DNA from: an uncultured Gammaproteobacteria bacterium | GTDB lineage: Bacteria > Patescibacteriota > Patescibacteriia > Magasanikbacterales > UBA922 | Length of the DNA stretch: 64,000 nucleotides | Assembly: GCA_964433095.1 (NCBI GenBank) | Contig: CAYSPW010000002.1 | Span: 9,498 to 73,497, forward strand | Reading direction: 5' to 3' | Part shown: in pieces, positions 1-64,000 of the stretch | Layout: the number at the start of each line of letters is the position of its first letter | How positions within the stretch are numbered: position 1 is the first letter of the stretch | The notes under the pieces: generated by a model | Told to the model about the DNA's origin: nothing | The model's database searches: none | Seen by the model: only the letters and a program-made list of their open reading frames with translations | Translations under genes and position numbers: made by a program

Positions 1-1
1 A

Positions 2-2467
2 TCCATGAATTATAGCGAGGTAACTCCTCTGCATTTGCTGCTGGCTCTTTACCGGCAGTCCGGTTCTTTGGCGGCTGAAATTATGACCAAGCTGGAATTT
101 GACAAAAGCATAATTCTGGCGGAACTAAGAAAAAACAGTCCCGGCGTGAAGTCGGCTAATCAAATTCCCGAACTTGATTCCAAATCCCGCACCGCTTTGG
201 AAAAAGCCATGCTCATGGCTCACGATTATGAACATACTCACATTGGAACCGAGCATTTGCTTATGGGTCTGATTACTTGCGCCGACGCCAGAGTGGAAAG
301 AGTCCTGAAACGAAACACGGTCAAAAAAAAGCAACTGATCGATAATCTGAAAGCGGTATTTAGTAACACCAGCAAATTTCCCAGTATTGAAGATTTTTCC
401 GATATGATCGGCCGCATGCCGCATCTAAACCAGATGTCGGTTCCCGATAGCGACACGCAAAACCCTCTCACTTCATTGACACCGATGCCTGTAACAAAGA
501 ACAATAAAAATGATTCGTTCAGTTTGTTTACTCTGGAATTAACCGATCCCGCGATTCAAAAAAACATTGATCCGGTAATCGGCCGCGATCGGGAAATAGA
601 ACGAATCATCAACATATTGGCGCGACGAACAAAAAATAATCCCATCCTAGTGGGAGAACCGGGAGTGGGTAAAACAGCGATCGTGGAAGGATTAGCCAAG
701 AAAATCACGCGAGGAGACGTGCCCGATCTACTCAAAGAGAAAAAAATATTCGCCCTGGACATGAGCCTGCTCATATCCGACACCATCTACCGCGGCGAGT
801 TTGAGTCCCGTTTGAAGCAAATTATTGAACAAGTGGCAAAAAACAAACAATACATACTATTCATTGACGAAATTCATAATATTATTGGCACCGGCTCCAA
901 CCAAGGCGCCATGGACGCGGCCAATATTCTCAAGCCGGCTTTGGCCCGCGGTCAGCTGCGCTGCATCGGTGCCACCACTTTAGGGGAGTATAAAAAGTAT
1001 ATCTCATCGGATCCGGCTTTGGAAAGGCGTTATCAAGAAGTGTTGATCCAAGAAACCACCCCGGAGCAAACCGTTGATATAATATCCGGAATAAAAAAAT
1101 ATTATGAAAACTACCATAATACCTTGATCACGGACCAAGCCGTGAAAGCGGCGGTTCGTCTATCGCACAAATACATACATGATAATTTTTTACCGGACAA
1201 AGCGATTGACCTGATAGACGAGGCTTCAGCTGCCGTCAGAGTAAAGCAAAAAAAGAATAATTTGGAAAAACAAAAACAATCACTGCTCAATCGGCTCGGT
1301 CAAGCAAAAGAACAAAAAAAATGCTCTATTGCCCAAGAAAAATTTTCCACGGCCAAAAAATGGAAATCCGAAGAAGAAAAAATCACTAAAAAAATCAATC
1401 AACTGGATGAAAAAAAGAGCAAAAACAATAAAAAAATGAAAAAAAGAGTACAGGAAAAGGAAATAATACAAATCATTGCCCAAAGATTGAATATTGACCC
1501 TAAGATACTTTCCAAAAACGAATGGGAACAGCTGGGCACTCTTGAAAAAAGATTAAACACGAAAATAATCGGACAGGAAGAAGCCATAACGCAAATCGTA
1601 TACAATCTGCAGCAGTCGCATTTAAACATCAAAAATCCCGAGAAACCTTTTGCTTCCTTGTTGTTTGTCGGTCCGTCCGGCACCGGCAAAACAGAGACCG
1701 CCAAAATCTTGGCTCGCGAATATTTCCATGATAAAGACGCATTGATCAAGCTGGACATGAGCGAATTTTCCGAGTCGCACGGCGTTTCCAAACTGCTCGG
1801 CTCACCCGCCGGCTATGTGGGCTATAATGAACGTAATTTGTTTTTGGAAAAATTAAGCAAAAAACCGCATAGCGTTATTTTACTTGATGATTTCGACAAG
1901 GCGCATGCCGGCATCAAAAAATTATTACTGCAAATACTGGACCAGGCTTATCTCACCGACAACATGGGTAAAAAAATCAACTTCAAACATGCTATAATAA
2001 TCCTAACCACCAATTGCGGAACAGAACTCTTTAAATCGGCGGAGATCGGTTTTAATCGCGACGGCGGAAATACCAAGGTCAAAAAACAAATTATTGACTC
2101 AAGGCTAAAACAAAAATTCGGCCATGAATTGATCAGCCGCCTGGACAAAGTGATTGTATTTCACTCGCTTTCCAGAAAAAAAGTGGAAAAAATCATTGAA
2201 AATAAAATTGCTTTGCTGGCGTGCCGACTGGAAAAAGAACAGTCGTTCATACTTGAAACAGATAAAAAAGCAATCCAAAAATTGGCCGCCCACGCCTTTG
2301 ATCCTGACTTGGGCGCGCGCCGAGTGGAAAATATTTTGCAAGAGCGTCTGCACAGACTGTTGATTGATCTGATGGCAAATAATGCTCAAATCAAAGAAAA
2401 ATCACCAGCAAAGAAAAAAATCATGCTGTCGGTAAAACAAAACAAGTTGGAAATGCACAAGATATAA
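2..2467 (+). CDS. clpC: ClpC/ClpB-family AAA+ chaperone ATPase, probably 5'-truncated by window edge (only one Clp_N repeat present)
   Basis: Clp_N repeat ([12 protein letters not shown]); two Walker A motifs ([15 protein letters not shown] and [17 protein letters not shown]); lysine-rich coiled-coil middle domain; C-terminal ClpB_D2-small-like region. Confidence 0.85.
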
Positions 2468-2504
2468 CGAAAAAAGGAACGCTTTTTAATACACACACAC
2501 AAAA

Positions 2505-3659
2505 GTGGAAGCAAGTATGGCTGACAACAACAACCAAGATTTGGCCGCCGAACTTAAAAAAGCTCTCCGCAAAGAGTCTCTTTTGCGAGATGCCAAGCAA
2601 AGCGACATTGAAAAAGTTTCAGAAGAAATATCCGAGCAGATCAGACAAGGCGCCGAAGAACTGACTCAAGACATGTTTGCCGACACCGATCCGACCGAAA
2701 ATGAACAAATTGATCGGAGTGAAACCGAAACTACTCGCGAGACCGCGCCTGAAACCGACGCCGCGGCACCCGGCGCCGCCGAGCGGACAAGACCGGCAAT
2801 TGATTCTGAAAAACCTTCGTTTCCCGAACAGTCTATAGACAGAGCAAGAAATGCGGCCGCGACGCCGGAGGAAACGGAACCATCCACCGAAACGTCCCGG
2901 CCCGATCAACAACCGGAACAATACCGCCCTTTTGAACAGGGTCCGGAATTGATTGAATCCGAACCGACTGAAAGAAGATCAGACCAAAATGAACAGCCCG
3001 AACCTCAGACTGCCGAAGAAGAGATGACCGATCAAAAAGAAAACGCCGCCCGACTGAGAGCTGACAGAAGAAAAAGCGACTTGACGCGTCAGCGAAAAGG
3101 AGATGGAATGGACGCGGAAGAATTCGCCCGAAAACATAATGTGGATCTGGAGGGCAATGTGAGTGGCGATCCGAGAGCGGCAGCAGCCGGTAAAGTGGGA
3201 GAGGTTTTTGGAAAAGAATTAAGTCGCAGAATCGCCACCGGCAGCTTCCGTGCCTTTGCCATCGCTTTGACACTCGCTCTGATCAAAGACGGAGGCGATT
3301 TGGTGGGTTTGGCCGATGCCGGAACCTTCACATACATGATTCTAGGTTCAGTTGACCTGATGATAACCGCCGCCCTTTCATTTATTATCGCCAGCCAAAC
3401 AGGATGGTTGAAGATGAAAATCCAGAAAGTGTTTATTAGAAAATTCGTCGGTTCCATAGTCATTGAATTACTACCTTTCGGCGAATTTATTCCACTCTAT
3501 ACGGTTATGATACTACTGCTTAAACGTGACGCGGACCGCGACCGCAAAAAACATCAAAAAGCACAAGGGGATCTGCAACAACAGATGAAAAAAATCAGCC
3601 GGCGGTCAATTCCCAAAGGCCGGCAGCTGCAGCGAGTAACGGCTGCAATGGGGGGATAA
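2505..3659 (+). CDS. hypothetical protein, acidic low-complexity N-terminal region (E/T/P/A-rich) with C-terminal transmembrane helices
   Basis: ORF with biased composition; hydrophobic segments near C-terminus (FRAFAIALTLALI, MILGSVDLMITAALSFIIAS, FVGSIVIELLPF). Confidence 0.5.
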   Translation: MEASMADNNNQDLAAELKKALRKESLLRDAKQSDIEKVSEEISEQIRQGAEELTQDMFADTDPTENEQIDRSETETTRETAPETDAAAPGAAERTRPAIDSEKPSFPEQSIDRARNAAATPEETEPSTETSRPDQQPEQYRPFEQGPELIESEPTERRSDQNEQPEPQTAEEEMTDQKENAARLRADRRKSDLTRQRKGDGMDAEEFARKHNVDLEGNVSGDPRAAAAGKVGEVFGKELSRRIATGSFRAFAIALTLALIKDGGDLVGLADAGTFTYMILGSVDLMITAALSFIIASQTGWLKMKIQKVFIRKFVGSIVIELLPFGEFIPLYTVMILLLKRDADRDRKKHQKAQGDLQQQMKKISRRSIPKGRQLQRVTAAMGG

Positions 3660-3688
3660 AAAAATAAATTGGAAATAAATAAAAAAAT

Positions 3689-4909
3689 ATGGACAAAAAA
3701 CGCATCGGTTTAATAATACTATTCTCTTTGGTTTCGGTTATACTGGCCTATGCCATGTACAGAATATTTTTTTATCAACCGGCACGGCCGAGTGAACCGA
3801 CCGCTCCTGGAGAAATCTCGCCCGGAGAAGCTTTTCCCCGGGCCGGTGAAGGAGAACCGAGGCGTCCGGGCGTCACTCAACCCGGACGGCTGCCCGCCGG
3901 AGAAGCGCTCGCTCCGGAACAAGCCGGACCGGCAGTTACAACGGAAAAGCTTGGTGTGCGAGTGGTGGATAATATTGTGGATAACGCCGGCATTGATCCG
4001 AGCGGCGACATGAAATTTTACTCTCGCCAAGACGGTAAATTTTATCGCTACAGCGATATCGGCGGAGTTGAACCTTTGACCGACCAGGTTTTTTACAATG
4101 TGGAAAAAGTCACTTGGTCGCCGACCAGAAACGAAAGCATAATTGAGTATCCGGATGGCTCCAACATTTATTACAATTTTGACAACAAAAAGCAGACTAC
4201 CCTTCCCAAACACTGGCAGGAATTTGACTTTTCTCCGACAGGCGACCGAATCGCCGCCAAAAGCATGGGTTTGTCGCCGGAAAACAGATGGTTGGTGACC
4301 TCTGATCCGCAAGGTTCAAGTATCCAAGCGATTGAGCCGCTTGGAAGCAACGCCGACAAAGTGATCGTGGATTGGTCCCCCAACCGACAGATTGTGGCTT
4401 TATCCACCACCGGCGAAGCATTGGGTGGTTACCGGCAAGAAGTTTTGTTTATCGGCTTACATGGAGAAAATCTGCCCTCCACGATCGTAGAGGGCAACGG
4501 TCTGCAAACCTCTTGGTCGCAAAACGGACAAAAGCTGCTCTACAGCGTTTATTCGCCACGCAGCGAATACAAACCCGAGTTATGGGCGGTGAACGCCGAA
4601 GGTCAAAATATCGGTACGGAAAGAAAAGCGCTTAATGTCAATACCTGGGCGGAAAAATGCACTTTCCAGGACGACAGATATGTATATTGCGGTGTACCCG
4701 TAAATCTTAATACCGGTGCCGGCTTTAATCCTGAAATGGCCGAATCGACGATGGACGAAATCTATCGCATAGACACCCAAACCGGATTAAAAACATTAAT
4801 TGAATTGGATAGCGTGCACACGGTGGATAACATATTCATCGGTGACGACGGCCACACATTGTATTTTACGGATAAAAATACGGACGGCCTCTTTTCAGTT
4901 GATATTTAA
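3689..4909 (+). CDS. membrane-anchored protein with Pro-rich linker and PD40/TolB-like beta-propeller repeats
   Basis: N-terminal TM helix, P/G/E-rich linker, repeated W-S-P/D-x-S-P-x-G-D motifs typical of PD40 propeller blades. Confidence 0.55.
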   Translation: MDKKRIGLIILFSLVSVILAYAMYRIFFYQPARPSEPTAPGEISPGEAFPRAGEGEPRRPGVTQPGRLPAGEALAPEQAGPAVTTEKLGVRVVDNIVDNAGIDPSGDMKFYSRQDGKFYRYSDIGGVEPLTDQVFYNVEKVTWSPTRNESIIEYPDGSNIYYNFDNKKQTTLPKHWQEFDFSPTGDRIAAKSMGLSPENRWLVTSDPQGSSIQAIEPLGSNADKVIVDWSPNRQIVALSTTGEALGGYRQEVLFIGLHGENLPSTIVEGNGLQTSWSQNGQKLLYSVYSPRSEYKPELWAVNAEGQNIGTERKALNVNTWAEKCTFQDDRYVYCGVPVNLNTGAGFNPEMAESTMDEIYRIDTQTGLKTLIELDSVHTVDNIFIGDDGHTLYFTDKNTDGLFSVDI

Positions 4910-4917
4910 AAAAACAT

Positions 4918-5559
4918 ATGCCGAGCGTAAAAAAACTACTCATAATTTTCATACCGGCAATTATCATCGCCCTGGTGACTCTTAGTATAAGGGTGTTGCA
5001 ATATATTCCGACTGAAACAAAAGCGGTGGAACAAACCGATTCGGTTTATCAATCACTGATCCCAATTTTTGAAAACGACCCTATATTGGGTTCAAAAAAA
5101 GCCGGCCATACCGTAATAATCTTCGCCGATTTTGCCTGCGAAGCATGCGCGGCCCAAGATAAAATACTGGAAGATCTGATGAAAAAACATCGTGGACAAA
5201 TCAAGGTAATATGGAAAGGACTACCGGTGGCGCGTTTTCCTTTCAACTCACTGGAAGCGCATCGTTACGCCTATTGCGCCAATGAGCAAAACAAATTTGA
5301 ACAATTCGCCAAACTGACCTACACCAACTCAGACAATCTGTCAAGCGCCGCTATCGGCAGAATAGTCAATGAAATCGGCCTTGATCAAGAAAAAATGAAG
5401 CGCTGTTTGGAATCAAACCGGCCGGACGAACACATTGAATTAAACAAGCAGTTGGCCTCCTCTTTAAACATACAGGCCGTTCCGGCTATTTTTTACAATA
5501 ACAAACAACATAAAAGCCCACGGATTATTGAACAGTGGGAAGCTTTGTTAAATCTTTAA
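4918..5559 (+). CDS. DsbA/thioredoxin-like thiol-disulfide oxidoreductase, membrane anchored
   Basis: N-terminal TM helix; CxxC motif (FACEACAAQD) in thioredoxin-like context. Confidence 0.7.
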   Translation: MPSVKKLLIIFIPAIIIALVTLSIRVLQYIPTETKAVEQTDSVYQSLIPIFENDPILGSKKAGHTVIIFADFACEACAAQDKILEDLMKKHRGQIKVIWKGLPVARFPFNSLEAHRYAYCANEQNKFEQFAKLTYTNSDNLSSAAIGRIVNEIGLDQEKMKRCLESNRPDEHIELNKQLASSLNIQAVPAIFYNNKQHKSPRIIEQWEALLNL

Positions 5560-5561
5560 TT

Positions 5562-8306
5562 ATGGCCAAGTTTTTACAAATTTCTACCCTGGCGGTATTG
5601 ATTTCCACAGCAATATTTGATTTCATCCCGGCACGAGCCGCCACCGATTTTACTTACAAAACCGAGATCGCCTCCACCCCGCTCGGCGCGAACGTACAGC
5701 TGGTGGAATACGATACCGCCTGCCCTACCGGAAACGATTCCGGCTCCGATCCCAATCAAGGAATAATTATTACCAGAAACGCGGCCAGTCAAGTACGGGA
5801 AATATACTTTTACTTTCCCGGCAACAATGCGTCCGGAGTGGATCGGGAACCGGAAGATGTATGTTATTCAAATAACACCAAACTCTGCGACATTGTGAAC
5901 AACAATCAAAACTTGGCCATAGTGGCTTTTAACAAAAGCGTATCACCGCGCAACACCCGACAATGGCTGCAAGAACCGGAACACATGCGCTGTTTCATTA
6001 ACGAAGCCAAGAATAAATTAAGAGAACTGGGCGTGTCTTCCAATCGTTTGAATCTGGCCGGACACAGCGGGGGGGGACTGCAGGTCCTGCGCGCAACCAA
6101 AAATTCAGGCTTGAGCTTCAGCCGCGGCATCTTTTTTGACGCTTGCTACGGAACACAATGTTCGGACGCGGCCGCCACCGGCAGAACCGGCGACCTTTTT
6201 ATCTATTATCGGGCCGATTCCGATACCGAACAGGATTCGGTAAATACCAAAGACGGCTTTGCCGACAAAGTCAAGCTGGTCCAAACAACGGCCGCGCACG
6301 GATCCATTCCGCAATCATGCTTTTTGGATCATCTTGATAACAGTCTATGCGACGGCACCGGCACTGAGATCGGCACTCCGTTTGCGGGCGAAGCGCCACC
6401 GACCACCGAAGTTTCACCCGCCCCGGCCGGTTCCACACCGAGCGACGCGGCCGGCACAACTGACAGCTACTATTCCCAATCAGACATACAGGAATTGATT
6501 AGCGCACCACAGCCGATAATTAACATTCCCGGTCTGCAATTTTCCGATGCCGACCTGAGCCGTCTTTTCACTACCGACTACGATGAATTCGGCCGTGAAA
6601 ACACCTATTACTACTTCCCTTTCCTGGGTGAATATCTGGCCGCCGCCTACCGCTATGCCGTCGGTGCCGCCGCCATTCTGGCCATCGTGATAATTATCAT
6701 ATCCGGACTGCAATGGGCAGCTTCGGCCGGCAATCAAGAAACCATCGGCTCGGCCAAAAAGAGAATTTTTGGAGCTTTAATCGGCTTGTTTTTGGCTGTC
6801 GGTTCCTACACCATATTGTATACCATCAATCCCGAACTGACGGAATTTGCCAGTCTGAAGGTTTTAACCATAAAAGGCGAAGCGATTAATCTGGAAGGTC
6901 CTTCCGGAGACGCGGAAGAAGAAGCGGCGCGCCGCCTGCGGCGTGAAGACACTCCTCTCGGCACCACTGTTAGCGGTTCGCGACTTTTTCAACCTCCGAA
7001 CCAAGACAGCTTTTGCTTTCCGGTAGCCAAAGACGGATATGTAAAAAATACCAATAACTGGGGTCAATCCAGAGTTAAAAAAACCGGGGAAAGGGTGCGC
7101 TGCCACGCCGGAGTGGATCTGTTAACGGACGGAACCAATAACAGAGGTACGGTTTTATCAATGACCGACGGCGAAGTGATGCTGATCAGCCGCCGTTTTA
7201 CCGAATGTAAAGACGGACGTACCGAAAAAACCGGTCCCGGAACTTATGAGTGGGTGGGAGCGATATATGTCTATGACAGAAGAAACAATTTCACATATAT
7301 CTATGGCGAAATTAACAATGATACCATCAAGGTAAAAAAAGGAGATATGGTAAAAAAAGGACAAACACTCGGAATAGCATCCAAATGCACCATGCTGCAC
7401 CTGGAAGTATACGCGGGCAAAGGCAGAAAAACCGGCACTTCGATGTACGTAAGCGCCTTTGGCAAGAAAAAATCCGGCTGGTATTTGTTTGACGAACTCA
7501 AGGAACCACTTAACCTGCCCGACCAATTAAATCAAGGAAGAAACATCTGCGCTCAAGATCCGTATTTGCAAATATTGAACAAAACCGGCTCTACTCTTCT
7601 TGATCCGCGACAGTTTTTAAACAACATCAAAGACAATTTTTGCGAACCGGATAAATACTACGCTCCGCCGGCCGATACCGACGTGGAGCTCGCGATCCAG
7701 CAATTCTCTGCCTGCCACGGAATCGACTGGCGCGTTTTCAGGGAAACGGCCATGGCTGAAAGCTCGCTCCGTCCGCATGCCAAACTGGGACGATATTACG
7801 GTCTTTTTCAAGAAAGCGAGACTTATTGCAAAGAAGGATTGCGTTACGGTGATTACTCCATTGTTGGATTAAGCGTCGATAACTGCGAGAACGGATCAGC
7901 GGACGATCTAAGTGGACGCTTTGATATTCGCACCAATGTGGCCGCAGCCGCCGGATATATAAATTTTTTACTGCAGAGAATAGACAGAAAGTGCCCCGGC
8001 ATCAGCGCTTACGACGGCTTGACTTTGATGTATATCGGCCATAATAACGGCATTGGAGTAATGACCAGAATAATTACAAATATGAATGACGACAATGTAG
8101 CCTGCAACATGTCCAATATTTATCGTTACACTCGCGACTATTACATTGAACGCGGCGGCTCTGCTCATGGAGTTACTTTGCAGGAAGCTATGCGCAAATA
8201 TAATCATGGAAAAACATATATCACCGATGTACTTTTCGGCGCCAATAAAAGCGCTCCGCTTGATGTGATATTTGTGGGTAAAAATCCGCAATTGTGTCCG
8301 GATTAA
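5562..8306 (+). CDS. multidomain secreted/membrane cell-wall hydrolase: esterase-like N domain (GHSGGG), two TM helices, M23 (LytM) peptidase, SLT lytic transglycosylase
   Basis: signal peptide after internal Met (MAKFLQISTLAVLISTA); G-H-S-G-G nucleophile-elbow motif; hydrophobic helices (AILAIVIIIISGL, LIGLFLAVGSYTILY); M23 motifs (RCHAGVDL ... CTMLHLEVY); SLT-like catalytic region (AMAESSLRPHAK...YYGLFQ). Confidence 0.7.
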   Translation: MAKFLQISTLAVLISTAIFDFIPARAATDFTYKTEIASTPLGANVQLVEYDTACPTGNDSGSDPNQGIIITRNAASQVREIYFYFPGNNASGVDREPEDVCYSNNTKLCDIVNNNQNLAIVAFNKSVSPRNTRQWLQEPEHMRCFINEAKNKLRELGVSSNRLNLAGHSGGGLQVLRATKNSGLSFSRGIFFDACYGTQCSDAAATGRTGDLFIYYRADSDTEQDSVNTKDGFADKVKLVQTTAAHGSIPQSCFLDHLDNSLCDGTGTEIGTPFAGEAPPTTEVSPAPAGSTPSDAAGTTDSYYSQSDIQELISAPQPIINIPGLQFSDADLSRLFTTDYDEFGRENTYYYFPFLGEYLAAAYRYAVGAAAILAIVIIIISGLQWAASAGNQETIGSAKKRIFGALIGLFLAVGSYTILYTINPELTEFASLKVLTIKGEAINLEGPSGDAEEEAARRLRREDTPLGTTVSGSRLFQPPNQDSFCFPVAKDGYVKNTNNWGQSRVKKTGERVRCHAGVDLLTDGTNNRGTVLSMTDGEVMLISRRFTECKDGRTEKTGPGTYEWVGAIYVYDRRNNFTYIYGEINNDTIKVKKGDMVKKGQTLGIASKCTMLHLEVYAGKGRKTGTSMYVSAFGKKKSGWYLFDELKEPLNLPDQLNQGRNICAQDPYLQILNKTGSTLLDPRQFLNNIKDNFCEPDKYYAPPADTDVELAIQQFSACHGIDWRVFRETAMAESSLRPHAKLGRYYGLFQESETYCKEGLRYGDYSIVGLSVDNCENGSADDLSGRFDIRTNVAAAAGYINFLLQRIDRKCPGISAYDGLTLMYIGHNNGIGVMTRIITNMNDDNVACNMSNIYRYTRDYYIERGGSAHGVTLQEAMRKYNHGKTYITDVLFGANKSAPLDVIFVGKNPQLCPD

Positions 8307-8362
8307 TAATAAAAAAATAATAAAAAAATGCCCGCGTCAAGTGGGCTTTTAATTTATATAGT

Positions 8363-9694
8363 ATGAGTGTAAAAACACCACTTTATTCATGCTCGCGTTG
8401 CGGAGCACAATTTCAAAAATGGATCGGACGCTGCCTGGAATGCGGACAATGGGGCACCATATCCCAAGAAAATCAAAATCCGGAAAAAAACAATAACAAG
8501 CCCGAGCACAGCAGCGTGAACATGCTACCATTGGATAAAATAAAAAGTGACAGCGTCAATCGGGTGGACACCAAAGCATACGAGTTGAACCGAGTTTTGG
8601 GTGGCGGCTTGGTGCCATCCAGCCTCATATTACTGGGAGGCGAACCCGGCATCGGCAAGTCCACATTGTCTTTGCAGTTGGCCTGCGGTATTGACCACAG
8701 CTTATATTTTTCAGCCGAAGAATCAACCGGACAAGTCAAATTGCGCGCCGAAAGACTGGATATTGATAAAAGCAATCTGAAACTCGCCAATATCACAAAC
8801 GTGGACGCGATCAGCGCCACCATCAAAGAAAAATCTCCCAAGCTGGCGGTGGTGGACTCAATTCAAACAATCTATTCGCAAGAATCACCGGGCGAGGCCG
8901 GCAGTCCCAACCAGGTTAGAATATGCGCCACCAAGCTGTTGGAAGCGGCTAAGCAAAACCGCACGGCGGTAATCATCGTAGGGCATGTGACAAAAGACGG
9001 AACCGTGGCCGGACCGAAAACCCTGGAACACCTGGTGGATACGGTTCTTTACTTGGAAGGAGACCGATACCACAGCTACAGAATTCTCAGAACGGTTAAA
9101 AACAGATTCGGTTCAACCGATGAGGTAGGTATTTTTGAAATGAAACCAACCGGCTTGCGCGAGGTAAAAAATCCTTCAAAAAGTTTTCTGCAGGAACGCG
9201 GACAAGATATGCCCGGCTCGGTAATCACTTGTTTGATGGAAGGAACCAGGCCGATTTTGGTGGAAATTCAAGCTTTGGTAAACAAAACCAGTTTCGGCTA
9301 TCCGGTTAGAAAATCCAGTGGTTTTGATCTAAACCGGCTTCATGTCTTAATAGCCGTACTGCAAAAAAGAGCCGGTCTGAACCTAAGCCAATACGACGTG
9401 CACTTAAATGTTGTCGGCGGATTAAGAGCTTCCGAACCGGCGGCCGATCTGGCGGTGTGCATGGCGATTGCCAGCGCTTTTAAAGACAAATCGCTGGACG
9501 GCAACTTGGCCGCATTCGGCGAAGTGGGCCTGGGCGGAGAAATACGCAAAGCATCATTTATGGAAAAAAGGATTAAAGAATGCGGACAACTGGGAATGAA
9601 CATTATTATTACTCGCTTTGACAATAATAATAACCCGAATAGCATTAAATTGTTTCAAGTGAAAAACATTTTTGAAATTATCAAACATACTTAA
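8363..9694 (+). CDS. radA: DNA repair protein RadA/Sms
   Basis: N-terminal C4 zinc ribbon (CSRCGAQF...CLECGQWG), RecA-like Walker A (GGEPGIGKST), Lon-like C-terminal domain. Confidence 0.9.
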   Translation: MSVKTPLYSCSRCGAQFQKWIGRCLECGQWGTISQENQNPEKNNNKPEHSSVNMLPLDKIKSDSVNRVDTKAYELNRVLGGGLVPSSLILLGGEPGIGKSTLSLQLACGIDHSLYFSAEESTGQVKLRAERLDIDKSNLKLANITNVDAISATIKEKSPKLAVVDSIQTIYSQESPGEAGSPNQVRICATKLLEAAKQNRTAVIIVGHVTKDGTVAGPKTLEHLVDTVLYLEGDRYHSYRILRTVKNRFGSTDEVGIFEMKPTGLREVKNPSKSFLQERGQDMPGSVITCLMEGTRPILVEIQALVNKTSFGYPVRKSSGFDLNRLHVLIAVLQKRAGLNLSQYDVHLNVVGGLRASEPAADLAVCMAIASAFKDKSLDGNLAAFGEVGLGGEIRKASFMEKRIKECGQLGMNIIITRFDNNNNPNSIKLFQVKNIFEIIKHT

Positions 9695-9742
9695 ATAAAA
9701 ACTCCATGGCAAAATTGCCACAGAGTTTGGCCCGCGCACTTG

Positions 9743-10027
9743 CTAACAATCCTTCGGTAATTTTTGCCGACGAGCCTTGCTGTCCCCGTTCTCCACATAC
9801 CCGACCGCCGAGCCGGATACCGGAACAACAACGTCATCTATCCAAGGAATGTCCAGACCGTCCCTGACCGCTTGACGCGCGCTCATCTTGTATTCGCGTT
9901 GCGCGCCGAACAATTCCTTGACAAGAACTCGCCGTCCGCCGTCCAGCTTGGTTAGCTCGTATCGTGGTTGAACCACCGTCCGCTCAGCCAATGAAATCGC
10001 TGCCGATTTCCTTCTTCCAACCATGTA
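9743..10027 (-). CDS. hypothetical small protein in locally GC-rich cassette (start at MVGRRKS preceded by GAGGAGG RBS)
   Basis: ORF with strong RBS; composition differs from flanking host genes; no family recognised. Confidence 0.35.
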   Translation of the reverse strand, partial: YMVGRRKSAAISLAERTVVQPRYELTKLDGGRRVLVKELFGAQREYKMSARQAVRDGLDIPWIDDVVVPVSGSAVGYVENGDSKARRQKLPKDC

Positions 10028-10162
10028 AACCTCCTCTTGTTTATGCATTTTGAAAAAAAGGACGCAAAAAAAATATATCAAATAAATATTTTAACGTCAA
10101 GATTAAAAAACACCCCGCTCAATAATTGATTGGGGTGAAAATACCCTATTAGCATTTTAGCA

Positions 10163-10468
10163 TTACACTCTAATTTCCATGGTTTCGGCCACCTTGAGCC
10201 AAGCCCGGCCCGAGGTAAGGCGCTTGATTCCGTCTTCGCCGATGTTTCTCTCGAGCGCTTCCATGAACATGTTCATGGAAACGGGCGAAATCATCTTGAC
10301 CCAGTTCCGCGCCTCTTCAGACACGGCCAAGTATTGGTCAGAAATTTCGCAGTCAATTAAAACTTCGCCGTTTACCACTTTGGTCATCAGGCCGGTATTG
10401 CCGGCGTCTACCAGCTCAATTACGCGAGCGATAATCATCTCTAACTCCGCTCGTTGAATCAACTTCAT
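10163..10468 (-). CDS. hypothetical small protein (GC-rich cassette)
   Basis: 101-aa ORF MKLIQRAELEMIIARVIELVDAG...; no family recognised by eye. Confidence 0.35.
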   Translation of the reverse strand: MKLIQRAELEMIIARVIELVDAGNTGLMTKVVNGEVLIDCEISDQYLAVSEEARNWVKMISPVSMNMFMEALERNIGEDGIKRLTSGRAWLKVAETMEIRV

Positions 10469-10509
10469 GCGAACCTCCTTGTTGGTATTCGGGCCGAATC
10501 CCTCCGACC

Positions 10510-10749
10510 CTAGCGTTGTGACGCAGTGAGTTTCAGCTCTCTTGCCAGCTCGGGCAAATCACCGAGCTTTACATTTAGCGACTCGCTATAGCCGCGTTTG
10601 GTCAACGCTTCCGGCCGCCGATTCGATCTTTTCGGTTCTTTTTTCTCCTCTTTTTTTTCCAGCTTCCCCTTTTTCATTCTGGCCACCTCCTTGCCCTTTG
10701 CCTTACGATTAAGGGTTAACGAAATAGGACAAATGTAATTATATCCCAT
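10510..10749 (-). CDS. hypothetical small basic K/E-rich protein (GC-rich cassette); true start possibly internal (MKKGKLEKK)
   Basis: ORF only; low complexity. Confidence 0.25.
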   Translation of the reverse strand: MGYNYICPISLTLNRKAKGKEVARMKKGKLEKKEEKKEPKRSNRRPEALTKRGYSESLNVKLGDLPELARELKLTASQR

Positions 10750-10784
10750 AATTTATCTTTTTGTCAATATGTGTACGGAATTAT

Positions 10785-12881
10785 TTACTCCAAATGCATG
10801 GTTTTTTCCCACTCCTCCACTTTTTTATTCAAACCCGGATATTTTGTAAAATCTATATCTCTAGCCGTATTCCTGGCCAATTTTATCAGCTCGCTATCCT
10901 TCATGGAAGCCAGCCGAAAATTCATCATGCCGCTTTGCGCCAGGCCGTACACGTCGCCCGGTCCTCTAAGCTGCAGGTCATACTCGGCCAACTTGAAACC
11001 ATTGGTTGTGCCGACAAAATATTTCAGCCTTTGTTCGGCTTTGTCAGAATCAGAATCTGAAAACAGGAAACAATATGACTGATGCGAACTCCTCCCCACC
11101 CTGCCTCTGAATTGATGCAATTGTGCCAGACCGAACCGTTCCGAGCCCTCAATAATCATGACCGAGGCATTGGGAACATCCACCCCCACTTCTATCACCG
11201 AGGTGGAAACAAGCACATCAATTTCGCCTTGAACAAACTTATTCATGCTCTGTTCTTTTTCTTTGGCCTCCATTTTGCCGTGCAGGTATCCGATCCGCAA
11301 ATCAGGAAAAATTTCTTTTTTCAACTTATCGTATTCGTTCATAACCGATTTTTTCTCGTCGCCAAAATGCAGGCTACGCGCGTCAGCTTGACCTTGGTTT
11401 TCCTCAATCAGCGGACAAACCACAAAAACTTGCCTGCCTTGCTTGACTTGCTCTTTGATAAAATCATAGGCTTTGTGTCGCAAATTCGGTTCCACCAATC
11501 TGGTAATGATGGCCTTTCTGCCTTTAGGCAACTGAGATATTATGGATATATCCAAATCTCCGTACAAAGTAAGGGCGAAAGAACGCGGTATGGGAGTGGC
11601 GGTCATGGATAAAAAATGCGGCATGGTTTCTTTGTTCCCCGACTGGTGCTTGATTTTTTTACGCTGCTCAACACCGAAGCGATGCTGCTCATCCACAATG
11701 ACCAATCCCAAATCTTTAAATTTTACTTCATCCACCAACAAAGCGTGCGTGCCCACCAACAGATCCACTTTCCCTTGCTTTATCATTTCCAATTTTTTTC
11801 TTCTATCCGCCGCTTTGGTTTTTTGCTTTTCATTCATATTATTAATCAAAGCATACTCTCTGGTCAGCAAACCCACGGATAAATTTTTTCCCAACAAGGA
11901 ACATAGTGAATCGTAATGTTGCTTGGCCAAAATTTCTGTCGGCGCCATCATGGCCGTTTGCAGACCGTTTAGCGCGGTGCTATAGATAGCCATGGCCGCC
12001 ACTACCGTTTTGCCCGAACCCACATCCCCTTCCAGCATCCGATTCATCGGACAGGTCTGTTGCAAATCCCGCAATATTTCCCATGCCGCCACTTTCTGCG
12101 CGTCAGTCAAAGTAAAAGGCAGGCCGTCCACGAATACTCTGATCGGCCGCTTTTTAAACTTAATGGAGGTGGCCTTGTCCTTTTTAATACTCTGTCGCAT
12201 CATTTCCGCCCTCAACTGCAAGATAAAAAGCTCGTCAAACTTTAACCTGAATTCCGCCTTTTCCAGCCGCCCGGCGTCTTCCGGAAAATGAATTGATCTC
12301 AGTGCTTCATGCAACGATAACAAACCTAATTTTTGCAATATTTCTCCAGGCAGCCAATCTTCAATTTTTTCTACATAATCAATCACCTGCGAAATCAAAA
12401 AACGCAACTGTTTTTGCGTGATGCCGCTAGTGAGCGAATAAATGGGTACGATTCTCGCCGTATGCACGCTTTCGTTTTTGGCTTTTTCATAAGAGGGTGA
12501 AATCATCCGCATACCAAACATGGAATCGGTAACTTTGCCGGATAAATACACGCTGTCGCCGGCACGCAGATTCTTGATTAAAAAAGGCTGCCCGAACCAG
12601 ACCGCTTGAACGCGCTCGCTTTCATCGGCCACAACCGCTTCGGTAATTATTCTTCTGGTGCGCGGACTGCGCTTGTTGTCAATCAGCTCAACTTTTCCTT
12701 TGATAGTTACTTGGTCGCCGTTTTTTAAATCCGCTATTTTAATGGTACGCGAATAATCTTCGTAGCGAAAAGGAAAATAGTATATGAGGTCATTGACATT
12801 CAATATACCCAATCGCTTAAGTCGGGACTGTAAGGCTTTGCCGATTCGATTTAATTTTATTACCGAAGTATTTAAATTCAT
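10785..12881 (-). CDS. recG: ATP-dependent DNA helicase RecG
   Basis: N-terminal wedge/OB region, DEAD/DEAH helicase motifs (GDVGSGKTVVAAMA, DEQHRFG), helicase C domain; length 698 aa. Confidence 0.9.
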   Translation of the reverse strand: MNLNTSVIKLNRIGKALQSRLKRLGILNVNDLIYYFPFRYEDYSRTIKIADLKNGDQVTIKGKVELIDNKRSPRTRRIITEAVVADESERVQAVWFGQPFLIKNLRAGDSVYLSGKVTDSMFGMRMISPSYEKAKNESVHTARIVPIYSLTSGITQKQLRFLISQVIDYVEKIEDWLPGEILQKLGLLSLHEALRSIHFPEDAGRLEKAEFRLKFDELFILQLRAEMMRQSIKKDKATSIKFKKRPIRVFVDGLPFTLTDAQKVAAWEILRDLQQTCPMNRMLEGDVGSGKTVVAAMAIYSTALNGLQTAMMAPTEILAKQHYDSLCSLLGKNLSVGLLTREYALINNMNEKQKTKAADRRKKLEMIKQGKVDLLVGTHALLVDEVKFKDLGLVIVDEQHRFGVEQRKKIKHQSGNKETMPHFLSMTATPIPRSFALTLYGDLDISIISQLPKGRKAIITRLVEPNLRHKAYDFIKEQVKQGRQVFVVCPLIEENQGQADARSLHFGDEKKSVMNEYDKLKKEIFPDLRIGYLHGKMEAKEKEQSMNKFVQGEIDVLVSTSVIEVGVDVPNASVMIIEGSERFGLAQLHQFRGRVGRSSHQSYCFLFSDSDSDKAEQRLKYFVGTTNGFKLAEYDLQLRGPGDVYGLAQSGMMNFRLASMKDSELIKLARNTARDIDFTKYPGLNKKVEEWEKTMHLE

Positions 12882-12921
12882 AGCAGCACTATTGTAGCAA
12901 AAACACTCTTAAAAAGAAAAC

Positions 12922-12943
12922 AAGCCTTTTTAGGCTTTTATTC
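12922..12943. terminator. palindromic hairpin (AAGCCTTTTTAGGCTT) with flanking T/A runs, possible bidirectional terminator at island/host junction
   Basis: 6-bp stem, 5-nt loop followed by TTATT on + strand and T-rich on - strand. Confidence 0.3.
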
Positions 12944-12952
12944 CGAAACCAC

Positions 12953-12965
12953 GCGTGGTGCACCC
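12953..12965 (+). repeat. 13-bp direct repeat GCGTGGTGCACCC (putative attL core), identical to tRNA-Arg 3' end copy at 25791..25803
   Basis: exact 13/13 match (15/16 with one mismatch) seen at both edges of the GC-rich block. Confidence 0.6.
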
Positions 12966-13470
12966 AAGTTCGGTTTTTCAGAACTCAGGCAGTTGTATCT
13001 CGAGGCCAAACGTGCCGTGACCGAGCTCCAGAAGACCTCGGTGTATGAGCAGCTTGTCACTCCAGAGATGGCGGCACAACTTCATTGATGGCGGTCACTC
13101 CTTTCCCTCCCTGAAACCTCTCCATTCGCTAGAATATTATTAGTAATCGTTAATCTTATCACATATGTCAGTCCGTCTTCAGGTTCAGTCGATGTAGCTT
13201 CCACCGTTTGACACCCGCCTTGATCTCTTTGACTGGCCAACCTGTCAGGCTCTCGATCTCTCCAATCTTGAAACCTACTACTGTATACATATACCAAAGA
13301 TTGTGCCTGGTGAAATCAAGAGACACCGAAGTGGAGGTTTCTTCGAATAGTTTCATATGTTTACAGAATGCCAGACTGAGGAGAATTTGTCAATAATAGG
13401 CAAAGTTTACAACCCTTTACCCCCAAATACGACATTGATGTCGGAGTTGCCTGTGGTGGCAAAGCTGACT

Positions 13471-15186
13471 CTAGCTCGCGATGTGGGCTTCATGGTTGAG
13501 CTTCTCGAAGAACTGTCTGGGGGTATCATAGGAATCTAGAAAGCGGGGTCCCTTATTGTATGCTATGTTCCAGCACCAATATGCCGCACATGCCTGAAAC
13601 CAAGTCGGATTCTCATCCTCCAAATCAAACACTTCAAATACAGAACGGATTCTCTGGTCTGCATCAGGGTGAGTTCTCGATTCTATGTCTTCATCAAGTA
13701 GTAGAAGAGCAGAAACTGACGTGATTCCGCCTGTAATGACAGTAGAACGCTTCGATGATACAAGACTGGCTTCCTGCAAGACCTCGGCAGCATATTCATC
13801 AGCAGCAGTTTCGTCCTGTTTACTATCCTTCATCGCAGAAGGTTCAGTTGACGTATGACCAAGGGCGACATGACCAATCTCATGTGCAAGGGCAAAGATG
13901 GTGGCATACAACAGGATTCCGTTTACCTTCTCGATGTACTCATCTTGATCTGGGTCATACAACTCTGGATTTGGTAGGTTCTTGTCCCACTCTGAAAACA
14001 CTTTCTTGAGACTCATTGCATAGTGGAAGAGTTTCTCCGCCCTTTGCAGGTACTCTGGTCTTGGGGTCATGCCTTGAGCAGTTTTATTCATGCCTTCATC
14101 AGCAACCACAATGAGACAGTAGCACATACACCAAAGGTAGGACAGAAAGGTCTCGGAAATGGATATCTTCGTACCACGGACGTGAGGGAGCATGTTCTCC
14201 GCAAGGAGTGGGCTGTTTGAGATATGATAGTCAATTCCATTGTCGAGACCGTGGTTGGTAATGACCTCCAACCATTTCTCCAAGGCTCCATCATGGCAGT
14301 TTTCAAGCTCATGAATGATGTTGTGCTGTAGTACCCTCACGGGCTGTTCGCCTTTATGGACTTCTGCAAGATAGCGGTTGACTTTCATTTGATTCTCTAC
14401 CTCTTCACTGGGCTTCATTCCACCGTTGGTAAGCAGACCGCCTTTCTTCCAAGAAGAAATGTCATATTCTTCGCCTGCTAGGTAGTTCTCTTGCTCTTTG
14501 TCTAGTGTTAGATCTGCCGGTCCAACATAAGCTAACATATTAGTTGGTGGACCATGTAACCTCTTGAACTGAAATCCCTCTCTCACCTGAGACAGGATAT
14601 TGATCCGTTGCTCTGGTCTCGTTTCGTTGCAGTAACGAAGAACACTGTCCCACGTAAATATCTTAAGATCTTCATTTTCTAGTGTGACAAGTCGATCACG
14701 CAGTGCTCTATCATATTCGATGGCTTTGTCACGGCCAATCACTAACACGTATCTGAACTTGACTCCATTACTTCCCAGTGGCTTTCTGATTGGTTCGATG
14801 CGCCGAAGTACCTCGCTGGTATTTCGTTTGATAAACTCACGATAGGTGTTGATTTGCGACAGGGCCTCTGTTAGGTCGGCTGATTGAACCAATATGCCAC
14901 TACTACGCTTGCTTCGAAACAAGAGCTTCGAAGGTGTCTTGATTTCAACAATCACGAAATGCCACTTTGTTGAGCTCTTTGTCAAATATGCAAAGTCAGG
15001 TTTATCCGCGGTATCCAAACTGAACTGAGAGATGAGACAACGAAAGTGCAGATGGTGATTTAGAAGGAATGCTAGCGGCAGAGATTCTGGTTCCTCTTCG
15101 AATAGTCGCTCTCTCTTAGACTTGTATCGGCCAACATGCTTTCTAACTTTTGTCTTGGTGAAGTAGTCATCGAATCGATACTCCAT
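13471..15186 (-). CDS. fusion protein: N-terminal PD-(D/E)xK nuclease (Shedu/DUF4263-like motif PD...IVEIK) plus C-terminal HExxH zinc metallopeptidase (ImmA/IrrE-like HEIGHVALGH)
   Basis: motifs ADKPDFAYL...WHFVIVEIKTP and LAHEIGHVALGHTS read directly from translation. Confidence 0.55.
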   Translation of the reverse strand: MEYRFDDYFTKTKVRKHVGRYKSKRERLFEEEPESLPLAFLLNHHLHFRCLISQFSLDTADKPDFAYLTKSSTKWHFVIVEIKTPSKLLFRSKRSSGILVQSADLTEALSQINTYREFIKRNTSEVLRRIEPIRKPLGSNGVKFRYVLVIGRDKAIEYDRALRDRLVTLENEDLKIFTWDSVLRYCNETRPEQRINILSQVREGFQFKRLHGPPTNMLAYVGPADLTLDKEQENYLAGEEYDISSWKKGGLLTNGGMKPSEEVENQMKVNRYLAEVHKGEQPVRVLQHNIIHELENCHDGALEKWLEVITNHGLDNGIDYHISNSPLLAENMLPHVRGTKISISETFLSYLWCMCYCLIVVADEGMNKTAQGMTPRPEYLQRAEKLFHYAMSLKKVFSEWDKNLPNPELYDPDQDEYIEKVNGILLYATIFALAHEIGHVALGHTSTEPSAMKDSKQDETAADEYAAEVLQEASLVSSKRSTVITGGITSVSALLLLDEDIESRTHPDADQRIRSVFEVFDLEDENPTWFQACAAYWCWNIAYNKGPRFLDSYDTPRQFFEKLNHEAHIAS

Positions 15187-15207
15187 TCGCTGATGCCTCT
15201 AACATTT

Positions 15208-18200
15208 TCACAACCAATCACAGTACACCTTGAAATACTCCCCATCCGATTCCCAGGTGCAGGGATCATCCCCACCTTCATCGAACTCTCCGTCACAGTC
15301 ATTGTCCCAGCCACCCAACTCATAGTCGTGCATGGCAGGATTGTTCTGCTCTGACCCATCCGCCCACATCCAGAAGGTCGAGTTTGCCGGGCATGTGTTG
15401 GTTGTGTAGATGAAGAACACACCTCCGGCTTCCTCGCAGATCACTCGGGGATCGTTGTCGATGTTGTCGAAGGGGTTGTCGTCACAATCTCCTCCCAGTG
15501 TCTCGGTGCAGTGGGGATTCTCCGAAGGCTCACATGGCGCGACCTCACAGTAGCAGTCCCAATCGTTATCAATCTGGTCAGCTGTGAAATCTGAGTGACC
15601 GGCATTCTCTCCCGATTCATTGCTATCTATTGCACCATGTAGATCCTGTTGACACACCCCATTCCAACCCGCTTCGTGCTCAGGACAGAAAAGACAGGAG
15701 CTTTGGTTTGAAGTTCGTGCTCCACTGGCGTAGTATTCAACTCCATCGAAAGAAACTGCGAAAGAGGAAGTCTCTTTGCATTTGTCTGGGCCCAAGTCCG
15801 TCCAGTAGAAATCTCCTGTACGAGAGTCGCTAGCCGAGCCGATGTCCAGATAGTGGTCGGCGATGGTCACATCATCGTTACACCGGCGGAAAGCAAACCG
15901 AAAGGGGACGTAGGAGCGACAGTTGATGCAACCCTGGTAAGGAGCATCACCAGACCATATCTCTGGTAGGTCGTACTCCAGCCAGCCATCGCTATCTGTA
16001 TCAGATATCGCTATCTCAACGTGATTGAAGGTGTCATCAGCCCATCTACTCCAGCCAATCACACAGGGGGTGACGTTTTCAAACGGTGTTCCATCTTGGA
16101 GATCAAACTCTGTTGGCAGGATGAGGATTCTACCATTGTCATTCGGATCAAACCGAATCGCGCAGGCATTGTCCTCACACGGTCCGAGAGGTTCACAGAC
16201 CCCTGCAACACATTGCTCATTGAAGCCACAGGCAGGACAGGTCACCTCATCACCACATCCATTGTCCCAGGTACCACAGTCATGGCCGAGATCAGCGCAT
16301 GACTGAAGAGTACAACACTCGCCTTCGTAGCAGATATCTACCCCAGTACAATCACCACACTCCAGCGACATTCCGCAACCGTTGTCCGGTGTCCCGCATT
16401 CGCTCACCAGACACTCCCTGGGTACACAAACACAGAATCCATTCTGACATTCCTCTTGAGCGAGCTCGTCGCAGATTCCACATTCGAGGGTTTCTCCACA
16501 GCCGTCGGGCCACGGTCCACAGGAATTCGAACCTATCGCTTCGCAAGTCGTCGGTGTGCAACCTGCACAAGTATTACCTGAACAGCCATAGGTGCAGGTG
16601 ATCGCGTTTCCCCAGTCCAGACAGTCGTCTGGATCAAAATCGCCACATGTTTCCTCAATACCATCCACACAGCGGGTCTCGTCAATCATATCGCATTCGT
16701 CGGAGCAGGTGGTCACACATGTTCCTGTCAGGTCACAGGTCTCACCAATGCCGCATCCTCCGCACTCGAGAGTGTCACCACAGCCATTCGGCCAGTCTCC
16801 GCACTCCACCTGGAGACTGATGCAGGTGTCCGGAGCGCAGCATGAGTTTTCGTAGCAGACGCCATCCGGGCAAGAAGTTGGACTGCTCCATTCTAAACAT
16901 TCATCCTGGTCGTGGTTGCCACAGGTTTGGATCAGCTCTCCCGTACACTGAGTCCTTCCTTGGGGAAGGCAGTCATCGGTGCAAGTGTCTTGGCATTCGC
17001 CTCCACGACAAATTCGGTTCAGGCCACACTCAAGTCCATCAGTCTCAACAGGACAGTTCTGTTCTTCTGTTACACCTTGGCTGTAATCGCAAGATCCGTC
17101 TACACAGGACACTGTTGGTACATACCTAGATTGTGTGCCGTTCTCATCGCAGACATTCTCGATTGAAAGACACTCAGACCACTCACCGGGGATTGGCTCG
17201 GGACAGTCTGAAGCCTCGGTACACTCCGGCATATCACCACAATGAGAGCTGTCTTCGAAGTCTGCTATCGTGAGACTTGATTGTTGTTGTCCAAGCCACC
17301 TTCGGTCAACGCTGGATGGAATAGAAACGAAGTCTGTGACGATGTAACCAGCCCGAGCAAGTTCTGCCTGGCTCATGTTGAGCTGTCTGATCTCGTGGTT
17401 GAACAAAGTCACATAGTAGTTGCCTTGGTGTTTAAGGAGAAAGCCGGGGTGATAGGCAGCCTCTTCGACCAGCGATCTCTTCAGATCCCAGACTTCACCT
17501 CCTCCAAGCTCGGCATCTCTTCCCCAGCTAAGTGCCAGTTGTTCAAAGGTGCTTTCGTTGACCTTACCGACTTCGCGATCGTAGCTGAGTCCATCATAGT
17601 AAGCGTAGAGCGTTCCATTTCGCACAAACGCCTGAAAACTGACTGTTTCTGTAGCCAGATTGTATTCCTCACAGAGAGGATAACAACGAAGCTCCTCCTC
17701 TGAGACAAAGATATTGAGACCCAAATCGAACGCGTCTGGATCCTCAAGATTGTCTGGATTGGCAATGTAACGAAGGCAACCGTCTTCAAGAAGGTAGAGA
17801 CAGTTGACTTCACTATCTCCACCTTCGTGAACACAAAGGCCACTCTGGGTTTGAATGAGACTGCCATCAGGGTGCCAGAAGATACCTCTTTCTTCACAAC
17901 GACCGTTAACACAAGTCGACTCAGCACAGTCTACCAACAACGACCCTCTCTCCTCACATGAATTGTACCAGTATACATCACCCTCATAACATCGGAAGTC
18001 TGCTCTAGGAGTACATGGAGTAGGACATTCTGGATCCTCAGTATCTACCAAACCATCGCAGTCGTCATCCAGACCATTATCACAGAACATCTCCTCATCA
18101 AGACAATCGCCTCCAGTCTCCTCTCCGACACGGAACTGAGTGACGTAGTCTGGGATGTCATACTGTCGATTATCCTCAGTATGTACGAACATATCTATTT

Positions 18201-19659
18201 CATAAGGAGCTTCCGGTAGCCCATCCAATTCTATGATATGAAAAGCAAAGTCCCACATGTCGTAGCCTTCTGTGATTTGTGAAGGAAAAATCCACTCGGT
18301 ATCCCCAGATATCTCAACATCACCTATTGCAAGATTGTACACGATATAGTGAATGCGGTGGTTTCTCTGAGGTGCATCCACTCTAGCCGATATGAACACA
18401 GTATCTCCAACGCCAAAACCGTTACCTTCACCATACTCACTACCATTACAACGATAGAACCAGTCGGCATTGGGTGTCGGCCTTTCGGTGCAAATTGTCG
18501 GGTTTGGATAGTAAATTGATGGGCTATTTACTACATAACCCGGATCGTATGGGCCTCTCTGAACACGATATGAAAAAACCACTTCTGGATCATCTGAATA
18601 TTCGGTGAATCCACCACCTGTGTCGACAAATACCCTGAAGATCCATCTCGTCCACTTTCTCTCGGGAGTCCCGATCCTCTTGAGATCATCATGAACCCGT
18701 ACATTCTCAAAGGTGACATGAAGGATTGATTCACCTGATGGTTCGCGCCATTCCGTGTTCCAGCTCCAATCCAGGCAGTATTCTTCGTGACTATTTTCTG
18801 CAGCACAATCCTCTGTTCCCTCACGATAAGCCTCTACTCGATAACGATGTGCGACATCAATGTCGAAAACAGCAAGGCTATGTACCGTGTCGCCTGAGAA
18901 TATTTCATACGAGGGGTTTTCCTGTGCAACTAAAACATTTTCGTTGTCTAAATGAGATATCCCCCCAGCACTTCTACCCATTTCTAGACCGCACGTGTCA
19001 TCATTTAGAAGGTAAGTGCAAGAGATTGGGTTGAGGTTAGAAGGGACAAATCGAACATTGTTTCTTTCCGTAAAACCGTCATGCCAACCTCGGTGCAGTT
19101 CGGTCATCTTCGTATTTCCTATTTTTACATCCTTCAGCATCTGGTTCGTTTCTAATCCACTGTCAAGGTGTGCTAACTGTTGGTGAAGATGCGATCCATC
19201 TGAGTAACCACTGTTTCCAAGTATACCGACCATCTCGCCCTTTGATACATAGCCCTTTTCCAAAACTCCCTGTGGAATCGACCCCTCCTTCAGATGTGCT
19301 AGTTTGACCGAATAGCCCGCGCCAAAGTCAATCTCAATATAGCAGCCAAAAGACAGTACATCTGTCCCGAATGTGTTGGGGCAAAGCGCATTACGTGATT
19401 TCAACACCTTACCTGATACCGGAGAGACAATCTGTACTTCAGTTTGATTACCCCCCTGACGAATTTGATCATCCCAATCAAGAGAATAGAATCCGTTTCC
19501 TATATGAGTGTCAGATTCGCCACAGCCAACGGTAAGGTACCATTGTAAGCCTGATGGCATCGCCGAATCGTAGCTTGCGCCTAGATATTGAGCACTTGCA
19601 GCTTTGGCAAGAAGGAACAAAGTCACTACACAGCATGTTAATTCCGCTACCTGTCTCAT
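15208..19659 (-). CDS. giant (1483 aa) secreted cysteine-rich protein with N-terminal M23 peptidase domain and tandem Cys-rich modules
   Basis: signal peptide (LLAKAASAQ); M23 motifs (GNGFYSLDWD...GSHLHQQ); more than 100 Cys; repeated C-G-x-W-x-x-G-C-G-x-x-L-x-C-G-x-C units; acidic CxDxxDxD calcium-binding-like segments. Confidence 0.7.
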   Translation of the reverse strand: MRQVAELTCCVVTLFLLAKAASAQYLGASYDSAMPSGLQWYLTVGCGESDTHIGNGFYSLDWDDQIRQGGNQTEVQIVSPVSGKVLKSRNALCPNTFGTDVLSFGCYIEIDFGAGYSVKLAHLKEGSIPQGVLEKGYVSKGEMVGILGNSGYSDGSHLHQQLAHLDSGLETNQMLKDVKIGNTKMTELHRGWHDGFTERNNVRFVPSNLNPISCTYLLNDDTCGLEMGRSAGGISHLDNENVLVAQENPSYEIFSGDTVHSLAVFDIDVAHRYRVEAYREGTEDCAAENSHEEYCLDWSWNTEWREPSGESILHVTFENVRVHDDLKRIGTPERKWTRWIFRVFVDTGGGFTEYSDDPEVVFSYRVQRGPYDPGYVVNSPSIYYPNPTICTERPTPNADWFYRCNGSEYGEGNGFGVGDTVFISARVDAPQRNHRIHYIVYNLAIGDVEISGDTEWIFPSQITEGYDMWDFAFHIIELDGLPEAPYEIDMFVHTEDNRQYDIPDYVTQFRVGEETGGDCLDEEMFCDNGLDDDCDGLVDTEDPECPTPCTPRADFRCYEGDVYWYNSCEERGSLLVDCAESTCVNGRCEERGIFWHPDGSLIQTQSGLCVHEGGDSEVNCLYLLEDGCLRYIANPDNLEDPDAFDLGLNIFVSEEELRCYPLCEEYNLATETVSFQAFVRNGTLYAYYDGLSYDREVGKVNESTFEQLALSWGRDAELGGGEVWDLKRSLVEEAAYHPGFLLKHQGNYYVTLFNHEIRQLNMSQAELARAGYIVTDFVSIPSSVDRRWLGQQQSSLTIADFEDSSHCGDMPECTEASDCPEPIPGEWSECLSIENVCDENGTQSRYVPTVSCVDGSCDYSQGVTEEQNCPVETDGLECGLNRICRGGECQDTCTDDCLPQGRTQCTGELIQTCGNHDQDECLEWSSPTSCPDGVCYENSCCAPDTCISLQVECGDWPNGCGDTLECGGCGIGETCDLTGTCVTTCSDECDMIDETRCVDGIEETCGDFDPDDCLDWGNAITCTYGCSGNTCAGCTPTTCEAIGSNSCGPWPDGCGETLECGICDELAQEECQNGFCVCVPRECLVSECGTPDNGCGMSLECGDCTGVDICYEGECCTLQSCADLGHDCGTWDNGCGDEVTCPACGFNEQCVAGVCEPLGPCEDNACAIRFDPNDNGRILILPTEFDLQDGTPFENVTPCVIGWSRWADDTFNHVEIAISDTDSDGWLEYDLPEIWSGDAPYQGCINCRSYVPFRFAFRRCNDDVTIADHYLDIGSASDSRTGDFYWTDLGPDKCKETSSFAVSFDGVEYYASGARTSNQSSCLFCPEHEAGWNGVCQQDLHGAIDSNESGENAGHSDFTADQIDNDWDCYCEVAPCEPSENPHCTETLGGDCDDNPFDNIDNDPRVICEEAGGVFFIYTTNTCPANSTFWMWADGSEQNNPAMHDYELGGWDNDCDGEFDEGGDDPCTWESDGEYFKVYCDWL
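16225..16830 (-). repeat. four tandem ~40-codon Cys-rich repeat units inside the giant gene (CG[DPT]W[PD][ND]GCG[DE]xLxC)
   Basis: repeated nucleotide strings such as ccattcggccagtctccgcactc / cagccgtcgggccacggtccacagg / catccattgtcccaggtacc on + strand. Confidence 0.5.
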
Positions 19660-19712
19660 CTCGCTTGCTCCTTCTTAACGTCTATGTACATGCCACCACC
19701 TGATATCTTCAC

Positions 19713-20447
19713 TCAGTATTCCACACTAGACACGATCTGCTTGAAAACTTGATAGAGTTCGTTGCTCTCTATCTGTCCCAGCAGTTCTTGATTGCATCCA
19801 TGGATATCCTGGTATGTGTATTTGCCGGTGATATCGTCTGATTTGAGTAGTGTGCCAACATTAGAAAGATAGACTACGAATAATACGTTCGGGTATTCCT
19901 TTGTTTGGTTCTGAACCAGTCCCTTCAAGTACACATTCGAAAGCGAAGGTTTCCTTAAGTAATCCTCACTTTCTCCGTAGTCAAAGAAAACCTGATATAT
20001 GAAGGCGTTATTGGATACTACTTCAGGATCACAGTGGAGATCTTCGTTCTCGGATTCGAGTTGTTCCCCCAATGAACCATTGAGTTCAAATTCTCGTGCT
20101 CCAAAAGATGGCGAATATTCACTCGAGCCAATTGATACATCCCACGTTTCAGCCCGAATGTAGATAGATTTTCCTGTTTCCTGGTGACGGAGAGTGATTC
20201 TGATCACCCTACCTGAATCACCATCATTGGACGATTGAACAAGATTTGTACTTTCTGTGTCTTCGATTTCCCAACTATTAGGATAATGAAAGCGGATATC
20301 AAGTTCTTCATTATAATAAACATTTAGGTTGTCTGGATTCCTTTCATCTTTCAATGCTGGAGACTCGCACGCAACACAAAATAGCATCACTGTAAGGGTG
20401 AATAGGGCAACGAGTATTACGCTGTAAATTTGCGGTTGTTTCATGTT
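19713..20447 (-). CDS. hypothetical secreted/lipoprotein-like protein (start at MKQPQIYSV, signal peptide ending ...LFCVAC)
   Basis: N-terminal hydrophobic signal with Cys after it; no family recognised. Confidence 0.45.
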   Translation of the reverse strand, partial: NMKQPQIYSVILVALFTLTVMLFCVACESPALKDERNPDNLNVYYNEELDIRFHYPNSWEIEDTESTNLVQSSNDGDSGRVIRITLRHQETGKSIYIRAETWDVSIGSSEYSPSFGAREFELNGSLGEQLESENEDLHCDPEVVSNNAFIYQVFFDYGESEDYLRKPSLSNVYLKGLVQNQTKEYPNVLFVVYLSNVGTLLKSDDITGKYTYQDIHGCNQELLGQIESNELYQVFKQIVSSVEY

Positions 20448-20502
20448 GTATCCTTTGATGTCATTTAGACATGACGCGATCGCTGTGTCAGTTCGCTTGT
20501 CT

Positions 20503-23034
20503 TCATAACGTGCTTGCATGTCGCCAGCCAGCCTCCTCAAGACGATCTCCGAAGCTCTTCTTTGTCATCTCTGCCAAGGCCTCGATCGTTCTCCTGATTC
20601 GACGCTGCGCCGGCAGATGCCGGCCACGCTTGAGGTTCTTCCTCGAGAAGAGTTGACGCTGCTTCTTGACGAACTTCCGTACACGGTGGCCAACATAGTC
20701 GTCTTTCTCGATCTTACTGAGCAGGACGGGAACCTTTCCCGCATGTGGCTCTCGGAGGATTCTAAGAGCCAAGGTGAAGCCCTTCACATAGACAGGTGAA
20801 AGGTCTCTGTGCTTCCCTAGTATCCTGTAGATGGACCGTGTCCAAGGTTTGATGTACTCAGGATAGACGTTCCGCAGCAACTGATCAAGGTTCGATCCGT
20901 CTCTGAGTGGACCCTGTGTAAGAGCTTGAAGACTCTTTGTCAGCAGCCCGGGTAGCACTTCATCAGAGCACTTGGTGAGGTACCGGTCGAGCTCCTGTGC
21001 TTCCTCTATCTTCAGGTGTTTTCTGAAGAGCTCCTCCAGCTCAGGTCTACTCGGATACTGTTTCATGTGGTAGAGAACGAGGCGCTTCCGGTAGGCTGGC
21101 AGCTCGAGCTCCTCGAGGAGCTCATGCACTTTCCTCTCAACATCGAACCAAGCATCTTCGATCAGTTTGTCCGTTGTTCCATCGTCCCATTCTTGCAGGT
21201 GCTCGAAGTAGTGACGATGCAGCTCATTGCGGTAGTGGCGGATGCAGGTTGACATCGGCAGGAGAAGCTGTTTGGGCCGAGCCACTTCCTTTTCCTGGTG
21301 CTCGCCTTTGTCTGCTTCCCTCAGCAACTCTATCGTCTCTCGAACGAGGGCAAGAGATTGAGTATCCGTTGGATTCTCGATGAGAGTCCGGATGACTGTC
21401 TCCATCCGGCCATTTCTCAGGGCGGGAGGTAGATAGCCTTCTGTCTTTTCGATATCATCTTCAAGAGGTAGGTCATTCGGGTTGAGGACGGGGCTTTGCT
21501 CCTCAACCTCTTCTTCCTCAATGAGCTCAGGCTCGAATGAGACGAAGAGATCATCTTCAGAGTCTCTGTCCCACACCGGTTTCTCTTGTTGATTAATTTC
21601 CTTTACTTTATCACATTCTCTCAAAATTTCAAGTTCTTGACCTATCCTCTCATGTTCAAGCCACTCATGGTCCATGAGCAGTCTGTTTCTCTCACTACTC
21701 CAAGCCTTTTCAGCCAGTCTCACTTGATACGAGATGACCTTTGAGACAAGCTGCTCGAAACGCTCCTTTTCTTGGTGCTCTAAGAGTAAAGTGAGTGCTT
21801 GCTCAAGGAGATCGGCACTCAGTCGATCATTGTGCTTCAATCTGCGAAGCAGGTCATCACTTGGGAAGACCTCTGTCTGCTCCAAGCCCCAGTCCTCGAG
21901 GTAGGTCGGGATGTCAGAGAATCTGATTGTGCCACCATCGTAGGCAATCCGTATAAGATAGTAGAAGAAGTTGTCGCTCACATTGACGCGCATGCGTTCC
22001 AACCAGTTGTCACGAATTAGTTTTCCGCCCCCTATTTTATCACAACAGGGTGGACAATGTGGCAACAACACCTTCGCCAAGAGTGGATCCGCGATTGATT
22101 CGTACTTGTCAGATAAACTGGACTCCTCATCCCTAATGAGCATGCGTACCAACCTCATGCCAAAGCTCGGTGGATTCTTAGATAGGATCTGTCCAAGAAA
22201 CTCCTGAAAGTCCTTTCCTTGCTGAAGAAGCAGGTCAGTCAGCTCAAACTGGTCCGATTGACCGATGTATGCTTGGTAGGTTTCTTCGATCACGGGGTAG
22301 GACTTCTCATCATGCAGTAGCTCACACAAGCAAATGGTCTTGACGATCGGGTCCTGGATTTGCGAGATGGCCGGAACCAAGGACTCTCCGTTTTTGAGCG
22401 CGTGTGCCAGATAGGTCTTCCTGAGACGTTCAATGAACTCAGGGCGTTCTTTCAAGATACGCAGGAGGAGATCAAGCTCACCGCTGTACACTTCATTCCC
22501 TAGACGATCCCTGAGACTCTTGGGGAGCTGCTTGAAGTCGAAGGTGTAAGGATGTCTGACAAATAAATCCACCAGTTCGTCATCGCTCGGCTCGTGGGTC
22601 TTGAGGAGTTTTTGCAGGAGCTTGAACTCTTGTCGGTCTCCCTCCCAATCACTTGAATTGATGTTGTGAGTAAAGTACTGCCATGCGGCTGTCTTCGCTT
22701 TCGGGGTGTCGATGTAGAGATCTGAGAAGGACTCACTCACTCGTGCACATTCAGTAGCGCGACACAAGGAACGTATTGCACCAGAAAGTGATGAAGAGTT
22801 TATCGAGGAAGCGGCGTAACTCTTTAGGTCGAAGAGTATATAGACCTGCTCGTGCAGATAGGGATGGCAATAGGTCATTACTAGGTCTGAGGGATGGGTA
22901 CTGGTGCCGTGTCGACGCTGATAAACACATTCCCAGTTCTCGTCCGTAGGACCCACTTGGATCCAGAGGAAGGCATCAAAGATATCCGACGCAACTTTGT
23001 TTGCCATTTCAGCAATGTTTGCAGTCTCAGGCAT
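20503..23034 (-). CDS. large hypothetical protein (843 aa), N-terminal PD-(D/E)xK-like motif (HPSD...EQVYILFDLK), remainder alpha-helical
   Basis: motif read from translation; no other family recognised by eye. Confidence 0.5.
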   Translation of the reverse strand: MPETANIAEMANKVASDIFDAFLWIQVGPTDENWECVYQRRHGTSTHPSDLVMTYCHPYLHEQVYILFDLKSYAASSINSSSLSGAIRSLCRATECARVSESFSDLYIDTPKAKTAAWQYFTHNINSSDWEGDRQEFKLLQKLLKTHEPSDDELVDLFVRHPYTFDFKQLPKSLRDRLGNEVYSGELDLLLRILKERPEFIERLRKTYLAHALKNGESLVPAISQIQDPIVKTICLCELLHDEKSYPVIEETYQAYIGQSDQFELTDLLLQQGKDFQEFLGQILSKNPPSFGMRLVRMLIRDEESSLSDKYESIADPLLAKVLLPHCPPCCDKIGGGKLIRDNWLERMRVNVSDNFFYYLIRIAYDGGTIRFSDIPTYLEDWGLEQTEVFPSDDLLRRLKHNDRLSADLLEQALTLLLEHQEKERFEQLVSKVISYQVRLAEKAWSSERNRLLMDHEWLEHERIGQELEILRECDKVKEINQQEKPVWDRDSEDDLFVSFEPELIEEEEVEEQSPVLNPNDLPLEDDIEKTEGYLPPALRNGRMETVIRTLIENPTDTQSLALVRETIELLREADKGEHQEKEVARPKQLLLPMSTCIRHYRNELHRHYFEHLQEWDDGTTDKLIEDAWFDVERKVHELLEELELPAYRKRLVLYHMKQYPSRPELEELFRKHLKIEEAQELDRYLTKCSDEVLPGLLTKSLQALTQGPLRDGSNLDQLLRNVYPEYIKPWTRSIYRILGKHRDLSPVYVKGFTLALRILREPHAGKVPVLLSKIEKDDYVGHRVRKFVKKQRQLFSRKNLKRGRHLPAQRRIRRTIEALAEMTKKSFGDRLEEAGWRHASTL

Positions 23035-23083
23035 TCGAGCCTCCTCTTGAGAGATTCTAGCAAATGCTGCCAGCCAATAAATG

Positions 23084-23902
23084 CTATTTTCGTGGCATCT
23101 TCAGTTTCTTGAGCTTTGCCCTTTTCTTCTTCTTACCCCATATGTTCTTAGTTTTTCTTTGTTGAGTCGAAAATTCATATACTATCTCCTCATAGGTCAG
23201 GCCTGGATGTATTACAGGAATTGCCGATCGCGCAAACTTCTGTTTCAAAGAGAGCTCACCAGATTTGGGTAAGATGACGCACGCGAGATCATACATTCTA
23301 AACTTCAAATCACCACGAACGCGCCATTCTCGCTCCCAAGTGAAATCGTATCTCTCATGCATGGCGTTGATAAAAGGAAGAAGTCTCCATATTTTACCCT
23401 TATGGAAGCCACCTTTTTTTGCAACGTTGAACAGACTATCGACAGCTTCACGCAACCACGTATTATCATTGTAGCTGTTGATGTAAATGGCCGGCTGAGC
23501 GCCCTTTGAAATAATGAACTCGCGACTGAACACGAACCCATACTCCTCGAACTGGTTATTTCGACCTGGAATACGTTGAGTGAGTAGATGAATTTGTGTG
23601 AGTGGAATCTCCGAAAAGCAACAAACACTGAACCTCTCTTGATACCTATCTGGTATGTCCTTCGCAAACAAGCAGTGAGGTAGATAGGCTGAGATTTGGC
23701 GTTCCTCAAGAATTGCGCGAAAGTTCTCTTTTGCTGACCCACCCGACTCACCAAACGTATTTGTATCGTTCCGTGTTAGGTGAACCACGAATTTCGAGAT
23801 GTCTTCGCGTCCGCTGACAGCAAATCCTCTTGAACCCATGACAAGACCAGAAGTAGATTTTGTGATAGCGCAGCAGTTAAGAGTACTTGAACATACGGCC
23901 AA
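23084..23902 (-). CDS. hypothetical protein, DarT/AbiGi-like abortive-infection family candidate (H ... Y-G-F-V-F ... E-R-E-W-R order)
   Basis: FVVHLTR, VCCFSEIPL, YGFVFSREF, WEREWRVRG segments; resemblance judged from memory only. Confidence 0.4.
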   Translation of the reverse strand: MAVCSSTLNCCAITKSTSGLVMGSRGFAVSGREDISKFVVHLTRNDTNTFGESGGSAKENFRAILEERQISAYLPHCLFAKDIPDRYQERFSVCCFSEIPLTQIHLLTQRIPGRNNQFEEYGFVFSREFIISKGAQPAIYINSYNDNTWLREAVDSLFNVAKKGGFHKGKIWRLLPFINAMHERYDFTWEREWRVRGDLKFRMYDLACVILPKSGELSLKQKFARSAIPVIHPGLTYEEIVYEFSTQQRKTKNIWGKKKKRAKLKKLKMPRK

Positions 23903-23971
23903 GAGTCAACAGTACCACTGATTGCATGAAGTTCCCCTCCACAAGATTCCTACTTCTGCTACGATGATGGA

Positions 23972-24172
23972 ATGAAAAACACAGTACCTGACAATCTACC
24001 TGTCATCCACGATGACCAAAAGGCTCTTCCCCAGGTCCCTCCAGAATTCTCAGAGAAACAAAGCAAGGCGCTCATCACCTTCCTCCTCACATTGAGAAAG
24101 ATTGCGGAAGATCTTATGGCTGAGGGATACACCTACGAAAACGGAGAGGTCATACCACCGAAACAGGATTGA
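23972..24172 (+). CDS. small hypothetical protein upstream of recombinase (possible directionality factor, unproven)
   Basis: 66-aa ORF co-oriented 38 bp upstream of serine recombinase. Confidence 0.3.
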   Translation: MKNTVPDNLPVIHDDQKALPQVPPEFSEKQSKALITFLLTLRKIAEDLMAEGYTYENGEVIPPKQD

Positions 24173-24210
24173 TGTGGTGGAGTAGTATCCACTGGATAAC
24201 CTAACATCAT

Positions 24211-25857
24211 ATGAAAACAAATAATTATCTCATCTACACTCGCAAGAGTGATGATGATGCCAACAACCAAAAAAACTCGATTGACTACCAAACAGCCGCG
24301 TGTCTACAGTTCGCAGAGCAGAACACCATTCCGGTTGCCTCGCTTGATAGAGAAGGCTTCATCGAGAACGGAGTCATCAAGGAGAGGCACACTGCTTTCA
24401 AGACCTCAGACATCAAGATAATGCCGGATGGTTCTGTTCGGTATGGCATCGAGCGGCCTAAGTTCCAGAAGCTCGTGCAGGTCTTGGCCAAGAGACAGTT
24501 CGCAGGAGTTGTCTGTCTCTGCTGGGATCGCATCAGTCGGAACGACCAGGATGCTATTCTCGTGAAGAAGTTGATCAAGGATGGCATCGACTTCCGGTTC
24601 GTCTGGGTCGACTATGCCAAGTCGAGTGCCGGAGCACTGCATATGGACATCGATGGGATGTTCGCCGTCCATCACTCGAGAGTGACCAGTGAGCGAGTCC
24701 GAGCGACCTATTCAAAACTTCGGAGTGAGGGTAAATGCACCTATCGAACCCCAATCGGTTACCTGGATCAGGGTCCGGACAACAAACCACTTGATCCGGA
24801 AAGAGCTCCCATCAAGCGCATCTTTAAGAAGTATGCGACAGGAGGTTGGAGCTACAACGAGCTCGCCAAATGGGCGATCCAACAAGGTCTCACTCACAAA
24901 CCCAGACGGCCGGATAGAACTCGAGAGGAGATCAAGGCAGGAGAGGAGAACAGAAAGCCAAAGGTACGCCATCCCATCAGTCATAAGACAATCGAAAATG
25001 TGCTCAAGAATCCCTTCTACGCTGGTAAACTAAGGCACAACGGGGATGTGTTTGATGGTATTCACGTGCCTCTTATCTCCCTCAGACTCTTCAACAAGGT
25101 ACAAGCGATGATCTCCTCAAGGCAGATTTCAGTCCACTACGTGGAAAAGGACTTCTTTGTCTACAGAGGTTTCCTTCGTTGTGTCTGCGGTCGAACGTAT
25201 TGTCCGTACAGAAAAAAGGGACACACATACTATCGCACGAAGTGCAAGGAGGGCTGCTCGAACGAAGACCCGAATCTAAGCGAGAAGTCAGTTCATGAGA
25301 AGGTAGAAGAACTACTCGGCGAGATTCACTTATCCGACGAGCAGATCCGCAAACTCGAAGAACAAGCCATGAATGGAGTGGACAGTCTTGCAGCACAGCG
25401 CGACCATACACTAGATGAGCTCCACAACCAACAGAGACGTATCTACAAGGACATCGACTACTTGAAGAAGTTCAAGATCTCTCTGCTACGAGAGCAGGCC
25501 TACTCTCCGGAGGACTTCCAGGCCGAGATGAGAAGACTGGAGACGGAGTTGGAAAACGTTCATGCTGAGATGGATACGTGCAAAGAAAAAGAGAGCGAAA
25601 TGCTCTCCTACATCTTGACGTTTACCGAACTCGTAAATTCCGCTAAACAATGGTACAAACACGCTCCAGACAAGAAAAAACACGAAGTTCTTTCCCAGGT
25701 GTTTACCGAACTGGTCTTCAAGGACAAAGAATTGGCTGGGTTTACAGTAAAAGAGGGCTATGAGACCCTCTTCAAAGTGCTTGATAGGAAGCGTGGTGCA
25801 CCCGGCAGGAATCGAACCTGCATTACGAAATCCGCAATCTCGCGTCCTATCCATTGA
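24211..25857 (+). CDS. large serine recombinase (resolvase N-domain + recombinase domain + zinc ribbon + coiled coil); last ~20 codons read through tRNA-Arg
   Basis: catalytic motif LIYTRKSDDD...Q, DRISRN motif, Cys cluster CVCGRTYCPY...CKEGC, C-terminal coiled-coil. Confidence 0.85.
   Translation: MKTNNYLIYTRKSDDDANNQKNSIDYQTAACLQFAEQNTIPVASLDREGFIENGVIKERHTAFKTSDIKIMPDGSVRYGIERPKFQKLVQVLAKRQFAGVVCLCWDRISRNDQDAILVKKLIKDGIDFRFVWVDYAKSSAGALHMDIDGMFAVHHSRVTSERVRATYSKLRSEGKCTYRTPIGYLDQGPDNKPLDPERAPIKRIFKKYATGGWSYNELAKWAIQQGLTHKPRRPDRTREEIKAGEENRKPKVRHPISHKTIENVLKNPFYAGKLRHNGDVFDGIHVPLISLRLFNKVQAMISSRQISVHYVEKDFFVYRGFLRCVCGRTYCPYRKKGHTYYRTKCKEGCSNEDPNLSEKSVHEKVEELLGEIHLSDEQIRKLEEQAMNGVDSLAAQRDHTLDELHNQQRRIYKDIDYLKKFKISLLREQAYSPEDFQAEMRRLETELENVHAEMDTCKEKESEMLSYILTFTELVNSAKQWYKHAPDKKKHEVLSQVFTELVFKDKELAGFTVKEGYETLFKVLDRKRGAPGRNRTCITKSAISRPIH
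25791..25803 (+). repeat. 13-bp direct repeat GCGTGGTGCACCC (putative attR core) overlapping tRNA-Arg 3' end
   Basis: exact copy of 12953..12965. Confidence 0.6.
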
Positions 25858-25868
25858 ACGACGGGTGC
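25795..25868 (-). tRNA. tRNA-Arg (anticodon GCG as read; CCA encoded)
   Basis: hand-folded cloverleaf: acceptor GCACCCG/CGGGTGC, D-arm GTTC..GGAC, anticodon stem CGAGA/TTTCG loop TTGCGGA, T-arm GCAGG-TTCGATT-CCTGC. Confidence 0.75.
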
Positions 25869-25955
25869 GTTAAACGTGTGTTATTATAGCGGAAAAAAAA
25901 CAATCCGTCAATATTTGAACGAAGTGTTTTTTTGCAATGGTTCTTTTTTGATCTT

Positions 25956-26459
25956 TCAATGCAGTTTCCACGCTCTCGCAAATTTATCACTGTAAGGTTC
26001 CTCTTCCTTTTCCAAGTCTTCAAGTAAAAATTCTTTCAAAGTGTCCCTGATCCGCAACGGATTATGCTCATTGAGCGGAATTCTCAGCAACGGCTTCACC
26101 GTGCTTTTGGTTTCCACGAACAAACTTTTTACTTCGGGCGGATCATAAATAATGTAAAAACTTTCCAGCTCGCCGTAATCGTAAAAGCGGTTTCCGATCA
26201 CTAAACCCAGCTCGGTTATTTTAAACGGTACTTGCGTCGGCTTTTGGTGTGACTGCAGGAATAAGATGATGGCAAACAATATTATGATCAAAGCAAACAA
26301 AAAATTGCCGGAAAAAATTCCGTAAATTACCAGCGCCGAACCTATGATAATCATTAACAAGTACCACTTGGTTCCGCGTTCATATTGCTCGTATTCCTTG
26401 ATTTCCCATTCATGTAAGTCTTTACCGAGCAATACGCCCCTTGTTACTTGTTTTGGCAT
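25956..26459 (-). CDS. hypothetical membrane protein (two TM helices)
   Basis: hydrophobic segments LLMIIIGSALVIYGIF and FLFALIIILFAIILFL. Confidence 0.5.
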   Translation of the reverse strand: MPKQVTRGVLLGKDLHEWEIKEYEQYERGTKWYLLMIIIGSALVIYGIFSGNFLFALIIILFAIILFLQSHQKPTQVPFKITELGLVIGNRFYDYGELESFYIIYDPPEVKSLFVETKSTVKPLLRIPLNEHNPLRIRDTLKEFLLEDLEKEEEPYSDKFARAWKLH

Positions 26460-26477
26460 AAATACGCTTTAAAAAAG

Positions 26478-26554
26478 TGGTGGACTTGAGAGGATTTGAA
26501 CCTCTGGCCTTACGGATGTGAACCGTACGCTCTAACCAACTGAGCTACAAGTCC
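26478..26554 (-). tRNA. tRNA-Val (anticodon CAC; CCA encoded)
   Basis: hand-folded: acceptor GGACTTG/CAAGTCC, D-arm GCTC-AGTTGGTTA-GAGC, anticodon stem TACGG/CCGTA loop TTCACAT, T-arm AGAGG-TTCAAAT-CCTCT. Confidence 0.85.
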
Positions 26555-26645
26555 GCGGCTGTTTTCTGCCATTATTAATCTTTATCCGCGAATTGTCAAT
26601 CAAATTATACCATAACTCGGATAAAAAACAAATAAAGTCCGGATA

Positions 26646-28115
26646 TTGCCAAAACAACTATTTTTACATATAATACGAGCCATGGAAAATGAGAATCCAA
26701 ATTTCCTGGAACAGGAAAAAAATGAACCGCAAGAGCAAAACAGTATCAAAAAATGGCGCCGAATTTTTTTAATTTCCGTGATAACTTTTTCCATTGTATT
26801 GGCCGTAGGCGTATCACGACTGATGGCTACCGAATACGCCCCCAATAATCCTGATGCTTATGACGCGGTTACCTTGGAACCGAAAGAACCGCGAGGATTG
26901 CTCAGTAAAATCAAGCAGTTAATATTTCACAAGGAAGACATGCTGGAAGGGGAACACGATGACCGAGTGAATGTCTTGATTTTGGGAATGGGCGGCCCCG
27001 GACATGACGGTCCTTTTCTCACCGACACAATCATCATTGCCAGCATCAAACCGTCCACCAATCAAGTGGCCATGATTTCAATCCCCCGCGATTTGGGTGT
27101 GGATATTCCCGGTTACGGCTGGCATAAGATAAATCATGCCAACGCCTACGGAGAAGCCAAGCAAAAAGATTGGGGCGGCGCTTTTGCCAGCCAAGTGATA
27201 GAAAATACTTTTGATATTAATATTCATTATTACGTACGCGTTGACTTCAAGGCATTTGAAGAAGTGGTGGACGAAGTGGGCGGGGTTAACGTCAACGTGG
27301 CGCGATCCTTTATTGACTACATGTATCCGGCGACCAATGACCAATACCGAACCGTGGCCTTTGATCAAGGAATACAAAAAATGGATGGTCAGACCGCCTT
27401 GATATACGCGCGCAGCCGCCATGGGTCAAACGGCGAAGGATCCGATTTTGCCAGGGCCCGACGCCAGCAAAAAGTAATACTGGCATTAAAGGAAAAAATA
27501 TTGTCGTTCGGCACTTTGCTCAATCCGATGAAAATCAACAATATTATGAAATCACTGGAAAACCACATCACAACTAACATGGAATTCGCCGATATAATCA
27601 CTTTCGCCAAAAAAGCCAAGCGATTAGACACCAGCAATATCATTACGGTAGTGCTGGATAATAGCGCCGACGGCTATCTGGCAAACGCGTACAGCCCGAA
27701 CGGCGCTTTCATGCTTCAACCCAAAAGCGGAAATTTTGAGCAAATAAATCAAATGATGAAAAATATTTTTCAAAGCGACATCCAAATAGCCGACGACACG
27801 CCGGAACAAGACAGTCCGGATTACAAATACGCGGATATTGAAATACAAAACGGAACCTGGTACGCGGGTATGGCCGCGCGCATGAGAAAACGCCTGCAGG
27901 ACAAGGGATTTTATGTTGCCTCCATCGGCAACACACAAAAACGGCCGCAATCTGATAGCATCATCTATGTGATGCCTGACAAAAACTTTGATGATATCGT
28001 CAACGCGCTGGAACAGGAGTTGCTTATTAAAAAAGACGACCATTTGCCCGCCGGAATACAAACCGCTTCTTCCACTGACATTTTAATCGTGCTGGGAGAA
28101 GATATGCAAGAATAA
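26646..28115 (+). CDS. LytR-CpsA-Psr (LCP) family cell-envelope protein
   Basis: N-terminal TM, LCP core (VLILGMGGPGHDGPFLTDTIIIASI...ISIPRDL), C-terminal LytR_C-like region. Confidence 0.8.
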   Translation: MPKQLFLHIIRAMENENPNFLEQEKNEPQEQNSIKKWRRIFLISVITFSIVLAVGVSRLMATEYAPNNPDAYDAVTLEPKEPRGLLSKIKQLIFHKEDMLEGEHDDRVNVLILGMGGPGHDGPFLTDTIIIASIKPSTNQVAMISIPRDLGVDIPGYGWHKINHANAYGEAKQKDWGGAFASQVIENTFDINIHYYVRVDFKAFEEVVDEVGGVNVNVARSFIDYMYPATNDQYRTVAFDQGIQKMDGQTALIYARSRHGSNGEGSDFARARRQQKVILALKEKILSFGTLLNPMKINNIMKSLENHITTNMEFADIITFAKKAKRLDTSNIITVVLDNSADGYLANAYSPNGAFMLQPKSGNFEQINQMMKNIFQSDIQIADDTPEQDSPDYKYADIEIQNGTWYAGMAARMRKRLQDKGFYVASIGNTQKRPQSDSIIYVMPDKNFDDIVNALEQELLIKKDDHLPAGIQTASSTDILIVLGEDMQE

Positions 28116-28119
28116 AAAT

Positions 28120-29520
28120 ATGCCGACGCATTCAGCCAAAATTAATATTGACAATCTACCGGTCGTGGCTTTGGTGGGCCGCGTTAATGTGGGTAAATCC
28201 ACTCTTTTTAACAAACTGATTGAGCAAAACAAGGCATTGACTTCCGACATGCCAGGTACTACCAGAACCAGCAACGTCGGTTTAGTGATATGGCGCGGCC
28301 GCTATTTCAAGCTGATTGATACCGGCGGACTTACTTTTACCGATGATGTTCTTTTGGAAAAAAATATTCTCGCCCAAACCGAAAAGGCCATGAAAGAGGC
28401 GGATCTGATTCTATTCGTCACCGATGGAAAGCAGGGCGTGCTGCCGCAGGAAAAACAATTGGCAAAGCGCATGAGAAGAATTATTGTGAAGCCGGTCGTT
28501 CTGGTGGCCAATAAAATTGATCGCCGGCAAGATGAAGACAATTTATCCGAGCCTGAATGGTTTCGTTTGGGACTGGGAGAACCGTTTCCAATCTCGGCCG
28601 CCAACGGCAGAAATATCGGTGATCTGCTTGATATTATCCATACCCGACTCAATCGCGGCAAAATCAGGCCGAAGTCCAAGATTGATTCTGATACTGATAT
28701 GATAAATGTCAGCATTATCGGTAAACCCAACGCGGGCAAATCCTCACTTTTCAATAAATTGATCGGACAAGAACGAGTAATAGTTTCGGAAATGCCACAT
28801 ACCACCAGAGAACCTTATGACACGGTTGTGATTTACCGGCAGCAATCAGAGGGTAAAAAAAAGGGGCAGAAAATAAATTTTATAGACACGGCCGGAATCA
28901 GACGCAAGGCCAAAGTCAAAGGTAAGCTGGAGAGAGCCGGCATTCAGAAAAGCATCCGAGCGGTGGAACAATCAGACATCGTACTGTTCGTATTGGACGG
29001 CAGTGAAACCATTTCTCAACAAGACAAACAACTGGGCGGCCTGATTGAAAAAAGAGGTAAAAGCGTGATAATAGTGATAAATAAATGGGATCTGTCCGAA
29101 CAGAATTCCGACAGTCACAGAAATCGGGTAAAAATGATGGTCAGGGCTCAATTTCCGCATTTGAAATTCGCTCCGGTGGAATTCATCAGCGCTCTGACCG
29201 GCTACGGAGTTAATAAAATATTTCCTCATATTACGCGCGTCTGGCAGGCACGCCATACCGAGATCCCGGCGCCGGTACTGGAAAAATTCATGCAAGATAT
29301 TACCGAGAAAAAACTGCCGTCCCGCGGCAAAGGCACCAGACACCCCAAAATCATGGGCATAAAACAAATTGGCTCCGCGCCGCCGGTATTCACCATCAAA
29401 ATAAAATATCGCACGTCGCTGCATTCTTCTTACGTCAACTATATAGAAAACAAACTAAGGGAAAGATTTGACTTTACCGGCACTCCGGTGATAATACGAT
29501 TAAGCAAGATGAAAAAATAA
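28120..29520 (+). CDS. der: ribosome-associated GTPase Der/EngA
   Basis: two tandem GTPase domains (GRVNVGKSTLFN; GKPNAGKSSLFN) plus KH-like C-terminus. Confidence 0.9.
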   Translation: MPTHSAKINIDNLPVVALVGRVNVGKSTLFNKLIEQNKALTSDMPGTTRTSNVGLVIWRGRYFKLIDTGGLTFTDDVLLEKNILAQTEKAMKEADLILFVTDGKQGVLPQEKQLAKRMRRIIVKPVVLVANKIDRRQDEDNLSEPEWFRLGLGEPFPISAANGRNIGDLLDIIHTRLNRGKIRPKSKIDSDTDMINVSIIGKPNAGKSSLFNKLIGQERVIVSEMPHTTREPYDTVVIYRQQSEGKKKGQKINFIDTAGIRRKAKVKGKLERAGIQKSIRAVEQSDIVLFVLDGSETISQQDKQLGGLIEKRGKSVIIVINKWDLSEQNSDSHRNRVKMMVRAQFPHLKFAPVEFISALTGYGVNKIFPHITRVWQARHTEIPAPVLEKFMQDITEKKLPSRGKGTRHPKIMGIKQIGSAPPVFTIKIKYRTSLHSSYVNYIENKLRERFDFTGTPVIIRLSKMKK

Positions 29521-29534
29521 CTCAATTTAAATAT

Positions 29535-30074
29535 ATGAAACTGGTAGTCGGCCTGGGCAATCCGGGAAAAAATTATCAAAAAACACGCCATAACGTGGGA
29601 TTTATGGTTCTTGACCGTCTACATGACAAGCTAAAGCCGGAAGGAATCAACGATTGGCAAGTAAGCGGTAAATTCAATGCTCAAGTTTCCGGCCTCACAC
29701 GGCATGGTGAAAAAATCATTCTGGCTAAACCGCTCACTTACATGAATATGAGTGGACAGGCGGTACAGCTTTTAGCACATTATTACAAAATCATGCCGGT
29801 GGATATGGTTGTGGCGCATGATGATATTGATATTGAATTGGGTAAGATAAAAATACAAAAAAAGCGCGGTTCGGCAGGCCACAAAGGTATTGAGTCCATT
29901 GTGTCAAGCATTGGTAGTAACGACTTCTTGCGCGTTCGCATCGGAATCCGAGTGAAAGAAAAGAAGATGAAGCAAACGGTTAAATTTGTATTGTCAAAAT
30001 TTTCTTACATGGAAAAAAGAAAACTGGATCTGGCACTGGACACGGCGGTTGAAGAAATCTATCAATTCATATAA
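29535..30074 (+). CDS. pth: peptidyl-tRNA hydrolase
   Basis: MKLVVGLGNPG...TRHNVGF signature. Confidence 0.9.
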   Translation: MKLVVGLGNPGKNYQKTRHNVGFMVLDRLHDKLKPEGINDWQVSGKFNAQVSGLTRHGEKIILAKPLTYMNMSGQAVQLLAHYYKIMPVDMVVAHDDIDIELGKIKIQKKRGSAGHKGIESIVSSIGSNDFLRVRIGIRVKEKKMKQTVKFVLSKFSYMEKRKLDLALDTAVEEIYQFI

Positions 30075-30086
30075 TTCTCCCCCGCT

Positions 30087-31001
30087 ATGATAAAAAAGGA
30101 AATCCTTTTTTCATATTTCCCTAAATATTCCTACACGCGCTATCAAACTCTACTGAAAGCTTTTTCCAATTTAGACAATGCCTGGCAGGCCGATTACTCT
30201 CAACTGAAAAAAACAGGTTGGAAGTCCGGTTTAATTCATGAATTCGTCGCTTGGAAAAACCATCTTGACGAAGAAAAAATAAATCAAGTGCTGAAAAAAG
30301 AAAATATAAATCCCATCACCATTGACGATTCGGCTTACCCGCCCCTGCTAAGACAAACATATGATCCGCCCCTGACTCTGTTCGTTCGCGGCGCGCTTGC
30401 CGATAACGGACCGACGGTCGCCATAGTCGGTACCAGGAAATGTTCGTCTTACGCGCGAAAAACGGTCAAACATTTGCTAAAACAACTGATTGAGTGCTAC
30501 CCTTCATCTCGGAACGGTCTACGGGTCGCGAGTGGTCTGGCACTGGGTATTGATGGGTTGGTCCATTGGGCATGCCTCAAAAATAACTGCCGCACCATTG
30601 CCGTACTCGGCGGCGGCGTCAATAAAGACCATGTGTATCCTGCCGCGCATAAAAGACTTTCGGAGCGGATATTAGAACAAGGCGGCGCGCTCATATCCGA
30701 GTATCCGCCCGGCGCGCTTCCTTCCAAATTCACTTTCCCTAAACGTAACCGCGTTATCGCCGGCATCAGCCTGGCTACGGTAGTGATAGAAGCGCCGGAA
30801 ACTTCCGGCGCCCTTATTACCGCGCAAAGCGCTCTTGATAACAACCGGGAAGTATTCGCATTGCCGCATCCGATAGACTCTGAAAGCGGCCGGGGCGGCA
30901 ATAGACTGATTCAATCCGGAGCGCATCCATTGCTTCACGCGAACGATATCATCAAGCAGCTTAACTTGAACAATAAAATTATTCAAAAAAATATGGAATG
31001 A
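30087..31001 (+). CDS. dprA: DNA-processing protein DprA/Smf
   Basis: Rossmann-like DprA core (IVGTRKCSSYA...SGLALGIDGLVH...VIEAPETSGALITAQ). Confidence 0.85.
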   Translation: MIKKEILFSYFPKYSYTRYQTLLKAFSNLDNAWQADYSQLKKTGWKSGLIHEFVAWKNHLDEEKINQVLKKENINPITIDDSAYPPLLRQTYDPPLTLFVRGALADNGPTVAIVGTRKCSSYARKTVKHLLKQLIECYPSSRNGLRVASGLALGIDGLVHWACLKNNCRTIAVLGGGVNKDHVYPAAHKRLSERILEQGGALISEYPPGALPSKFTFPKRNRVIAGISLATVVIEAPETSGALITAQSALDNNREVFALPHPIDSESGRGGNRLIQSGAHPLLHANDIIKQLNLNNKIIQKNME

Positions 31002-31083
31002 TAACGGAGATTAATTATGCTGTAACCTAAACCGATTAAAAACAATTCCACATCAAAATATATGGATTGGGCAAGTAAATAAT

Positions 31084-31725
31084 ATGAAATTAAATTTTAA
31101 ATTGACAATTCTTACCGCTATTTTCGTCGGCGGGCTGCTGGCGGCCAACACTCTTGGATCCAAAGTAACCATGTTATTCGGCGTGGCCGTGTCGGTGGGG
31201 ATTTTCGCTTATCCTCTTACTTTCATGATCACCGACGCAGTAGCTGAGGTGTACAGCAAAAAAAAGGCCAAGCAAATAGTGTGGGCGGCGCTGATCGCGC
31301 AAGTGCTGGTATTGATCCTGACATATATATCGGTAAAGATGCCACCGGCCGCGCGCTATGAAATTAACGATCAGTATGTAACCGTTTTTAGCGGCAGTTT
31401 GCGCATGATAGTAGCTTCGCTGATTGCGTTCATGGTCAGCCAAACCCATGATATTTGGGCTTTTGATTTTTGGAAAAAAATTACCGGAAGCAAATACCTT
31501 TGGCTTAGAAACAACGCTTCCACATTTGTTTCTCAGGCTATTGACACTTTGCTTTTTATGTTTATCGCTTTCTACCATGTAAGCGATAAATTTACTTTTT
31601 TGTTCATCTTGCAGCTTAGCTTGTCATATTGGTTGTTTAAAGTCGTTTTTGCCGTTGTGGACACGCCTTTCGTCTATCTACTGGTCAGGTGGCTGAAAAA
31701 AAGTGAAATTATGGAAAAAAATTAA
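31084..31725 (+). CDS. YhhQ/DUF165 family queuosine-precursor transporter-like membrane protein
   Basis: multi-TM protein with PLTFMITDAVAEVY motif typical of YhhQ family. Confidence 0.7.
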   Translation: MKLNFKLTILTAIFVGGLLAANTLGSKVTMLFGVAVSVGIFAYPLTFMITDAVAEVYSKKKAKQIVWAALIAQVLVLILTYISVKMPPAARYEINDQYVTVFSGSLRMIVASLIAFMVSQTHDIWAFDFWKKITGSKYLWLRNNASTFVSQAIDTLLFMFIAFYHVSDKFTFLFILQLSLSYWLFKVVFAVVDTPFVYLLVRWLKKSEIMEKN

Positions 31726-33049
31726 AAATATGAACTATCAAAGAGCATATGATTTTTTGCTCTCGCTTGGCAATTATCCGCGGCGCGAATACATGAATGA
31801 TCCGCGGCATTGCAGCCTCTATCTGAAGCGTTTGCTTTTTTTTCTGCGCCTGCTTGATAATCCGGAAAGAAAAATAAAGCATTTCATTCATGTTACCGGC
31901 ACAAGCGGTAAAGGATCGCTCACTGCCATGCTCCATTCCATCTTGCAAGCGAGCGGTAAAAAAACCGGCTCCAGCTATTCTCCACATCCCAGCCAAATAA
32001 CCGAACGTTGGCGAATCGGTGGTCGAAACATGGGTAAAGATAAATTCATTCAATTGATAGAGTCAATCAAACCCAAGCTTGACACGTATATCCGGCGCAG
32101 TCCCTACGGCATGCTTTCTTTTTTTGAGCTGTGCGAGGCGATTGGCCTGCTATGGTTCGCGCAAAACAAAGTGGATTGGGTGGTTTTGGAAGCGGCATGC
32201 GGCGGACGCTATGATTCTAGCAACATATTGCCAAAAAAGGATGTAGCCGTAATAACAAATATCGGCCTTGACCACTTGGGGATAATCGGAAACAATAAAA
32301 AAGAAATTGCCCATGAAAAAGCCGGTATAATTACAAAGGACTGCGCCGCTTTTACGGCTGAAAAAGAAAGTGGAATCAAGATGATTATACAAAAACAAGC
32401 CGACAAACAAGATGTCAAATTGCACACGATTGATACAGGGGCATACCGGCCGGTGAAACACGATTGGCAAGGAATAAAATTCAGGTACAAAGATCGGTAT
32501 TTTACTCTGCCGGTAATCGGCCGCCACCAGGCGCACAATGCCATGCTGGCGATAGACATAGCGCGTTTTTTGGGGATCCGATATTCTAATATCAATAAAG
32601 GATTGAATTCAATTTCATTACCCATTAGGATGGAGGTGGCGCGACGCGATCCTTTTATCATTCTGGACTCGGCGCATAACGAGGATAAAATTAAAAGCAC
32701 GGTACAAACGCTGCTTGAGATCAATAAAGAAAAAAAACCCCTCCATTTATTAATCGGCTTCAGTGAAGACAAAAATCTAAAAAATATACTAACCCAGCTG
32801 GTCAGGCTGCGGCCGCAAACGATTGCCTGCACGCGCAATACCATCAATCCACTACGCAAGGTGGCCGATCCGGTTAAAACGGCCCGCAAACTGAAAAAGA
32901 TGCTACCTAAAACAAAAATAGAAGTTTTTTTCGCACCGGATTCAGCTTTTGATTATCTGCGCCGCCAGGCCGAAAGAGAAGACATAATATTATGTACCGG
33001 CTCGGTTTTTTTGAGCGGCGAATTAAGGGGATATCTTGGTAAAAATTGA
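31703..33049 (+). CDS. folC: folylpolyglutamate synthase/dihydrofolate synthase-like Mur ligase family protein (start may be internal Met at ~31730)
   Basis: P-loop HVTGTSGKGS, Mur ligase middle and C domains. Confidence 0.75.
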   Translation: MKLWKKIKNMNYQRAYDFLLSLGNYPRREYMNDPRHCSLYLKRLLFFLRLLDNPERKIKHFIHVTGTSGKGSLTAMLHSILQASGKKTGSSYSPHPSQITERWRIGGRNMGKDKFIQLIESIKPKLDTYIRRSPYGMLSFFELCEAIGLLWFAQNKVDWVVLEAACGGRYDSSNILPKKDVAVITNIGLDHLGIIGNNKKEIAHEKAGIITKDCAAFTAEKESGIKMIIQKQADKQDVKLHTIDTGAYRPVKHDWQGIKFRYKDRYFTLPVIGRHQAHNAMLAIDIARFLGIRYSNINKGLNSISLPIRMEVARRDPFIILDSAHNEDKIKSTVQTLLEINKEKKPLHLLIGFSEDKNLKNILTQLVRLRPQTIACTRNTINPLRKVADPVKTARKLKKMLPKTKIEVFFAPDSAFDYLRRQAEREDIILCTGSVFLSGELRGYLGKN

Positions 33050-33131
33050 CAGTGAAGTCAAATTACACTATATTGTTTATTAAGTAATATTTTTGCTTTA
33101 ACTAAAACAAGTTATAAAAAAATAATCAATT

Positions 33132-35357
33132 ATGGCAAAAAAATTAGTAATAGTGGAATCGCCCACCAAAGCTAAAACCATATCAAAATTTCTGCAGAAC
33201 GGATATATTGTTCAATCTTCTTTCGGTCATCTGCGGGATTTGCCCAAAAGCAAGATGGGGGTGGATATTGAAAACGACACCTTTGAACCGCGTTATGTTA
33301 TTCCCAAAGACAAACACAAATACATCAAAAAAATCAAGCAGTCCGCCGAAAAAGCGGATCAAGTCATTTTTGCCACAGACGAGGATCGCGAAGGCGAGGC
33401 CATTTCCTGGCATTTGGCCAATATATTGAATATTGAACCGGTAGAAGCCAAGCGGATAGTATTTCATGAAATTACCAAGCACGCTGTTGAAGAAGCTTTG
33501 CAAAACCCGCGTTCAATTGATAAAAAATTGGTTGACGCGCAACAAGCGCGACGAGTACTTGACCGTTTGGTCGGATACGAGCTATCGCCTTTTTTATGGA
33601 AAAAAGTAGCTCGCGGTTTGTCAGCCGGCAGAGTGCAATCGGTTGCCATGCGCTTGATTGTGGAAAGAGAAAGAAAAATTAAGGACTTCAAGCCGGAAGA
33701 ATACTGGACACTGGAAGCGTTATTTCAGCCGCTTGATCAAACAGATACCAGCATCCGGGCCAAACTCTACAGCATTGACGATAAAAAAGTCAAAAAAATG
33801 GATATAGGTAGCCGGGAGCGAATGAATCAAATCGTCAAACAACTTGAGCGTGCCAAATACCATGCCGGCAATATTGAACAAAAAGAAAGCAAGCGTACTC
33901 CGCCGCCGCCTTTTACCACTTCCACCCTGCAGCAACGGGCGCACAATAAATTCGGCTATTCGGCCAAACAAATCATGCGCGTCGCCCAACAGCTCTATGA
34001 AGGCGTTGAAATCGGATCTCATGGTCCGGTTGGCTTAATAACCTACATGCGTACCGACTCGTATAAGCTATCACCCAAATTTCTGAATGAAACAAAAAAG
34101 TTTTTGCAAAAAGAATACGGCGATAAATACATTCCGGACAATCCCAGATTCTACAAACAAAAATCAAAAGGAGCTCAAGAAGCACACGAGGCGATTCGTC
34201 CTACCGAGCCGACTTACACGCCCGAATCGGTCAAAAAATATTTAAGCAAGCAGCAGTACAATCTTTATGAAACGATATGGAAAAGAGCTTTGGCCACTCA
34301 GATGTCGGCGGCCAAAATCAACAGAACCAGCATAGATATCAGTTATGACAATTATACTTTCCGCGCCGGCGGCCAAACTATGATTTTTGACGGCTGGCTC
34401 AAACTCTATCCGCACGCGGTCAAAGAGGAAATGCTGCCGCCAATAAAGCCGGGACAAAAAATGAACTGTCTACGGCTGAAACCGGAACAGCACTTTACCG
34501 AACCGCCGGCCCGCTACTCGGACGCCACTTTGGTCAAAGCGCTGGAAGAATACGGCATCGGCCGCCCGTCCACTTACGCTCCCACCATCGCCACCATTGA
34601 AGCACGCGGCTACGCGCGCAGGGATGAAAACAAAAGACTGGAACCCACGGAAATTTCTTTCCTCGTAAATGATCTTTTGGTAAAACATTTTTCAGACATA
34701 GTGGATTATGAATTTACCGCTGAAATGGAAGAAAATCTTGATAAAATCGCCGCCGGAAAAAAAGAGTGGCACAAAGTAATTTCTTCTTTCTACCGGCCCT
34801 TTCATCAAAATCTGGAAAAGAAAACCAAAGAGTTGTCCAAGAAAGAACTAACCGAAGAAAAAACCGAGGAAAAATGTGATAAATGCGGCGCCGATATGGT
34901 TATTAAAATGGGGCGTTATGGAAAATTCATGGCCTGTGGCAATTATCCGGAATGTAAAAATACCAAGCCGATCGGAGAAGAAGCCGAAATGAAAAAAGAA
35001 TTTTCCAATGAAATCTGCGAAAAGTGCGGCAAGCCGATGATATTAAAACAAGGCCGTTACGGCAGTTTTCTCGGGTGTTCGGGATATCCGGAATGCAAAA
35101 ACATTAAAAAAATAGAGAAAAAAACCGGAGTGCCCTGCAATATGTGCCAAGAAGGAGAATTCGTGGAGAGAAAAACCAAAAAAGGAAGGACTTTCTATGG
35201 ATGCAACCGCTATCCGAAATGTAAAAACGCGTTATGGAACAAACCGACCGGGGAATCTTGTAATCAATGTAATTCACCCTTGGTTTATGCCGGCAAAAAT
35301 AAAATCAAATGTTCAAACAAGGAGTGCGGCTTTGAAAAAGAAACAGAAAAAGCATAA
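33132..35357 (+). CDS. topA: DNA topoisomerase I with multiple C-terminal zinc ribbons
   Basis: TOPRIM (VIVESPTKAKTI..FATDEDREGE), Topo IA core, four CxxC...CxxC zinc-ribbon repeats (CDKCG, CEKCG, CNMC, CNQC). Confidence 0.9.
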   Translation: MAKKLVIVESPTKAKTISKFLQNGYIVQSSFGHLRDLPKSKMGVDIENDTFEPRYVIPKDKHKYIKKIKQSAEKADQVIFATDEDREGEAISWHLANILNIEPVEAKRIVFHEITKHAVEEALQNPRSIDKKLVDAQQARRVLDRLVGYELSPFLWKKVARGLSAGRVQSVAMRLIVERERKIKDFKPEEYWTLEALFQPLDQTDTSIRAKLYSIDDKKVKKMDIGSRERMNQIVKQLERAKYHAGNIEQKESKRTPPPPFTTSTLQQRAHNKFGYSAKQIMRVAQQLYEGVEIGSHGPVGLITYMRTDSYKLSPKFLNETKKFLQKEYGDKYIPDNPRFYKQKSKGAQEAHEAIRPTEPTYTPESVKKYLSKQQYNLYETIWKRALATQMSAAKINRTSIDISYDNYTFRAGGQTMIFDGWLKLYPHAVKEEMLPPIKPGQKMNCLRLKPEQHFTEPPARYSDATLVKALEEYGIGRPSTYAPTIATIEARGYARRDENKRLEPTEISFLVNDLLVKHFSDIVDYEFTAEMEENLDKIAAGKKEWHKVISSFYRPFHQNLEKKTKELSKKELTEEKTEEKCDKCGADMVIKMGRYGKFMACGNYPECKNTKPIGEEAEMKKEFSNEICEKCGKPMILKQGRYGSFLGCSGYPECKNIKKIEKKTGVPCNMCQEGEFVERKTKKGRTFYGCNRYPKCKNALWNKPTGESCNQCNSPLVYAGKNKIKCSNKECGFEKETEKA

Positions 35358-35564
35358 GATAAAGCGCGAGTAAAAATGGAGAAATAACTAAAAAAAAGAA
35401 CCCAACGTCTTTCAAGGCGGGGGGTTTTTTTAATGGCGCTTTGATTCTAACACTAACATCCGTGTATATTATTACATAAAACTTTATCGCTTGACAAGCA
35501 TAAAAATTATTTTAAACCAAGCAAAAACTTGTCAATTAACCAAAAAAAGTGTTTAATATAAATT

Positions 35565-37052
35565 ATGTTTACCGGTATGAAAAAAAACAACCAAACAGTT
35601 GAATCCTTGCTGAAAAAAGTAAAAAAATACGGTTCGGAACACGATCTGGAATTAATTCAGCTTGCTTATGATTTCGCCGAATCAGCGCATGCCGGACAAA
35701 AAAGAAAAAGCGGCGAACCATATATTACCCACCCTCTGGCGGCCGCGCATATTCTGGCAAACATGAGAATTGATCCTCTGGTCATCAGCGCCACCATTTT
35801 GCATGACGTGCCGGAAGACACGCAAATCAGTCTGGACGAAATCCGGGATAATTTCGGCGATGAAATATGCTCAATGGTACGCGGCATCACCAAGCTGGGA
35901 AAGCTTAAATACCGCGGGGTGGAAAGGTATATAGAGAATCTGCGCAAAATGTTCGTAGCCATGGCCGAAGATGTCAGAGTGATGATAATCAAATTCGCGG
36001 ATCGGATACACAATTTGCAAACTCTTGACTCGCTGCCACCGCAAAAACAATACCGCATTGCCCTGGAAAGCTTGGAGATTTACGCTCCAATCGCAAATCG
36101 CCTGGGCATGAATGAAATGAAAGGCCGACTGGAAGATTTGTCTTTTCGCTACGTATATCCGAAAGAATACGGCCGAGTGAAAAAAATCAGAGACGACCGA
36201 CTATCCGGTACCGAAGAAATGCTGAAAAAAATAAAAAAGACCGTATGGAAAGAACTCAAAGAGGCCGGAATCAAGGTGATTGACATACACGGCAGAAACA
36301 AGCGCCTTTACAGTCTATATAAAAAACTCCTAAAAAAAGACAATCAGGTGGCTAAAATATATGATTTGGTGGCAATAAGAATTATTGTACCCTCGGTGGC
36401 CGACTGCTATGCCAGCATCGGCATCCTACACAAAATCTGGCGCCCGCTCAAAGGACGAATCAAAGATTATATATCCCAGCCCAAACCGAACGGCTACCGC
36501 TCTTTGCATACTACCGTATTCGGTGAAGCCGGAGAAATAGTGGAATTCCAAATCCGCACTCCTGAAATGCACGAAGAAGCCGAGTTCGGTGTGGCCGCTC
36601 ACTGGCATTATGACGAATCCGGATCCCGCCTGCCTTCCAAAGAAGTAAAATGGGTAAAAGAACTGGCCGAAATTCAAAAAGAAATTTTAAATAAACTATC
36701 CGATCTGGAAGAAATAAAAATTGATTTTCTGCAAACAAGAATTTTTGTTTTTACGCCCAAAGGGGACGTGATTGATCTTCCCGAAGGCGCCACTCCGGTT
36801 GACTTTGCCTATCATATACATACCGATATCGGGAACAAATGCAGCGGCGCCATGGTCAATGAAAAAATGGTTAGTCTTGACAGTGAACTTAAAAATGGAG
36901 ACGTGGTGGAAATAGTAGTAAACAAAAACCGCAAACTACCAAGCGTGGACTGGCTCAAATTCGCCAAAACACATACCGCCAGATCAAGAATTAAAGCGGC
37001 GCAAAAATCAAAACTGACCGGCTGGCTTAAATCAGTACTACCAAAAAATTAA
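35565..37052 (+). CDS. short RelA/SpoT-family (p)ppGpp synthetase/hydrolase (HD + synthetase + TGS; no long C-terminal regulatory region)
   Basis: HD motif (HPLAAAHIL...HDVPED), synthetase motifs (RNKRLYSLYKK, DLVAIRII), TGS-like C-terminus. Confidence 0.85.
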   Translation: MFTGMKKNNQTVESLLKKVKKYGSEHDLELIQLAYDFAESAHAGQKRKSGEPYITHPLAAAHILANMRIDPLVISATILHDVPEDTQISLDEIRDNFGDEICSMVRGITKLGKLKYRGVERYIENLRKMFVAMAEDVRVMIIKFADRIHNLQTLDSLPPQKQYRIALESLEIYAPIANRLGMNEMKGRLEDLSFRYVYPKEYGRVKKIRDDRLSGTEEMLKKIKKTVWKELKEAGIKVIDIHGRNKRLYSLYKKLLKKDNQVAKIYDLVAIRIIVPSVADCYASIGILHKIWRPLKGRIKDYISQPKPNGYRSLHTTVFGEAGEIVEFQIRTPEMHEEAEFGVAAHWHYDESGSRLPSKEVKWVKELAEIQKEILNKLSDLEEIKIDFLQTRIFVFTPKGDVIDLPEGATPVDFAYHIHTDIGNKCSGAMVNEKMVSLDSELKNGDVVEIVVNKNRKLPSVDWLKFAKTHTARSRIKAAQKSKLTGWLKSVLPKN

Positions 37053-37057
37053 AAAAA

Positions 37058-37088
37058 CCGCTGCCTTAAATCAAAACAGTGGTTTTTT
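37058..37088. terminator. hairpin plus T-run between convergent rel and parB genes
   Basis: CCGCTG...CAGTGG stem followed by TTTTTT. Confidence 0.4.
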
Positions 37089-37102
37089 GTATTATATTTT
37101 TA

Positions 37103-37960
37103 TCAGGTCAATTCCTGCATCAATCTTTTGAATTCTTCGTTGGAATAAAAATTTATCACGATAGTTCCCTTCTCTCCCCTTTTTTTAATATGCACCTTAG
37201 TGCCCAAACTATCTTCCAGTAAATCCTCTTGCGCGATGATATTGGGATCTCTTCTCACAGAACCTTTGCGGCTTTTCGGACCTTTCCTTGCCACCACCTG
37301 CTCCAAATCCCGCACCGTCATTCTCTGGCCGACGATATTGGAAAAAACGGCCATCTGTTCTTTTTCATTTTTCAAACTAAGCAATACCTTGGCCTTGCCT
37401 ACACTGATTTTGCCGTCAATCAAGGCTTTCTGTATTTGGTCGGGCAGATCAAGCAGCCTGACCATATTGGCGATTGTTGATCTCTTTTTCCCCACCTGCT
37501 CCACCAAATCTTGCTGACTCATATTAAACTCGTCCAACAATCTTTTATAGGCAAAAGCTTCTTCAATCGGATTCAAATCCTGTCTTTGTATGTTTTCTAT
37601 CAAAGCCAGCTCCAGCTTCTGCTGCCTGTTTGCTCCCCTGACTATCGCGGGAATGGTTGACAAGCCGGCGATTTCACTGGCACGCAATCGACGCTCGCCG
37701 GCTATCAGCTCATATCCACCGTCCGATTTTTCCGTAACCGTTATCGGCTGCAAAATTCCATGTCTTTTTATGGACAATACCAGCTCTTCCAACTCATCAT
37801 GGGAAAAGTCCTTTCTCGGCTGCTCAGGATTGGGATCTATCTCTGTAATGGGAATATGCCAAATCCGATTTTTTAAATCTTCTCCGCTCGCGCCTTTCTG
37901 GCGCGTTTTTCTGTTTTTTTGCTGGGGAATTAAAGAATTAAGCCCTCTACCAAGTGGCAT
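37103..37960 (-). CDS. parB: chromosome partitioning protein ParB
   Basis: MPLGRGLNSLIP N-terminus, ParB box (GERRLRA), HTH. Confidence 0.85.
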   Translation of the reverse strand: MPLGRGLNSLIPQQKNRKTRQKGASGEDLKNRIWHIPITEIDPNPEQPRKDFSHDELEELVLSIKRHGILQPITVTEKSDGGYELIAGERRLRASEIAGLSTIPAIVRGANRQQKLELALIENIQRQDLNPIEEAFAYKRLLDEFNMSQQDLVEQVGKKRSTIANMVRLLDLPDQIQKALIDGKISVGKAKVLLSLKNEKEQMAVFSNIVGQRMTVRDLEQVVARKGPKSRKGSVRRDPNIIAQEDLLEDSLGTKVHIKKRGEKGTIVINFYSNEEFKRLMQELT

Positions 37961-38014
37961 ATGATAAATATTTAGTGATCAATAAAAATTACAAAAAGTC
38001 TTCCTCAGGACAAC

Positions 38015-38782
38015 TTATTGCTCGTGTTTTTCCAAAATCTCCCTAACCAATCTCTCATAAGCCTTAGCCCCCTTTCCTTTGGGATCATAATGAAAAATAG
38101 AACGACCGAAACTGGGCGCTTCAGCCAAACGCACGGTACGCGGTATAACTGTCCTGAAAATAGTATCCGGAAAATATCGGTATAACTCATTCATAACGTC
38201 TTCGGACAAGCGGGTGCGCTTATCATACATTGTGATTACCGCCCCCAACACTTTGAGTTCCGGCTTTACATGTTCTTGAATCAATCCGATAGTGTTTAAC
38301 AGCTGGCCCAAACCTTCAAGCGCGTAGTATTCTGCTTGTACCGGAATCAAAAGTTCGTCCGCGGCCACCAAAGAATTTACGGTCAATAAACCGAGTGAAG
38401 GCGGGCAATCTATGACAATATAGTCATAGGCATGCTTTACTTGATCCAAGAGATCCAATAGTTGAAACTCTCTTCTATCCATGTTGACCAGCTCCACGTT
38501 GGCTCCGGCCAAACTCGGTCCGCTCGGAGCCAGGCGCAGCCCCTCGTGCGCGGTGTTTAATACTATATCAAAAAACCTTTTTTTTCTTGCTAAAGCTTCA
38601 TACACTCCGTTATCCAGCTCGTTGCGATCAAACCCAAAACCGCTTGAGGCGTTGCCTTGCGGATCCATATCCACCAAAAGAACAAACTTGCCCGTTTCCG
38701 CCAGATAAGCGGCCGAATTCATGGCCGTGGTGGTCTTACCAACGCCTCCTTTTTGGTTTACTAAGGTAATAACTTTGGACAT
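38015..38782 (-). CDS. parA: chromosome partitioning ATPase ParA/Soj (start at MSKVITLVNQKGGVGKTT; track ORF N-extension rejected)
   Basis: deviant Walker A KGGVGKTT immediately after Met; extension would overlap tRNA-Leu. Confidence 0.85.
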   Translation of the reverse strand: MSKVITLVNQKGGVGKTTTAMNSAAYLAETGKFVLLVDMDPQGNASSGFGFDRNELDNGVYEALARKKRFFDIVLNTAHEGLRLAPSGPSLAGANVELVNMDRREFQLLDLLDQVKHAYDYIVIDCPPSLGLLTVNSLVAADELLIPVQAEYYALEGLGQLLNTIGLIQEHVKPELKVLGAVITMYDKRTRLSEDVMNELYRYFPDTIFRTVIPRTVRLAEAPSFGRSIFHYDPKGKGAKAYERLVREILEKHEQ

Positions 38783-38916
38783 ATTCGTTAAAGAATATTT
38801 TGTGCCGGATAATATTAAGCCAGTTGAATTGAACTTGTTTTTAACTTGATGTATTATACAATAAATTGACAAGTAATACAATAAAATATATACTGATTTA
38901 GCGGAAAATATAGATA

Positions 38917-38998
38917 GCCCGAGTGGCGGAACTGGCAGACGCGCACGACTCAAAATCGTGTGGAGCAATCCATGTGGGTTCGATTCCCACCTCGGGCA
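38917..38998 (+). tRNA. tRNA-Leu (anticodon CAA), class II with long variable arm
   Basis: acceptor GCCCGAG/CTCGGGC, anticodon stem CACGA/TCGTG loop CTCAAAA, T-arm GTGGG-TTCGATT-CCCAC. Confidence 0.85.
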
Positions 38999-39007
38999 CC
39001 GATTAAT

Positions 39008-39979
39008 ATGTCAATGTTTTACGATTTGCTAATATCAGCCGCCATTGCCGCCACGGCCCTTCCGGCGGTTATTCTAATCTATCACAGATCACGCTCCGTC
39101 TCCAGCTGGGAATATCGCTACCCAAGTATTTCACTGGTTTTGATTGTATTCTTTTGTCTGTCCTGTCTGCTACTCTTATACGGCAGTTTCATTGAACCGA
39201 GGCTGCTTGTGGTCAAACAACAAGAATACGATCTGCGTCAAATTAAAAAGCCTGTAAACATAATCTTGATCGCCGATCCGCAGCTCGGACCATACAAAGG
39301 AGAAAAATATTTGAATAAAATAATTGACAAGACAATTCAGCTTAATCCGGACTTGGTACTGCTAGCCGGAGACATAATCAACAACGGCATCAACAGCCCG
39401 GATGAAACAATACTGCTCGGGCCGTTGCGAAATTTATCCGCCAAAATACCGACTTACGCGGTACACGGAAATCATGAATACGGGGTGAATAAATACAGCC
39501 CGTACCAGACAAACAAATCACTGAGTAAGGACCGGAGCGGAGCCGTTAAAATACAATTGGAAAAGCTGGGAGTAAATTTTCTTGTTAATGAGTTGGTTGA
39601 GCTGACAATCAACCACGAAAAAATATATTTATTCGGCGGCGATTCTTATCTGGCAGGAAGATTGGATTTTGCAGCGCTGGAGCAAGAAAAAGTACACGAT
39701 TATCCGGTCATGGCACTGATTCACAACCCAAACGCGATTGTGCTGGCGCGCGAGCACGGAGTGGATTTAATGTTAAGCGGCCATACTCACGGCGGACAAA
39801 TTAGATTTCCTTTTATCGGCCCCGTGGGCAGAGTGGATTCAATCACCCCAACGGAAATTTACCAAGGTTCATTTGAATTCGGACAGACCAAGTTATTAGT
39901 CTCAAGCGGAGCGGGCGAGACCGGACCGCGGGCCAGACTTTTTAATCCGCCGGAGATATATTTGATAAACCTTCACTAG
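39008..39979 (+). CDS. membrane-anchored metallophosphoesterase (calcineurin-like)
   Basis: N-terminal TM helices; motifs LLAGDIIN, GNHEY, GHTHGGQ. Confidence 0.75.
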   Translation: MSMFYDLLISAAIAATALPAVILIYHRSRSVSSWEYRYPSISLVLIVFFCLSCLLLLYGSFIEPRLLVVKQQEYDLRQIKKPVNIILIADPQLGPYKGEKYLNKIIDKTIQLNPDLVLLAGDIINNGINSPDETILLGPLRNLSAKIPTYAVHGNHEYGVNKYSPYQTNKSLSKDRSGAVKIQLEKLGVNFLVNELVELTINHEKIYLFGGDSYLAGRLDFAALEQEKVHDYPVMALIHNPNAIVLAREHGVDLMLSGHTHGGQIRFPFIGPVGRVDSITPTEIYQGSFEFGQTKLLVSSGAGETGPRARLFNPPEIYLINLH

Positions 39980-40065
39980 ATTAAAGAGTAAATAATTACC
40001 AATCGCCAACCAAAAAAAAAGAGTATTAATCAGGCTCATTTTTTTATCCGTATTTGGCAAAAAAA

Positions 40066-40569
40066 CTAAATAAGCCAGCGCAAGGCCCCGCCGGCGAATA
40101 AAGTGATTAAGGTGACCAATGTGGCGGCGATGCACACGCCGCCGAAAATTAAAGGCCAGGATTTTTTAAAAGGAATATTAAAAACATAAGCTGCCAATGA
40201 GCCTGTCCAGGAACCGGTGAAAGGCAGCGGAATACCAACGAAAATTACCAACGCTATCGCCCCGTACTTGGCGTGTTTGCCGGAAAATTTATCTTCCGCT
40301 TTTTTTAAAAACTTAGTCAAAACCGAACCGAAAAACTTTTGTTTAACCACCCAGTCATGGGTAAGCGGTATTAAAAGCAAAATCAAGGTAGCCGGAATAA
40401 AATCGCCCAGCACCGCCAGAATCCACGTGGTTAAAACCGGCAATTTATAAACTTCAATTCCGATCGGAATGGCGGCCCGCAATTCGGTTATCGGTATCAT
40501 GGACAAGAAAAAAACAGCCCACTCATGCGGCAAATCGGCAAACCAGGTAACCGGATTTAGGTTTAACAT
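40066..40569 (-). CDS. small integral membrane protein (COG2426-like, possible small export protein)
   Basis: four predicted TM helices; ITELRAAIPIG motif. Confidence 0.45.
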   Translation of the reverse strand: MLNLNPVTWFADLPHEWAVFFLSMIPITELRAAIPIGIEVYKLPVLTTWILAVLGDFIPATLILLLIPLTHDWVVKQKFFGSVLTKFLKKAEDKFSGKHAKYGAIALVIFVGIPLPFTGSWTGSLAAYVFNIPFKKSWPLIFGGVCIAATLVTLITLFAGGALRWLI

Positions 40570-40629
40570 AATTCAATTTAAAAATTTGCTTAATAGTTGT
40601 TTTAACAAAACAATCACTTCCCGCTTATA

Positions 40630-41721
40630 TTAAGGAACAACTTCAGAACGCGTCCCATCAGTGGCGCCGGCCGATTGTTGACCGTCTTCGGTATCGGATG
40701 GCCAGATATGGTTGGCAAAGGACCAATCAGCCGCCAGTTTGGCTTGGGTGAACCTGCCCTCATGCGTTTCCGCGCCGAGAATAATAACATTAATCTCGTT
40801 TCCCCTATCATTGCCGACCCTCATGGCAAAATTATATCCCGAGGCCGGTATATAGCCTGTTTTGCCAATCAGATAGGCAAAATCATGCTTGATCCAATTC
40901 AACAATAACCAATTGGTATTCCACATATGATGCTCTTTGTCGCGTTTCAACGAATAAAGACTAAGTTCTTTCATGGACAATATGTTGGTGATTTCTTCAT
41001 GACGCAAAGCTTCGTCCAGTAAAATGGATACGTCTGAAGCGCTTGACACGTTGCCGGGGTCCAATCCGCTCGGATCGGTATAATGAGTATCGGTCATACC
41101 CAGTTCAGTCGCTTTTTGGTTCATTCTTTCTACAAAAACGTTTTCACTCCGCTCAATATATTCAGCCAAAGTAAAAATCGCTTTGTTGGAGGACGCCACC
41201 AATGCCGCCTGCCATAACTGTTCCAGGCTGTAAACATCACCGCGGTAAATATGCGTGCCAATCTTATCATCGCCGACTACCGTGGTAGTGGCCGTCCAAT
41301 TCAAATCATGCTCCAGCAAAACCAACGCGCTCATCAATTTGGTAATACTGGCAATCGGATGCGCCTGATATGAATTTTTGCTGTACAAGATAACCCCGCT
41401 TTCCCTGTCCTTCACCAATACACTGTCTGCGGCAATTTGTTTCTGCGAAAGCATCTCGCCCACCAATTTCGGCCTTTTCCGTTCCGCGGGCGGCGGCGGA
41501 TCAATCACCACGTCCCCTCCGGCTTCAACCTCCGCTTCTTCAATCACCCTGGCCGCCAAAGAACTACCATTGCCGATCTGTTCGCCGACGGCCACATTAA
41601 TTAAATCGGAATTAAAAAAAATAAAAAGGGCGGCAAAAACAAATAGAACCAATATTCCTGCCATATTGCGCCACTTGTTTGATATATCATTGTCAACAAA
41701 ATTCATAATGGTTGTTATCAA
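40630..41721 (-). CDS. serine-type D-Ala-D-Ala carboxypeptidase (peptidase S11/PBP5-like)
   Basis: N-terminal TM; SxxK active site (IASITKLM), SxN and KTG-like motifs. Confidence 0.8.
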   Translation of the reverse strand: MITTIMNFVDNDISNKWRNMAGILVLFVFAALFIFFNSDLINVAVGEQIGNGSSLAARVIEEAEVEAGGDVVIDPPPPAERKRPKLVGEMLSQKQIAADSVLVKDRESGVILYSKNSYQAHPIASITKLMSALVLLEHDLNWTATTTVVGDDKIGTHIYRGDVYSLEQLWQAALVASSNKAIFTLAEYIERSENVFVERMNQKATELGMTDTHYTDPSGLDPGNVSSASDVSILLDEALRHEEITNILSMKELSLYSLKRDKEHHMWNTNWLLLNWIKHDFAYLIGKTGYIPASGYNFAMRVGNDRGNEINVIILGAETHEGRFTQAKLAADWSFANHIWPSDTEDGQQSAGATDGTRSEVVP

Positions 41722-42245
41722 ATATCGGTTTGATTTTCCAAAAACTGATAATTGCTGAACTTGTCAAATTCGGGCAATTCATCGGCTGAACCGATCCCCA
41801 GCTGAGCCATAGCCTCGCTTGAAAGTTGGTAGACCGGTAGCGTCTTTTCCGGATCGTCTTGTTCATAAATCAAGCCGCGCACCAGTAAATTACGCAAAAT
41901 AACGGCGCAATTCACTCCTCTAATCTGCTCCAGCTCCGGTTTGGTAATCGGGCCGCGATAGGCAATCACGGTTAAGCTTTCCAACTGCGCCTTGGTCAGC
42001 TCGTCCTTTATTTCATACTTTAAAAATTTACTTAAGCCGTCCGCGTTTTTCGGATTAGAGGCCATTCGGTATTTATCTCCTGATAAAATAACCGTAATAC
42101 CACTGTCCTTGCGGTTGAAATCTTCCGTTATTTTACGCAAAACAGACTCGACCTCCTTTTCCTCAGCCCCGATAGCGCCGGCAATATCCTTGGCGTTCAA
42201 CGATTTTGAGGCCACGAATAGAATTGACTCAATAATTGATCTCAT
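41718..42245 (-). CDS. scpB: segregation and condensation protein B
   Basis: ScpB winged-helix N-terminus (IESILFVASKSLNAKDIA). Confidence 0.8.
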   Translation of the reverse strand: MRSIIESILFVASKSLNAKDIAGAIGAEEKEVESVLRKITEDFNRKDSGITVILSGDKYRMASNPKNADGLSKFLKYEIKDELTKAQLESLTVIAYRGPITKPELEQIRGVNCAVILRNLLVRGLIYEQDDPEKTLPVYQLSSEAMAQLGIGSADELPEFDKFSNYQFLENQTDI

Positions 42246-42936
42246 ACTTTTTTATCATTATATCGCTAAACAATTTATCCTGCTGCAAACTGACGCTTTT
42301 TTGTTTGACCAGCTCTAGCAAGGCTAAAAAGCCCACTATCACTTCGGTCTTGTTATTCGTGCAACCAATGATGTCGCTGAAGTTAAACTTGGCTTTGCTG
42401 CGCAGCACACTTCTAATAACATCAATTCGACTTTTGATGGAAATGGCCTTGTCAATTTCAGCTTGCGGCAATGGTTTGGGAGGCTTGACGCGGTTGATTA
42501 AATTTTCCATGCTTTCAACCAAGTTTTCCGTATACAAATTTTTGGGTGGAATAAATTTATCCGGAATCTGGATCGGATTTACACGGAAAAAACATACTTG
42601 TTCGGATAGCCATTTGTCGTTAAGGCGCTTGGACAGCTCAATAAAAGCCTGATAAAGTTTGAGTTGATCTTCCAGGCTGGGACCATCTTCATCTTCTTGA
42701 TCGCTGAATTGGGGCAAAAGTAAACGCGACTTTAAATACATTAACTTAGCCGCTACCAGTAAAAAATCAGCCAACTCTTCCGCTTTGTCTTTTTCCAGCT
42801 TATCAATATATGCTAAAAATTGTTCCATTACCTGCGATAAGGATACTTCGCATATATCCAATTTCTCTTCTCCGATTAAATTTAACAGCAAATCAAAAGG
42901 CCCCTCAAATTGTGCCAGCTTAATTTCAGCGTTCAT
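42229..42936 (-). CDS. scpA: segregation and condensation protein A (start at MNAEIKL)
   Basis: ScpA N-terminal motif (LAQFEGPFDLLLNLI); operon with scpB. Confidence 0.8.
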   Translation of the reverse strand: MNAEIKLAQFEGPFDLLLNLIGEEKLDICEVSLSQVMEQFLAYIDKLEKDKAEELADFLLVAAKLMYLKSRLLLPQFSDQEDEDGPSLEDQLKLYQAFIELSKRLNDKWLSEQVCFFRVNPIQIPDKFIPPKNLYTENLVESMENLINRVKPPKPLPQAEIDKAISIKSRIDVIRSVLRSKAKFNFSDIIGCTNNKTEVIVGFLALLELVKQKSVSLQQDKLFSDIMIKKYEINY

Positions 42937-42952
42937 AATTAATAAAAAAAAC

Positions 42953-44719
42953 TTAATCTTTTTTTTCGTCCAACACCTTGACATGCAACTCTTTCAATCT
43001 ATTTTTGTCCACCTTGGAAGGGCTGCCGGTCATCGGTTCTTCTGCCTGCTGATTTTTGGGAAAAGCGGTGACCGCTCTAATATTTTTTTCACCCAAAAGC
43101 AGCATTAACAGCCGTTCAATGCCGGGAGCAAAACCACAATGAGGCGGCGCGCCGTGGTTGAAAGCTTCAATCATGTGCGCGAACTGTTCATCCACTTGTT
43201 TTTTGGAATAACCGGCAATCTCAAAGGCCCGATACATCAGCTTGGGATCTGTATTGCGTACAGCCCCGGAAGATAATTCCAATCCGTTGGCCACGATATC
43301 ATATTGATAACCCAAAATATCAAGCGGATCCATTTCTTCCAAAGCACGCGATCCGCCTTGGGGCATTGAAAACGGATTATGTGAAAAAATAATTTTCCCG
43401 CTTTCTCGGTCACGCTCGTACATGGGAAAATCTACCACCCATGCCCAGGCGATGGTATCCGGATCCGCCAGCCCCATCTTCTGAGCGGCCAAAGTTCTGA
43501 CCGCGCCCAAAGCCAGGCAGCTTTCCGCCCATTCGCCGGCCGCGAAAAAAAGTATGTCTCCTTTTTTAATTTTCATTTTTTTTCTTAGCGCCCGCAGTTG
43601 TTTGGCGGTAAAAAATTTGGTAATCCCCCCCTCAAAATCGTTCTCATATTTCATCCAAGCCAAGCCGTCGACCCCCTGCCGCATAGCCTGTGCGGTAAAT
43701 TCTTGGTCAATCTGTTTGCGCGTAAATACTGCTCCGCCCGGCACTTTGAGCGCGCGCGCATACTCGGATGTTTTAAAAATCTTAAAATCCGTTCCGACGG
43801 CCCAACCACTAACGTCTTCCAGCTCAATACCGAAACGCAAATCCGGCCGATCGCTGCCGTACTTTTCCATAGCCTGTTTGTAGGTAAAACGCGGAAAGGG
43901 CTTTTTCCATACTTTTTTGCCGGCCACTTTTTCAGTCAACCGCACAAACAAAGGCTCCATCAAGGCAAAAAACTGATCCTGCTCCATAAAGCTGACTTCA
44001 CAATCCAGCTGGTAAAATTCACCGGGAGAACGGTCCGCTCTGGCGTCTTCGTCCCTCATGCAGGGCGCGATCTGATAATAACGGTCAAATCCGGCTATCA
44101 TAAGAAGCTGCTTATACTGCTGCGGCGCTTGAGGCAAGGCATAAAATTTTCCCGCGTGCAGCCGGCTAGGCACCAAATAATCACGCGCCCCTTCGGGCGA
44201 AGATACGGTCAATATGGGAGTGGAAATGTCAATAAATCCGTTTTCTTGCATATATTTTCTAATATATGACACTACTTGACCGCGAAACAGGATATTGTTT
44301 TTTAATTTTTCTCGGCGCAGTTCCAAATAACGGTACTTCAATCTCAACTCTTCATCTTCCGGGCCTTTTTCCGTATCAAAAATTTCAAAAGGCAAAACTT
44401 CTGATTTGGACAGTACCTGCAATCGATCAACCTGCAATTCTATTTCTCCGGTGGTAATCTTTTCATTGACATCCTTTTTGTCCCTCTTTTTCACGATTCC
44501 GTTCACCTTAAGCACATACTCGTACTTCAATTTCTTCGCTTTGGCAAAGTTTTTGCACCGATCAGGGTCAAATACCACTTGGGTAATGCCGTACCGATCG
44601 CGCAGGTCAACAAAAATCAATGAACCCATTTTTCTGTGTTTGTGCACCCAGCCGGCCAAAACCACTTTTTTGCCGGCTTGCTTCTTGGACAACTCGCCGC
44701 ATGTATGTGTTCTATACAT
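42953..44719 (-). CDS. aspS: aspartate--tRNA ligase
   Basis: OB anticodon-binding N-domain, class II motifs, bacterial insertion domain; 588 aa. Confidence 0.9.
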   Translation of the reverse strand: MYRTHTCGELSKKQAGKKVVLAGWVHKHRKMGSLIFVDLRDRYGITQVVFDPDRCKNFAKAKKLKYEYVLKVNGIVKKRDKKDVNEKITTGEIELQVDRLQVLSKSEVLPFEIFDTEKGPEDEELRLKYRYLELRREKLKNNILFRGQVVSYIRKYMQENGFIDISTPILTVSSPEGARDYLVPSRLHAGKFYALPQAPQQYKQLLMIAGFDRYYQIAPCMRDEDARADRSPGEFYQLDCEVSFMEQDQFFALMEPLFVRLTEKVAGKKVWKKPFPRFTYKQAMEKYGSDRPDLRFGIELEDVSGWAVGTDFKIFKTSEYARALKVPGGAVFTRKQIDQEFTAQAMRQGVDGLAWMKYENDFEGGITKFFTAKQLRALRKKMKIKKGDILFFAAGEWAESCLALGAVRTLAAQKMGLADPDTIAWAWVVDFPMYERDRESGKIIFSHNPFSMPQGGSRALEEMDPLDILGYQYDIVANGLELSSGAVRNTDPKLMYRAFEIAGYSKKQVDEQFAHMIEAFNHGAPPHCGFAPGIERLLMLLLGEKNIRAVTAFPKNQQAEEPMTGSPSKVDKNRLKELHVKVLDEKKD

Positions 44720-44849
44720 ATATAATTTGAAAATAATTGTTTAAACAAAGTATATATTATCAAAAAAACGCGCCCGGCGCAACATAAAAATCCGGCCGAC
44801 GGATATATGACTATCCTTAAAATAATCCGACGGCGGTTAAACAGACAGA

Positions 44850-46145
44850 CTAAGGCGATAAGCGATTAACCGTTCTTGGAAAGGGAATGCATTCGCGAAT
44901 ATGCTCCACTCCGCAAATCCAGCGCACCAGCCTTTCCACGCCGATACCAAATCCGGAATGCGGCACCGAACCATAGCGTCGCAAATCCAGATACCATTGG
45001 AACTCCTTTTCCGGCAAATTTTCCCGCTTGACGCGTTGCTTGAGCATCTCGTAATCATCTTCTCTTTGCGATCCGCCGATCAGCTCGCCAGCCCCTTCGA
45101 TGCCGATCAAATCGCTGTTTAATACCAGCTCTTCATCATCCGGATCAATCTTCATGTAAAAAGGCTTGATTTGCCTAGGCCATTTTTCAATAAATATCGG
45201 CATATCCGCATGGTCGGTTAAAAGCGATTCGTCATCATTGCCCAAATCTTCTCCATAGGTTATATCCGATCCGAGAGCGCGCAACTCTTCCACCGCCTGC
45301 GCGTAGGATATTGTTTTGAATTCTCTTTCCGCCAAGGCGGACAATTTATCAGTGTTTCGCCGCAAAACTTCCAGCTCCGCGGCGCAGCCGACCAGACAAT
45401 GTTTAACCACCGCCTTGATCAAGTCTTGCTGCAGTCGCTTATTTTCTTTATGAGTCACAAAAGCGGCTTCAGCGTCCATCATCCAAAACTCGCTCAAATG
45501 ACGCTTGGTGGTTGATTTTTCGGCACGGAAAACCGGTCCGAAATCATAGGCTCGGCCCAATGAAGCGATGGCGGCTTCAATGTAAAGTTGCCCGGTTTGA
45601 GAAAGATAGGCGTCTCCCAAATCAAAATACGGCACTCTAAACAAGGTGGTTGTGCCTTCGCAGGCGTTCGGAGTAAGCACGGGCGAGTCAACCCGGATAA
45701 AATCACTGTCAGCCATGTATTGATGTATGGCCGCCTCCACCGCGCTTCTGATTTTAAGTATCGCCCATTGTTTTTTACCGCGAAGCCACAGGTGACGATT
45801 GTTCATTAAAAAATCCGGACCATGCCCTTTTTTACCGATCGGAAACTCGTCAGCCAACTGAACAATATCTATACTCAGCACTTGCAGCTCGTAAACCTCC
45901 CGCTTTTTCGGATGGCGAACCGGAGTGCCGCGCGCCACCAATGAAGACTCGTGGGTTAAAGAATTAACCGCCTGCCAGGTATCTTGATCAACCCCGCCTC
46001 GGTCCACCACCGCTTGAATAAATCCGCTTCCGTCCCGCAATTCCAAAAACATTATTTTACCCGAACTGCGTTTGTTGTGCAGCCAGCCGCGGATGGTTAT
46101 TGGTTTTCCTAAATGAGACGCGATATTGGCGATTGATGTGTTCAT
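44850..46145 (-). CDS. asnS: asparagine--tRNA ligase
   Basis: class IIb OB fold plus catalytic core with FRAEKSTTKRHLSEFWMMDAE motif; 431 aa. Confidence 0.8.
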   Translation of the reverse strand: MNTSIANIASHLGKPITIRGWLHNKRSSGKIMFLELRDGSGFIQAVVDRGGVDQDTWQAVNSLTHESSLVARGTPVRHPKKREVYELQVLSIDIVQLADEFPIGKKGHGPDFLMNNRHLWLRGKKQWAILKIRSAVEAAIHQYMADSDFIRVDSPVLTPNACEGTTTLFRVPYFDLGDAYLSQTGQLYIEAAIASLGRAYDFGPVFRAEKSTTKRHLSEFWMMDAEAAFVTHKENKRLQQDLIKAVVKHCLVGCAAELEVLRRNTDKLSALAEREFKTISYAQAVEELRALGSDITYGEDLGNDDESLLTDHADMPIFIEKWPRQIKPFYMKIDPDDEELVLNSDLIGIEGAGELIGGSQREDDYEMLKQRVKRENLPEKEFQWYLDLRRYGSVPHSGFGIGVERLVRWICGVEHIRECIPFPRTVNRLSP

Positions 46146-46156
46146 AAAATATTGTT

Positions 46157-46909
46157 TTAATTTGTTTTTTTGTGCTCCGACTCAAAGGCCAGCGGAAGCC
46201 AGTCATGAATCCATTGCTCGCTTTGGTATATTAAAAAACTATAAACTAAATTGTGAACTAAAACGTAATATCTTTTATCCATCTGGTTAATCCGCGGCCA
46301 AGTTTCACGCAGTAGCATTGGTATTTTTTTCAAAATCAAATGATAATTGCCATGAAAAAATATGGCACCGGATTCAAATTCTTTCTTGCCGGCGCATTTC
46401 GGGCATAACATACCGCCCGATCCGTGCCAAAAAATTAAACTTTTTTCCAATCCACAACCAACGCAATGCTCAAGCTGCGGACCAAAGCCGAGCCGCGCCA
46501 ATACGCGCATGATTACCGCGTCAACCAAATAGGCGCTTGGCGCCCGCGCGCGATTAAGATAATCAAGCCAATCCAGCAGCAAAAAAAACATTTGTTCATC
46601 CTTTTCTCCACTCCGACACAATTTGTCAATCGCTGATATGACATATGAAGCCGAGAGTATCTTAACACGATTTTCGTTTATTTGAAAAAAACGCGTCTCA
46701 GGCTGTACTTTGGTCAGATGGTCTATTTCTCTACCCGCCGCCATATCAATATCAAGCAATGAAAATGGTTCCAAGTGAGCCGAATTCTTGCCGGTAATCT
46801 TTTTAACACCCCTGGCCAACAACTTAATCTTACCTTGATGCTCGGTATAAAAAGAAATGATCTGGTCAAATTCTCTAAAATCGCGCCGCGCCAGCACAAT
46901 CGCCCGCAT
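46157..46909 (-). CDS. recO: DNA repair protein RecO
   Basis: RecO OB N-domain and C4 zinc motif (CVGCG...CPKC). Confidence 0.8.
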   Translation of the reverse strand: MRAIVLARRDFREFDQIISFYTEHQGKIKLLARGVKKITGKNSAHLEPFSLLDIDMAAGREIDHLTKVQPETRFFQINENRVKILSASYVISAIDKLCRSGEKDEQMFFLLLDWLDYLNRARAPSAYLVDAVIMRVLARLGFGPQLEHCVGCGLEKSLIFWHGSGGMLCPKCAGKKEFESGAIFFHGNYHLILKKIPMLLRETWPRINQMDKRYYVLVHNLVYSFLIYQSEQWIHDWLPLAFESEHKKTN

Positions 46910-46910
46910 A

Positions 46911-47282
46911 TTAATATTTTTTTGTTTGTAGGTAATTCTCTAGCACCAGCATGGCGGCCTTCTCATCCCTGGTGGCCTCTCCGCCCATTTGATCTGCCTG
47001 TCTTGAAGTGAATCTTTCGTCAATAAATTCAATCGGCACGCTAATTAAATCCTTTAATTTTTCGGCAAAATCGCGCGCGCGTTTACTGTTTTCGTTTTCT
47101 TGATTATCAAGTCCGATCGGCAGACCTATAACCACCCGTTCAATATTTTCCTCGCGTACAAACTCGGCCAGCTTTTTTGCTTTATTTTCAATTACGCCAT
47201 AAGGCAAAATCACCCCCAGGTCGGTATTAACCCAGGCCAATCCCACTCTTTTTTCTCCGTGGTCAACTGCAAGTATGTTCAT
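46911..47282 (-). CDS. ruvX: Holliday junction resolvase-like YqgF/RuvX
   Basis: MNILAVDHGEKRVGLA signature. Confidence 0.85.
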   Translation of the reverse strand: MNILAVDHGEKRVGLAWVNTDLGVILPYGVIENKAKKLAEFVREENIERVVIGLPIGLDNQENENSKRARDFAEKLKDLISVPIEFIDERFTSRQADQMGGEATRDEKAAMLVLENYLQTKKY

Positions 47283-47284
47283 AA

Positions 47285-48100
47285 TTATTCTTGTTTTCTT
47301 TCCTGCGGCCTTCTGGTAACAACCAGGGGCTCGTTTTCGGTTACCACCACCGTATGCTCAAAATGTGCCGATAAGCTGTGATCCCTGGTGGCCACGCTCC
47401 AACCGTCTTCGGCTGTAACCACTTCATGGCCGCCTAAAGTAAGCATCGGTTCAATGGCGATAACCACGCCCGGCTCCAATCGCCAGCTGTCTAAATCAGG
47501 ATCATAATAATTAGGCACTCGCGGCGGTTCATGCACGCCGTGACCGACGCCGTGCCCTACCAAATCTCTCACTATGCCATAGCCCAAAGGCAGCGCATAT
47601 CGTTCAATCGCTTTGCCGATATCGGCTATACTGTTGCCGACCCGACACTGTTTGATACCCACTTCCAAGGCTTGTCCGGTGGCTTCAAGCAAATTCTCAG
47701 CCTGCCTTGATATTTTTGCCACCGGCACGGTAATTGATGTATCCGTGTACAAGCCATGCTTTGCGGCCGGATATTTCATGCCTATATCCATACTGACAAT
47801 ATCACCGTGTTGTAAAACTTTTTCCCGGGAAGCGATGCCGTGCACTATTTCTTCATTAACGCACGCGCAAATACTGGAGGGAAAAGGCGGATCGGTTTTT
47901 TTTGTTTGATAATTCTTAAAAGAAGGCAAACCGCCCGCTTCGGCAATCAGTTGCTCGGCCCGTTTGTTAATATCCCAGACCGAAATTCCGGGATTTACCA
48001 TTTTTGTCAATTCTTCCAAAATTTGTCCCAAAATTTTACCGCCACTCTCAATTAACTGTATTTCTTTTTTTTTCTTGATATATGCCATAAGTTTACCCAT
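47285..48100 (-). CDS. map: type I methionine aminopeptidase
   Basis: metal-binding residues in DIVSMDIG, GHGVGHGVHE, E-rich C-terminal motifs. Confidence 0.9.
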   Translation of the reverse strand: MGKLMAYIKKKKEIQLIESGGKILGQILEELTKMVNPGISVWDINKRAEQLIAEAGGLPSFKNYQTKKTDPPFPSSICACVNEEIVHGIASREKVLQHGDIVSMDIGMKYPAAKHGLYTDTSITVPVAKISRQAENLLEATGQALEVGIKQCRVGNSIADIGKAIERYALPLGYGIVRDLVGHGVGHGVHEPPRVPNYYDPDLDSWRLEPGVVIAIEPMLTLGGHEVVTAEDGWSVATRDHSLSAHFEHTVVVTENEPLVVTRRPQERKQE

Positions 48101-48196
48101 CTTTATCTTTTTTTATATTAACAGAAACAAACAAAAAAGCAAGTAAAAAACTCCGCTTAAAGTAAAATATAAGCAATAATTTCAACAACAAAATGA

Positions 48197-49258
48197 TTAG
48201 TGAATGAACATGGAGTCGCCAAAGCTGTAAAAACGGTAGCGCTCGGCGACCGCTTCTCGATAGCATCGCAGAACATATTCGGTGCTGCCGGCAAAAGCCG
48301 CGACCAACATTAAGAGAGTGGATTTTGGCAGATGAAAATTAGTAATTAAAGCATCAACTATTTTGAATTCAAATCCCGGTGTGATGAATATATCAATTTC
48401 ACCGCAATACCGATCCGCTTTTTCTTTTTGTAAAATGGCGGCCACACCTTCCAAAGTTCTGGCGGTGGTGGTACCGACCGCTATCACCCGTCTTTTTTCT
48501 CGCTTGGCTCGATTGATTTTGTCGGCCACGCCCTCCGTTACTTGTACCCATTCGCTGTGCATGGAATGATCCTCCACTATTTCGCTTTTCACCGGCAGAA
48601 ATGTCCCCAATCCCACGTGCAGAGTTACCGCGGCGAATTCTACACCGATATTTTTCAACTGCTTGATCAGTTTTGGAGTAAAATGAAATCCGGCCGTGGG
48701 AGCGGCTACCGAACCTTCGCGCTTGGCGTAAATGGTTTGGTAAAAATCAAGTTCGCGAGGCCGGTCTTTGATATATGGCGGCACCGGCACATGACCGTAC
48801 CGATTGGCTTTTTTTCTTACCTGCTTTTCATTGTCGGCAAACTGCGCCAAAATGGTGCCGTTGGGCTCTTTGAGCAAAACATCACAAAAAAACCCATCAG
48901 CAAAACATATTTTAGCGCCCGCCCTGACATGTCGCCCGGGCCGCGCCAATACTCGCCATACTCCGTCATTTTCCATCGGCCGCACTAAAAAAATTTCAAT
49001 GTCCCGAGAATGATTTCTCAGTGCTCGGCCGGTCCTTGAAACCAAGCGTCCATAGAGACGCGCTTTGAATACCCTTGAATTATTCCAAATAATTAAATCG
49101 CCGGCCTTTAAAAAACGCGGTAAGTCAAAAAAATGATGATGGAAAATTTTTTTTTCTTGCTTATTAACCACCATCAATCTGGAATGATCGCGAGGGCGGA
49201 CCGGCCGCTGAGCGATCAAATTTTGCGGCAAATTAAAATCAAACTGCGAGGCGCGCAT
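48197..49258 (-). CDS. queA: S-adenosylmethionine:tRNA ribosyltransferase-isomerase
   Basis: QueA N-terminus FDFNLPQNLIAQRP and conserved core. Confidence 0.9.
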   Translation of the reverse strand: MRASQFDFNLPQNLIAQRPVRPRDHSRLMVVNKQEKKIFHHHFFDLPRFLKAGDLIIWNNSRVFKARLYGRLVSRTGRALRNHSRDIEIFLVRPMENDGVWRVLARPGRHVRAGAKICFADGFFCDVLLKEPNGTILAQFADNEKQVRKKANRYGHVPVPPYIKDRPRELDFYQTIYAKREGSVAAPTAGFHFTPKLIKQLKNIGVEFAAVTLHVGLGTFLPVKSEIVEDHSMHSEWVQVTEGVADKINRAKREKRRVIAVGTTTARTLEGVAAILQKEKADRYCGEIDIFITPGFEFKIVDALITNFHLPKSTLLMLVAAFAGSTEYVLRCYREAVAERYRFYSFGDSMFIH

Positions 49259-49263
49259 AAAAT

Positions 49264-50349
49264 TCAGCGTAAATACCGAGCCACGTTATAATTGTGCTCT
49301 TCCAGAGTCTTGGCATAAATCACTTCTCCGCTGTCAAGAGTGGTCAAAAAATACCAGTAGTCATTTTCCCGCGGATAGATGGCCGCCTCAATTGATTCCA
49401 ATCCGGGAGTACCGATTGGCCCCAACGGCAGGCCCGGATATTTGTAGGTGTTCCAATATGAATCAATCGCGCGCTCGTTTTGTGACGTAAACACCGTGCC
49501 GTTGCCACCCAGAATGTAATGAATAGTGGAATCGGCTTGCAAAGCCCAGTTCATATCAAGTCGGCGCCAGAATATATCGGCAATCAATGCTTTGTCTTCA
49601 GCGCCGCGCGCCTCGCGTTCCAAAACACTGGCCATGGTCAAAGCCTGAAAAAAAGTGCGGCCTCGCGCTCGTAAATCTTGATACATCTTATCGGTAATCT
49701 GCCCGTTTCTATGGACTAAAAGTTTTTCAACTACTTCTGAAAGAGCGGCATCCCGGTATACTCGATAAGTGTCCGGAGCCAAATATCCGTCATAACTTAG
49801 ATACCGCGGCTTGTCCCGCAAAATTAAAAGATCCAGTTTATTAAATCGGTCGGTAGGAAGATTCTCATGTTCTCCGATCCGGTAATCAACAGCCGGCTTG
49901 CCCAGCAGGGCAAAAACTTCTTCTTCCGCGGCCACGCCTTGCTCGTCCAAATAAGTCGCTATCTCGCGCAGTGTCCAACCCGGTATGATTGTCAATGTTT
50001 TTTCTATCGCCTGCCGCGGATCACGCAGCGCGTCCGCCACTCTGGCCATTGTAATCGGAGCCTCAACATTGTATTTTCCTTGCTCAATTTGCCGGTCTAT
50101 TCCCTTGTACACCAAATATTTATTGAACAACCAGGCATTGCCGATGATATTCTCGCTTTCCAACCGCCGTCCCAATTGCGGCACGGTTTCTCCGGGCAGC
50201 ACATTAAAAGTGGCGCTGTCGGCTCGTTGCGTCTCAACCCAATAAATCTGGCCATAAAGCCAGGAAAAACTGATCACGATTGAACTGAAAAAAATCAGCA
50301 GAATGATTTTAAACATATTAAAGATAGTGATCCATTCCTTGACGTTCAA
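49264..50349 (-). CDS. mltG: endolytic murein transglycosylase MltG (YceG family)
   Basis: N-terminal TM then YceG-like domain. Confidence 0.85.
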   Translation of the reverse strand: MNVKEWITIFNMFKIILLIFFSSIVISFSWLYGQIYWVETQRADSATFNVLPGETVPQLGRRLESENIIGNAWLFNKYLVYKGIDRQIEQGKYNVEAPITMARVADALRDPRQAIEKTLTIIPGWTLREIATYLDEQGVAAEEEVFALLGKPAVDYRIGEHENLPTDRFNKLDLLILRDKPRYLSYDGYLAPDTYRVYRDAALSEVVEKLLVHRNGQITDKMYQDLRARGRTFFQALTMASVLEREARGAEDKALIADIFWRRLDMNWALQADSTIHYILGGNGTVFTSQNERAIDSYWNTYKYPGLPLGPIGTPGLESIEAAIYPRENDYWYFLTTLDSGEVIYAKTLEEHNYNVARYLR

Positions 50350-51370
50350 TTTTTTTTAACATTTTTTTAATATTGGTTATCTCATCTTTATGGCACACAA
50401 AAAGAACATCTTTTGTGTTCACCACCATAATTCCCTCCAAGCCGGCCGTGGCCACCAACTTTTCATCTTCTTCCGAATAAATCAAACAGTCCTTGTCTTG
50501 ACGCGAAACCACCTTGCCGCGATAAAAATTTTTTTCCGGATCCGGCTGTAAAGTTTCTTTAAGCGCGTAGAGTGTTCCCGGATCGCTCCAGCCCAAATTA
50601 ACCTTCAGTACCAAGGCTTCGCTCGCTTCTATCTTTTCCAGTATGGCTTTGTCAAAATGCAAAGGTTCCAATTGCGGATAAATTTGTTCAAGTTTGCTCT
50701 CATCGGCAATGATTTGTGTCAGTTTGGCATGCGTTTGAGGCACGTGTTTTTCATAAAGCGATAAAACAAAATCAATATTAAACACAAAATAGCCCGGATT
50801 CCACAGCCAGCTGCCGCTGGCCAGCATTTTTTCGCATAAAACCAAATCCGGCCGGTATTTCCAGCCTTCAAAAGCATGTATATCACTCTCCAGTTCAGCC
50901 CCTACTTTGATCCAGCCCAAATTCTCATTGGCAAATCGCGGTTTTTCAGCCAAAAAAACGATTTTATCCGGGTCATCTTCCACCAATGATCGGGCTCGCT
51001 TCAGAGCGGCCGTAAATCTGTCCGGATAGTCAACAAAATGATCGGACCAGAGCAAAGTGACCGTGCCGGAAAAGCCTTGTTTTTTCAAACGCATCAAGGC
51101 CAATCCGACAGCCGGAGCCAAATCCCTGCGAGCCGGTTCAAACAAAATATTATCCTTTTTAAAGTCCGGCAGCTGATCAAGGATTAATTGTTCGTAATCT
51201 TGATTAGTGGAAATGTAAATATTGTCACGACCGAATTCTTTTACTCGGTCGCAAGCCATCTGCAGAGTGGAACGGTCTGATTTCAATTTTTCAAACTGCT
51301 TGGGCGTGCGCCGTCGGCTGATCGGCCACAAGCGGGTTCCGGCGCCGCCGGCGAATATAATTAATTTCAT
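50318..51370 (-). CDS. sugar-phosphate nucleotidyltransferase (mannose-1-phosphate guanylyltransferase-like); start at MKLIIFAGG
   Basis: G-rich NTP-transferase motif IFAGGAGTRLWP; long track N-extension rejected. Confidence 0.7.
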   Translation of the reverse strand: MKLIIFAGGAGTRLWPISRRRTPKQFEKLKSDRSTLQMACDRVKEFGRDNIYISTNQDYEQLILDQLPDFKKDNILFEPARRDLAPAVGLALMRLKKQGFSGTVTLLWSDHFVDYPDRFTAALKRARSLVEDDPDKIVFLAEKPRFANENLGWIKVGAELESDIHAFEGWKYRPDLVLCEKMLASGSWLWNPGYFVFNIDFVLSLYEKHVPQTHAKLTQIIADESKLEQIYPQLEPLHFDKAILEKIEASEALVLKVNLGWSDPGTLYALKETLQPDPEKNFYRGKVVSRQDKDCLIYSEEDEKLVATAGLEGIMVVNTKDVLFVCHKDEITNIKKMLKKIERQGMDHYL

Positions 51371-52005
51371 AGTATGATATTTTTTACAAAAGTATAGATC
51401 GGCTGGGCGATATTGGATAAAAGCCAAAAAGAAAAGAATGAATAAAAAAATGCCACCATGATTGCTCCCAAAATATCCCGTGGATAATGCACTCCGGCAT
51501 AAACCCTTCCCACGCCTATAAGGAAAGCGCAAATCAAGCTTAGCAAGAAAAAACAAAATCCCGCTCCCAGCAAATATGGTATAATGGCCAGTACTAAAGC
51601 TATGGTGGTGTGGTCCGATGGAAAAGACTTCCAGGTCTTGTACGGAGCAAATAGCTGTTTGATTCGCGGAAACTCGACGATCGGCCGGCGCTTGGACAAC
51701 ATTATTCCCAGCAGCCAATTGGTGGCGATAGCGAAAGCGAACGCGCTCAGAAGCAGCTTGACAAACAACACAAACCGGGCCGGATCTTCTTCGCTAAAAG
51801 CGAGCACGCCCCAGCTTAACACAATAAAAGCCAAAATGTAAATAAGCCAGTGGGAAAACACCAACATGACGATATCCAGCCATTTTCTTCTGCCTATCTG
51901 CTTATTGGTCCAAAAAAACAGCTTATGGCTCCAGCTTAACCTCATAATACGATCAATGTAAATATATGCATATATGATAGCTAAATTATGCCAAATTTGC
52001 AACAT
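51367..52005 (-). CDS. PAP2-family phosphatase (undecaprenyl-diphosphatase-like), start uncertain
   Basis: PAP2 motifs KxxxxxxRP-like, PSDH, GRVYAGVHYPRD; multi-TM. Confidence 0.7.
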   Translation of the reverse strand: MLQIWHNLAIIYAYIYIDRIMRLSWSHKLFFWTNKQIGRRKWLDIVMLVFSHWLIYILAFIVLSWGVLAFSEEDPARFVLFVKLLLSAFAFAIATNWLLGIMLSKRRPIVEFPRIKQLFAPYKTWKSFPSDHTTIALVLAIIPYLLGAGFCFFLLSLICAFLIGVGRVYAGVHYPRDILGAIMVAFFYSFFSFWLLSNIAQPIYTFVKNIIL

Positions 52006-52115
52006 TTCAACAGCCTAAAAATCATTGCCGGCCGTTACTATTGATTTTTGTTTCAATTTAGTGTATAATCCATCTGAGTTTTCATATTCTTTAACTAAGT
52101 GAATGGAAAAAAGAT

Positions 52116-52316
52116 ATGGCATTACCAGCAAAAAAAAGGACCAGAACATCAAAAAGGCAACGCGCTTCTCACTTTGCCTTGGATAAAATATCAGTTGTCA
52201 AGTGCGAAAAATGCGGCCAACCGTCAAGACCGCACCGAGCGTGCCCTAATTGCGGATACTACAAAGGAAAAATGGTAATTGATGTTAAAAGCAAAGATAA
52301 TAAAAAAAGTAAATAA
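52116..52316 (+). CDS. rpmF: 50S ribosomal protein L32
   Basis: MALPAKKRTRTSKRQRASH... plus CxxC...CxxC. Confidence 0.9.
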   Translation: MALPAKKRTRTSKRQRASHFALDKISVVKCEKCGQPSRPHRACPNCGYYKGKMVIDVKSKDNKKSK

Positions 52317-52353
52317 ATCAATACAAAAAAAGTTCATTTAACCAAAATAAAAT

Positions 52354-52833
52354 ATGTCAAGCAGACATTTAGCTCGTTCCATAGCCATGCAAAGCTTGTA
52401 TCAATGGGATTTCAAGGGTCGGCCAACCGCCGTATTGCCGGCTATTATAGAACACAATTTGGAAGAATTCGGTCCCGGACTGGAAGATGAAAAAAAATTT
52501 GTTCATGATACGGTTGACGGCGTGATAGATCATCTGAATAAAATCGACAAATTGATCGAAAACTTTTCCACAAACTGGCCGCTGGAGCAGATATCAATCG
52601 TGGACAGAAATGTCTTGCGCATTGGGGTGTACGAGTTAAAATTTAATGACAATATTCCGGCCAAAGTAGCAATTAATGAAGCCATAGAACTGGCTAAAAA
52701 TTTTGGCGGCGGCGCTTCCGGTAAATTTGTTAACGGTATATTGGGAGCGATTTACCAACAGATGGACAATGACGACAAACAACAAAATACCAAAGCGGAA
52801 GGGGAAAAGCAAGCGCGAGCTGACAATAATTGA
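52354..52833 (+). CDS. nusB: transcription antitermination factor NusB
   Basis: NusB signature ([14 protein letters not shown]) and helical core. Confidence 0.85.
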
Positions 52834-52927
52834 TTATTATTAAGATAATATAAACAGCCTTTAATCTTTTGTATACCTTTTTTTAAACAGGTATACAAAA
52901 AAATATGGGCTTTTTAAAATAAACAGT

Positions 52928-53689
52928 ATGGTCGTACAAGCCTATAGAGAAAAAAAATTCTCCCGATTGGAGGAAAACATCGGTATTAAATTTAACAATC
53001 CCGATTTGTTGGTGCAAGCGATGGTGCATCGCTCGTTTTTAAACGAAAATCGTGATTTTCCTCTGCCCCACAACGAAAGAATGGAATTTTTAGGAGACGC
53101 GGTTTTGGAGCTGGCGGTAACCGAGTTTTTGTTTGAAAATTATCTTAATCCGGAGGGCGAACTGACCAACTGGCGGGCGGCACTGGTAAACGCTAAAATG
53201 TGCGCCCGAGTGTCCAATGAACTGGACTTGAATTCTTATCTTTTTCTCAGCCATGGCGAACAGAAAGATGACAGTAAAAAAGCGCGCGACTATATACTGT
53301 CAAACGCGATTGAAGCTTTGATCGGAGCGATATATTTGGATCAAGGCTGGGATATTGCCAAGCAATTCATTCTCCGCAATATTGTTGACAAACTGCCCGA
53401 AGTGCTGGAAAAAGGCTTATGGATGGATCCGAAATCCAGATTCCAGGAAGCATCACAGGAAAAAACCGGGGTTACACCCATGTATAAAGTTCTCAAAGAA
53501 GAAGGTCCGGATCATGATAAACTGTTCGTGGTCGGCGTCTATTTGGACAAACAAAAAATAGCGGAAGGCGAAGGCGGCTCAAAGCAGGAAGCGCAAGTGG
53601 CCGCGGCCGAACAAGCTCTGGAAGAAAAAAAATGGAAAGGGCCGAAAGTGGAAATTCTGGAACGAGGGCCGGAAGATTTGATCGGATAA
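52928..53689 (+). CDS. rnc: ribonuclease III
   Basis: RNase III signature ERMEFLGDAVLE and C-terminal dsRBD. Confidence 0.9.
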   Translation: MVVQAYREKKFSRLEENIGIKFNNPDLLVQAMVHRSFLNENRDFPLPHNERMEFLGDAVLELAVTEFLFENYLNPEGELTNWRAALVNAKMCARVSNELDLNSYLFLSHGEQKDDSKKARDYILSNAIEALIGAIYLDQGWDIAKQFILRNIVDKLPEVLEKGLWMDPKSRFQEASQEKTGVTPMYKVLKEEGPDHDKLFVVGVYLDKQKIAEGEGGSKQEAQVAAAEQALEEKKWKGPKVEILERGPEDLIG

Positions 53690-53695
53690 AATTAG

Positions 53696-53768
53696 GCGCC
53701 GTTAGCTCAGTTGGTAGAGCAGTTGCCTCTTAAGCAAACGGTCGAGGGTTCGAATCCCCCACGGCGCA
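53696..53768 (+). tRNA. tRNA-Lys (anticodon CTT), hand-folded, two stem mismatches
   Basis: acceptor GCGCCGT/ACGGCGC, D-arm GCTC-AGTTGGTA-GAGC, anticodon loop CTCTTAA, T-loop TTCGAAT. Confidence 0.7.
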
Positions 53769-53798
53769 CCGAGCGGCTTCGCCGCTTTAAAATTTCAC

Positions 53799-53872
53799 GC
53801 ACCCGTAGTTCAACTGGATAGAACGCCTGGCTTCGGACCAGGAAGTTGTGGGTTCGAATCCTGCCGGGTGTA
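53799..53872 (+). tRNA. tRNA-Arg (anticodon TCG)
   Basis: acceptor GCACCCG/CGGGTGT, anticodon stem CCTGG/CCAGG loop CTTCGGA, T-arm GTGGG-TTCGAAT-CCTGC. Confidence 0.8.
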
Positions 53873-53881
53873 CTCAAGTAC

Positions 53882-53955
53882 GGGCTGTTAGCTCAGTTGG
53901 CTAGAGCGTTGCATTCGCATTGCAAAGGCCGCCGGTTCAAATCCGGCACAGTCCA
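53882..53955 (+). tRNA. tRNA-Ala (anticodon CGC) with G3:U70 identity pair
   Basis: acceptor GGGCTGT/ACAGTCC (G3-T70), anticodon stem TTGCA/TGCAA loop TTCGCAT, T-arm GCCGG-TTCAAAT-CCGGC. Confidence 0.85.
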
Positions 53956-53962
53956 CAAAAAA

Positions 53963-53990
53963 CAACCCAAATGAATGGGTTGTTTTTGTT
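53963..53990 (+). terminator. rho-independent terminator after rnc-tRNA cluster
   Basis: CAACCCA...TGGGTTG hairpin followed by TTTTTGTTTT. Confidence 0.6.
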
Positions 53991-54002
53991 TTATTCTTTT
54001 TT

Positions 54003-54209
54003 TTACTTTTTGCCGTACTTTGACAGCATTACGGCTACGTTGACCGCGGACAAACCAACCAATGAATACACGATTCTGGAAAGCATTGACATGTCGCCGA
54101 AAAGAGTGGCCACCAAGTCAAAATTCAATAATCCGACCAAACCCCAGTTTAAACCGCCTACCACCACCAATACCAAAGCGACCCAATCCAGCCAATTTAA
54201 TTTTTTCAT
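54003..54209 (-). CDS. DUF378-like small membrane protein
   Basis: 68 aa, two TM helices, GGLNWGLVG motif. Confidence 0.6.
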   Translation of the reverse strand: MKKLNWLDWVALVLVVVGGLNWGLVGLLNFDLVATLFGDMSMLSRIVYSLVGLSAVNVAVMLSKYGKK

Positions 54210-54264
54210 ATGACAAGCATTTTTTTGTATAAATATTAAAAGCGACCTTTATTTTACTGTTGCT

Positions 54265-54273
54265 ATTATACCA
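54265..54273 (-). promoter_or_regulatory. extended -10 element (TGgTATAAT) upstream of DUF378 gene
   Basis: sequence read on minus strand, correct distance from start codon. Confidence 0.4.
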
Positions 54274-54300
54274 TAAAACGGCATTTTTGTGAAAATAAAC

Positions 54301-54321
54301 CCCCGCCAAATTGGCGGGGGG
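54301..54321. terminator. GC-rich hairpin CCCCGCC-aaatt-GGCGGGG with flanking T-runs on both strands (bidirectional terminator; ends minus-strand ncRNA)
   Basis: perfect 7-bp stem; T-rich tract on minus strand after hairpin. Confidence 0.6.
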
Positions 54322-54571
54322 TTACTTTTAACTGTACCCAAGAAGATATACGTTAGGAATATTACGAGCCGAAACCTGTAAGACCCTAGAGCATATCCCC
54401 ATGCTTGTCGTGGGCACAGAGCGTTGTATCACTGGGCAAATAAAGGGTCGAATCCAGATATACAAAGCTCCGTGCCCCTCTTCGCGCCCTGACCAAATCA
54501 AGGGTGGCACAGTTGTAAATTTTGTTTTCGTTAGCACGGCAACGCAAAATTTTGCTCTATGCTTAAGCTAA
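54322..54571 (-). ncRNA. candidate ~250-nt structured ncRNA of uncertain class (tmRNA-like GGGG...UCUGGAUUCGAC motif and SRP-like GGUCAGG...GAAG motif)
   Basis: bracketed by consensus sigma70 promoter and strong terminator; no ORF; GC-richer than surrounding. Confidence 0.4.
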
Positions 54572-54577
54572 CATACA

Positions 54578-54606
54578 ATTTTAGCAAAAACCAGATATAT
54601 TGTCAA
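54578..54606 (-). promoter_or_regulatory. near-consensus sigma70 promoter TTGACA-17 bp-TAAAAT driving the candidate ncRNA
   Basis: -35 TTGACA (54601..54606 rc), 17-nt spacer, -10 TAAAAT (54578..54583 rc). Confidence 0.55.
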
Positions 54607-54669
54607 GAGATTTACTCGGCAACCAGCTAAATTACGCTAATTTATGCAAAAAAATTAACTGACCATACC

Positions 54670-56622
54670 TTAATCGCTTTCTTCGGCCACGCTATTATCA
54701 TCCGTATTTTCAGCTTCATCAATTCCAATTCCAACCAGGCATATCTCGGGCAGCGGCCGGTAATGGGAAGAATACACTATTTTTTTCTCGTCTTCACCCG
54801 GTAATTGCCTAACGTAAGTGAAATACGCGTTCGCTCCGGTATATGCGTGCTGACATTGTTTTTCACCCGGATCCAGCTTGGTCGTTTCCACGATTCTGGT
54901 TTCACCGGGGGGAATCCAAGCGGTAACCTTGGGATGAGTATAATATGCCTTGCGCCCGTCATCGGTCCCCCACAAGGTGAATATAAGCTCCATGCGGTTG
55001 TAGTCGGCCTCGGCCTGCAGCAACACATAGTTGTCAGTATCGTTTTTGAATTTAAAATCAGGAGCCGGATCATAAATGGTAGCGTCCGTGCCGGGCAAGC
55101 CGTTGACCGGATCATCGTAATAATGTACCACCAGCGAATGGTTGCGCCTCTCCACTATCTCCATGCCCGAGTTCATGGCCATTCTGAATAAAGTGGTACC
55201 GATCTGGCACAAGCCACCGCCGATCTCCGGCTTTATCTCATCGCCTTTGATAACCAATTCCGGGTAATATCCGCCTTCAATGGTAAACGGCCTGGTGTAA
55301 ACCAAGGTGGAAAAAATCTCATCCGGCTTAACCAACACACCGTTCAATTTGGCCACCGCGTTGGCGATATTTCTGATTCTGTTTCTCGGACTGCCGGAAA
55401 AGTCGGAAATACCCACTCCCAGAACTTCCGCCACCCCAAGATCATTAACCTGCCCGGTCTTTATCTCCGGCTCTACCTGCTCAATTGCCAGCTGCACCTG
55501 TTCAACCAACCCCTCGTCATGCCAGCTGCGTTGTAAAATGGCGTCATTGATTAAATCATAACCACCCTCCTCGTCAAGACTGATTCCGGGGCGCGACCCT
55601 TTAAATTCCACCACCCGGCCGTATTGATTCATTTCAAACCTGGCATTTTCGGCCTGTACATCCACGATCGGCGCCACGTTTATTTCAAAATAGCTTAAAA
55701 CCGCGTTTTTATCCAGACCAAAACCGATTTCTTGTTGATCATTTTTCTGCACTTGCAGCCAATCGCGTAGATGACTCAATTTCAAAAACCAATTGTATTC
55801 TCTGTTCAAATGCGGATCGGTATAACTGAGCCTCAATCCTCCTAAAGCGAATATATCGGCCAGCCTTGGTTCAATTAATTCCACATCGCTTTCAACTATT
55901 GTCGGTTCGGTTTTCTTGTTCTCAATATATATATCCACCGGTTTCAACTTGGACCAACCATGCTTAATCTGAGCCGGTACCGTATCAAGGACATAAACCA
56001 CTCCGGGGGAAGATGACGTTATTTCGTAATCAAGCGGCACCACGCTCGTTATTTCAATATTGGCATTACGATGCTCCCGCTGGTGCGGCTGAAAACGTTC
56101 TCGCAGAATTTCCATAATTTTTTGCTGATTGACTTGTATGTTCTCAATTAAGAGCCTTTGTGAGTTTAGCCGGCTTGCAATCACGTTGTAGATATTGGAA
56201 AGCAAATCATCTCTTTTTCCATAAGCAAGCAGACGATCTGCCTCTTTATGCGCGTCCACGTAAACCAAATCAATGGAGCCGTCCTCGCCCACAATCAAGG
56301 GTGAAAGTATTAATTGCTGCCGTTCACCGGACGGGGCGTCAAAGCTGAATTTCAAACCTTGACTCGTCAGCTGGTCATTTTTTGACTGTATCAAATCCAC
56401 CAGCTCGTATCTTTTCATTCCTCCGATCAAATATTCTCCCAAATAAATGCCGGGGTTGACTCGATTTTGATAGCTGCCGGCGTAGCTCAAAAGTCCGAGA
56501 AAAAATCCGGATGAGACCACCACCAATATAATTAAAAAAATCCACAGCTTTTTCCAAGGGAATGCCGGTTTTCTTCTAAAAAGTCTGACTATTTTTTCGC
56601 GCGCGCTGTCTTTATCAAGCAT
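54670..56622 (-). CDS. VanW-family protein with N-terminal TM anchor
   Basis: C-terminal VanW core (GGGLCQIGTTLFRMAMNSG); 650 aa. Confidence 0.75.
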   Translation of the reverse strand: MLDKDSAREKIVRLFRRKPAFPWKKLWIFLIILVVVSSGFFLGLLSYAGSYQNRVNPGIYLGEYLIGGMKRYELVDLIQSKNDQLTSQGLKFSFDAPSGERQQLILSPLIVGEDGSIDLVYVDAHKEADRLLAYGKRDDLLSNIYNVIASRLNSQRLLIENIQVNQQKIMEILRERFQPHQREHRNANIEITSVVPLDYEITSSSPGVVYVLDTVPAQIKHGWSKLKPVDIYIENKKTEPTIVESDVELIEPRLADIFALGGLRLSYTDPHLNREYNWFLKLSHLRDWLQVQKNDQQEIGFGLDKNAVLSYFEINVAPIVDVQAENARFEMNQYGRVVEFKGSRPGISLDEEGGYDLINDAILQRSWHDEGLVEQVQLAIEQVEPEIKTGQVNDLGVAEVLGVGISDFSGSPRNRIRNIANAVAKLNGVLVKPDEIFSTLVYTRPFTIEGGYYPELVIKGDEIKPEIGGGLCQIGTTLFRMAMNSGMEIVERRNHSLVVHYYDDPVNGLPGTDATIYDPAPDFKFKNDTDNYVLLQAEADYNRMELIFTLWGTDDGRKAYYTHPKVTAWIPPGETRIVETTKLDPGEKQCQHAYTGANAYFTYVRQLPGEDEKKIVYSSHYRPLPEICLVGIGIDEAENTDDNSVAEESD

Positions 56623-56628
56623 CTTTTT

Positions 56629-57087
56629 TCACTCCTCAATAATGGTTATTGGAACCTTGCCTCCGCTAACCTGTTTTGGCGCTCTAATCAGAAGCACTCC
56701 ATTTTTGTACTCGGCGCGAGCCGCGTCTCCCTTGACATGGCTGGGCAGCACTATGGTGCGGGAAAATTTACCCCAAAAACATTCCCGATAAAAAAAATCC
56801 AGGTTTTTGTCAGGCAACGGAAAATTACGACTGCCTCTCACAGTGAGAAGATCATGGTGGATAAAAACTTCTATCTTGTCGGTCAACGCTCCGGCCATGG
56901 TGGAGATAACCACGATTTCATCTCTGGTTTCAGCCACATCTATGGCCAACTGTCCTTCCACGTGCTCGCTGTGCCAATCATCGGAAATCTCCATTCGCGA
57001 AGGCTCGGCCGATGCTTTGGCGTCCGCGCCGTCCTTGGCATTGAGAATCATCTCAAAAACTGCGGATTTTTTAGGTTCCTGATTCAT
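56629..57087 (-). CDS. Hsp20/alpha-crystallin family small heat-shock protein
   Basis: alpha-crystallin domain with C-terminal AEYKNGVLLIRAPK and I-x-I tail. Confidence 0.85.
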   Translation of the reverse strand: MNQEPKKSAVFEMILNAKDGADAKASAEPSRMEISDDWHSEHVEGQLAIDVAETRDEIVVISTMAGALTDKIEVFIHHDLLTVRGSRNFPLPDKNLDFFYRECFWGKFSRTIVLPSHVKGDAARAEYKNGVLLIRAPKQVSGGKVPITIIEE

Positions 57088-57179
57088 ATGTGACTATTAT
57101 ATACCAAAATACCAATTTGGTAAATAAAAAAACCGTATAATCCGGCTTAAGAAACCACCATTTGGTTTTTTAAATATTA

Positions 57180-57269
57180 TGGCGGAAGGGGCGGGATTCG
57201 AACCCGCGGTCCGCTTGCGCGGACAACAGTTTTCAAGACTGTCGCATTCAACCGCTCTGCCACCCTTCC
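57180..57269 (-). tRNA. tRNA-Ser (anticodon TGA), class II
   Basis: acceptor GGAAGGG/CCCTTCC, anticodon stem ACAGT/ACTGT loop CTTGAAA, long variable arm, T-arm GCGGG-TTCGAAT-CCCGC, CCA encoded. Confidence 0.85.
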
Positions 57270-57275
57270 CTGCGG

Positions 57276-57362
57276 CGGAGAGGGGGGGATTCGAACCCCC
57301 GAGCCGCTTGCGCGACTAACACCTTAGCAGGGTGCCCCTTTCAACCACTCAGGCACCTCTCC
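57276..57362 (-). tRNA. tRNA-Ser (anticodon GCT), class II
   Basis: acceptor GGAGAGG/CCTCTCC, anticodon loop CTGCTAA, long variable arm, T-arm GGGGG-TTCGAAT-CCCCC. Confidence 0.85.
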
Positions 57363-57493
57363 TTAATCAATAACAGGCATATTATAGCAAAAAAACACCA
57401 CTTGGTCAATACTAAAGCATAAGCATTGAATTTAACATATTTTAATGCTAAAATATACTTAATATTAAACTAAATCAGATATAGCGAACAACC

Positions 57494-58714
57494 ATGAAAA
57501 TTGCCATGATCGGGCAAAAAACCATTCCTTTCGTCAGGATAGGGGGCGGTATTGAAAAGCACGTGGAAGAGCTGTCCATACGATTAGTTAAACAAAGCCA
57601 CCAAGTATGGGTCTATTCCAGAAATTGGCATACCAAGAGAGGTAATCACCAAGAAAGATACAAAGGGGTGGAAATAATTTATCTGCCTTCCATTCCCACT
57701 AAAAACTTGGGTACCATTTCTCACGTACTGCTCTCCACTTTGCATGTTTTATTCAAAAAAGTGGATATTATTCATTTTCATGGAGTGGGTCCCTCCACCC
57801 TGGCCTGGATTCCGCGCCTGTTCAAGCCGCGAGTCAAGGTGGTAGTTACTTTTCACAGCATTGACCGCTTTCACAAAAAATGGGGCAGGTTCGCGAGAGC
57901 ATATTTAAGCTGGGGTGAATGGACCGCCTGTCATTTTCCGCATCGCACCATAGCGGTCTCGCGTTCCATTCAGCAGTACTGCCGCGAAAAATTCGGTAAA
58001 AAAATTTCCTACATTCCAAACGGCGTTGATCTAAAGGATGATATTAAGCCGGAAGACGATAAGCTAAAAAAATTCGGACTGAAAAAAAATCAATATATTC
58101 TTACCGTAGCCCGCTTGATCAAACACAAAGGCATACATCATTTGATAAAAGCATATATTAGATTGGAAAAAAGATATGGAGACGAAGACAAGAACTGGCC
58201 TGGTGGCAAAAAAATGAAACTGGCCATAGTGGGAGCTCCAAGCTTTACCGATGATTATCTTCAGTATCTGAAAAAACTGGCGGCCGAAAGCGAAAACATT
58301 TTGTTTGTCGGCTTTCAAACCGGCAAAACACTGGCCCAACTGTTCGTCAACGCCTATCTTTACGTGCATCCATCCGAATCCGAAGGACTTGCTTTATCCA
58401 TACTGGAGGCCATGAGCTACGGTAAATGCGTGCTGGTTTCAAACATCGCCGAAAATCTGGAAGCGGTGGGCGACACCGGTCGCGTATTCCGGTCCAAAAA
58501 CATAAAAAATCTGGAACAAAGCTTGGATCAAATATTGCGCTCAAAAAAAGAAATCAATCGCTGCGGGCGAGAAACTCGCGCCTTCGTCAGAAAAAATTTC
58601 AACTGGGATGATATTGTGAAACAAACCGAAGAACTATATAAAAAACCGTTTCACGCAACTAGCCGCGCAAATAACAAAATCCGCCTACCGCGCAATCCGG
58701 GTATTTTTCTTTGA
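57494..58714 (+). CDS. GT4-family glycosyltransferase
   Basis: GT-B fold; E-x7-E-like motif region (ESEGLALSILEAMSYGKCVLVS). Confidence 0.8.
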   Translation: MKIAMIGQKTIPFVRIGGGIEKHVEELSIRLVKQSHQVWVYSRNWHTKRGNHQERYKGVEIIYLPSIPTKNLGTISHVLLSTLHVLFKKVDIIHFHGVGPSTLAWIPRLFKPRVKVVVTFHSIDRFHKKWGRFARAYLSWGEWTACHFPHRTIAVSRSIQQYCREKFGKKISYIPNGVDLKDDIKPEDDKLKKFGLKKNQYILTVARLIKHKGIHHLIKAYIRLEKRYGDEDKNWPGGKKMKLAIVGAPSFTDDYLQYLKKLAAESENILFVGFQTGKTLAQLFVNAYLYVHPSESEGLALSILEAMSYGKCVLVSNIAENLEAVGDTGRVFRSKNIKNLEQSLDQILRSKKEINRCGRETRAFVRKNFNWDDIVKQTEELYKKPFHATSRANNKIRLPRNPGIFL

Positions 58715-59360
58715 GCGCCGCGGCCGCCGCCCGCATGGTAGCGCCGCTCGTGTAAACATCATCCACCAGGATGATCTTTTTTTTATCAAGGGCAGCCGAA
58801 TCTTTGGCGGTAAAAGCACCGGTCATATTTTTAATTCTTTGCGCGCGCGCCAACCGTGCTTGCTGCCCGGTGTTTTTAACCCTTATCAAAGCTTCAACCA
58901 CGGGCAAATTTAATGCTCGTCCGACCGACCGCGCCAAATAATCGCACTGATTGAACCCTCTTTGCGCTTGTCTTTTTCTATGTAGCGGGATTGGACAAAC
59001 GCAATGGAAACCGGCAAAAATATCTCCGTGCGTAAATAGAAATTTACTGATATTGTCGTTAATAACGGGCAGCAAGTCTTGCACAAAATTATACTTGAAA
59101 TTTTTAACCAATTCAGCCTGAATGGATTTATCGGTATTTTTATGCATCGCAATCATCATGAACAGATCACTTTGATGATGACAAGATGGACAAACCCTGC
59201 CACCGACGGAAATTTGGTGGCACGCCGGACAACAAAAAATACCGTCCGCGGCGGCATTCGCATCGCATTTTTCGCATAACCACTCCCCTTCTTTGTCACA
59301 ACCCAAACAAAAGACAGGAAAGATGTATTGCTTTAAATTGTTAAATAAATATTTCAGCAT
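58659..59360 (-). CDS. comF: ComF-family competence protein (phosphoribosyltransferase-like)
   Basis: N-terminal double zinc finger (CLGCD...CEKCD; CCPACH...CPSCH) and PRTase motif ILVDDVYTSGATM. Confidence 0.75.
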   Translation of the reverse strand: MLKYLFNNLKQYIFPVFCLGCDKEGEWLCEKCDANAAADGIFCCPACHQISVGGRVCPSCHHQSDLFMMIAMHKNTDKSIQAELVKNFKYNFVQDLLPVINDNISKFLFTHGDIFAGFHCVCPIPLHRKRQAQRGFNQCDYLARSVGRALNLPVVEALIRVKNTGQQARLARAQRIKNMTGAFTAKDSAALDKKKIILVDDVYTSGATMRAAAAALKEKYPDCAVGGFCYLRG

Positions 59361-59426
59361 AGCTTGTTACACTATGCCGAAAAAGAGATTAAATATCGCT
59401 AAATTTTTTACAAAAAAATATTAAAG

Positions 59427-60005
59427 CTATTTCCAGTAAAGCCCGTCCACTTTCCACTCTCCGTATTGTTTAATCAGATCAATTGTACCGGACAGATTTT
59501 CCACTTCCTGAGAATCCGCCGTTTCGGTAATTCTTTGCGCTTCCAGCTCCAATTCCGCCATGGTATCGGTTAAGGACAATACTCTGGAAGCGATGACCCG
59601 GGTAGTGACGCCGCGGTAATCGACCGACTGTTCCTCCCTTTGCGTATTCATCCACGCGGCCATTTTATCGGTAACCAAAGGCAGAGTATCTTCTACGTGT
59701 CGGTTGTCGTTTTGGTTGGAATATGTGCCGAAGCGCTCCACGAAAATTCTAGCCATTTGCTTGACATAAATATCTTCACTGTAGGGTTCGGTCCGCGTCT
59801 CGCTCGGCATTTGTCGGCCCATTTGTTCGCGCACGTCCCGGTCAATTTGTTCAACTTCTTGCTCGGCCGTTACCGGTTCGGCTTGCCGGTCGGTCTCAGG
59901 CGCCTGTTCGGATTTGAAAAAAAACATATACAGAAGCAAAACCGACAGCACTATACCCACGACAATGCCGACAACCATAAATATTCTTTTTCTAATATCC
60001 ATCAT
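59427..60005 (-). CDS. hypothetical membrane-anchored protein (single N-terminal TM, acidic periplasmic domain)
   Basis: ORF adjacent to VirB4-like gene; no family recognised. Confidence 0.4.
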   Translation of the reverse strand: MMDIRKRIFMVVGIVVGIVLSVLLLYMFFFKSEQAPETDRQAEPVTAEQEVEQIDRDVREQMGRQMPSETRTEPYSEDIYVKQMARIFVERFGTYSNQNDNRHVEDTLPLVTDKMAAWMNTQREEQSVDYRGVTTRVIASRVLSLTDTMAELELEAQRITETADSQEVENLSGTIDLIKQYGEWKVDGLYWK

Positions 60006-60016
60006 ATATTTTAAAA

Positions 60017-61894
60017 TTATGTTTCTTGTTTGCGCAACACTTCTTGTTCAAATTCTTTTTTCGCTTTTTCAATCTCCAGCAGCTGGCTCGGATCCGAGGT
60101 TATCAATTGGTCTTCGGTATACGAGGCCACCACTTTAATGGCCGCGTGCTTGAGGCCGGCGAAAAATATTCCTTCTCCGACAGCGCTTTCCAGCAGCAGA
60201 TACTTCTCTCCTTCGGTCAGCATGAATGTTTTTTGAATCATATCCACCGATGCCGGAGACTGGCGCAGCAATAGCTGCAGCGCCGAGTTGGTTACGATCG
60301 CCTGTCCATATTGCGAACGCAAAAAGTCATTCACGTCTTGCGTAATGGTGGTTACTCCCAAATAGTATTTTCTGGCCCTTTTTACCAAAGCATATATGAA
60401 CTTGGCCGAATCTTCATGCGTCATCAGCCACCAGGCCTCGTCAATCACCAGAATGCGTTTTTTACGCTCCGATCGGACCACGTTCCAGATATAGTTTATC
60501 AAATTATAAATAGCCATTGGGCGCAACTCGTCTTCCAGATCGCGCACGCTGAACACCACCAGCTGGTTTTGCATGTTGACGTTTGTCGGTGAATTAAACA
60601 AGCCGGCAAAGGTACCTTCGGTAAATTTTCTCAGCTTCAAGGCCAAATTTTCCGCTCCTTCCATGCCTTCCAAAATATCCAGCAAATCCTGCATGATCGG
60701 CGGATCAATCGCGGACAAATCCGACTCGGCCGTGATATCCTTTTTGGCGTAAGTTTCAAGCAGTGCCCGATCCATGATTGAATCTTCTTGCGGGGTGAGA
60801 GAACCGAACATAACCCTGATCAGCCCTTTCAGTGTAATGACCGCGCTACGGATGACGTCTTCGGTGGATATCTGCTGACCCACCGGCCGCGGCAGATCAA
60901 ACGGATTGACTTTGCTTTCCGAAGACAGGGAAATGTTTACATATGTCCCTCCCACCGCTTCGCTCAGATGCATATATTCCATTTCCGGATCTATTATTAT
61001 TATATCCACTCCAAACATCAATGAACGCAGCACTTCCAGCTTGACCGCGTACGATTTGCCCGCGCCCGAGGTGGCGAAAACCACCATGTTGGCGTTCTGC
61101 AAAGAAAAACGATCAAATATTATCAAGCTGTTGTTGTGCCGATTTATGCCGTAGAGTATGCCATCGTCGCTGGTTAGTTCAGACGATATAAAAGGAAAAG
61201 AAGAGGCAATGGGCGAGGAATTCATGTTAAAGGTGATCATCAGCTCGTCAATACCGACCGGCAAGGTGGAAGTGAACCCTTGTTCGGACTGATACAAAAC
61301 ATGCTTGGTGTAAATCAGCTTGGAGGAAAAAATATTTTCCACGTCTTCGGTAATCTTATCCAACTCTTCTTTGGATTTGGAATAAACCGTGACGTAAAAA
61401 GCGAATTGGAAAAAATGCTCTATGCCCTGGGTCAGATCGTCGCGCAGCTGCTCAATATCGCGCAAGGCTGTTTCGCGCAACGGGTCGCGCGGCGCTCCCT
61501 TTTCCGCGTCCGCGGTCAATTGAGCGGACAAAGCACCAACCTTCTTTTTTAATTGTTTTAATATTATACCCGCGGGAACCGGATAAAAGAACATGGAAAC
61601 GTCCATGGTAAAATTCAAATTTAAAATCGGAGAGCTCCAGCCGACCGCTATATACCGCGGAAAAGTGATCACGAAAATGGTGCGTAGATAAATATCTCCC
61701 AGCTGCACGAAATTGGATTCCACTCGGAAAGCGGACGGCGCGATCAAATCACGAATAGCTACCGTGCCTTCGCGGAAAACTCGCTCTTCTTCCAAAGTGA
61801 TTAACTGCTCCTTGGTTTTCTCCTCTTGTTCCTTGGCTTTTTTTTTGGATTTTTTTTCTTTCTTGTCTTCGGTTGTAATTGGTTTAAACGGCAT
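60017..61894 (-). CDS. VirB4/TraC/TrbE-family type IV secretion ATPase
   Basis: VirB4-like N-domain (IAPSAFRVESNFVQLGDIYLRT), Walker A FATSGAGKSYAV, Walker B region ILVIDEAWWLM. Confidence 0.8.
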   Translation of the reverse strand: MPFKPITTEDKKEKKSKKKAKEQEEKTKEQLITLEEERVFREGTVAIRDLIAPSAFRVESNFVQLGDIYLRTIFVITFPRYIAVGWSSPILNLNFTMDVSMFFYPVPAGIILKQLKKKVGALSAQLTADAEKGAPRDPLRETALRDIEQLRDDLTQGIEHFFQFAFYVTVYSKSKEELDKITEDVENIFSSKLIYTKHVLYQSEQGFTSTLPVGIDELMITFNMNSSPIASSFPFISSELTSDDGILYGINRHNNSLIIFDRFSLQNANMVVFATSGAGKSYAVKLEVLRSLMFGVDIIIIDPEMEYMHLSEAVGGTYVNISLSSESKVNPFDLPRPVGQQISTEDVIRSAVITLKGLIRVMFGSLTPQEDSIMDRALLETYAKKDITAESDLSAIDPPIMQDLLDILEGMEGAENLALKLRKFTEGTFAGLFNSPTNVNMQNQLVVFSVRDLEDELRPMAIYNLINYIWNVVRSERKKRILVIDEAWWLMTHEDSAKFIYALVKRARKYYLGVTTITQDVNDFLRSQYGQAIVTNSALQLLLRQSPASVDMIQKTFMLTEGEKYLLLESAVGEGIFFAGLKHAAIKVVASYTEDQLITSDPSQLLEIEKAKKEFEQEVLRKQET

Positions 61895-61906
61895 AAATAA
61901 CTTTTT

Positions 61907-62593
61907 TTAAATGTTTTCAACCTGCAACTCTTCTATCGGCTGCAAAGATTCGGCAAAAGATATATCCGGATTGTAAGTGGAATAATACAATTCTATCAAG
62001 GCTTGCGTGTCAAGTTGGACCACTGACAAACCCATCGTCTCCAAGCCGCTTATCACCTGTCTCACCCGCAGATCCAAATCATATTTCCTCTTTTTAAACT
62101 TTTCCTGCCTCAAGCGCAAAGTCAAAGCCGGTTTCAGCACTTCTTTGAACCTTGACCAAAAGCTTTTCTTTTTGTTGCTCAGCGGATCGTAGGGTACCAC
62201 CACGAAAAATTTTTTGGTCATGATTTGCCCGATTTCCACCATCTCTTCCACAAAAGCGCGATAGTCGGCAATCTGCACCCGCAGCAGCTCATTAGGCTGC
62301 TCTTTCTCCGCCCGCACCAACTTTTCCAAATACGGCTTGACGCGCAAACGCCGAGACTGCACCACTATTTGAAGCGGAAAATCAATGGAATTCAAAAAGC
62401 TGACATAAGAAGAAATCAAAGCATTCTGTTCATCCTCGGACTTGAGCGCGAAATTGATGCTGGAAGTAATCAATACCGCCCGTAAAGTGCCGTCTTTGAG
62501 CACCAAGACTCCTTCTTTGATTTCGGAAAAAGGCAGATAAGACTGGGTGGACGGCCGCTTTTGTTTTTTTGCTTTTTTCTTTTTATCCTTCAT
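61907..62593 (-). CDS. hypothetical protein, T4SS-associated by context
   Basis: 228-aa ORF between PrgI-like and VirB4-like genes; basic N-terminus. Confidence 0.4.
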   Translation of the reverse strand: MKDKKKKAKKQKRPSTQSYLPFSEIKEGVLVLKDGTLRAVLITSSINFALKSEDEQNALISSYVSFLNSIDFPLQIVVQSRRLRVKPYLEKLVRAEKEQPNELLRVQIADYRAFVEEMVEIGQIMTKKFFVVVPYDPLSNKKKSFWSRFKEVLKPALTLRLRQEKFKKRKYDLDLRVRQVISGLETMGLSVVQLDTQALIELYYSTYNPDISFAESLQPIEELQVENI

Positions 62594-62599
62594 AAAAAT

Positions 62600-63049
62600 T
62601 TATCTGTTACTTCTTTGAAAATTATTGGCGCCGGCATAATATCCGCCCGTATTTACGATCAGCGATAGATCCCTGATATGCGTGCGCCCGGCTCTTTTGC
62701 GTTCTTCCGCGCTCGGAGCGGCTTTCTCGGTGCCTGCTTCGCGCAGAAATTCAAGCTCTTTCTTGCTGTAGGTCTTGTACCAAATACGCAGACCGGGCTT
62801 GCGCAAAGTCTGTAAAATATTCAAAACCAGATAATGAAAAGGTTGCCCGCCAATCTTGACGAACGCGAACAAAATGGCGATTCCCAAAACAACCACCAGC
62901 ACACCGATAAAATATGAAAAATCCAAAAACCGGTAAGCCAAAAAGATAAAAACCCCGGCCACGAGCAAAATTAAAAATTGCCGGGTGGTAATCGGTCCGA
63001 ATATCTTATCCTCCACGTCAATAAATTGCGGCACCACGAACTGCTGCAT
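62600..63049 (-). CDS. PrgI/VirB3-like small membrane protein
   Basis: N-terminal FIDVEDKIFGPITTRQF motif followed by two TM helices, as in PrgI-family proteins. Confidence 0.55.
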   Translation of the reverse strand: MQQFVVPQFIDVEDKIFGPITTRQFLILLVAGVFIFLAYRFLDFSYFIGVLVVVLGIAILFAFVKIGGQPFHYLVLNILQTLRKPGLRIWYKTYSKKELEFLREAGTEKAAPSAEERKRAGRTHIRDLSLIVNTGGYYAGANNFQRSNR

Positions 63050-63051
63050 AG

Positions 63052-63960
63052 CTATAATTTCAACTTGTTATTAAGATCAATTAAAGCCAAAAACTCATTC
63101 ATTTTTAAATTCCTCTCTTTGCCTTCAGTCAAAATCTCGGCTATTTTACGATCACTCATCAAAGACGCCTTGATCACCGCTTGATAGCTGCGGTACAAAG
63201 GGTTGTCAAACCAGGCCTCAAGCGCGTCCAGATAGAGCAGATAGGACTCTTGCTTCAGCACGGTAAACTTGTCCATTACCATATCCGCGGCCACTTGGGG
63301 ATCTTTGGCCAAGCGCCTAAAATCGGTCAAAGAAAAGGTGGCCATCTCTTCCACCGGTCCCATGGCGCGGCTCTCGCTCTCCGGATCAACCACGTCCCGC
63401 ACCACCGGCTTCAATTCTCTGACATCCACGCGCGTGGGGGGAAAGCTTTTATCCGCTTGCGAAGTGTCCGGTTGAGGCACACGCGCGGATGATTCGGCCG
63501 CTTCCTCGGGCGGAGGTTCGACCGCCTCCGACTTCAGAGCGCGGATATCTTTGCCATGCCTTTGCATCACCGTGTGAATGGCGGCCAGCAATTCCCTGAC
63601 ATTATCTCGGCTCAAGTCCAAGCCGCCTTCGGATTGATGTTTTTGGGCGTATTCCAGCAGCTGATCATCGCCGCGCACTCCTTTGACCCGAGTGGTGATA
63701 AGCATATCAAGACGCCCCCGCAATTCCGGACTAACCTCAAATTCCAGCTCGGACGCGATCTCATCCACCATGTCGGCGTAGCTGTTGACCACGCCGCTTT
63801 CCGGTTCGGACGCTTTGACCGCCGGCCGCCGCTCCACTTGAGCTGAAGGCTTTTGTTCGGTTCGGGTCCGCGGTTTTTCCGCCTTGGGCAATTGTGTTTC
63901 AGCTTCGGATTTTCGCTCGGGTTGCGGCTTCATTGCCGCGGTCGACGGTTCCTGCTTCAC
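63052..63960 (-). CDS. hypothetical protein (P/E/K-rich N-terminus), T4SS-cluster context
   Basis: 302-aa ORF co-oriented and abutting PrgI-like gene. Confidence 0.35.
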   Translation of the reverse strand: MKQEPSTAAMKPQPERKSEAETQLPKAEKPRTRTEQKPSAQVERRPAVKASEPESGVVNSYADMVDEIASELEFEVSPELRGRLDMLITTRVKGVRGDDQLLEYAQKHQSEGGLDLSRDNVRELLAAIHTVMQRHGKDIRALKSEAVEPPPEEAAESSARVPQPDTSQADKSFPPTRVDVRELKPVVRDVVDPESESRAMGPVEEMATFSLTDFRRLAKDPQVAADMVMDKFTVLKQESYLLYLDALEAWFDNPLYRSYQAVIKASLMSDRKIAEILTEGKERNLKMNEFLALIDLNNKLKL

Positions 63961-64000
63961 GGCATTTTTTTGCTTGGCAGCTTTTTGCTTTTCAGGTGTT

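Follow-up and report, generated by a model that had tools for sequence, protein, structure and literature searches.

The protein analysed here, encoded within a 64-kb stretch of DNA (termed the window) from an ultrasmall CPR/Patescibacteria bacterium, is probably a DsbA-dependent, wall-breaching component of a CPR T4SS, anchored by a pilin-type hairpin and functionally analogous to VirB1 and PrgK. The most informative part of this protein (termed here the hydrolase) is a pair of helices that, by profile comparison, is probably homologous to the CPR VirB2-like T4SS pilin (PF18895) and that would direct the hydrolase to parts of the T4SS. CPR T4SSs possess VirB2-like pilins, a detectable VirB1 is mostly missing from them, and VirB8 is rarely found (PMC12102498).

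Domain architecture of the hydrolase

The features of the hydrolase gene and of its neighbors are collected in Table 1. The reading frame is unbroken from either of two starts to position 8306: the ATG at 5562, which yields 914 residues and a predicted canonical signal peptide, or a GTG at 5535, which corresponds to the NCBI-type call and yields 923 residues. Homologs within the Patescibacteria are 41-53% identical, the closest of them being Magasanikbacteria-like, and all 20 cysteines of the hydrolase fall within predicted extracytoplasmic parts. Just past the stop codon lies a terminator-like hairpin (8330-8346, + strand), a weak hit from a consensus scan that found 18 sites where 12.7 are expected in shuffled sequences.

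Table 1. Position of the hydrolase gene, its predicted domains, its cassette partners and the T4SS core within the window
Feature	Residues	Position	Strand	Evidence or remarks
hypB406, conserved membrane-anchored protein, cassette partner		3689-4909	+	present in most related loci
DsbA-like thiol-disulfide oxidoreductase		4918-5559	+	Thioredoxin_4 81.6 bits, DSBA 51 bits; ends 3 nt before hydrolase ATG
Wall hydrolase gene		5562-8306	+	ORF list; identical protein P0001, homologs P0002-P0011
Predicted signal peptide (MAKFLQISTLAVLISTAIFDFIPARA)	1-26	5562-5639	+	hydropathy, A-x-A site; read from sequence
Predicted alpha/beta-hydrolase (serine esterase-type)	27-271	5640-6374	+	Ser169 (GHSGGG), Asp193 (FFDACY), His246 (AAHGSIP)
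Pro/Thr/Ser-rich linker	272-306	6375-6479	+	read from sequence
VirB2-like T4SS-pilin module	307-440	6480-6881	+	PF18895, NCBIfam Mbov_0395, module alignment, profile
 IPGLxFSD prelude				
 TM1	359-387			
 cytoplasmic loop (SAGNQETIGSAKKR)	388-401			
 TM2	402-422			
 INPELTEF postlude				
Variant M23 (LytM-type)	483-695	7008-7646	+	Foldseek, profile-PDB alignment, alignment to canonical M23 domains
Family-1 lytic transglycosylase (SLT)	704-914	7671-8303	+	Glu733-Ser734, GLFQ 747-750; Foldseek, motif alignment
T4SS core of same genome		59427-63960	-	Pfam, NCBIfam
 T4x192		59427-60005	-	T4SS core
 VirB4 C-part		60017-61894	-	T4SS core
 VirB4 N-part		61907-62593	-	T4SS core
 PrgI		62600-63049	-	36.1 bits, cutoff 27
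 T4y302		63052-63960	-	T4SS core

The initial annotation described a tri-functional envelope hydrolase, in which an alpha/beta-hydrolase-like domain is separated by a Pro/Thr-rich linker and two hydrophobic helices from an M23 peptidase and a lytic transglycosylase. Every one of the sequence features on which it relied is there--GHSGGG at residues 167-172, RCHAGVD (the HxxxD motif of M23) at 513-519, and AESS...GLFQ (SLT) at 732-750, together with the linker and the helices--and structure prediction combined with fold search recovers all three folds in that arrangement. A PDB sequence search with the full-length hydrolase gave no match, and the structure model of the C-terminal part is of moderate quality (mean pLDDT 63.7). 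In Pfam, the M23 domain (PF01551; 24.6 bits, cutoff 28.7) and the SLT domain (PF01464; 13.1 bits, cutoff 21.3) both score below their gathering cutoffs and no abhydrolase family is matched; the folds are recovered regardless, and in the ortholog P0002 the corresponding scores are 26.4 bits and 35.2 bits, the latter above the cutoff.

Within the N-terminal domain, the GHSGG motif, the Asp and the His are invariant in five divergent copies. The model places the Ser at the E136-142/H143-155 junction, the Asp after E162-166 and the His after E211-216, and both the predicted structure and the fold search assign the domain to the alpha/beta-hydrolases, with GHSGG as its nucleophile elbow, as had been proposed. 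Pfam and NCBIfam (E ≤ 1) offer no abhydrolase, cutinase or lipase family for this domain; a single-sequence search returned no homolog at E ≤ 0.01, and a five-sequence profile search returned P0012 as its sole match. Because these searches are nearly empty, the esterase subfamily is not nameable by sequence, and it is the fold search that carries the claim. With CE1/esterase-D/LipA-type esterases (4ezi, 5vol, 8bbp, 7l0a and 3h2g) the domain shares a compact core of the alpha/beta-hydrolase type, the G-H-S-x-G nucleophile elbow and the canonical order of the Ser-Asp-His triad; it differs from them in that it contains eight cysteines, falls outside the Pfam and NCBIfam families, and is only 9-16% identical to them in sequence.

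Such an esterase, initially seen as a third module added to a known type of wall hydrolase, is not unique to this protein: esterases of either the alpha/beta or the GDSL type recur throughout the pilin-module family described below. Among 251 non-redundant module proteins (for which the statistics ignore phylogeny), GDSL esterases occur together with SLT (odds ratio (OR) 19, p = 1e-9), and this co-occurrence supports, in the case of the family's GDSL esterases, the logic of an Ape1-like O-acetyl-peptidoglycan esterase that frees the MurNAc C6-OH for a lytic transglycosylase. In the same set, the alpha/beta-hydrolase module is associated with the variant M23 (OR 8.8, p = 0.006), and it sometimes shares a protein with GDSL. 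An Ape1-like role for the alpha/beta-hydrolase itself was set aside, the OR for its pairing with SLT being 1.3, and is kept as one option.

The M23 fold is identified by Foldseek matches of the (moderate) model to Csd3 (4rny; E = 1.1e-4) and to the M23 domain of phage 2638A (6yj1; E = 1.1e-3), both at a probability of 1.0. In alignment to canonical M23 domains, the HxxxD zinc-ligand motif (His515 and Asp519 of RCHAGVD) is kept and invariant, as is a third putative Zn ligand, His613, kept as well. The HxH motif is absent, its place being taken by M-L-H (Met611 and His613), with the Met invariant in the subfamily; the equivalent of LytM H260 is Glu583, likewise invariant in the subfamily; and a conserved Cys stands beside both ligand motifs (RCH and CxMLH). 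The domain resembles LytM/lysostaphin-type M23 enzymes (LytM, Csd3, ShyA and the phage 2638A endolysin) in its fold and in having the Zn-ligand triad His-x3-Asp...His, whereas Glu in place of LytM H260, Met in place of the first His of HxH, and the flanking Cys set it apart. Judged by these alignments, the variant M23 is a distinct subfamily, found also in P0002, P0003, P0004 and P0006. A site that keeps its Zn ligands while exchanging His for Glu and Met, with conserved Cys alongside, constitutes a small enzymological puzzle. It also makes the term 'tri-functional' a putative one: the site is without two canonical catalytic His residues, and the LytM domain of PrgK is a precedent for a non-catalytic role.

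For the SLT domain, Foldseek matches to MltE and MltF have probabilities of 0.98-1.0, with a pLDDT of 80-90 in this region, and the invariant motifs AE733S734S and GLFQ can be aligned with TESR...GMMQ of T7 gp16 and IESG...GLMQ of MltE. The corresponding 'SLT' domain of PrgK turned out to be a muramidase (PMC11323569).

The pilin-type module and its family

The two hydrophobic helices, originally described as separating the domains, are present; they are not, however, plain TM spacers but rather belong to a module of the VirB2-like pilin type that recurs throughout a very large family. The module of the hydrolase scores 22.7 bits against PF18895 (E = 1e-4; cutoff 26.6) and matches the NCBIfam Mbov_0395 pilin-like family at E = 8e-4. 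PF18895 is matched at E < 1e-3 by 74 of 91 module-family members (best E-value, 6e-10), a few members exceeding its cutoff or also matching PF04956 (TrbC/VirB2), and the profile matched by the fusion hairpin also picks up short pilins that stand alone. The module is about 130 residues long and strongly conserved (mean identity in the module alignment, 55%). Hydropathy and charge predict a leader followed by a hairpin of two helices, joined by a short basic loop and with both of its ends outside, and the structure model contains helices H29-63 and H68-98; this topology would put the M23 and SLT folds on the outer face of the membrane.

The two-helix hairpin with its short positive loop is common to the hydrolase and to the CPR/Patescibacteria VirB2-like pilins (PF18895; e.g., SEML1_0014-0019 of Southlakia epibionticum), which in many genomes are encoded near VirB4/PrgI. 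Those pilins, however, are about 100-200 residues long and consist of leader and hairpin only, whereas the hydrolase, at 914 residues, is not a small subunit of the pilin type: its hairpin is flanked by enzymes on both sides (about 280 residues of cargo before it and about 470 after it), it adds conserved extramembrane motifs (IPGLxFSD and INPELVxF), and its score lies under the Pfam cutoff.

The module is widespread: 55,885 cluster representatives match its profile, and the cargo of the longest matches comprises almost every peptidoglycan hydrolase class as well as esterases. Across the module family the cargo consists overwhelmingly of peptidoglycan hydrolases (Amidase_2, SLT, VanY/M15, M23, NlpC/P60, CHAP, GH18 and glucosaminidase). 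Hence, counts of 'VirB2 pilins' that are obtained from PF18895 matches include many enzymes. No second copy of the module occurs within the 64-kb window, and any short pilins of this genome would lie outside it. A literature search found no description of pilin-hydrolase fusions, an absence that is no proof, given that many subscription papers lie outside the coverage of the search.

Gene neighborhood and linkage to the T4SS

The VirB4/PrgI cluster that the initial annotation placed at the end of the window is real, both genes scoring above their cutoffs (VirB4 at 349 bits against 325), and its distance from the hydrolase gene, given as roughly 50 kb, is about 52 kb. This gap is attributed to rearrangement because in relatives the cassette is contiguous with T4SS genes: in each of two loci (L044 and L074), T4y302, PrgI, VirB4N, VirB4C, T4x192, one or more module proteins, hypB406 and DsbA form a single co-directional string. 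In other CPR classes, a module::SLT fusion lies downstream of VirB4, at about 1 kb (L075 and L081) or about 4 kb (L069 and L080), and in three of these loci (L075, L080 and L081) the VirB4 cluster also has hypB406 after the module::SLT gene; in Saccharibacteria (as in L075) a module::SLT homolog adjoins VirB4. Among the 82 related loci, for which the retrieval pattern was biased toward the Magasanikbacteria-type module so that frequencies do not amount to a census, a DsbA homolog occurs within 10 kb of a module gene in 65 and VirB4 does so in 14. No family or PDB match was found for hypB406 or for hypA384.

The slot hypB406–DsbA–hydrolase–RadA is itself conserved: in about 60 loci, most of which have no VirB4 within 10 kb, it adjoins ClpB, RadA and RecG. 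This housekeeping-looking order (ClpB...DsbA-hydrolase-RadA) in most close relatives counts against a T4SS role, as does the distance from VirB4 in the present genome, and it favors reading the hydrolase as a housekeeping autolysin: that is, as an enzyme for which a pilin-derived hairpin was exapted as a plain anchor and which, with no involvement of the T4SS, reshapes the wall of the cell that makes it during growth or division. The base composition is ordinary, which fits that reading, and reduced CPR genomes still require some autolysin. Nevertheless, such a role is unlikely, considering that L044 and L074 have the cassette directly joined to VirB4 and that homologous module::SLT genes of other classes sit in T4SS clusters. 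Moreover, the module and its extramembrane motifs are kept across paralogs bearing unrelated enzymes, which exceeds the needs of an anchor, and each slot holds 1-3 genes whose domains are shuffled among close relatives, a pattern unusual for a core autolysin.

Functional interpretation

Starting from the folds, conserved residues and gene neighborhoods described above, and filling in the other steps by conjecture, the T4SS-associated, wall-breaching role favored here may be pictured as follows. The hydrolase would be exported via Sec and its signal peptide cleaved off. The pilin-type helices would insert as a hairpin with the positive AKKR loop in the cytoplasm and, because the loop sits there, both the esterase (on the N-side) and the M23+SLT pair (on the C-side) would face the wall. 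The neighboring DsbA-like enzyme would make disulfides in the Cys-rich ectodomains, and the hairpin module, as a homolog of the short pilins handled in CPR T4SSs, would bring the enzymes to the site of T4SS/pilin assembly. At that site the SLT domain would cleave glycan strands, the variant M23 domain might either cut peptide cross-links by means of its Zn/Glu site or regulate the SLT domain, and the serine esterase would strip an ester-linked substituent from the wall; in combination, they would make a local opening in the wall for the secretion apparatus or the pilus. Counting against this proposal, besides the gene order, are the PF18895, M23 and SLT scores, all under the Pfam gathering cutoffs, the M23 site without its two canonical catalytic His residues, and the moderate C-terminal model.

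The likeness to PrgK/VirB1-type T4SS wall hydrolases that had been proposed at the outset is borne out, with the T4SS link backed by the gene neighborhoods of relatives. PrgK of Enterococcus faecalis pCF10 (a DELTA-class Gram-positive T4SS) is a membrane-anchored LytM+SLT+CHAP hydrolase that is targeted to the T4SS by PrgL (PMC11323569). Like the hydrolase, it is extracytoplasmic and multi-domain, combines an M23/LytM fold and an SLT fold with a third hydrolase domain, belongs, as the hydrolase probably does, with a monoderm-type (MPF-FATA-like) T4SS, and has a LytM domain that is non-canonical at its active site (PMC11323569). The likeness is one of architecture, and it has limits: the N-domain of PrgK is cytoplasmic, only one TM helix anchors it and its targeting runs via the VirB8-like PrgL, whereas the hydrolase has a signal peptide and a mid-protein, two-helix pilin-type hairpin with cargo on both sides; the PrgK LytM domain is entirely without HxxxD and HxH, whereas the hydrolase keeps three Zn ligands with Glu and Met for the auxiliary His residues; and the third domain is CHAP in PrgK but an alpha/beta-hydrolase here. 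VirB1, TraG (pIP501) and CwlT (ICEBs1) likewise share an SLT-type domain with a Glu-Ser motif, a paired peptidase and a presumed opening of peptidoglycan for the T4SS; their peptidase partner, however, is CHAP or NlpC/P60 rather than M23, pilin module and esterase are absent from all of them, and VirB1 is soluble in the periplasm.

Less likely again than the autolysin is an offensive, host-directed enzyme, in which the T4SS would pull the hairpin protein from the membrane and either display it on the pilus, perhaps at its tip, or deliver it, so that its three enzymes, as part of a polymorphic effector set, break down the envelope of the bacterial host on which the CPR cell feeds. VirB2-type pilins have both termini outward, as in the F- and T-pilus structures, which suits such a display. 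The architecture of the family also recalls polymorphic toxins, with one constant module, highly variable cargo on either side and tandem paralogs, and some of the cargo is not peptidoglycan-specific (GH18, Exo_endo_phos, C39-like peptidases and esterases). In S. epibionticum, furthermore, the one species tested genetically, the T4SS and its unusual pilins are essential for epibiotic growth (PMC10633639; PMC11665869), and if the pilin module were a handle for delivery or display--a doubtful premise--that T4SS would be partly a feeding or attack organelle and the tri-enzyme hydrolase one of its effectors. Weighing against this, cargo of such size on both sides of the hairpin would be expected to hinder sterically the packing of VirB2-type filaments, no immunity gene is recognised beside the hydrolase gene, and the conserved chromosomal slot looks vertically inherited. 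An origin from a phage or prophage tail lysin or endolysin is effectively refuted: M23+SLT combinations do occur in phage tail-associated lysins, T7 gp16 is the PDB entry closest in sequence to the SLT profile, and there is a weak PHROG endolysin match (20 bits) and a phi29 gp13 tail lysin low in the fold-search list, but tblastn against 50,697 phage records gives no match, no phage genes flank the hydrolase gene, the protein carries a signal peptide and a TM hairpin, and its chromosomal synteny is conserved in more than 60 genomes.

Much of bacterial diversity belongs to the Patescibacteria. In the family described here, fusions of a pilin-type hairpin to peptidoglycan hydrolases are made on a large scale and cover nearly all classes of these enzymes, and in some genomes they lie directly downstream of VirB4 or within a cassette contiguous with it. 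These two observations make the fusions a concrete candidate for the wall-opening function that seems to be missing from the CPR T4SS, and the Saccharibacterial module::SLT homolog beside VirB4 provides a directly testable handle. The module-hydrolase family may, in other words, supply the 'missing' wall-opening enzyme of the CPR T4SS.

The hydrolase and its pilin-like hairpin

The hydrolase is encoded by one open reading frame on the forward strand, which starts at 5535 (GTG) or 5562 (ATG) and ends at 8306; the ATG start yields 914 residues with a canonical signal peptide, MAKFLQISTLAVLISTAIFDFIPARA (residues 1-26), and the surrounding base composition is ordinary (GC 0.455-0.50). All of the motifs quoted in the initial annotation were found where it placed them, and its reading of the protein as a multi-domain enzyme analogous to T4SS hydrolases is essentially correct, with one important addition and two cautions. 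The hydrolase is read as a T4SS-type multi-domain wall hydrolase that is anchored by a putative VirB2-like pilin module, departs from the usual M23 site and carries a predicted esterase as an additional domain. A homolog search retrieved an identical database entry (P0001), a 661-residue Magasanikbacteria homolog (P0002; 53% identity), a 913-residue protein of identical domain layout (P0003; 41% identity, covering 89% of the query) and further, more distant homologs. That the window belongs to a Patescibacteria/CPR genome is clearly indicated by its ClpB, RadA and RecG, which match Magasanikbacteria loci at E<1e-200.

The two hydrophobic helices, initially described as internal transmembrane helices, are indeed present, but they are not plain separators: the T4SS_pilin family (PF18895; 22.7 bits) falls exactly on them, with support from the NCBIfam family 'Mbov_0395 pilin-like conjugal transfer protein', and a segment of about 130 residues is common to all homologs from the first search (P0002-P0011), regardless of their enzymatic domains. 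This module consists, in order, of IPGLxFSD, a beta-hairpin, helix 1, the loop SxGNxxxIxxAKKRI, helix 2 and INPELVxF, and has a mean column identity of 55% in an alignment of 11 proteins that otherwise share little. An exhaustive search of its profile against 1.84 billion cluster representatives matched 55,885 proteins at E<=1e-3, 14,491 at E<=1e-10 and 409 at E<=1e-30. Nearly all of the top 150 matches are 300-1,150 residues long, and the module lies anywhere from residue 5 to about residue 400. A Pfam scan of 91 among the best profile matches found T4SS_pilin (74 proteins), the peptidoglycan-hydrolase and peptidase families Amidase_2 (15), SLT (13), VanY (8), Peptidase_C39_2 (7), M15_4 (7), M23 (5), NlpC/P60 (4), M15 (3), CHAP (3), GH18 (2) and glucosaminidase (1), the esterases Lipase_GDSL_2 (8) and Abhydrolase_3 (1), and Exo_endo_phos (1). 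Short stand-alone pilins also match the core of the profile (for example, a 161-residue protein directly 3' of the SLT fusion in locus L069), and TrbC/VirB2 (PF04956) is weakly matched by two of ten scanned hairpins (L075 and L081). Because of these family matches, the conservation of the module across unrelated cargo and the profile shared with short pilins, the helices are, as read from sequence, a VirB2-like pilin unit that serves as a common chassis for wall-degrading enzymes. The profile matches also include 'poly-pilins' (P0024, 1147 residues; P0020, 820; P0125, 822; and others), in which a single polypeptide carries 7-11 tandem pilin hairpins and no recognisable enzyme.

From the signal peptide, both hydrophobic helices and a K/R-rich loop that has acidic flanks, the predicted topology places the loop inside and the two enzyme-bearing flanks outside; 20 of 20 cysteines sit in the predicted outside parts.

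Enzymatic domains

In a curated-family search the hydrolase alone scored below the cutoffs for Peptidase_M23 (24.6 versus 28.7 bits) and SLT (13.1 versus 21.3 bits) and matched no alpha/beta-hydrolase family; because these scores are weak, each domain was checked by alignment, structure prediction and fold search. The structure model of residues 325-914 is moderate (mean pLDDT 63.7), its SLT part reaching pLDDT 80-90. Foldseek matched the M23 domain (residues 483-695) of this moderate model to Csd3 and to the M23 domain of phage 2638A with probability 1.0, and the SLT domain (residues 704-914) to MltE and MltF with probability about 1.0, which upholds the folds of the two domains first proposed as peptidoglycan-cleaving. 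The invariant AES and GLFQ of the SLT domain align with T7 gp16 and MltE in the catalytic Glu-Ser region, and the ortholog P0002 clears the Pfam SLT cutoff (35.2 bits).

The M23 active site was read from a profile-to-PDB alignment and from alignment with two canonical M23 domains (that of a paralog in locus L044, which scores 97 bits against Pfam, and that of a second M23 protein encoded in the window), all of which agree. The site keeps HxxxD (His515, Asp519) and the final His (His613); an invariant Glu stands in for LytM H260 (YGE versus YAH/YGH in canonical domains), and an invariant Met replaces the first HxH histidine (MLH versus HLH). The domain belongs, judging from these alignments, to a distinct M23 subfamily of putative peptidases. 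One invariant Cys directly precedes the first Zn-ligand His (RCH) and a second lies two residues ahead of Met-Leu-His (CxMLH); the pair suggests a disulfide that would clamp both ligand-bearing strands, which fits the adjacent DsbA gene.

Esterase modules recur across the module family. Among 251 non-redundant module proteins annotated with local profiles, and with statistics that ignore phylogenetic kinship, GDSL occurs with SLT in the same polypeptide far above expectation (15/26; OR 19, p=1e-9), whereas the alpha/beta-hydrolase module is not associated with SLT (OR 1.3) and goes with the variant M23 (OR 8.8, p=0.006); it occurs together with GDSL in three proteins. The GDSL-SLT pairing fits established knowledge: lytic transglycosylases are blocked by O-acetylation of MurNAc at C6, which SGNH esterases such as Ape1 reverse. 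The N-terminal domain of the hydrolase is regarded as a predicted serine esterase, the target of which is plausibly a wall-polymer O-acyl group and possibly a lipid. An Ape1-like role for it is not supported, because its module tracks the variant M23 rather than SLT.

Gene neighbourhoods and T4SS genes

The genes upstream of the hydrolase are closely packed (gaps of 3-38 nt), the DsbA-like gene (Thioredoxin_4, 81.6 bits) stopping 3 nt ahead of the hydrolase ATG, and a hairpin resembling a terminator lies beyond the stop codon; this arrangement suggests that hypA384, hypB406 (two hypothetical genes), DsbA and the hydrolase form one transcription unit. At the window end, 52 kb away, lie T4y302, PrgI (36.1 bits versus a cutoff of 27), a split VirB4 (C-part 349 versus 325 bits) and T4x192.

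Eighty related loci from reference genomes were annotated locally with the window's own proteins. Of 82 loci, 65 have a DsbA homolog and 14 have VirB4 within 10 kb of the module gene; these fractions are no unbiased census, since the peptide pattern used for retrieval is one that typifies the Magasanikbacteria-type module. In most close relatives (such as L001, L002 and the P0003 locus) the slot reads ClpB-(hypA)-hypB406-DsbA, one to three module proteins, and RadA...RecG. L044 and L074 each have one co-directional series, T4y302-PrgI-VirB4N-VirB4C-T4x192-module protein(s)-hypB406-DsbA, that continues into RadA (L044) or a further module protein (L074). In L069, L075, L080 and L081 (Moranbacteria, Paceibacterota, Saccharibacteria and unclassified bins) a fusion of the module to SLT, SLT_2 or SLT_3 lies downstream of VirB4, at about 1 kb in L075 and L081 and about 4 kb in L069 and L080, and is followed in L075, L080 and L081 by a hypB406-like gene; in L028, L042 and L050 the T4SS part and the module cassette lie on opposite strands with only 5-7 kb between them. 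Because of these arrangements, the cassette is best read as the distal part of a CPR T4SS gene cluster that was parted from VirB4 in this lineage, which would account for the distance of ~50 kb to VirB4/PrgI that had seemed notable.

The division of VirB4 into two ORFs recurs in 11 of 14 related loci with a VirB4 match (L028 and L050 end inside VirB4C, and L073 and L079 are without mapped gene order) and so appears to be conserved, not the product of a frameshift. T4x192 and T4y302, both unannotated, flank VirB4/PrgI in an order kept in relatives. T4x192 is bitopic and matches TraE/DotF (VirB8-class) weakly (E about 1e-3), so that it may supply the 'missing' VirB8-like part; T4y302 had no match in the family search. 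HypB406 combines an N-terminal TM helix and a Pro-rich stretch with no more than a faint hint of a PD40 beta-propeller; because it is conserved beside module proteins, both in the DsbA slot and in VirB4 clusters of other CPR classes (L075, L080, L081), it is a candidate for a new T4SS-associated component. Conservation of HypA384 is much weaker.

The slot often contains a tandem pair of module genes that differ in cargo (L001/L003, 8185-11983; L004, L007, L008, L012, L016, L017, L019, L020); in Magasanikbacteria Bin_289 these are pilin+SLT+GDSL esterase, then pilin+M23+SLT. Three tandem genes, the most seen, occur in other contexts (L063, L064). The hydrolase is a single gene uniting functions that elsewhere are spread over two. 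Many reference MAGs (TPA assemblies, including those of L005, L007, L010, L012, L014 and L016) are titled 'uncultured Gammaproteobacteria bacterium' and hold unmistakable Patescibacteria-type loci (ClpB-hypB406-DsbA-module-RadA, CPR-type VirB4); these records appear to carry the wrong title.

The interval 13471-25868, which falls after the hydrolase locus and before the T4SS genes, is probably an integrated mobile or defence island. The VanW-like protein encoded near the T4SS genes is a further protein associated with the envelope or with peptidoglycan; after its gene come an Hsp20 gene and two tRNA-Ser genes.

Features of the window, with positions and strands
Feature	Position	Strand	Remark
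hypA384	2505-3659	+	
hypB406	3689-4909	+	
Variant M23, Cys-containing motifs	7098-7118, 7386-7406		RCH; CxMLH
Terminator-like hairpin	8330-8346		
Shedu SduA_C + Peptidase_U49 fusion	13471-15186	-	putative island
1483-aa protein, canonical N-terminal M23 domain	15208-19659	-	putative island
843-aa protein, no family match	20503-23034	-	putative island
AbiGi-like protein	23084-23902	-	putative island
Large serine recombinase	24211-25857	+	putative island; end overlaps tRNA-Arg
tRNA-Arg	25794-25868	-	overlapped by recombinase end
VanW-like protein, 650 aa, PG_binding_4 domain	54670-56622	-	near T4SS genes
T4x192	59427-60005	-	
VirB4 (both ORFs)	60017-62593	-	
VirB4 ATPase C-part	60017-61894	-	
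VirB4 N-part	61907-62593	-	
T4y302	63052-63960	-	

Known systems and possible function

Among characterised proteins the closest analogue is PrgK of pCF10, which is anchored in the membrane and combines LytM, SLT and CHAP domains; SLT is its only active domain, acting as a muramidase, and targeting is via PrgL/VirB8. The PrgK LytM domain lacks both motifs and is inactive (PMC11323569), whereas the hydrolase M23 retains HxxxD and the last His. A survey of 3,035 Patescibacteria genomes counted VirB2-like pilins via PF18895 (1,948 assemblies), reported few VirB1 homologs and almost no VirB8, concluded that VirB1 is apparently dispensable for pilus biogenesis, and leaves pilin-hydrolase fusions unmentioned (PMC12102498). 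Both the T4SS and its six small pilins are essential to S. epibionticum, in which lysozyme-like and M15B-like proteins are annotated at the T4SS locus with no fusion noted (PMC10633639); a recent T4SS review treats CPR pilins solely as pilins (PMC12857230). No description of the fusion family was found in the literature, coverage of which was incomplete.

Three other explanations bear on these observations. That the hydrolase is an autolysin independent of the T4SS, its anchor having been exapted, is unlikely; that it is an anti-host enzyme, displayed on or delivered by a pilus and belonging to a polymorphic effector family, is slightly less likely still; and a phage lysin is highly improbable. 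The explanation favoured here, and held to be rather likely, is that the hydrolase would depend on DsbA, would be targeted by its pilin hairpin, and would breach a cell wall as a component of the CPR T4SS.

Follow-up and report, generated by a model that had tools for sequence, protein, structure and literature searches.

Three small genes between the convergent repair genes radA and recG, here called A, B and C, are somewhat probably chromosomally fixed, clade-specific genes of one Candidatus Magasanikbacteria subclade; with low confidence, A and B are proposed to form a pair, and A and C to bind nucleic acid. They fill the 1,090 bp spacing on the minus strand of a Candidatus Magasanikbacteria (Patescibacteria) contig, of which a stretch of 64,000 nucleotides (the window) was analysed, and the best relatives of the window RecG are from Candidatus Magasanikbacteria MAGs, at no more than 69% identity. 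A sequence-only reading had described three minus-strand ORFs at this site and likened them to toxin-antitoxin or anti-defence cassettes and to small acquired DNA segments. The ORFs and their position between radA and recG were both borne out, the latter by Pfam domains on both flanks (Table 1); the length given for C as 94 aa was corrected to 93 aa, and the GAGGAGG motif seen ahead of the first ORF is the Shine-Dalgarno site of C.

Table 1. Genes and predicted regulatory signals of the recG/radA junction in the window.
Feature	Coordinates	Strand	Product	Description
radA	8363..9694	+	443 aa	Pfam Zn_ribbon_LapB, AAA_25, ATPase, Lon_C/ChlI; convergent with the cassette
Terminator T2	9699..9728	-		13-bp stem; fold energy -17.6 kcal/mol, z = -3.2 (terminator scan)
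Gene C	9743..10024	-	93 aa, pI 9.8	Shine-Dalgarno GAGGAGG at 10036-10030, 5 nt before ATG
Promoter P2 of the C unit	10072..10100	-		TTGACG, 17 nt, TATATT, TG upstream; directly adjoins T1 (promoter scan)
Terminator T1 after B, intrinsic	10105..10137	-		CACCCC...GGGGUG then U6; fold energy -13.3 kcal/mol, z = -2.8
Gene B	10163..10468	-	101 aa, pI 4.85, acidic	Shine-Dalgarno AAGGAGG at 10480-10474
Gene A	10510..10677	-	55 aa, pI 10.1	Shine-Dalgarno AAGGAGG at 10692-10686
Promoter P1 of the A-B unit	10738..10767	-		TTGACA, 18 nt, TATAAT; 12/12 sigma-70 matches; begins 17 nt past the recG stop codon (promoter scan)
recG	10785..12881	-	698 aa	Pfam RecG_wedge, DEAD, Helicase_C, RecG_dom3_C; upstream of the cassette, same strand

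Before start codons were chosen by ribosome-binding site, the minus-strand ORFs extended over 9743-10081, 10163-10468 and 10510-10749. An alternative form of A with 79 aa would start at 10749, and because this start falls within promoter P1, the 55-aa form is the likely product. The N-terminal half of A is Lys/Arg-rich and of low complexity, and the C-terminus carries the conserved motif P-L-x-K-R-G-[YF] ... [LF]-[GA]-D-L-P, the whole conserved part comprising only about 25 residues. Readings of this C-terminus as a ribbon-helix-helix domain, and of A as HicA, were rejected, since the conserved stretch is not long enough and neither reading was backed by a model match. B is probably globular, and its AlphaFold model, built from two sequences, was unusable (pLDDT 42). 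In C, residues 22-54 are predicted to form a strand-strand-strand-helix core, after which comes a conserved G-x-[AG]-V-[GD]-[YHW] motif, and AlphaFold reached a pLDDT of about 80 for residues 21-60 only.

For comparison, 46 recG/radA loci were fetched, some of them duplicates and all with RecG at least 49% identical, and the convergent arrangement is kept across them. The closest species-level relative (L002, WJJZ01000010.1) has a RecG 69% and a RadA 71% identical to those of the window, the RadA identity being 71-72% when L162 is included, and its 996-bp gap has a window-like layout of promoter, A' (48 aa), B' (106 aa), terminator, promoter, C' (85 aa) and terminator. In L162, recG is followed by A'' (53 aa) and B'' (101 aa), then by a terminator-promoter block, C'' (76 aa) and radA in convergent orientation, L163 carries A''-B'', and L164, a fragment of 903 bp, consists of terminator-promoter, C''' (88 aa) and convergent radA. 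The known carriers amount to four lineages, two of them from short contigs.

Positional orthologues of A in L002 and L162 are 38-57% identical, those of B (P0008 in L002, and P0009 in L162/L163) 25-35%, and those of C (with P0011 in L164) 27-41%. Between the window and L002, local alignment scores exceeded those of all 2000 shuffles for each protein, with z = 6.5 for A, 15.8 for B and 7.3 for C. The B pair was furthermore matched by BLASTP at E = 4e-12, and exhaustive phmmer gave E = 9.5e-9, E-values of the latter search being slightly conservative as A, B and C were concatenated in the query. Over 1.84 billion representative proteins, the same phmmer search returned two further relatives, P0009 (B, 36%) and P0011 (C, 38%); a match to P0010, a 617-aa tandem-repeat protein, was rejected as spurious. 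Word-indexed search of 5.8 billion sequences retrieved the query itself and P0008 alone. Scanning metagenomes for the pattern of the B alignment gave zero matches, a metagenome scan for recG found no relative above 62%, and profiles of the trio, run on the ORFs of about 160 additional recG loci, brought up no homologue beyond these. Within the window, A, B and C are single-copy genes with no paralogues.

According to the predicted signals, the cassette is made up of two transcription units, A-B and C alone, each with its own sigma-70-like promoter and hairpin terminator, so placed that both are promoted and terminated independently, downstream of recG. In the window, the stop codon of A is followed by a 41-nt spacer before B. 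Counterparts of P1 past the recG stop codon are present in L002 (TTGAAA-16-TATAAT) and L162, and T1-like hairpins with U-tracts in L002, L162 and L164. The terminator-promoter block between B and C can be aligned across all four loci, where every hairpin folds stably. T2 occupies the 48-nt space separating the stop codons of C and radA, has equivalents in L002 and L162, and could act as terminator for both convergent genes. The near-consensus promoters and strong Shine-Dalgarno sites tentatively suggest high, constitutive expression.

Judged by their conservation, A, B and C are genuine small-protein genes. The motif (A/G)GGAGG stands 5-9 nt ahead of ATG in all ten genes of the four loci, and the ORF lengths are similar from locus to locus. 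In six-frame comparisons of full cassettes, the annotated frames made up three of the four best segment pairs in each of the three genome pairs, and the top three in two of them, the exception being an antisense frame of B that scored slightly above C. The same three ORFs were called independently by GenBank in L002 (MBD3311626-28, "hypothetical protein"). It is extremely improbable that the reading frames arose by chance and that the conserved element is non-coding, such as a structured RNA. That explanation would account for the GC richness, GC-rich intergenic blocks of AT-rich genomes often being RNA genes, and some other recG/radA gaps are GC-rich without clear ORFs (e.g. L028 and L014); however, 10/10 genes retain their ORF length, start codon and Shine-Dalgarno site, and the detectable similarity is between proteins and falls mainly in the annotated frames. 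No DNA-level similarity was detectable across the coding parts of the cassettes, which argues against a conserved RNA, and an Rfam scan of the window and ten related loci identified tRNAs only, none of them within recG/radA gaps.

The families of the three proteins were sought with the same outcome that the sequence-only reading, recognising none, had anticipated. Pfam, NCBIfam, PHROGs and PADLOC searches of A, B, C and their orthologues returned nothing below E = 0.02 and nothing recurring across orthologues, and sub-threshold, inconsistent matches to bPH_4, enoyl-CoA hydratase, EACC1 and Dynamin_N were rejected. PDB profile searches with A, B and C gave no significant match, and no solved fold was matched by the predicted C core. 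IMG/VR scans for all three proteins, and tblastn of B and C against phage and plasmid collections, revealed no relative. Around the cassette there were no bounding direct or inverted repeats and no att-like sequences, only low-complexity or Shine-Dalgarno repeats, and the recG/radA gap holds no integrase, transposase or recombinase gene. To the extent of these searches, the trio belongs to no described family and is absent from known mobile elements.

Among the carriers, RadA is 71-83% and the RecG C-terminus 75-82% identical, against the far lower values of the cassette proteins given above. This contrast (25-57% for the trio versus 71-83% for RadA) indicates fast evolution, A, B and C changing at several times the rate of the repair genes on either side. 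Kept despite the divergence are length, charge, and scattered invariant Gly, Pro, Trp, Arg and hydrophobic positions; the pI ranges in all lineages are 10.1-11.4 for A, 4.85-4.96 for B and 9.3-9.8 for C.

Neighbour-joining trees of RadA placed the four carrier lineages in a monophyletic group, with L084, which has a 146-bp gap, as sister. The trio is at the recG/radA junction in every lineage of this clade that could be examined, L164 showing the C unit only, and such a distribution at one junction fits a single ancestral gain followed by vertical descent. Judged by its synteny, then, the cassette is vertically inherited and is not a recent acquisition. The idea of a recently acquired segment was not upheld, as the closest lineages found are also occupied at this junction (L002 and L162 by the trio, L164 by the C unit), the carriers form one clade, and the GC content follows that of the host.

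The GC contrast on which that idea had been built was retained in part. The region 9700-10760 has 48.4% GC compared to 45.6% in the window, which is only the 84th percentile of equal-sized windows, and the flanking genes, reported as AT-rich, are not so (radA 46.6%, recG 44.6%). At the level of ORFs there was a signal, with GC of 49.4% for A, 50.3% for B and 55.3% for C versus 45.7 +/- 2.9% for 45 long ORFs (z = 1.3, 1.6 and 3.3, respectively), and GC3 of 0.57, 0.66 and 0.585 versus 0.50 +/- 0.04 in the host; against 100-codon chunks of host genes, B alone was in the top 2%, with A and C in the top 13-17%. The excess is clearer in the AT-richer relatives. In L002, GC3 was 0.41, 0.47 and 0.395 versus 0.30 +/- 0.05, which ranks each of them within the top 0-4% of host chunks, and in L162 0.52, 0.41 and 0.36 versus 0.29, so that it is present in 3/3 genomes with the trio. 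Total GC of cassette and host was 48.4/45.6% in the window, 41.0/36.8% in L002 and 43.1/39.2% in L162, and this tracking of the host indicates long residence. Plain vertical descent does not explain the GC3 excess. The window ORFs of highest GC3 were the serine recombinase and a TraG-like ATPase with its neighbours, and the excess of the cassette resembles that of such mobile-element genes. The codon bias of highly expressed genes may be another cause of the excess; ribosomal and elongation-factor genes, which would serve as a reference for such bias, are absent from the window.

How the genes came to the junction is a separate matter. The trio may be the domesticated remnant of a small foreign insertion, mobile-element or phage cargo, which entered the ancestor of the clade, was then stripped of the functions needed for mobility and has stayed in place; we regard this as rather unlikely. 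It agrees with an ancestral junction that looks empty, about 20 of the 46 loci having gaps of 19-150 bp, with the unrelated inserts of several lineages at the same place, many of them GC-richer than their hosts, with a cassette GC3 above that of the host in all three genomes, and with the finding of no homologues outside the clade. On the other hand, the cassette is accompanied by no integrase, transposase, repeats or att-like sequences, and by no relatives in phage, plasmid and viral-contig collections. At 25-57% protein identity a donor signature should also be long equilibrated, and since synonymous sites should be saturated, a leftover signature would be an unlikely cause of the GC3 excess. 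A foreign insertion would concern origin only and is compatible with the favoured reading of fixed, clade-specific genes.

Across Magasanikbacteria, the recG/radA gap varies from 19 bp to 4.5 kb. The gaps of L004, L029 and L030 have unrelated content, IMPDH and a protein of about 800 aa, and those of L003 and L099 contain unrelated small units, GC-rich and carrying promoters and terminators of their own. The recurrence of such units at the junction in other Magasanikbacteria and the persistent GC3 excess of the trio are the more unusual observations of this study. The synteny comparison proposed by the sequence-only reading found the trio largely conserved in related genomes, which goes against a segment of recent origin; what is left of the idea is the narrow clade, the variable junction and the persistent GC3 excess, and these three features make it plausible that the trio was gained once, long ago, at a site of changing content.

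Acquired DNA is found in the window on the other side of recG, as an island of 12.8 kb (12953-25803) with a 13-bp repeat of the 3' end of tRNA-Arg at its borders. The island encodes a large serine recombinase and a fusion of a Shedu-like nuclease with a U49 peptidase domain.

The resemblance to toxin-antitoxin or anti-defence cassettes found no backing. Specified further, A-B would be a new toxin-antitoxin-like or conflict module in which one protein inhibits growth and the other neutralises it, with C as a regulator or third component, and the divergence would result from an arms race. The arrangement of two small, co-transcribed, oppositely charged genes beside a separately promoted small gene is in line with this, as are the very fast divergence compared with the flanks, the junction of variable content and a GC3 raised as in the mobile genes of the window. 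Nevertheless, we consider such a module quite improbable. The toxin, antitoxin and defence models of Pfam, NCBIfam and PADLOC gave no match, a DNA-binding antitoxin domain could not be recognised, and relatives in phages, plasmids and viral contigs were not encountered. Conflict modules typically spread in a patchy, multi-copy manner, whereas the trio is single-copy, strictly syntenic, monophyletic and without bounding repeats. The charge order, basic upstream and acidic downstream, is the opposite of that in most type II toxin-antitoxin pairs. The genes of type II pairs, moreover, usually overlap or are translationally coupled, whereas A and B, sharing one promoter and one terminator, lie 24-41 nt apart without overlap (window, L002 and L162) and have a Shine-Dalgarno site each.

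For the favoured reading of fixed, clade-specific genes, a function can be proposed with low confidence. The very basic A, with a Lys/Arg tail predicted to be disordered and the brief conserved motif KRG[YF]...DLP, would be co-transcribed with the acidic B, and the two would probably work as partners in a complex. Nucleic acid would most likely be bound by A and by C, a basic protein that has its own transcription unit and a predicted small beta-sheet-plus-helix core; basic charge in itself is weak evidence for such binding. A role in DNA or nucleoid handling would be the most economical guess, because of the stable linkage to recG and radA. These two are branch-migration and recombination genes. 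The linkage may also simply reflect a convergent intergenic gap that tolerates insertions.

A slight chance is given to a more far-reaching proposal, in which the trio would form an undescribed small-protein system working with RecG and RadA on branched DNA, for instance to modulate recombination or to process transformation DNA in these host-dependent bacteria, or else a conflict module of a new kind that evolves fast and has become fixed here. The GC3 excess would then be kept by selection, on expression level or mRNA structure, and not by ancestry.

The trio adds three uncharacterised, clade-restricted small-protein families to the unknown fraction of Patescibacteria, a result of use for annotation and in itself unsurprising. 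The trio would carry more weight should the linkage to recG and radA be functional, tying these families to recombination in bacteria believed to rely on taking up DNA. Many Magasanikbacteria have different GC-rich, self-contained small units in the recG/radA gap; if the gap is a general nursery for new small genes, it would offer a tractable site for the study of how orphan genes originate and become fixed.

Among known systems, small basic nucleoid or nucleic-acid-associated proteins are similar to A and C by composition only, that is, in small size, basic charge, the Lys/Arg-rich tail of A and the strong expression signals. Unlike these, A and C have no homology in Pfam or PDB to HU, IHF, Lsr2, H-NS, Sso7d-like or ribosomal proteins, and the predicted C core has no matching solved fold.

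Type II toxin-antitoxin pairs with reversed gene order also exist, such as HicA/HicB, where the small basic protein is encoded first and its larger acidic partner second. A-B is like HicA/HicB in being small, adjacent and co-transcribed, in the succession of a basic and a larger acidic protein, and in fast divergence. In contrast to that pair, A, B and C were matched in sequence neither to HicA/HicB nor to another toxin-antitoxin family, the conserved part of A, about 25 residues, is too short for the HicA fold, and the trio is single-copy, vertically inherited and not mobile, unlike type II modules.

A further comparison is with the orphan small-protein genes of the CPR, the "genomic unknown" families, which are catalogued in protein-family surveys (PMC6744442, PMC9132574). 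Like these, the trio proteins (48-106 aa) have no relatives in Pfam, NCBIfam or PDB, are limited to a narrow clade of uncultured Patescibacteria and are entered in GenBank as "hypothetical protein". The trio differs from CPR orphan genes in having a GC3 above that of the host and a constant basic/acidic/basic charge pattern, and in the way all three genes stay together in four lineages, in a fixed and syntenic arrangement of two operons whose regulatory signals are conserved.

The three small minus-strand ORFs of the cassette between radA and recG, A (55 aa), B (101 aa) and C (93 aa), exceeded the host third-codon-position GC (GC3) by ca. 0.07–0.23 in all three genomes carrying the trio, as compared over positions 9743–10677 of the window, 8154–9011 of locus L002 (WJJZ01000010.1) and 531–1378 of locus L162, and this excess persisted although the cassette proteins share only 25–57% identity; codon selection, mRNA structure or exchange between lineages may underlie it. 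The 90%-identity cluster of protein A (listed as P0003) also included a 562-aa PHP-domain protein, HEX2272068.1, from a Pyrinomonadaceae MAG, which is probably a clustering artefact of a Lys/Glu-rich low-complexity stretch.

In other Magasanikbacteria, the gap between the convergent recG and radA genes was occupied by unrelated units far richer in GC than their own genomes. Besides the tabulated cases, GC-rich units filled this gap in loci L040, L008, L022, L028, L014 and L035. In L003 and L099 the unit was equipped with a separate promoter and a terminator, and a long 5′ leader preceded a small ORF of 68 aa in the former and about 85 aa in the latter. Some of the GC-rich gaps (L028, L014) had no clear ORF, and an Rfam search of the units returned no family matches. 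New small genes, or RNAs not yet described, could arise preferentially in the recG/radA gap, making it a hotspot.

Features of the window and of the recG/radA gap in related genomes.
Feature	Location	Strand	Context or composition
923-aa protein	window 5535–8306	+	upstream of radA
Probable integrated island, ca. 12.8 kb	window 12953–25803		between recG and tRNA-Arg(GCG)
571-aa two-domain protein	window 13471–15186	−	carried by the probable island
Large serine recombinase gene	window 24211–25857		adjoins tRNA-Arg(GCG)
TraG/VirB4-like P-loop ATPase	window 60017–61894	−	within 59427–63960; among uncharacterised neighbours
GC-rich gap unit	L003 8104–8719 (L082 identical case)		49.7% GC vs 36.9% in genome
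GC-rich gap unit	L099 about 7116–7677		54.8% GC vs 38.5% in genome

On the other side of recG, a probable integrated island was bounded by an exact 13-bp direct repeat, GCGTGGTGCACCC, with copies at 12953–12965 and 25791–25803, the second of which forms the 3′ end of tRNA-Arg(GCG). In L002, L003, L035 and L040 this tRNA gene was located at most ca. 600 bp upstream of recG, directly preceding it in the latter three, and the intervening segment of the window is therefore an insertion. The gene of the 923-aa protein, with a Peptidase_M23 domain and a weak T4SS-pilin-like segment, was syntenic in L002, L003 and L162, and thus belongs to the conserved neighbourhood, not to an island.

The highest GC3 values in the window were those of the serine recombinase gene and of the genes in the TraG/VirB4-like region. 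The latter region may belong to another mobile or conjugative element, in addition to the island. The 571-aa island protein combined a Shedu SduA_C nuclease domain (residues 39–183, E = 5e-19) with a Peptidase_U49/M48-like metalloprotease domain (residues 348–518, E = 4e-10), and looks like a defence-type fusion.

Follow-up and report, generated by a model that had tools for sequence, protein, structure and literature searches.

Shedu and Lit are both textbook phage-defence modules. We know of no regulator of the sensor-less Shedu nucleases and, to our knowledge, the Lit family has scarcely been studied past E. coli e14. The only member known to cleave EF-Tu is E. coli Lit, which does so when a phage capsid (Gol) peptide triggers it (PMC13228613). 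According to the text of the Shedu survey of Gu et al. (10.1101/2023.08.10.552793), B. cereus Shedu stripped of its regulatory domains is a toxic nuclease, and the sensor-less type 2 proteins 'may be constitutively active'. The same text counts ~163 Shedu proteins with unclassified, uncharacterised C-terminal extensions of >100 aa; its main part, supplementary tables apart, makes no mention of Lit or U49.

We analysed a window of 64,000 nucleotides, the whole stretch of DNA under consideration, from an uncultured member of Candidatus Magasanikbacteria (Patescibacteria/CPR), a host placement made through its RadA. According to sequence comparisons, a 571-residue gene in this window joins a complete Shedu nuclease to a complete Lit-type zinc protease. 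The features of the gene are as follows.

13471..15186, minus strand: fusion ORF, 571 aa, ATG at 15186-15184, TAG stop at 13473-13471 (ORF listing)
15196..15200, minus strand: Shine-Dalgarno-like AGAGG, 9 nt 5' of the fusion ORF start
14389..15186, minus strand: N-terminal half, aa 1-266, a complete short 'type 2'-like SduA (nuclease core and family-conserved C-terminal subdomain)
14638..15072, minus strand: DUF4263/SduA_C PD-(D/E)xK nuclease core, aa 39-183 (Pfam)
14938..14997, minus strand: catalytic motif D64 ... E81-I-K83, with K70 between (alignment A4 and the B. cereus Shedu motif)
14854-14856, minus strand: Q111 codon, the conserved Q of the helix after the catalytic motif
14353..14406, minus strand: junction/linker, aa 261-278 (EEVENQMKVNRYLAEVHK), ~18 residues, the sole long low-confidence stretch of the model
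14386..14404, minus strand: putative internal start, with AGAGG at 14404-14400, an 11-nt spacer that includes codon 266 CAA (14391-14389), and the Met267 ATG at 14388-14386
13474..14388, minus strand: C-terminal half, aa 267-571, a complete Lit-family (Peptidase_U49) protein (alignment, NCBIfam and PADLOC)
13810..13884, minus strand: zinc site, H435-E436-I-G-H439 (13884-13870) and E459 (13812-13810) (conserved residues)

The two halves of the fusion protein

The sequence-only reading had placed a Shedu/DUF4263-like PD-(D/E)xK nuclease and an HExxH zincin in this one ORF. Its coordinates were exact: the quoted motifs 'ADKPDFAYL...WHFVIVEIKTP' and 'HEIGHVALGH' correspond to residues 60-85 and 435-444, respectively, and the pairing passed both the profile (Pfam, PADLOC) and the structural tests by which that reading could have been refuted. 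The ORF is intact across its 571 codons and keeps every catalytic and invariant residue of the two families. In NCBI-derived data, the protein forms the singleton cluster P0001 with PF14082 and PF10463 as precomputed domains.

The N-terminal half is a Shedu protein. It matched Pfam SduA_C (PF14082) over aa 39-183 with 69.5 bits (E 4.8e-19; gathering cut-off 27) and PADLOC SduA (PDLC00378) over aa 28-267 with an E-value of 7e-61, covering model positions 32-271 of 287. Residues 1-266 align over their full length with 23 stand-alone SduA proteins (258-325 aa; 29-40% identity). Alignment A4, which comprises 24 short-SduA sequences, shows no variation at D64, K70, E81 and Q111. The motif, with K83 as its canonical lysine, aligns to 'DF...IKTPS...TQV' of B. 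cereus Shedu (there, 'VLIEIKTPS'). The predicted fold matches the solved nuclease structures of E. coli and B. cereus Shedu. The N-terminal regulatory or sensor domain of Type 1 Shedu is absent, as the nuclease-family match already starts at aa 28-39. Together with the sensor-less relatives of 258-325 aa, this absence classifies the half as Type 2-like.

The C-terminal half belongs to the Lit family. Pfam Peptidase_U49 (PF10463) matched aa 348-518 with 40.1 bits (E 4e-10; gathering cut-off 23.9), PADLOC Lit matched aa 336-526 (E 4.6e-23), and NCBIfam Lit (NF007238) matched with 123.8 bits (E 7.8e-36) over positions 55-277 of its 309-position model. As the last score falls below the equivalog cut-off of 274 bits, the half is a distant family member and not an orthologue of E. 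coli Lit. Residues 267-571 align, from Met1 to the end, with 24 stand-alone members of the Lit clade (~300-331 aa; 27-38% identity), a clade that occurs mainly in Bacteroidota. Across 25 Lit-clade sequences, H435, E436, H439, E459 and D463 are invariant, and H506-P507 and R512 are conserved along with D463. The half has an HExxH motif and a downstream acidic ligand in a zincin fold, and its nearest solved folds are M48 gluzincins. Judging from its homologues, the Lit domain tolerates N-terminal fusions, as extensions of 150-290 aa precede it in other Lit-clade proteins. Free Lit proteins have a strongly conserved H-x-G-x-QPVRVL motif 10-20 residues from the N-terminus. In the fusion this motif is internal, a position that might impair or alter regulation.

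The peptidase had been read as ImmA/IrrE-type, a family label that proved wrong. The ImmA/IrrE model (Peptidase_M78, PF06114) scored 15.2 bits against a cut-off of 22, and only over ~40 residues at the HExxH motif (aa 430-470), whereas Lit/Peptidase_U49 scored above threshold. Structural comparison with IrrE/ImmA gave no match. No adjoining repressor partner was found, the neighbours being a 1483-aa M23 protein and the RecG-side spacer. No HTH family was found in the Pfam-scanned island proteins, and a 62-aa ORF at 13168-13356 had no match in PADLOC, PHROGs or NCBIfam.

An AlphaFold2 model places both motifs in confidently folded regions, with block pLDDT of ~85 around D64/E81 and 90-91 around the HExxH motif. 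The junction is disordered, with pLDDT <50 at residues 261-270 and 272-278. The inter-domain geometry is not confidently predicted (pTM 0.56). A single-sequence AlphaFold2 model was discarded (pLDDT 34). The full-length MAFFT alignments A2 and A5 were set aside because they matched Lit homologues, over their first ~140 residues, to the SduA half; the full-length alignment used, A6, is a 17-sequence set that aligns both halves correctly.

A serine-integrase island and the relatives' contexts

A 12.8-kb serine-integrase island occupies tRNA-Arg(GCG), and the fusion gene is its last cargo gene. The island has the following features.

12953..12965, no strand: border repeat GCGTGGTGCACCC on the RecG side, candidate att site (exact 13-mer)
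25791..25803, no strand: border repeat GCGTGGTGCACCC, overlapping the 3' end of tRNA-Arg(gcg)
25794-25868, minus strand: tRNA-Arg(gcg)
24211..25857, plus strand: large serine recombinase/integrase, 548 aa (Pfam Resolvase and Recombinase; phrog_95 integrase, E 5e-57)
15208..23902, minus strand: other cargo, four ORFs co-oriented with the fusion gene
15208-19659, minus strand: 1483-aa Cys-rich secreted M23-peptidase protein, the largest cargo
19713-20540, minus strand: 275-aa ORF
20503-23034, minus strand: 843-aa protein
23084-23902, minus strand: AbiGi-like 272-aa ORF, a borderline match
12922..12937, minus strand: terminator-like hairpin and T-run, just outside the border and downstream in the fusion gene's transcription direction (consensus match only)

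The mobile island claimed from the sequence is demonstrated by a synteny break, the integrase, the tRNA-Arg and the 13-bp att repeats. The repeat emerged when the tRNA region was compared with the island by short-word BLAST; it has only two exact copies in the window, with ~0.0025 matches expected by chance. The synteny break is seen against two Magasanikbacteria genomes (L126, L127), in which RecG and tRNA-Arg lie 0.6-2 kb apart. Island genes have SD motifs and deviant, foreign codon usage, while host genes are mostly without SD motifs; GC content alone does not clearly mark the island. Only 21 nt separate the stop of the 1483-aa gene from the start of the fusion ORF. Scans for sigma-70-type promoters and terminators around the fusion gene gave counts that were not above shuffled expectation. 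The locus documents integrase-borne defence cargo with precise att sites in a genome of the Patescibacteria (CPR). The accompanying claim that the fusion lies among other defence-like genes held in part: the island contains the borderline AbiGi-like gene and a protein whose N-terminus matches the PADLOC model Hp1, but its largest cargo is the secreted M23-peptidase protein.

We searched for other pairings of SduA and Lit. Among the best 150 of 860 matches in 1.84 billion representative proteins, there was no other fusion. Neither fusion nor adjacency was found in 72,556 plasmids, phages and viral contigs, a custom HMM scan of 118 loci (38 Lit and 80 short-SduA) found no adjacency, and the contexts of clusters P0008, P0003, P0014 and P0017 contained no pairing. 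Two loci, L057 and L058, were rejected as candidate linkages, as the HExxH protein of 477 aa beside SduA is generic (Lit 14 bits, M78 17.6 bits). Overall, the fusion is a one-off reshuffling of two known phage-defence parts, unique in the collections searched. This agrees with the earlier remark that it is not known as a described defence architecture: none was found, described or present, in the collections and literature searched.

Defence islands harbour short SduA and Lit-clade genes apart from each other, next to type I R-M, TIR, BREX, toxin-antitoxin, RT and KAP NTPase genes. Type I hsdR lies immediately upstream of SduA in L001 and L002 and of Lit in L009 and L024. As both genes are found directly downstream of hsdR, this position is a plausible route to adjacency. 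Approximately one in three genes of the Lit clade has a closely coupled neighbour (gap -25 to +50 bp), which varies in kind and may lie upstream or downstream. These neighbours are heterogeneous defence-island genes and include no single recurrent effector.

Origin of the fusion and its possible function

At the junction, stand-alone SduA proteins end and stand-alone Lit proteins begin, the free Lit homologues starting exactly at Met267. This codon is preceded by AGAGG, the same motif as at the main start, with a spacer of 11 nt versus 9 nt. Met267 and the AGAGG look like the retained translation start of a former Lit gene; a comparable SD-like motif precedes 3 of the 38 internal in-frame ATGs of the island genes. 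Codon 266, CAA, is a single transition away from TAA and stands directly before the Lit ATG that is still preceded by AGAGG. We therefore infer that the fusion most probably arose by loss of the stop codon between two abutting, translationally coupled defence genes. Its age is not estimable, as each of the contig proteins checked is a singleton at 90% identity, and the singleton architecture gives no evolutionary sign of selection keeping the fusion.

With moderate confidence, we favour a genuine, lineage-specific fusion of two complete, catalytically intact anti-phage modules, carried as a two-module defence protein at the end of the island cargo. Residues 1-266 would act as a short sensor-less Shedu PD-(D/E)xK nuclease and residues 267-571 as a Lit-family gluzincin. 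By analogy to E. coli Lit (PMC13228613), the Lit-type domain may be a latent protease that a phage late-protein signal switches on to cut a host translation factor; EF-Tu as the substrate is an analogy only. By analogy to the characterised Shedu proteins described in the text of Gu et al. (10.1101/2023.08.10.552793), the Shedu domain may oligomerise and cut DNA. The fusion would guarantee co-expression and co-localisation of both modules, and an extra, free Lit product could be made from the internal start. The anti-phage role, the substrates and the mechanistic independence of the two activities are what we infer for this protein.

A fairly unlikely alternative is that the Lit-type domain stands in for the absent N-terminal Shedu sensor and keeps the nuclease inactive. 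On sensing a phage protein, the domain would change conformation or cut the exposed linker and so release a constitutively active nuclease core. The toxicity of B. cereus Shedu without regulatory domains and the possible constitutive activity of type 2 proteins are consistent with this reading, as are the ~163 C-terminally extended Shedu proteins and the CHAT protease domains of some Shedu that the survey's text reports (Gu et al., 10.1101/2023.08.10.552793). Proteolysis-gated defence effectors are an established logic (Evans et al. 2025, 10.1101/2025.11.14.688446, as summarised in PMC13228613). Further, the ~18-residue low-confidence linker is presumably accessible, and the Lit clade, about one third of which is tightly coupled to variable partners, includes a few proteins fused to other N-terminal domains. 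By contrast, SduA and Lit are linked, fused or adjacent, in no other genome among the collections searched (best 150 of 860 protein matches), and the clade's neighbours include no recurrent effector. The closest SduA relatives are viable stand-alone genes encoding 258-325 aa without a protease partner, and they need no Lit domain for restraint. A start codon and SD motif that persist at the junction point to a recent accidental fusion, not an evolved switch, and the inter-domain geometry is predicted with low confidence (pTM 0.56). The available text of Evans et al. (10.1101/2025.11.14.688446) mentions neither Shedu nor Lit. Gating or maturation of the nuclease by the protease, as the sequence-only reading had suggested, is possible but unsupported: the relatives of both halves occur alone and never linked, and the junction looks like simple stop-codon loss.

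A further reading, in which the Lit-type domain senses a phage protein and thereby governs the Shedu nuclease in cis, either as a single-chain nuclease triggered by a capsid or late protein or as a self-cleaving zymogen, is unlikely. Hints of it come from the often tight coupling of the clade's genes to variable partners and from the other fusions. If true, the Lit family could act as an upstream switch for other effectors, beyond terminal EF-Tu cutting.

It is distinctly improbable that the locus is effectively two genes, forming an ordinary SduA-then-Lit pair, either because a stop codon was miscalled or because the DNA is real and gives separate products, with Lit made from Met267. The coincidence of Met267 with the start of every free Lit homologue, the AGAGG before it and the single base that separates CAA-266 from TAA are consistent with such a pair, and a single-base stop-codon error is conceivable for a singleton architecture in a metagenome-type assembly. 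However, the reading frame runs unbroken through the junction, which contains no frameshift, N or low-complexity sequence, and consensus errors that hit exactly a stop codon are rare. The occurrence of SD-like motifs at 3 of 38 internal ATGs makes the internal start weak evidence and, even if these were two genes, SduA directly next to Lit would have no parallel among the 118 loci.

Finally, it is very unlikely that an accidental read-through fusion inactivated one or both modules, leaving non-functional cargo not yet decayed on a recently acquired island. In its favour, the architecture is an unconserved singleton, the fusion buries the motif that free Lit proteins conserve near their N-terminus, and expression is uncertain in a host mostly without SD-led genes. 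Against it, the ORF is intact, the catalytic and invariant residues are kept, both domains are predicted to fold confidently and natural Lit-clade proteins with N-terminal extensions exist.

The two-module fusion that we favour poses the question of whether a Lit-type protease regulates a nuclease or whether defence islands merely weld neighbours. Because the fusion occurs once and bears no mark of being selected for, it is of limited general importance unless the two activities are shown to be coupled.

Comparison with known defence systems

ImmA/IrrE peptidases that act with an Xre-type repressor share with the fusion the HExxH zincin character and a weak local match at the zinc-motif helix. 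The fusion differs from them in that it is sub-threshold for PF06114, scores far higher with Lit models and had no HTH repressor gene found beside it. The likeness to the proteolysis-gated modules in the available text of Evans et al. (2025, bioRxiv 10.1101/2025.11.14.688446) is conceptual only, namely a protease beside or fused to a potentially toxic effector; the proteases and effectors described there are others (Pepco, EACC1 and others).

With Lit, the phage-exclusion protease of E. coli e14 (PF10463, NF007238), the C-terminal half shares a score over the Pfam U49 threshold, the HExxH and downstream Glu, and its size. By contrast, it sits behind a nuclease and is a distant member from a mainly Bacteroidota clade.

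The N-terminal half resembles the 'Type 2' Shedu of Gu et al. (2023/2024): it has the DUF4263 core with the D...ExK and Q motif, is sensor-less, and has the same length and C-terminal subdomain as its stand-alone relatives. It differs in bearing a 305-aa enzymatic domain at its C-terminus, whereas the Shedu regulatory domains described in the survey's text are N-terminal (Gu et al., 10.1101/2023.08.10.552793). Shedu Type 1D, with its CHAT (caspase-like protease) domain, likewise combines a nuclease and a protease in a single polypeptide according to that text (Gu et al., 10.1101/2023.08.10.552793). However, CHAT is an N-terminal cysteine protease, whereas the protease of the fusion is a predicted C-terminal zinc metalloprotease of a kind itself known as a stand-alone defence protein.

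Two modules in one reading frame

The open reading frame under study was identified from the ORF listing as follows.

13471-15186, minus strand: fusion ORF, 571 codons

Its product matched two Pfam families unrelated to each other: SduA_C/DUF4263 (PF14082; aa 39-183, 69.5 bits against a cut-off of 27) and Peptidase_U49 (PF10463; aa 348-518, 40.1 bits against a cut-off of 23.9). With both matches above cut-off, the sequence-only reading that a single ORF joins a Shedu/DUF4263 nuclease to a zincin is upheld. The PADLOC models for SduA (PDLC00378) and Lit covered aa 28-267 (E = 7e-61) and aa 336-526 (E = 4.6e-23), respectively. In NCBIfam, ‘phage exclusion protein Lit’ was the sole strong match; its 123.8 bits fall short of the equivalog cut-off of 274 bits. 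By contrast, Peptidase_M78, the ImmA/IrrE family to which the peptidase had been assigned, reached 15.2 bits in Pfam, below the 22-bit threshold, over just 40 residues around the HExxH. The assignment to ImmA/IrrE is therefore replaced by Lit/Peptidase_U49, and because that label was wrong, the substrate logic expected from it falls as well.

The motifs quoted in that reading exist and are the catalytic motifs of the two domains: D64, E81-I-K83 and Q111 in the nuclease, and H435-E436-I-G-H439 with E459 in the peptidase. Alignments of 24 short SduA and 25 Lit-clade proteins showed these residues to be invariant or canonical, and the nuclease motif aligned to ‘DF...VLI(E)IKTPS...TQV’ of Bacillus cereus Shedu. 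At query aa 81-83, most short SduA members have E-L-E versus E-I-K in the query and B. cereus Shedu. Since K70 (in ‘YLTKSS’) is invariant in the same alignment, the catalytic lysine may have migrated within this subfamily. In the Lit-clade alignment, free proteins keep H-x-G-x-Q-P-V-R-V-L (query aa 277-286) at 10-20 residues from the N-terminus, with Q and P invariant and G, R, V and L conserved in at least 90%; in the fusion, this element sits directly past the linker.

An AlphaFold2 model was built from a checked 17-row alignment, which yielded a mean pLDDT of 79 versus 34 from the single sequence. Values were mostly 70-95 in both domains, and residues 261-278 formed the sole long low-confidence stretch. 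In a Foldseek search of the PDB, the N-domain resembled the B. cereus Shedu nuclease octamer 8TI9 (probability 1.00; TM 0.59, target-normalised), and M78 structures were absent among the top 60 matches. No solved structure related by sequence to the Lit family was found. Overall, profile and structural matches were present, and the motifs did not fall in disordered regions.

The integrative island and its host

The best matches of RadA (71-72% identity) were named Candidatus Magasanikbacteria, identifying the host as a Patescibacteria/CPR bacterium. Insert aside, the window shares its gene order with two Magasanikbacteria genomes: ClpB, two unknown genes, DsbA-like, SLT/M23, RadA, RecG (minus strand), at most one small gene and tRNA-Arg(gcg), followed by a 167-aa gene, LytR, Der and Pth. 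In the window, ∼12.9 kb separate RecG (10785-12881) from tRNA-Arg (25794-25868); both related genomes have the site without the insert. The insert comprises the following.

12953-25803: integrative island, ∼12.8 kb, in tRNA-Arg(gcg), sharply delimited
12953-12965 and 25791-25803: exact 13-bp direct repeat GCGTGGTGCACCC, bracketing the insert
13168-13356, minus strand: 62-aa ORF, a possible gene, between the fusion stop and the island border
15208-19659, minus strand: 1483-aa, very Cys-rich protein, the largest island cargo, directly upstream of the fusion
20503-23902, minus strand: AbiGi-like 272-aa ORF, then an 843-aa protein
24211-25857: large serine integrase, phage-type, at the insert end (Resolvase and Recombinase domains; phrog_95, E = 5e-57)

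The repeat GCGTGGTGCACCC occurs twice in the whole window, against a chance expectation of about 0.0025 matches, and its second copy overlaps the 3′ end of tRNA-Arg. Crossing this right-hand att repeat, the mechanical ORF of the integrase terminates at 25857 within the opposite-strand tRNA-Arg; its last ∼22 codons are thus host/att sequence and would differ once the element is excised. Codon usage of island genes lay at an L1 distance of 0.49-0.59 from the host mean, versus 0.22-0.35 for similar-sized host genes, and the two halves of the fusion were alike (0.57 and 0.54). The synteny break, integrase, direct repeats and deviant codon usage together give good support to the proposed mobile island.

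Clear Shine-Dalgarno motifs preceded three of the six island genes: the fusion ORF, the 1483-aa gene and the 843-aa gene. Among the long ORFs of the window, these AGGAG-type motifs were found at the island starts 15186, 19659 and 23034 and likewise at host gene 54670-56622; the leaders of nearly all host genes are A/T-rich and lack the motif. This contrast marks the foreign DNA better than GC content. The fusion gene closes a co-oriented block, starting 21 nt past the stop of the 1483-aa gene.

The 1483-aa protein, a singleton at 90% identity, has an M23 peptidase domain at its N-terminus (aa 74-163) and repeated Cys-rich modules. A second M23/T4SS-pilin-like giant protein is encoded in the host part (5535-8306). 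The placement of the fusion among defence genes is borne out in part. The AbiGi-like ORF was borderline (23.0 bits against a Pfam cut-off of 22.4; E = 3e-6 in PADLOC), and the N-terminal ∼110 residues of the 843-aa protein matched ‘Hp1’ (PADLOC, E = 5e-23) and phrog_7059 (E = 2e-32), its remainder matching nothing; this pair may be a second defence module. The company is otherwise modest, and the 62-aa ORF had no match in PADLOC, PHROGs or NCBIfam.

Relatives of each half and rarity of their union

As judged from alignment, either half of the fusion corresponds to a whole protein. The alignment of the N-half (aa 1-266) with SduA proteins that stand alone and lack a sensor (258-325 aa; 29-40% identity) runs from end to end, and the C-termini of these proteins fall 4-30 residues past a conserved ‘W..G..L..NGK’ motif located at query position ∼257. 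The C-half aligned from the first Met of Lit-clade proteins that stand alone (about 300-331 aa; 27-38% identity), Met267 corresponding to their ‘MKxxxY..H.G.QPVRVL’ start.

Short SduA and Lit-clade relatives alike typically travel as passengers of defence islands. The former adjoin type I R-M and TIR genes, as well as BREX, integrase, PemK and GmrSD genes; the latter adjoin type I HsdR, reverse transcriptase, KAP NTPase, DUF4209 and an RNase_T-BRCT protein. Type I hsdR lies directly upstream of SduA in loci L001 and L002 and of Lit in L009 and L024, so a position behind hsdR is a plausible route to neighbourhood. Tight coupling to a neighbouring gene, with gaps of −25 to +50 bp, was seen for about one third of Lit-clade genes; the partner, upstream or downstream, varies. 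Four Lit-clade proteins, P0086, P0163 (L023, 5137-6951), P0051 and P0068, carry unrelated extensions (275-290 aa or 157 aa N-terminal, 285 aa C-terminal) and have no Pfam match outside U49. The Lit domain thus tolerates N-terminal fusion. P0086 starts with ‘YLDTNVI’ and is, by eye, putatively PIN-like.

Two further loci were recorded. In a Candidatus Peregrinibacteria (CPR) MAG (L011, 121-2625), a 501-aa reverse transcriptase is encoded 34 bp upstream of a Lit-clade gene; the two may form an RT-associated defence pair in a second lineage of the CPR. Metagenome contig pair ERZ1643246/ERZ1643247 (L058, 106-5703, and L057) carries a compact uncharacterised defence island: a co-oriented row of a 239-aa unknown gene, an HEPN_Apea-like 321-aa gene, a Csx27-like membrane protein, a short SduA and a family-less 477-aa HExxH protein. 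The last was rejected as a Lit partner of SduA, being a generic HExxH protein scoring 14-18 bits on the zinc motif.

Among 5.8 billion cluster representatives searched by word index, the query was the only protein to carry both Pfam domains. An exhaustive HMMER scan of 1.84 billion representatives gave 860 matches; query excepted, the best 150 (at least 114 bits) all matched one half only, a ranking in which close-relative fusions are expected at the top and much more distant ones could sit beyond the best 150. Six-frame scans with HMMs from our own alignments found SduA and Lit together in none of 38 Lit-clade loci (species-representative genomes) and 80 short-SduA loci (metagenomes). By tblastn, 73 plasmids carried one or other half, none covered at least 80% of the query, and 50,697 phage records gave no match; IMG/VR held one short SduA and no Lit-clade member. 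All checked proteins of the contig are singletons at 90% identity, indicating a genome without a close sequenced relative; the unusual feature is the architecture, not the sequence cluster.

Possible modes of action and known systems

The Lit protein of E. coli, a latent zinc protease, recognises EF-Tu along with the Gol peptide of the T4 major capsid and cleaves EF-Tu, thereby aborting infection (PMC13228613). According to Gu et al. (10.1101/2023.08.10.552793), Shedu nucleases have a tetramerising DUF4263 core in common, B. cereus Shedu becomes a toxic nuclease without its N-terminal regulatory domains, and sensor-less Type 2 Shedu ‘may be constitutively active’. The best-supported reading, to which we accord about an even chance, is a genuine fusion whose modules retain their own activities. 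The Lit module would be a phage-triggered protease shutting down a host factor, the Shedu module would act as a DNA nuclease, and fusion would make their co-expression and co-localisation obligatory.

It is unlikely that, in line with the gating suggested by the sequence-only reading, the Lit domain is instead an in-cis sensor or gate of the nuclease, which might cut the exposed linker. Such gating is attractive and has precedents in kind; however, neither a co-occurrence nor a co-evolution signal was seen, and stand-alone SduA relatives manage without a Lit partner. The most novel of the readings, a Lit-type protease as the switch of a Shedu nuclease, is likewise unlikely.

We consider it quite improbable that the locus is in effect two genes, through assembly error or internal initiation, and very improbable that the fusion is inert cargo.

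The junction has the following features.

14404-14400, minus strand: AGAGG before the Met267 ATG, 11-nt spacer
14388-14386, minus strand: internal ATG of Met267, from the DNA sequence

The same pentamer precedes the annotated fusion start with a 9-nt spacer, and of 38 in-frame ATGs inside island genes, just 3 have a comparable motif before them; a free Lit product by internal initiation is possible. The reading frame is unbroken across the junction, with no frameshift, and the codon immediately 5′ of the ATG is CAA, one transition from TAA. We infer that, in the simplest history, the stop of a short sduA abutted a lit-type start and a single substitution joined them.

Modularity within the Lit clade may exceed what the single-gene paradigm of E. 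coli suggests. For Shedu proteins, Gu et al. give 79 N-terminal domain families, CHAT proteases among them, and ∼163 proteins whose C-terminal extensions (more than 100 aa) were left unclassified; neither Lit nor U49 is mentioned in the accessible text. The accessible text of Evans et al. 2025 (10.1101/2025.11.14.688446), on proteolytic activation of defence modules, mentions neither Shedu nor Lit, and no paper linking DUF4263 to a metallopeptidase by fusion was found in the searchable literature. The fusion is thus a new domain architecture made from two known defence modules, seen once in the collections searched, in an unusual host phylum and within a sharply bounded integrative island.
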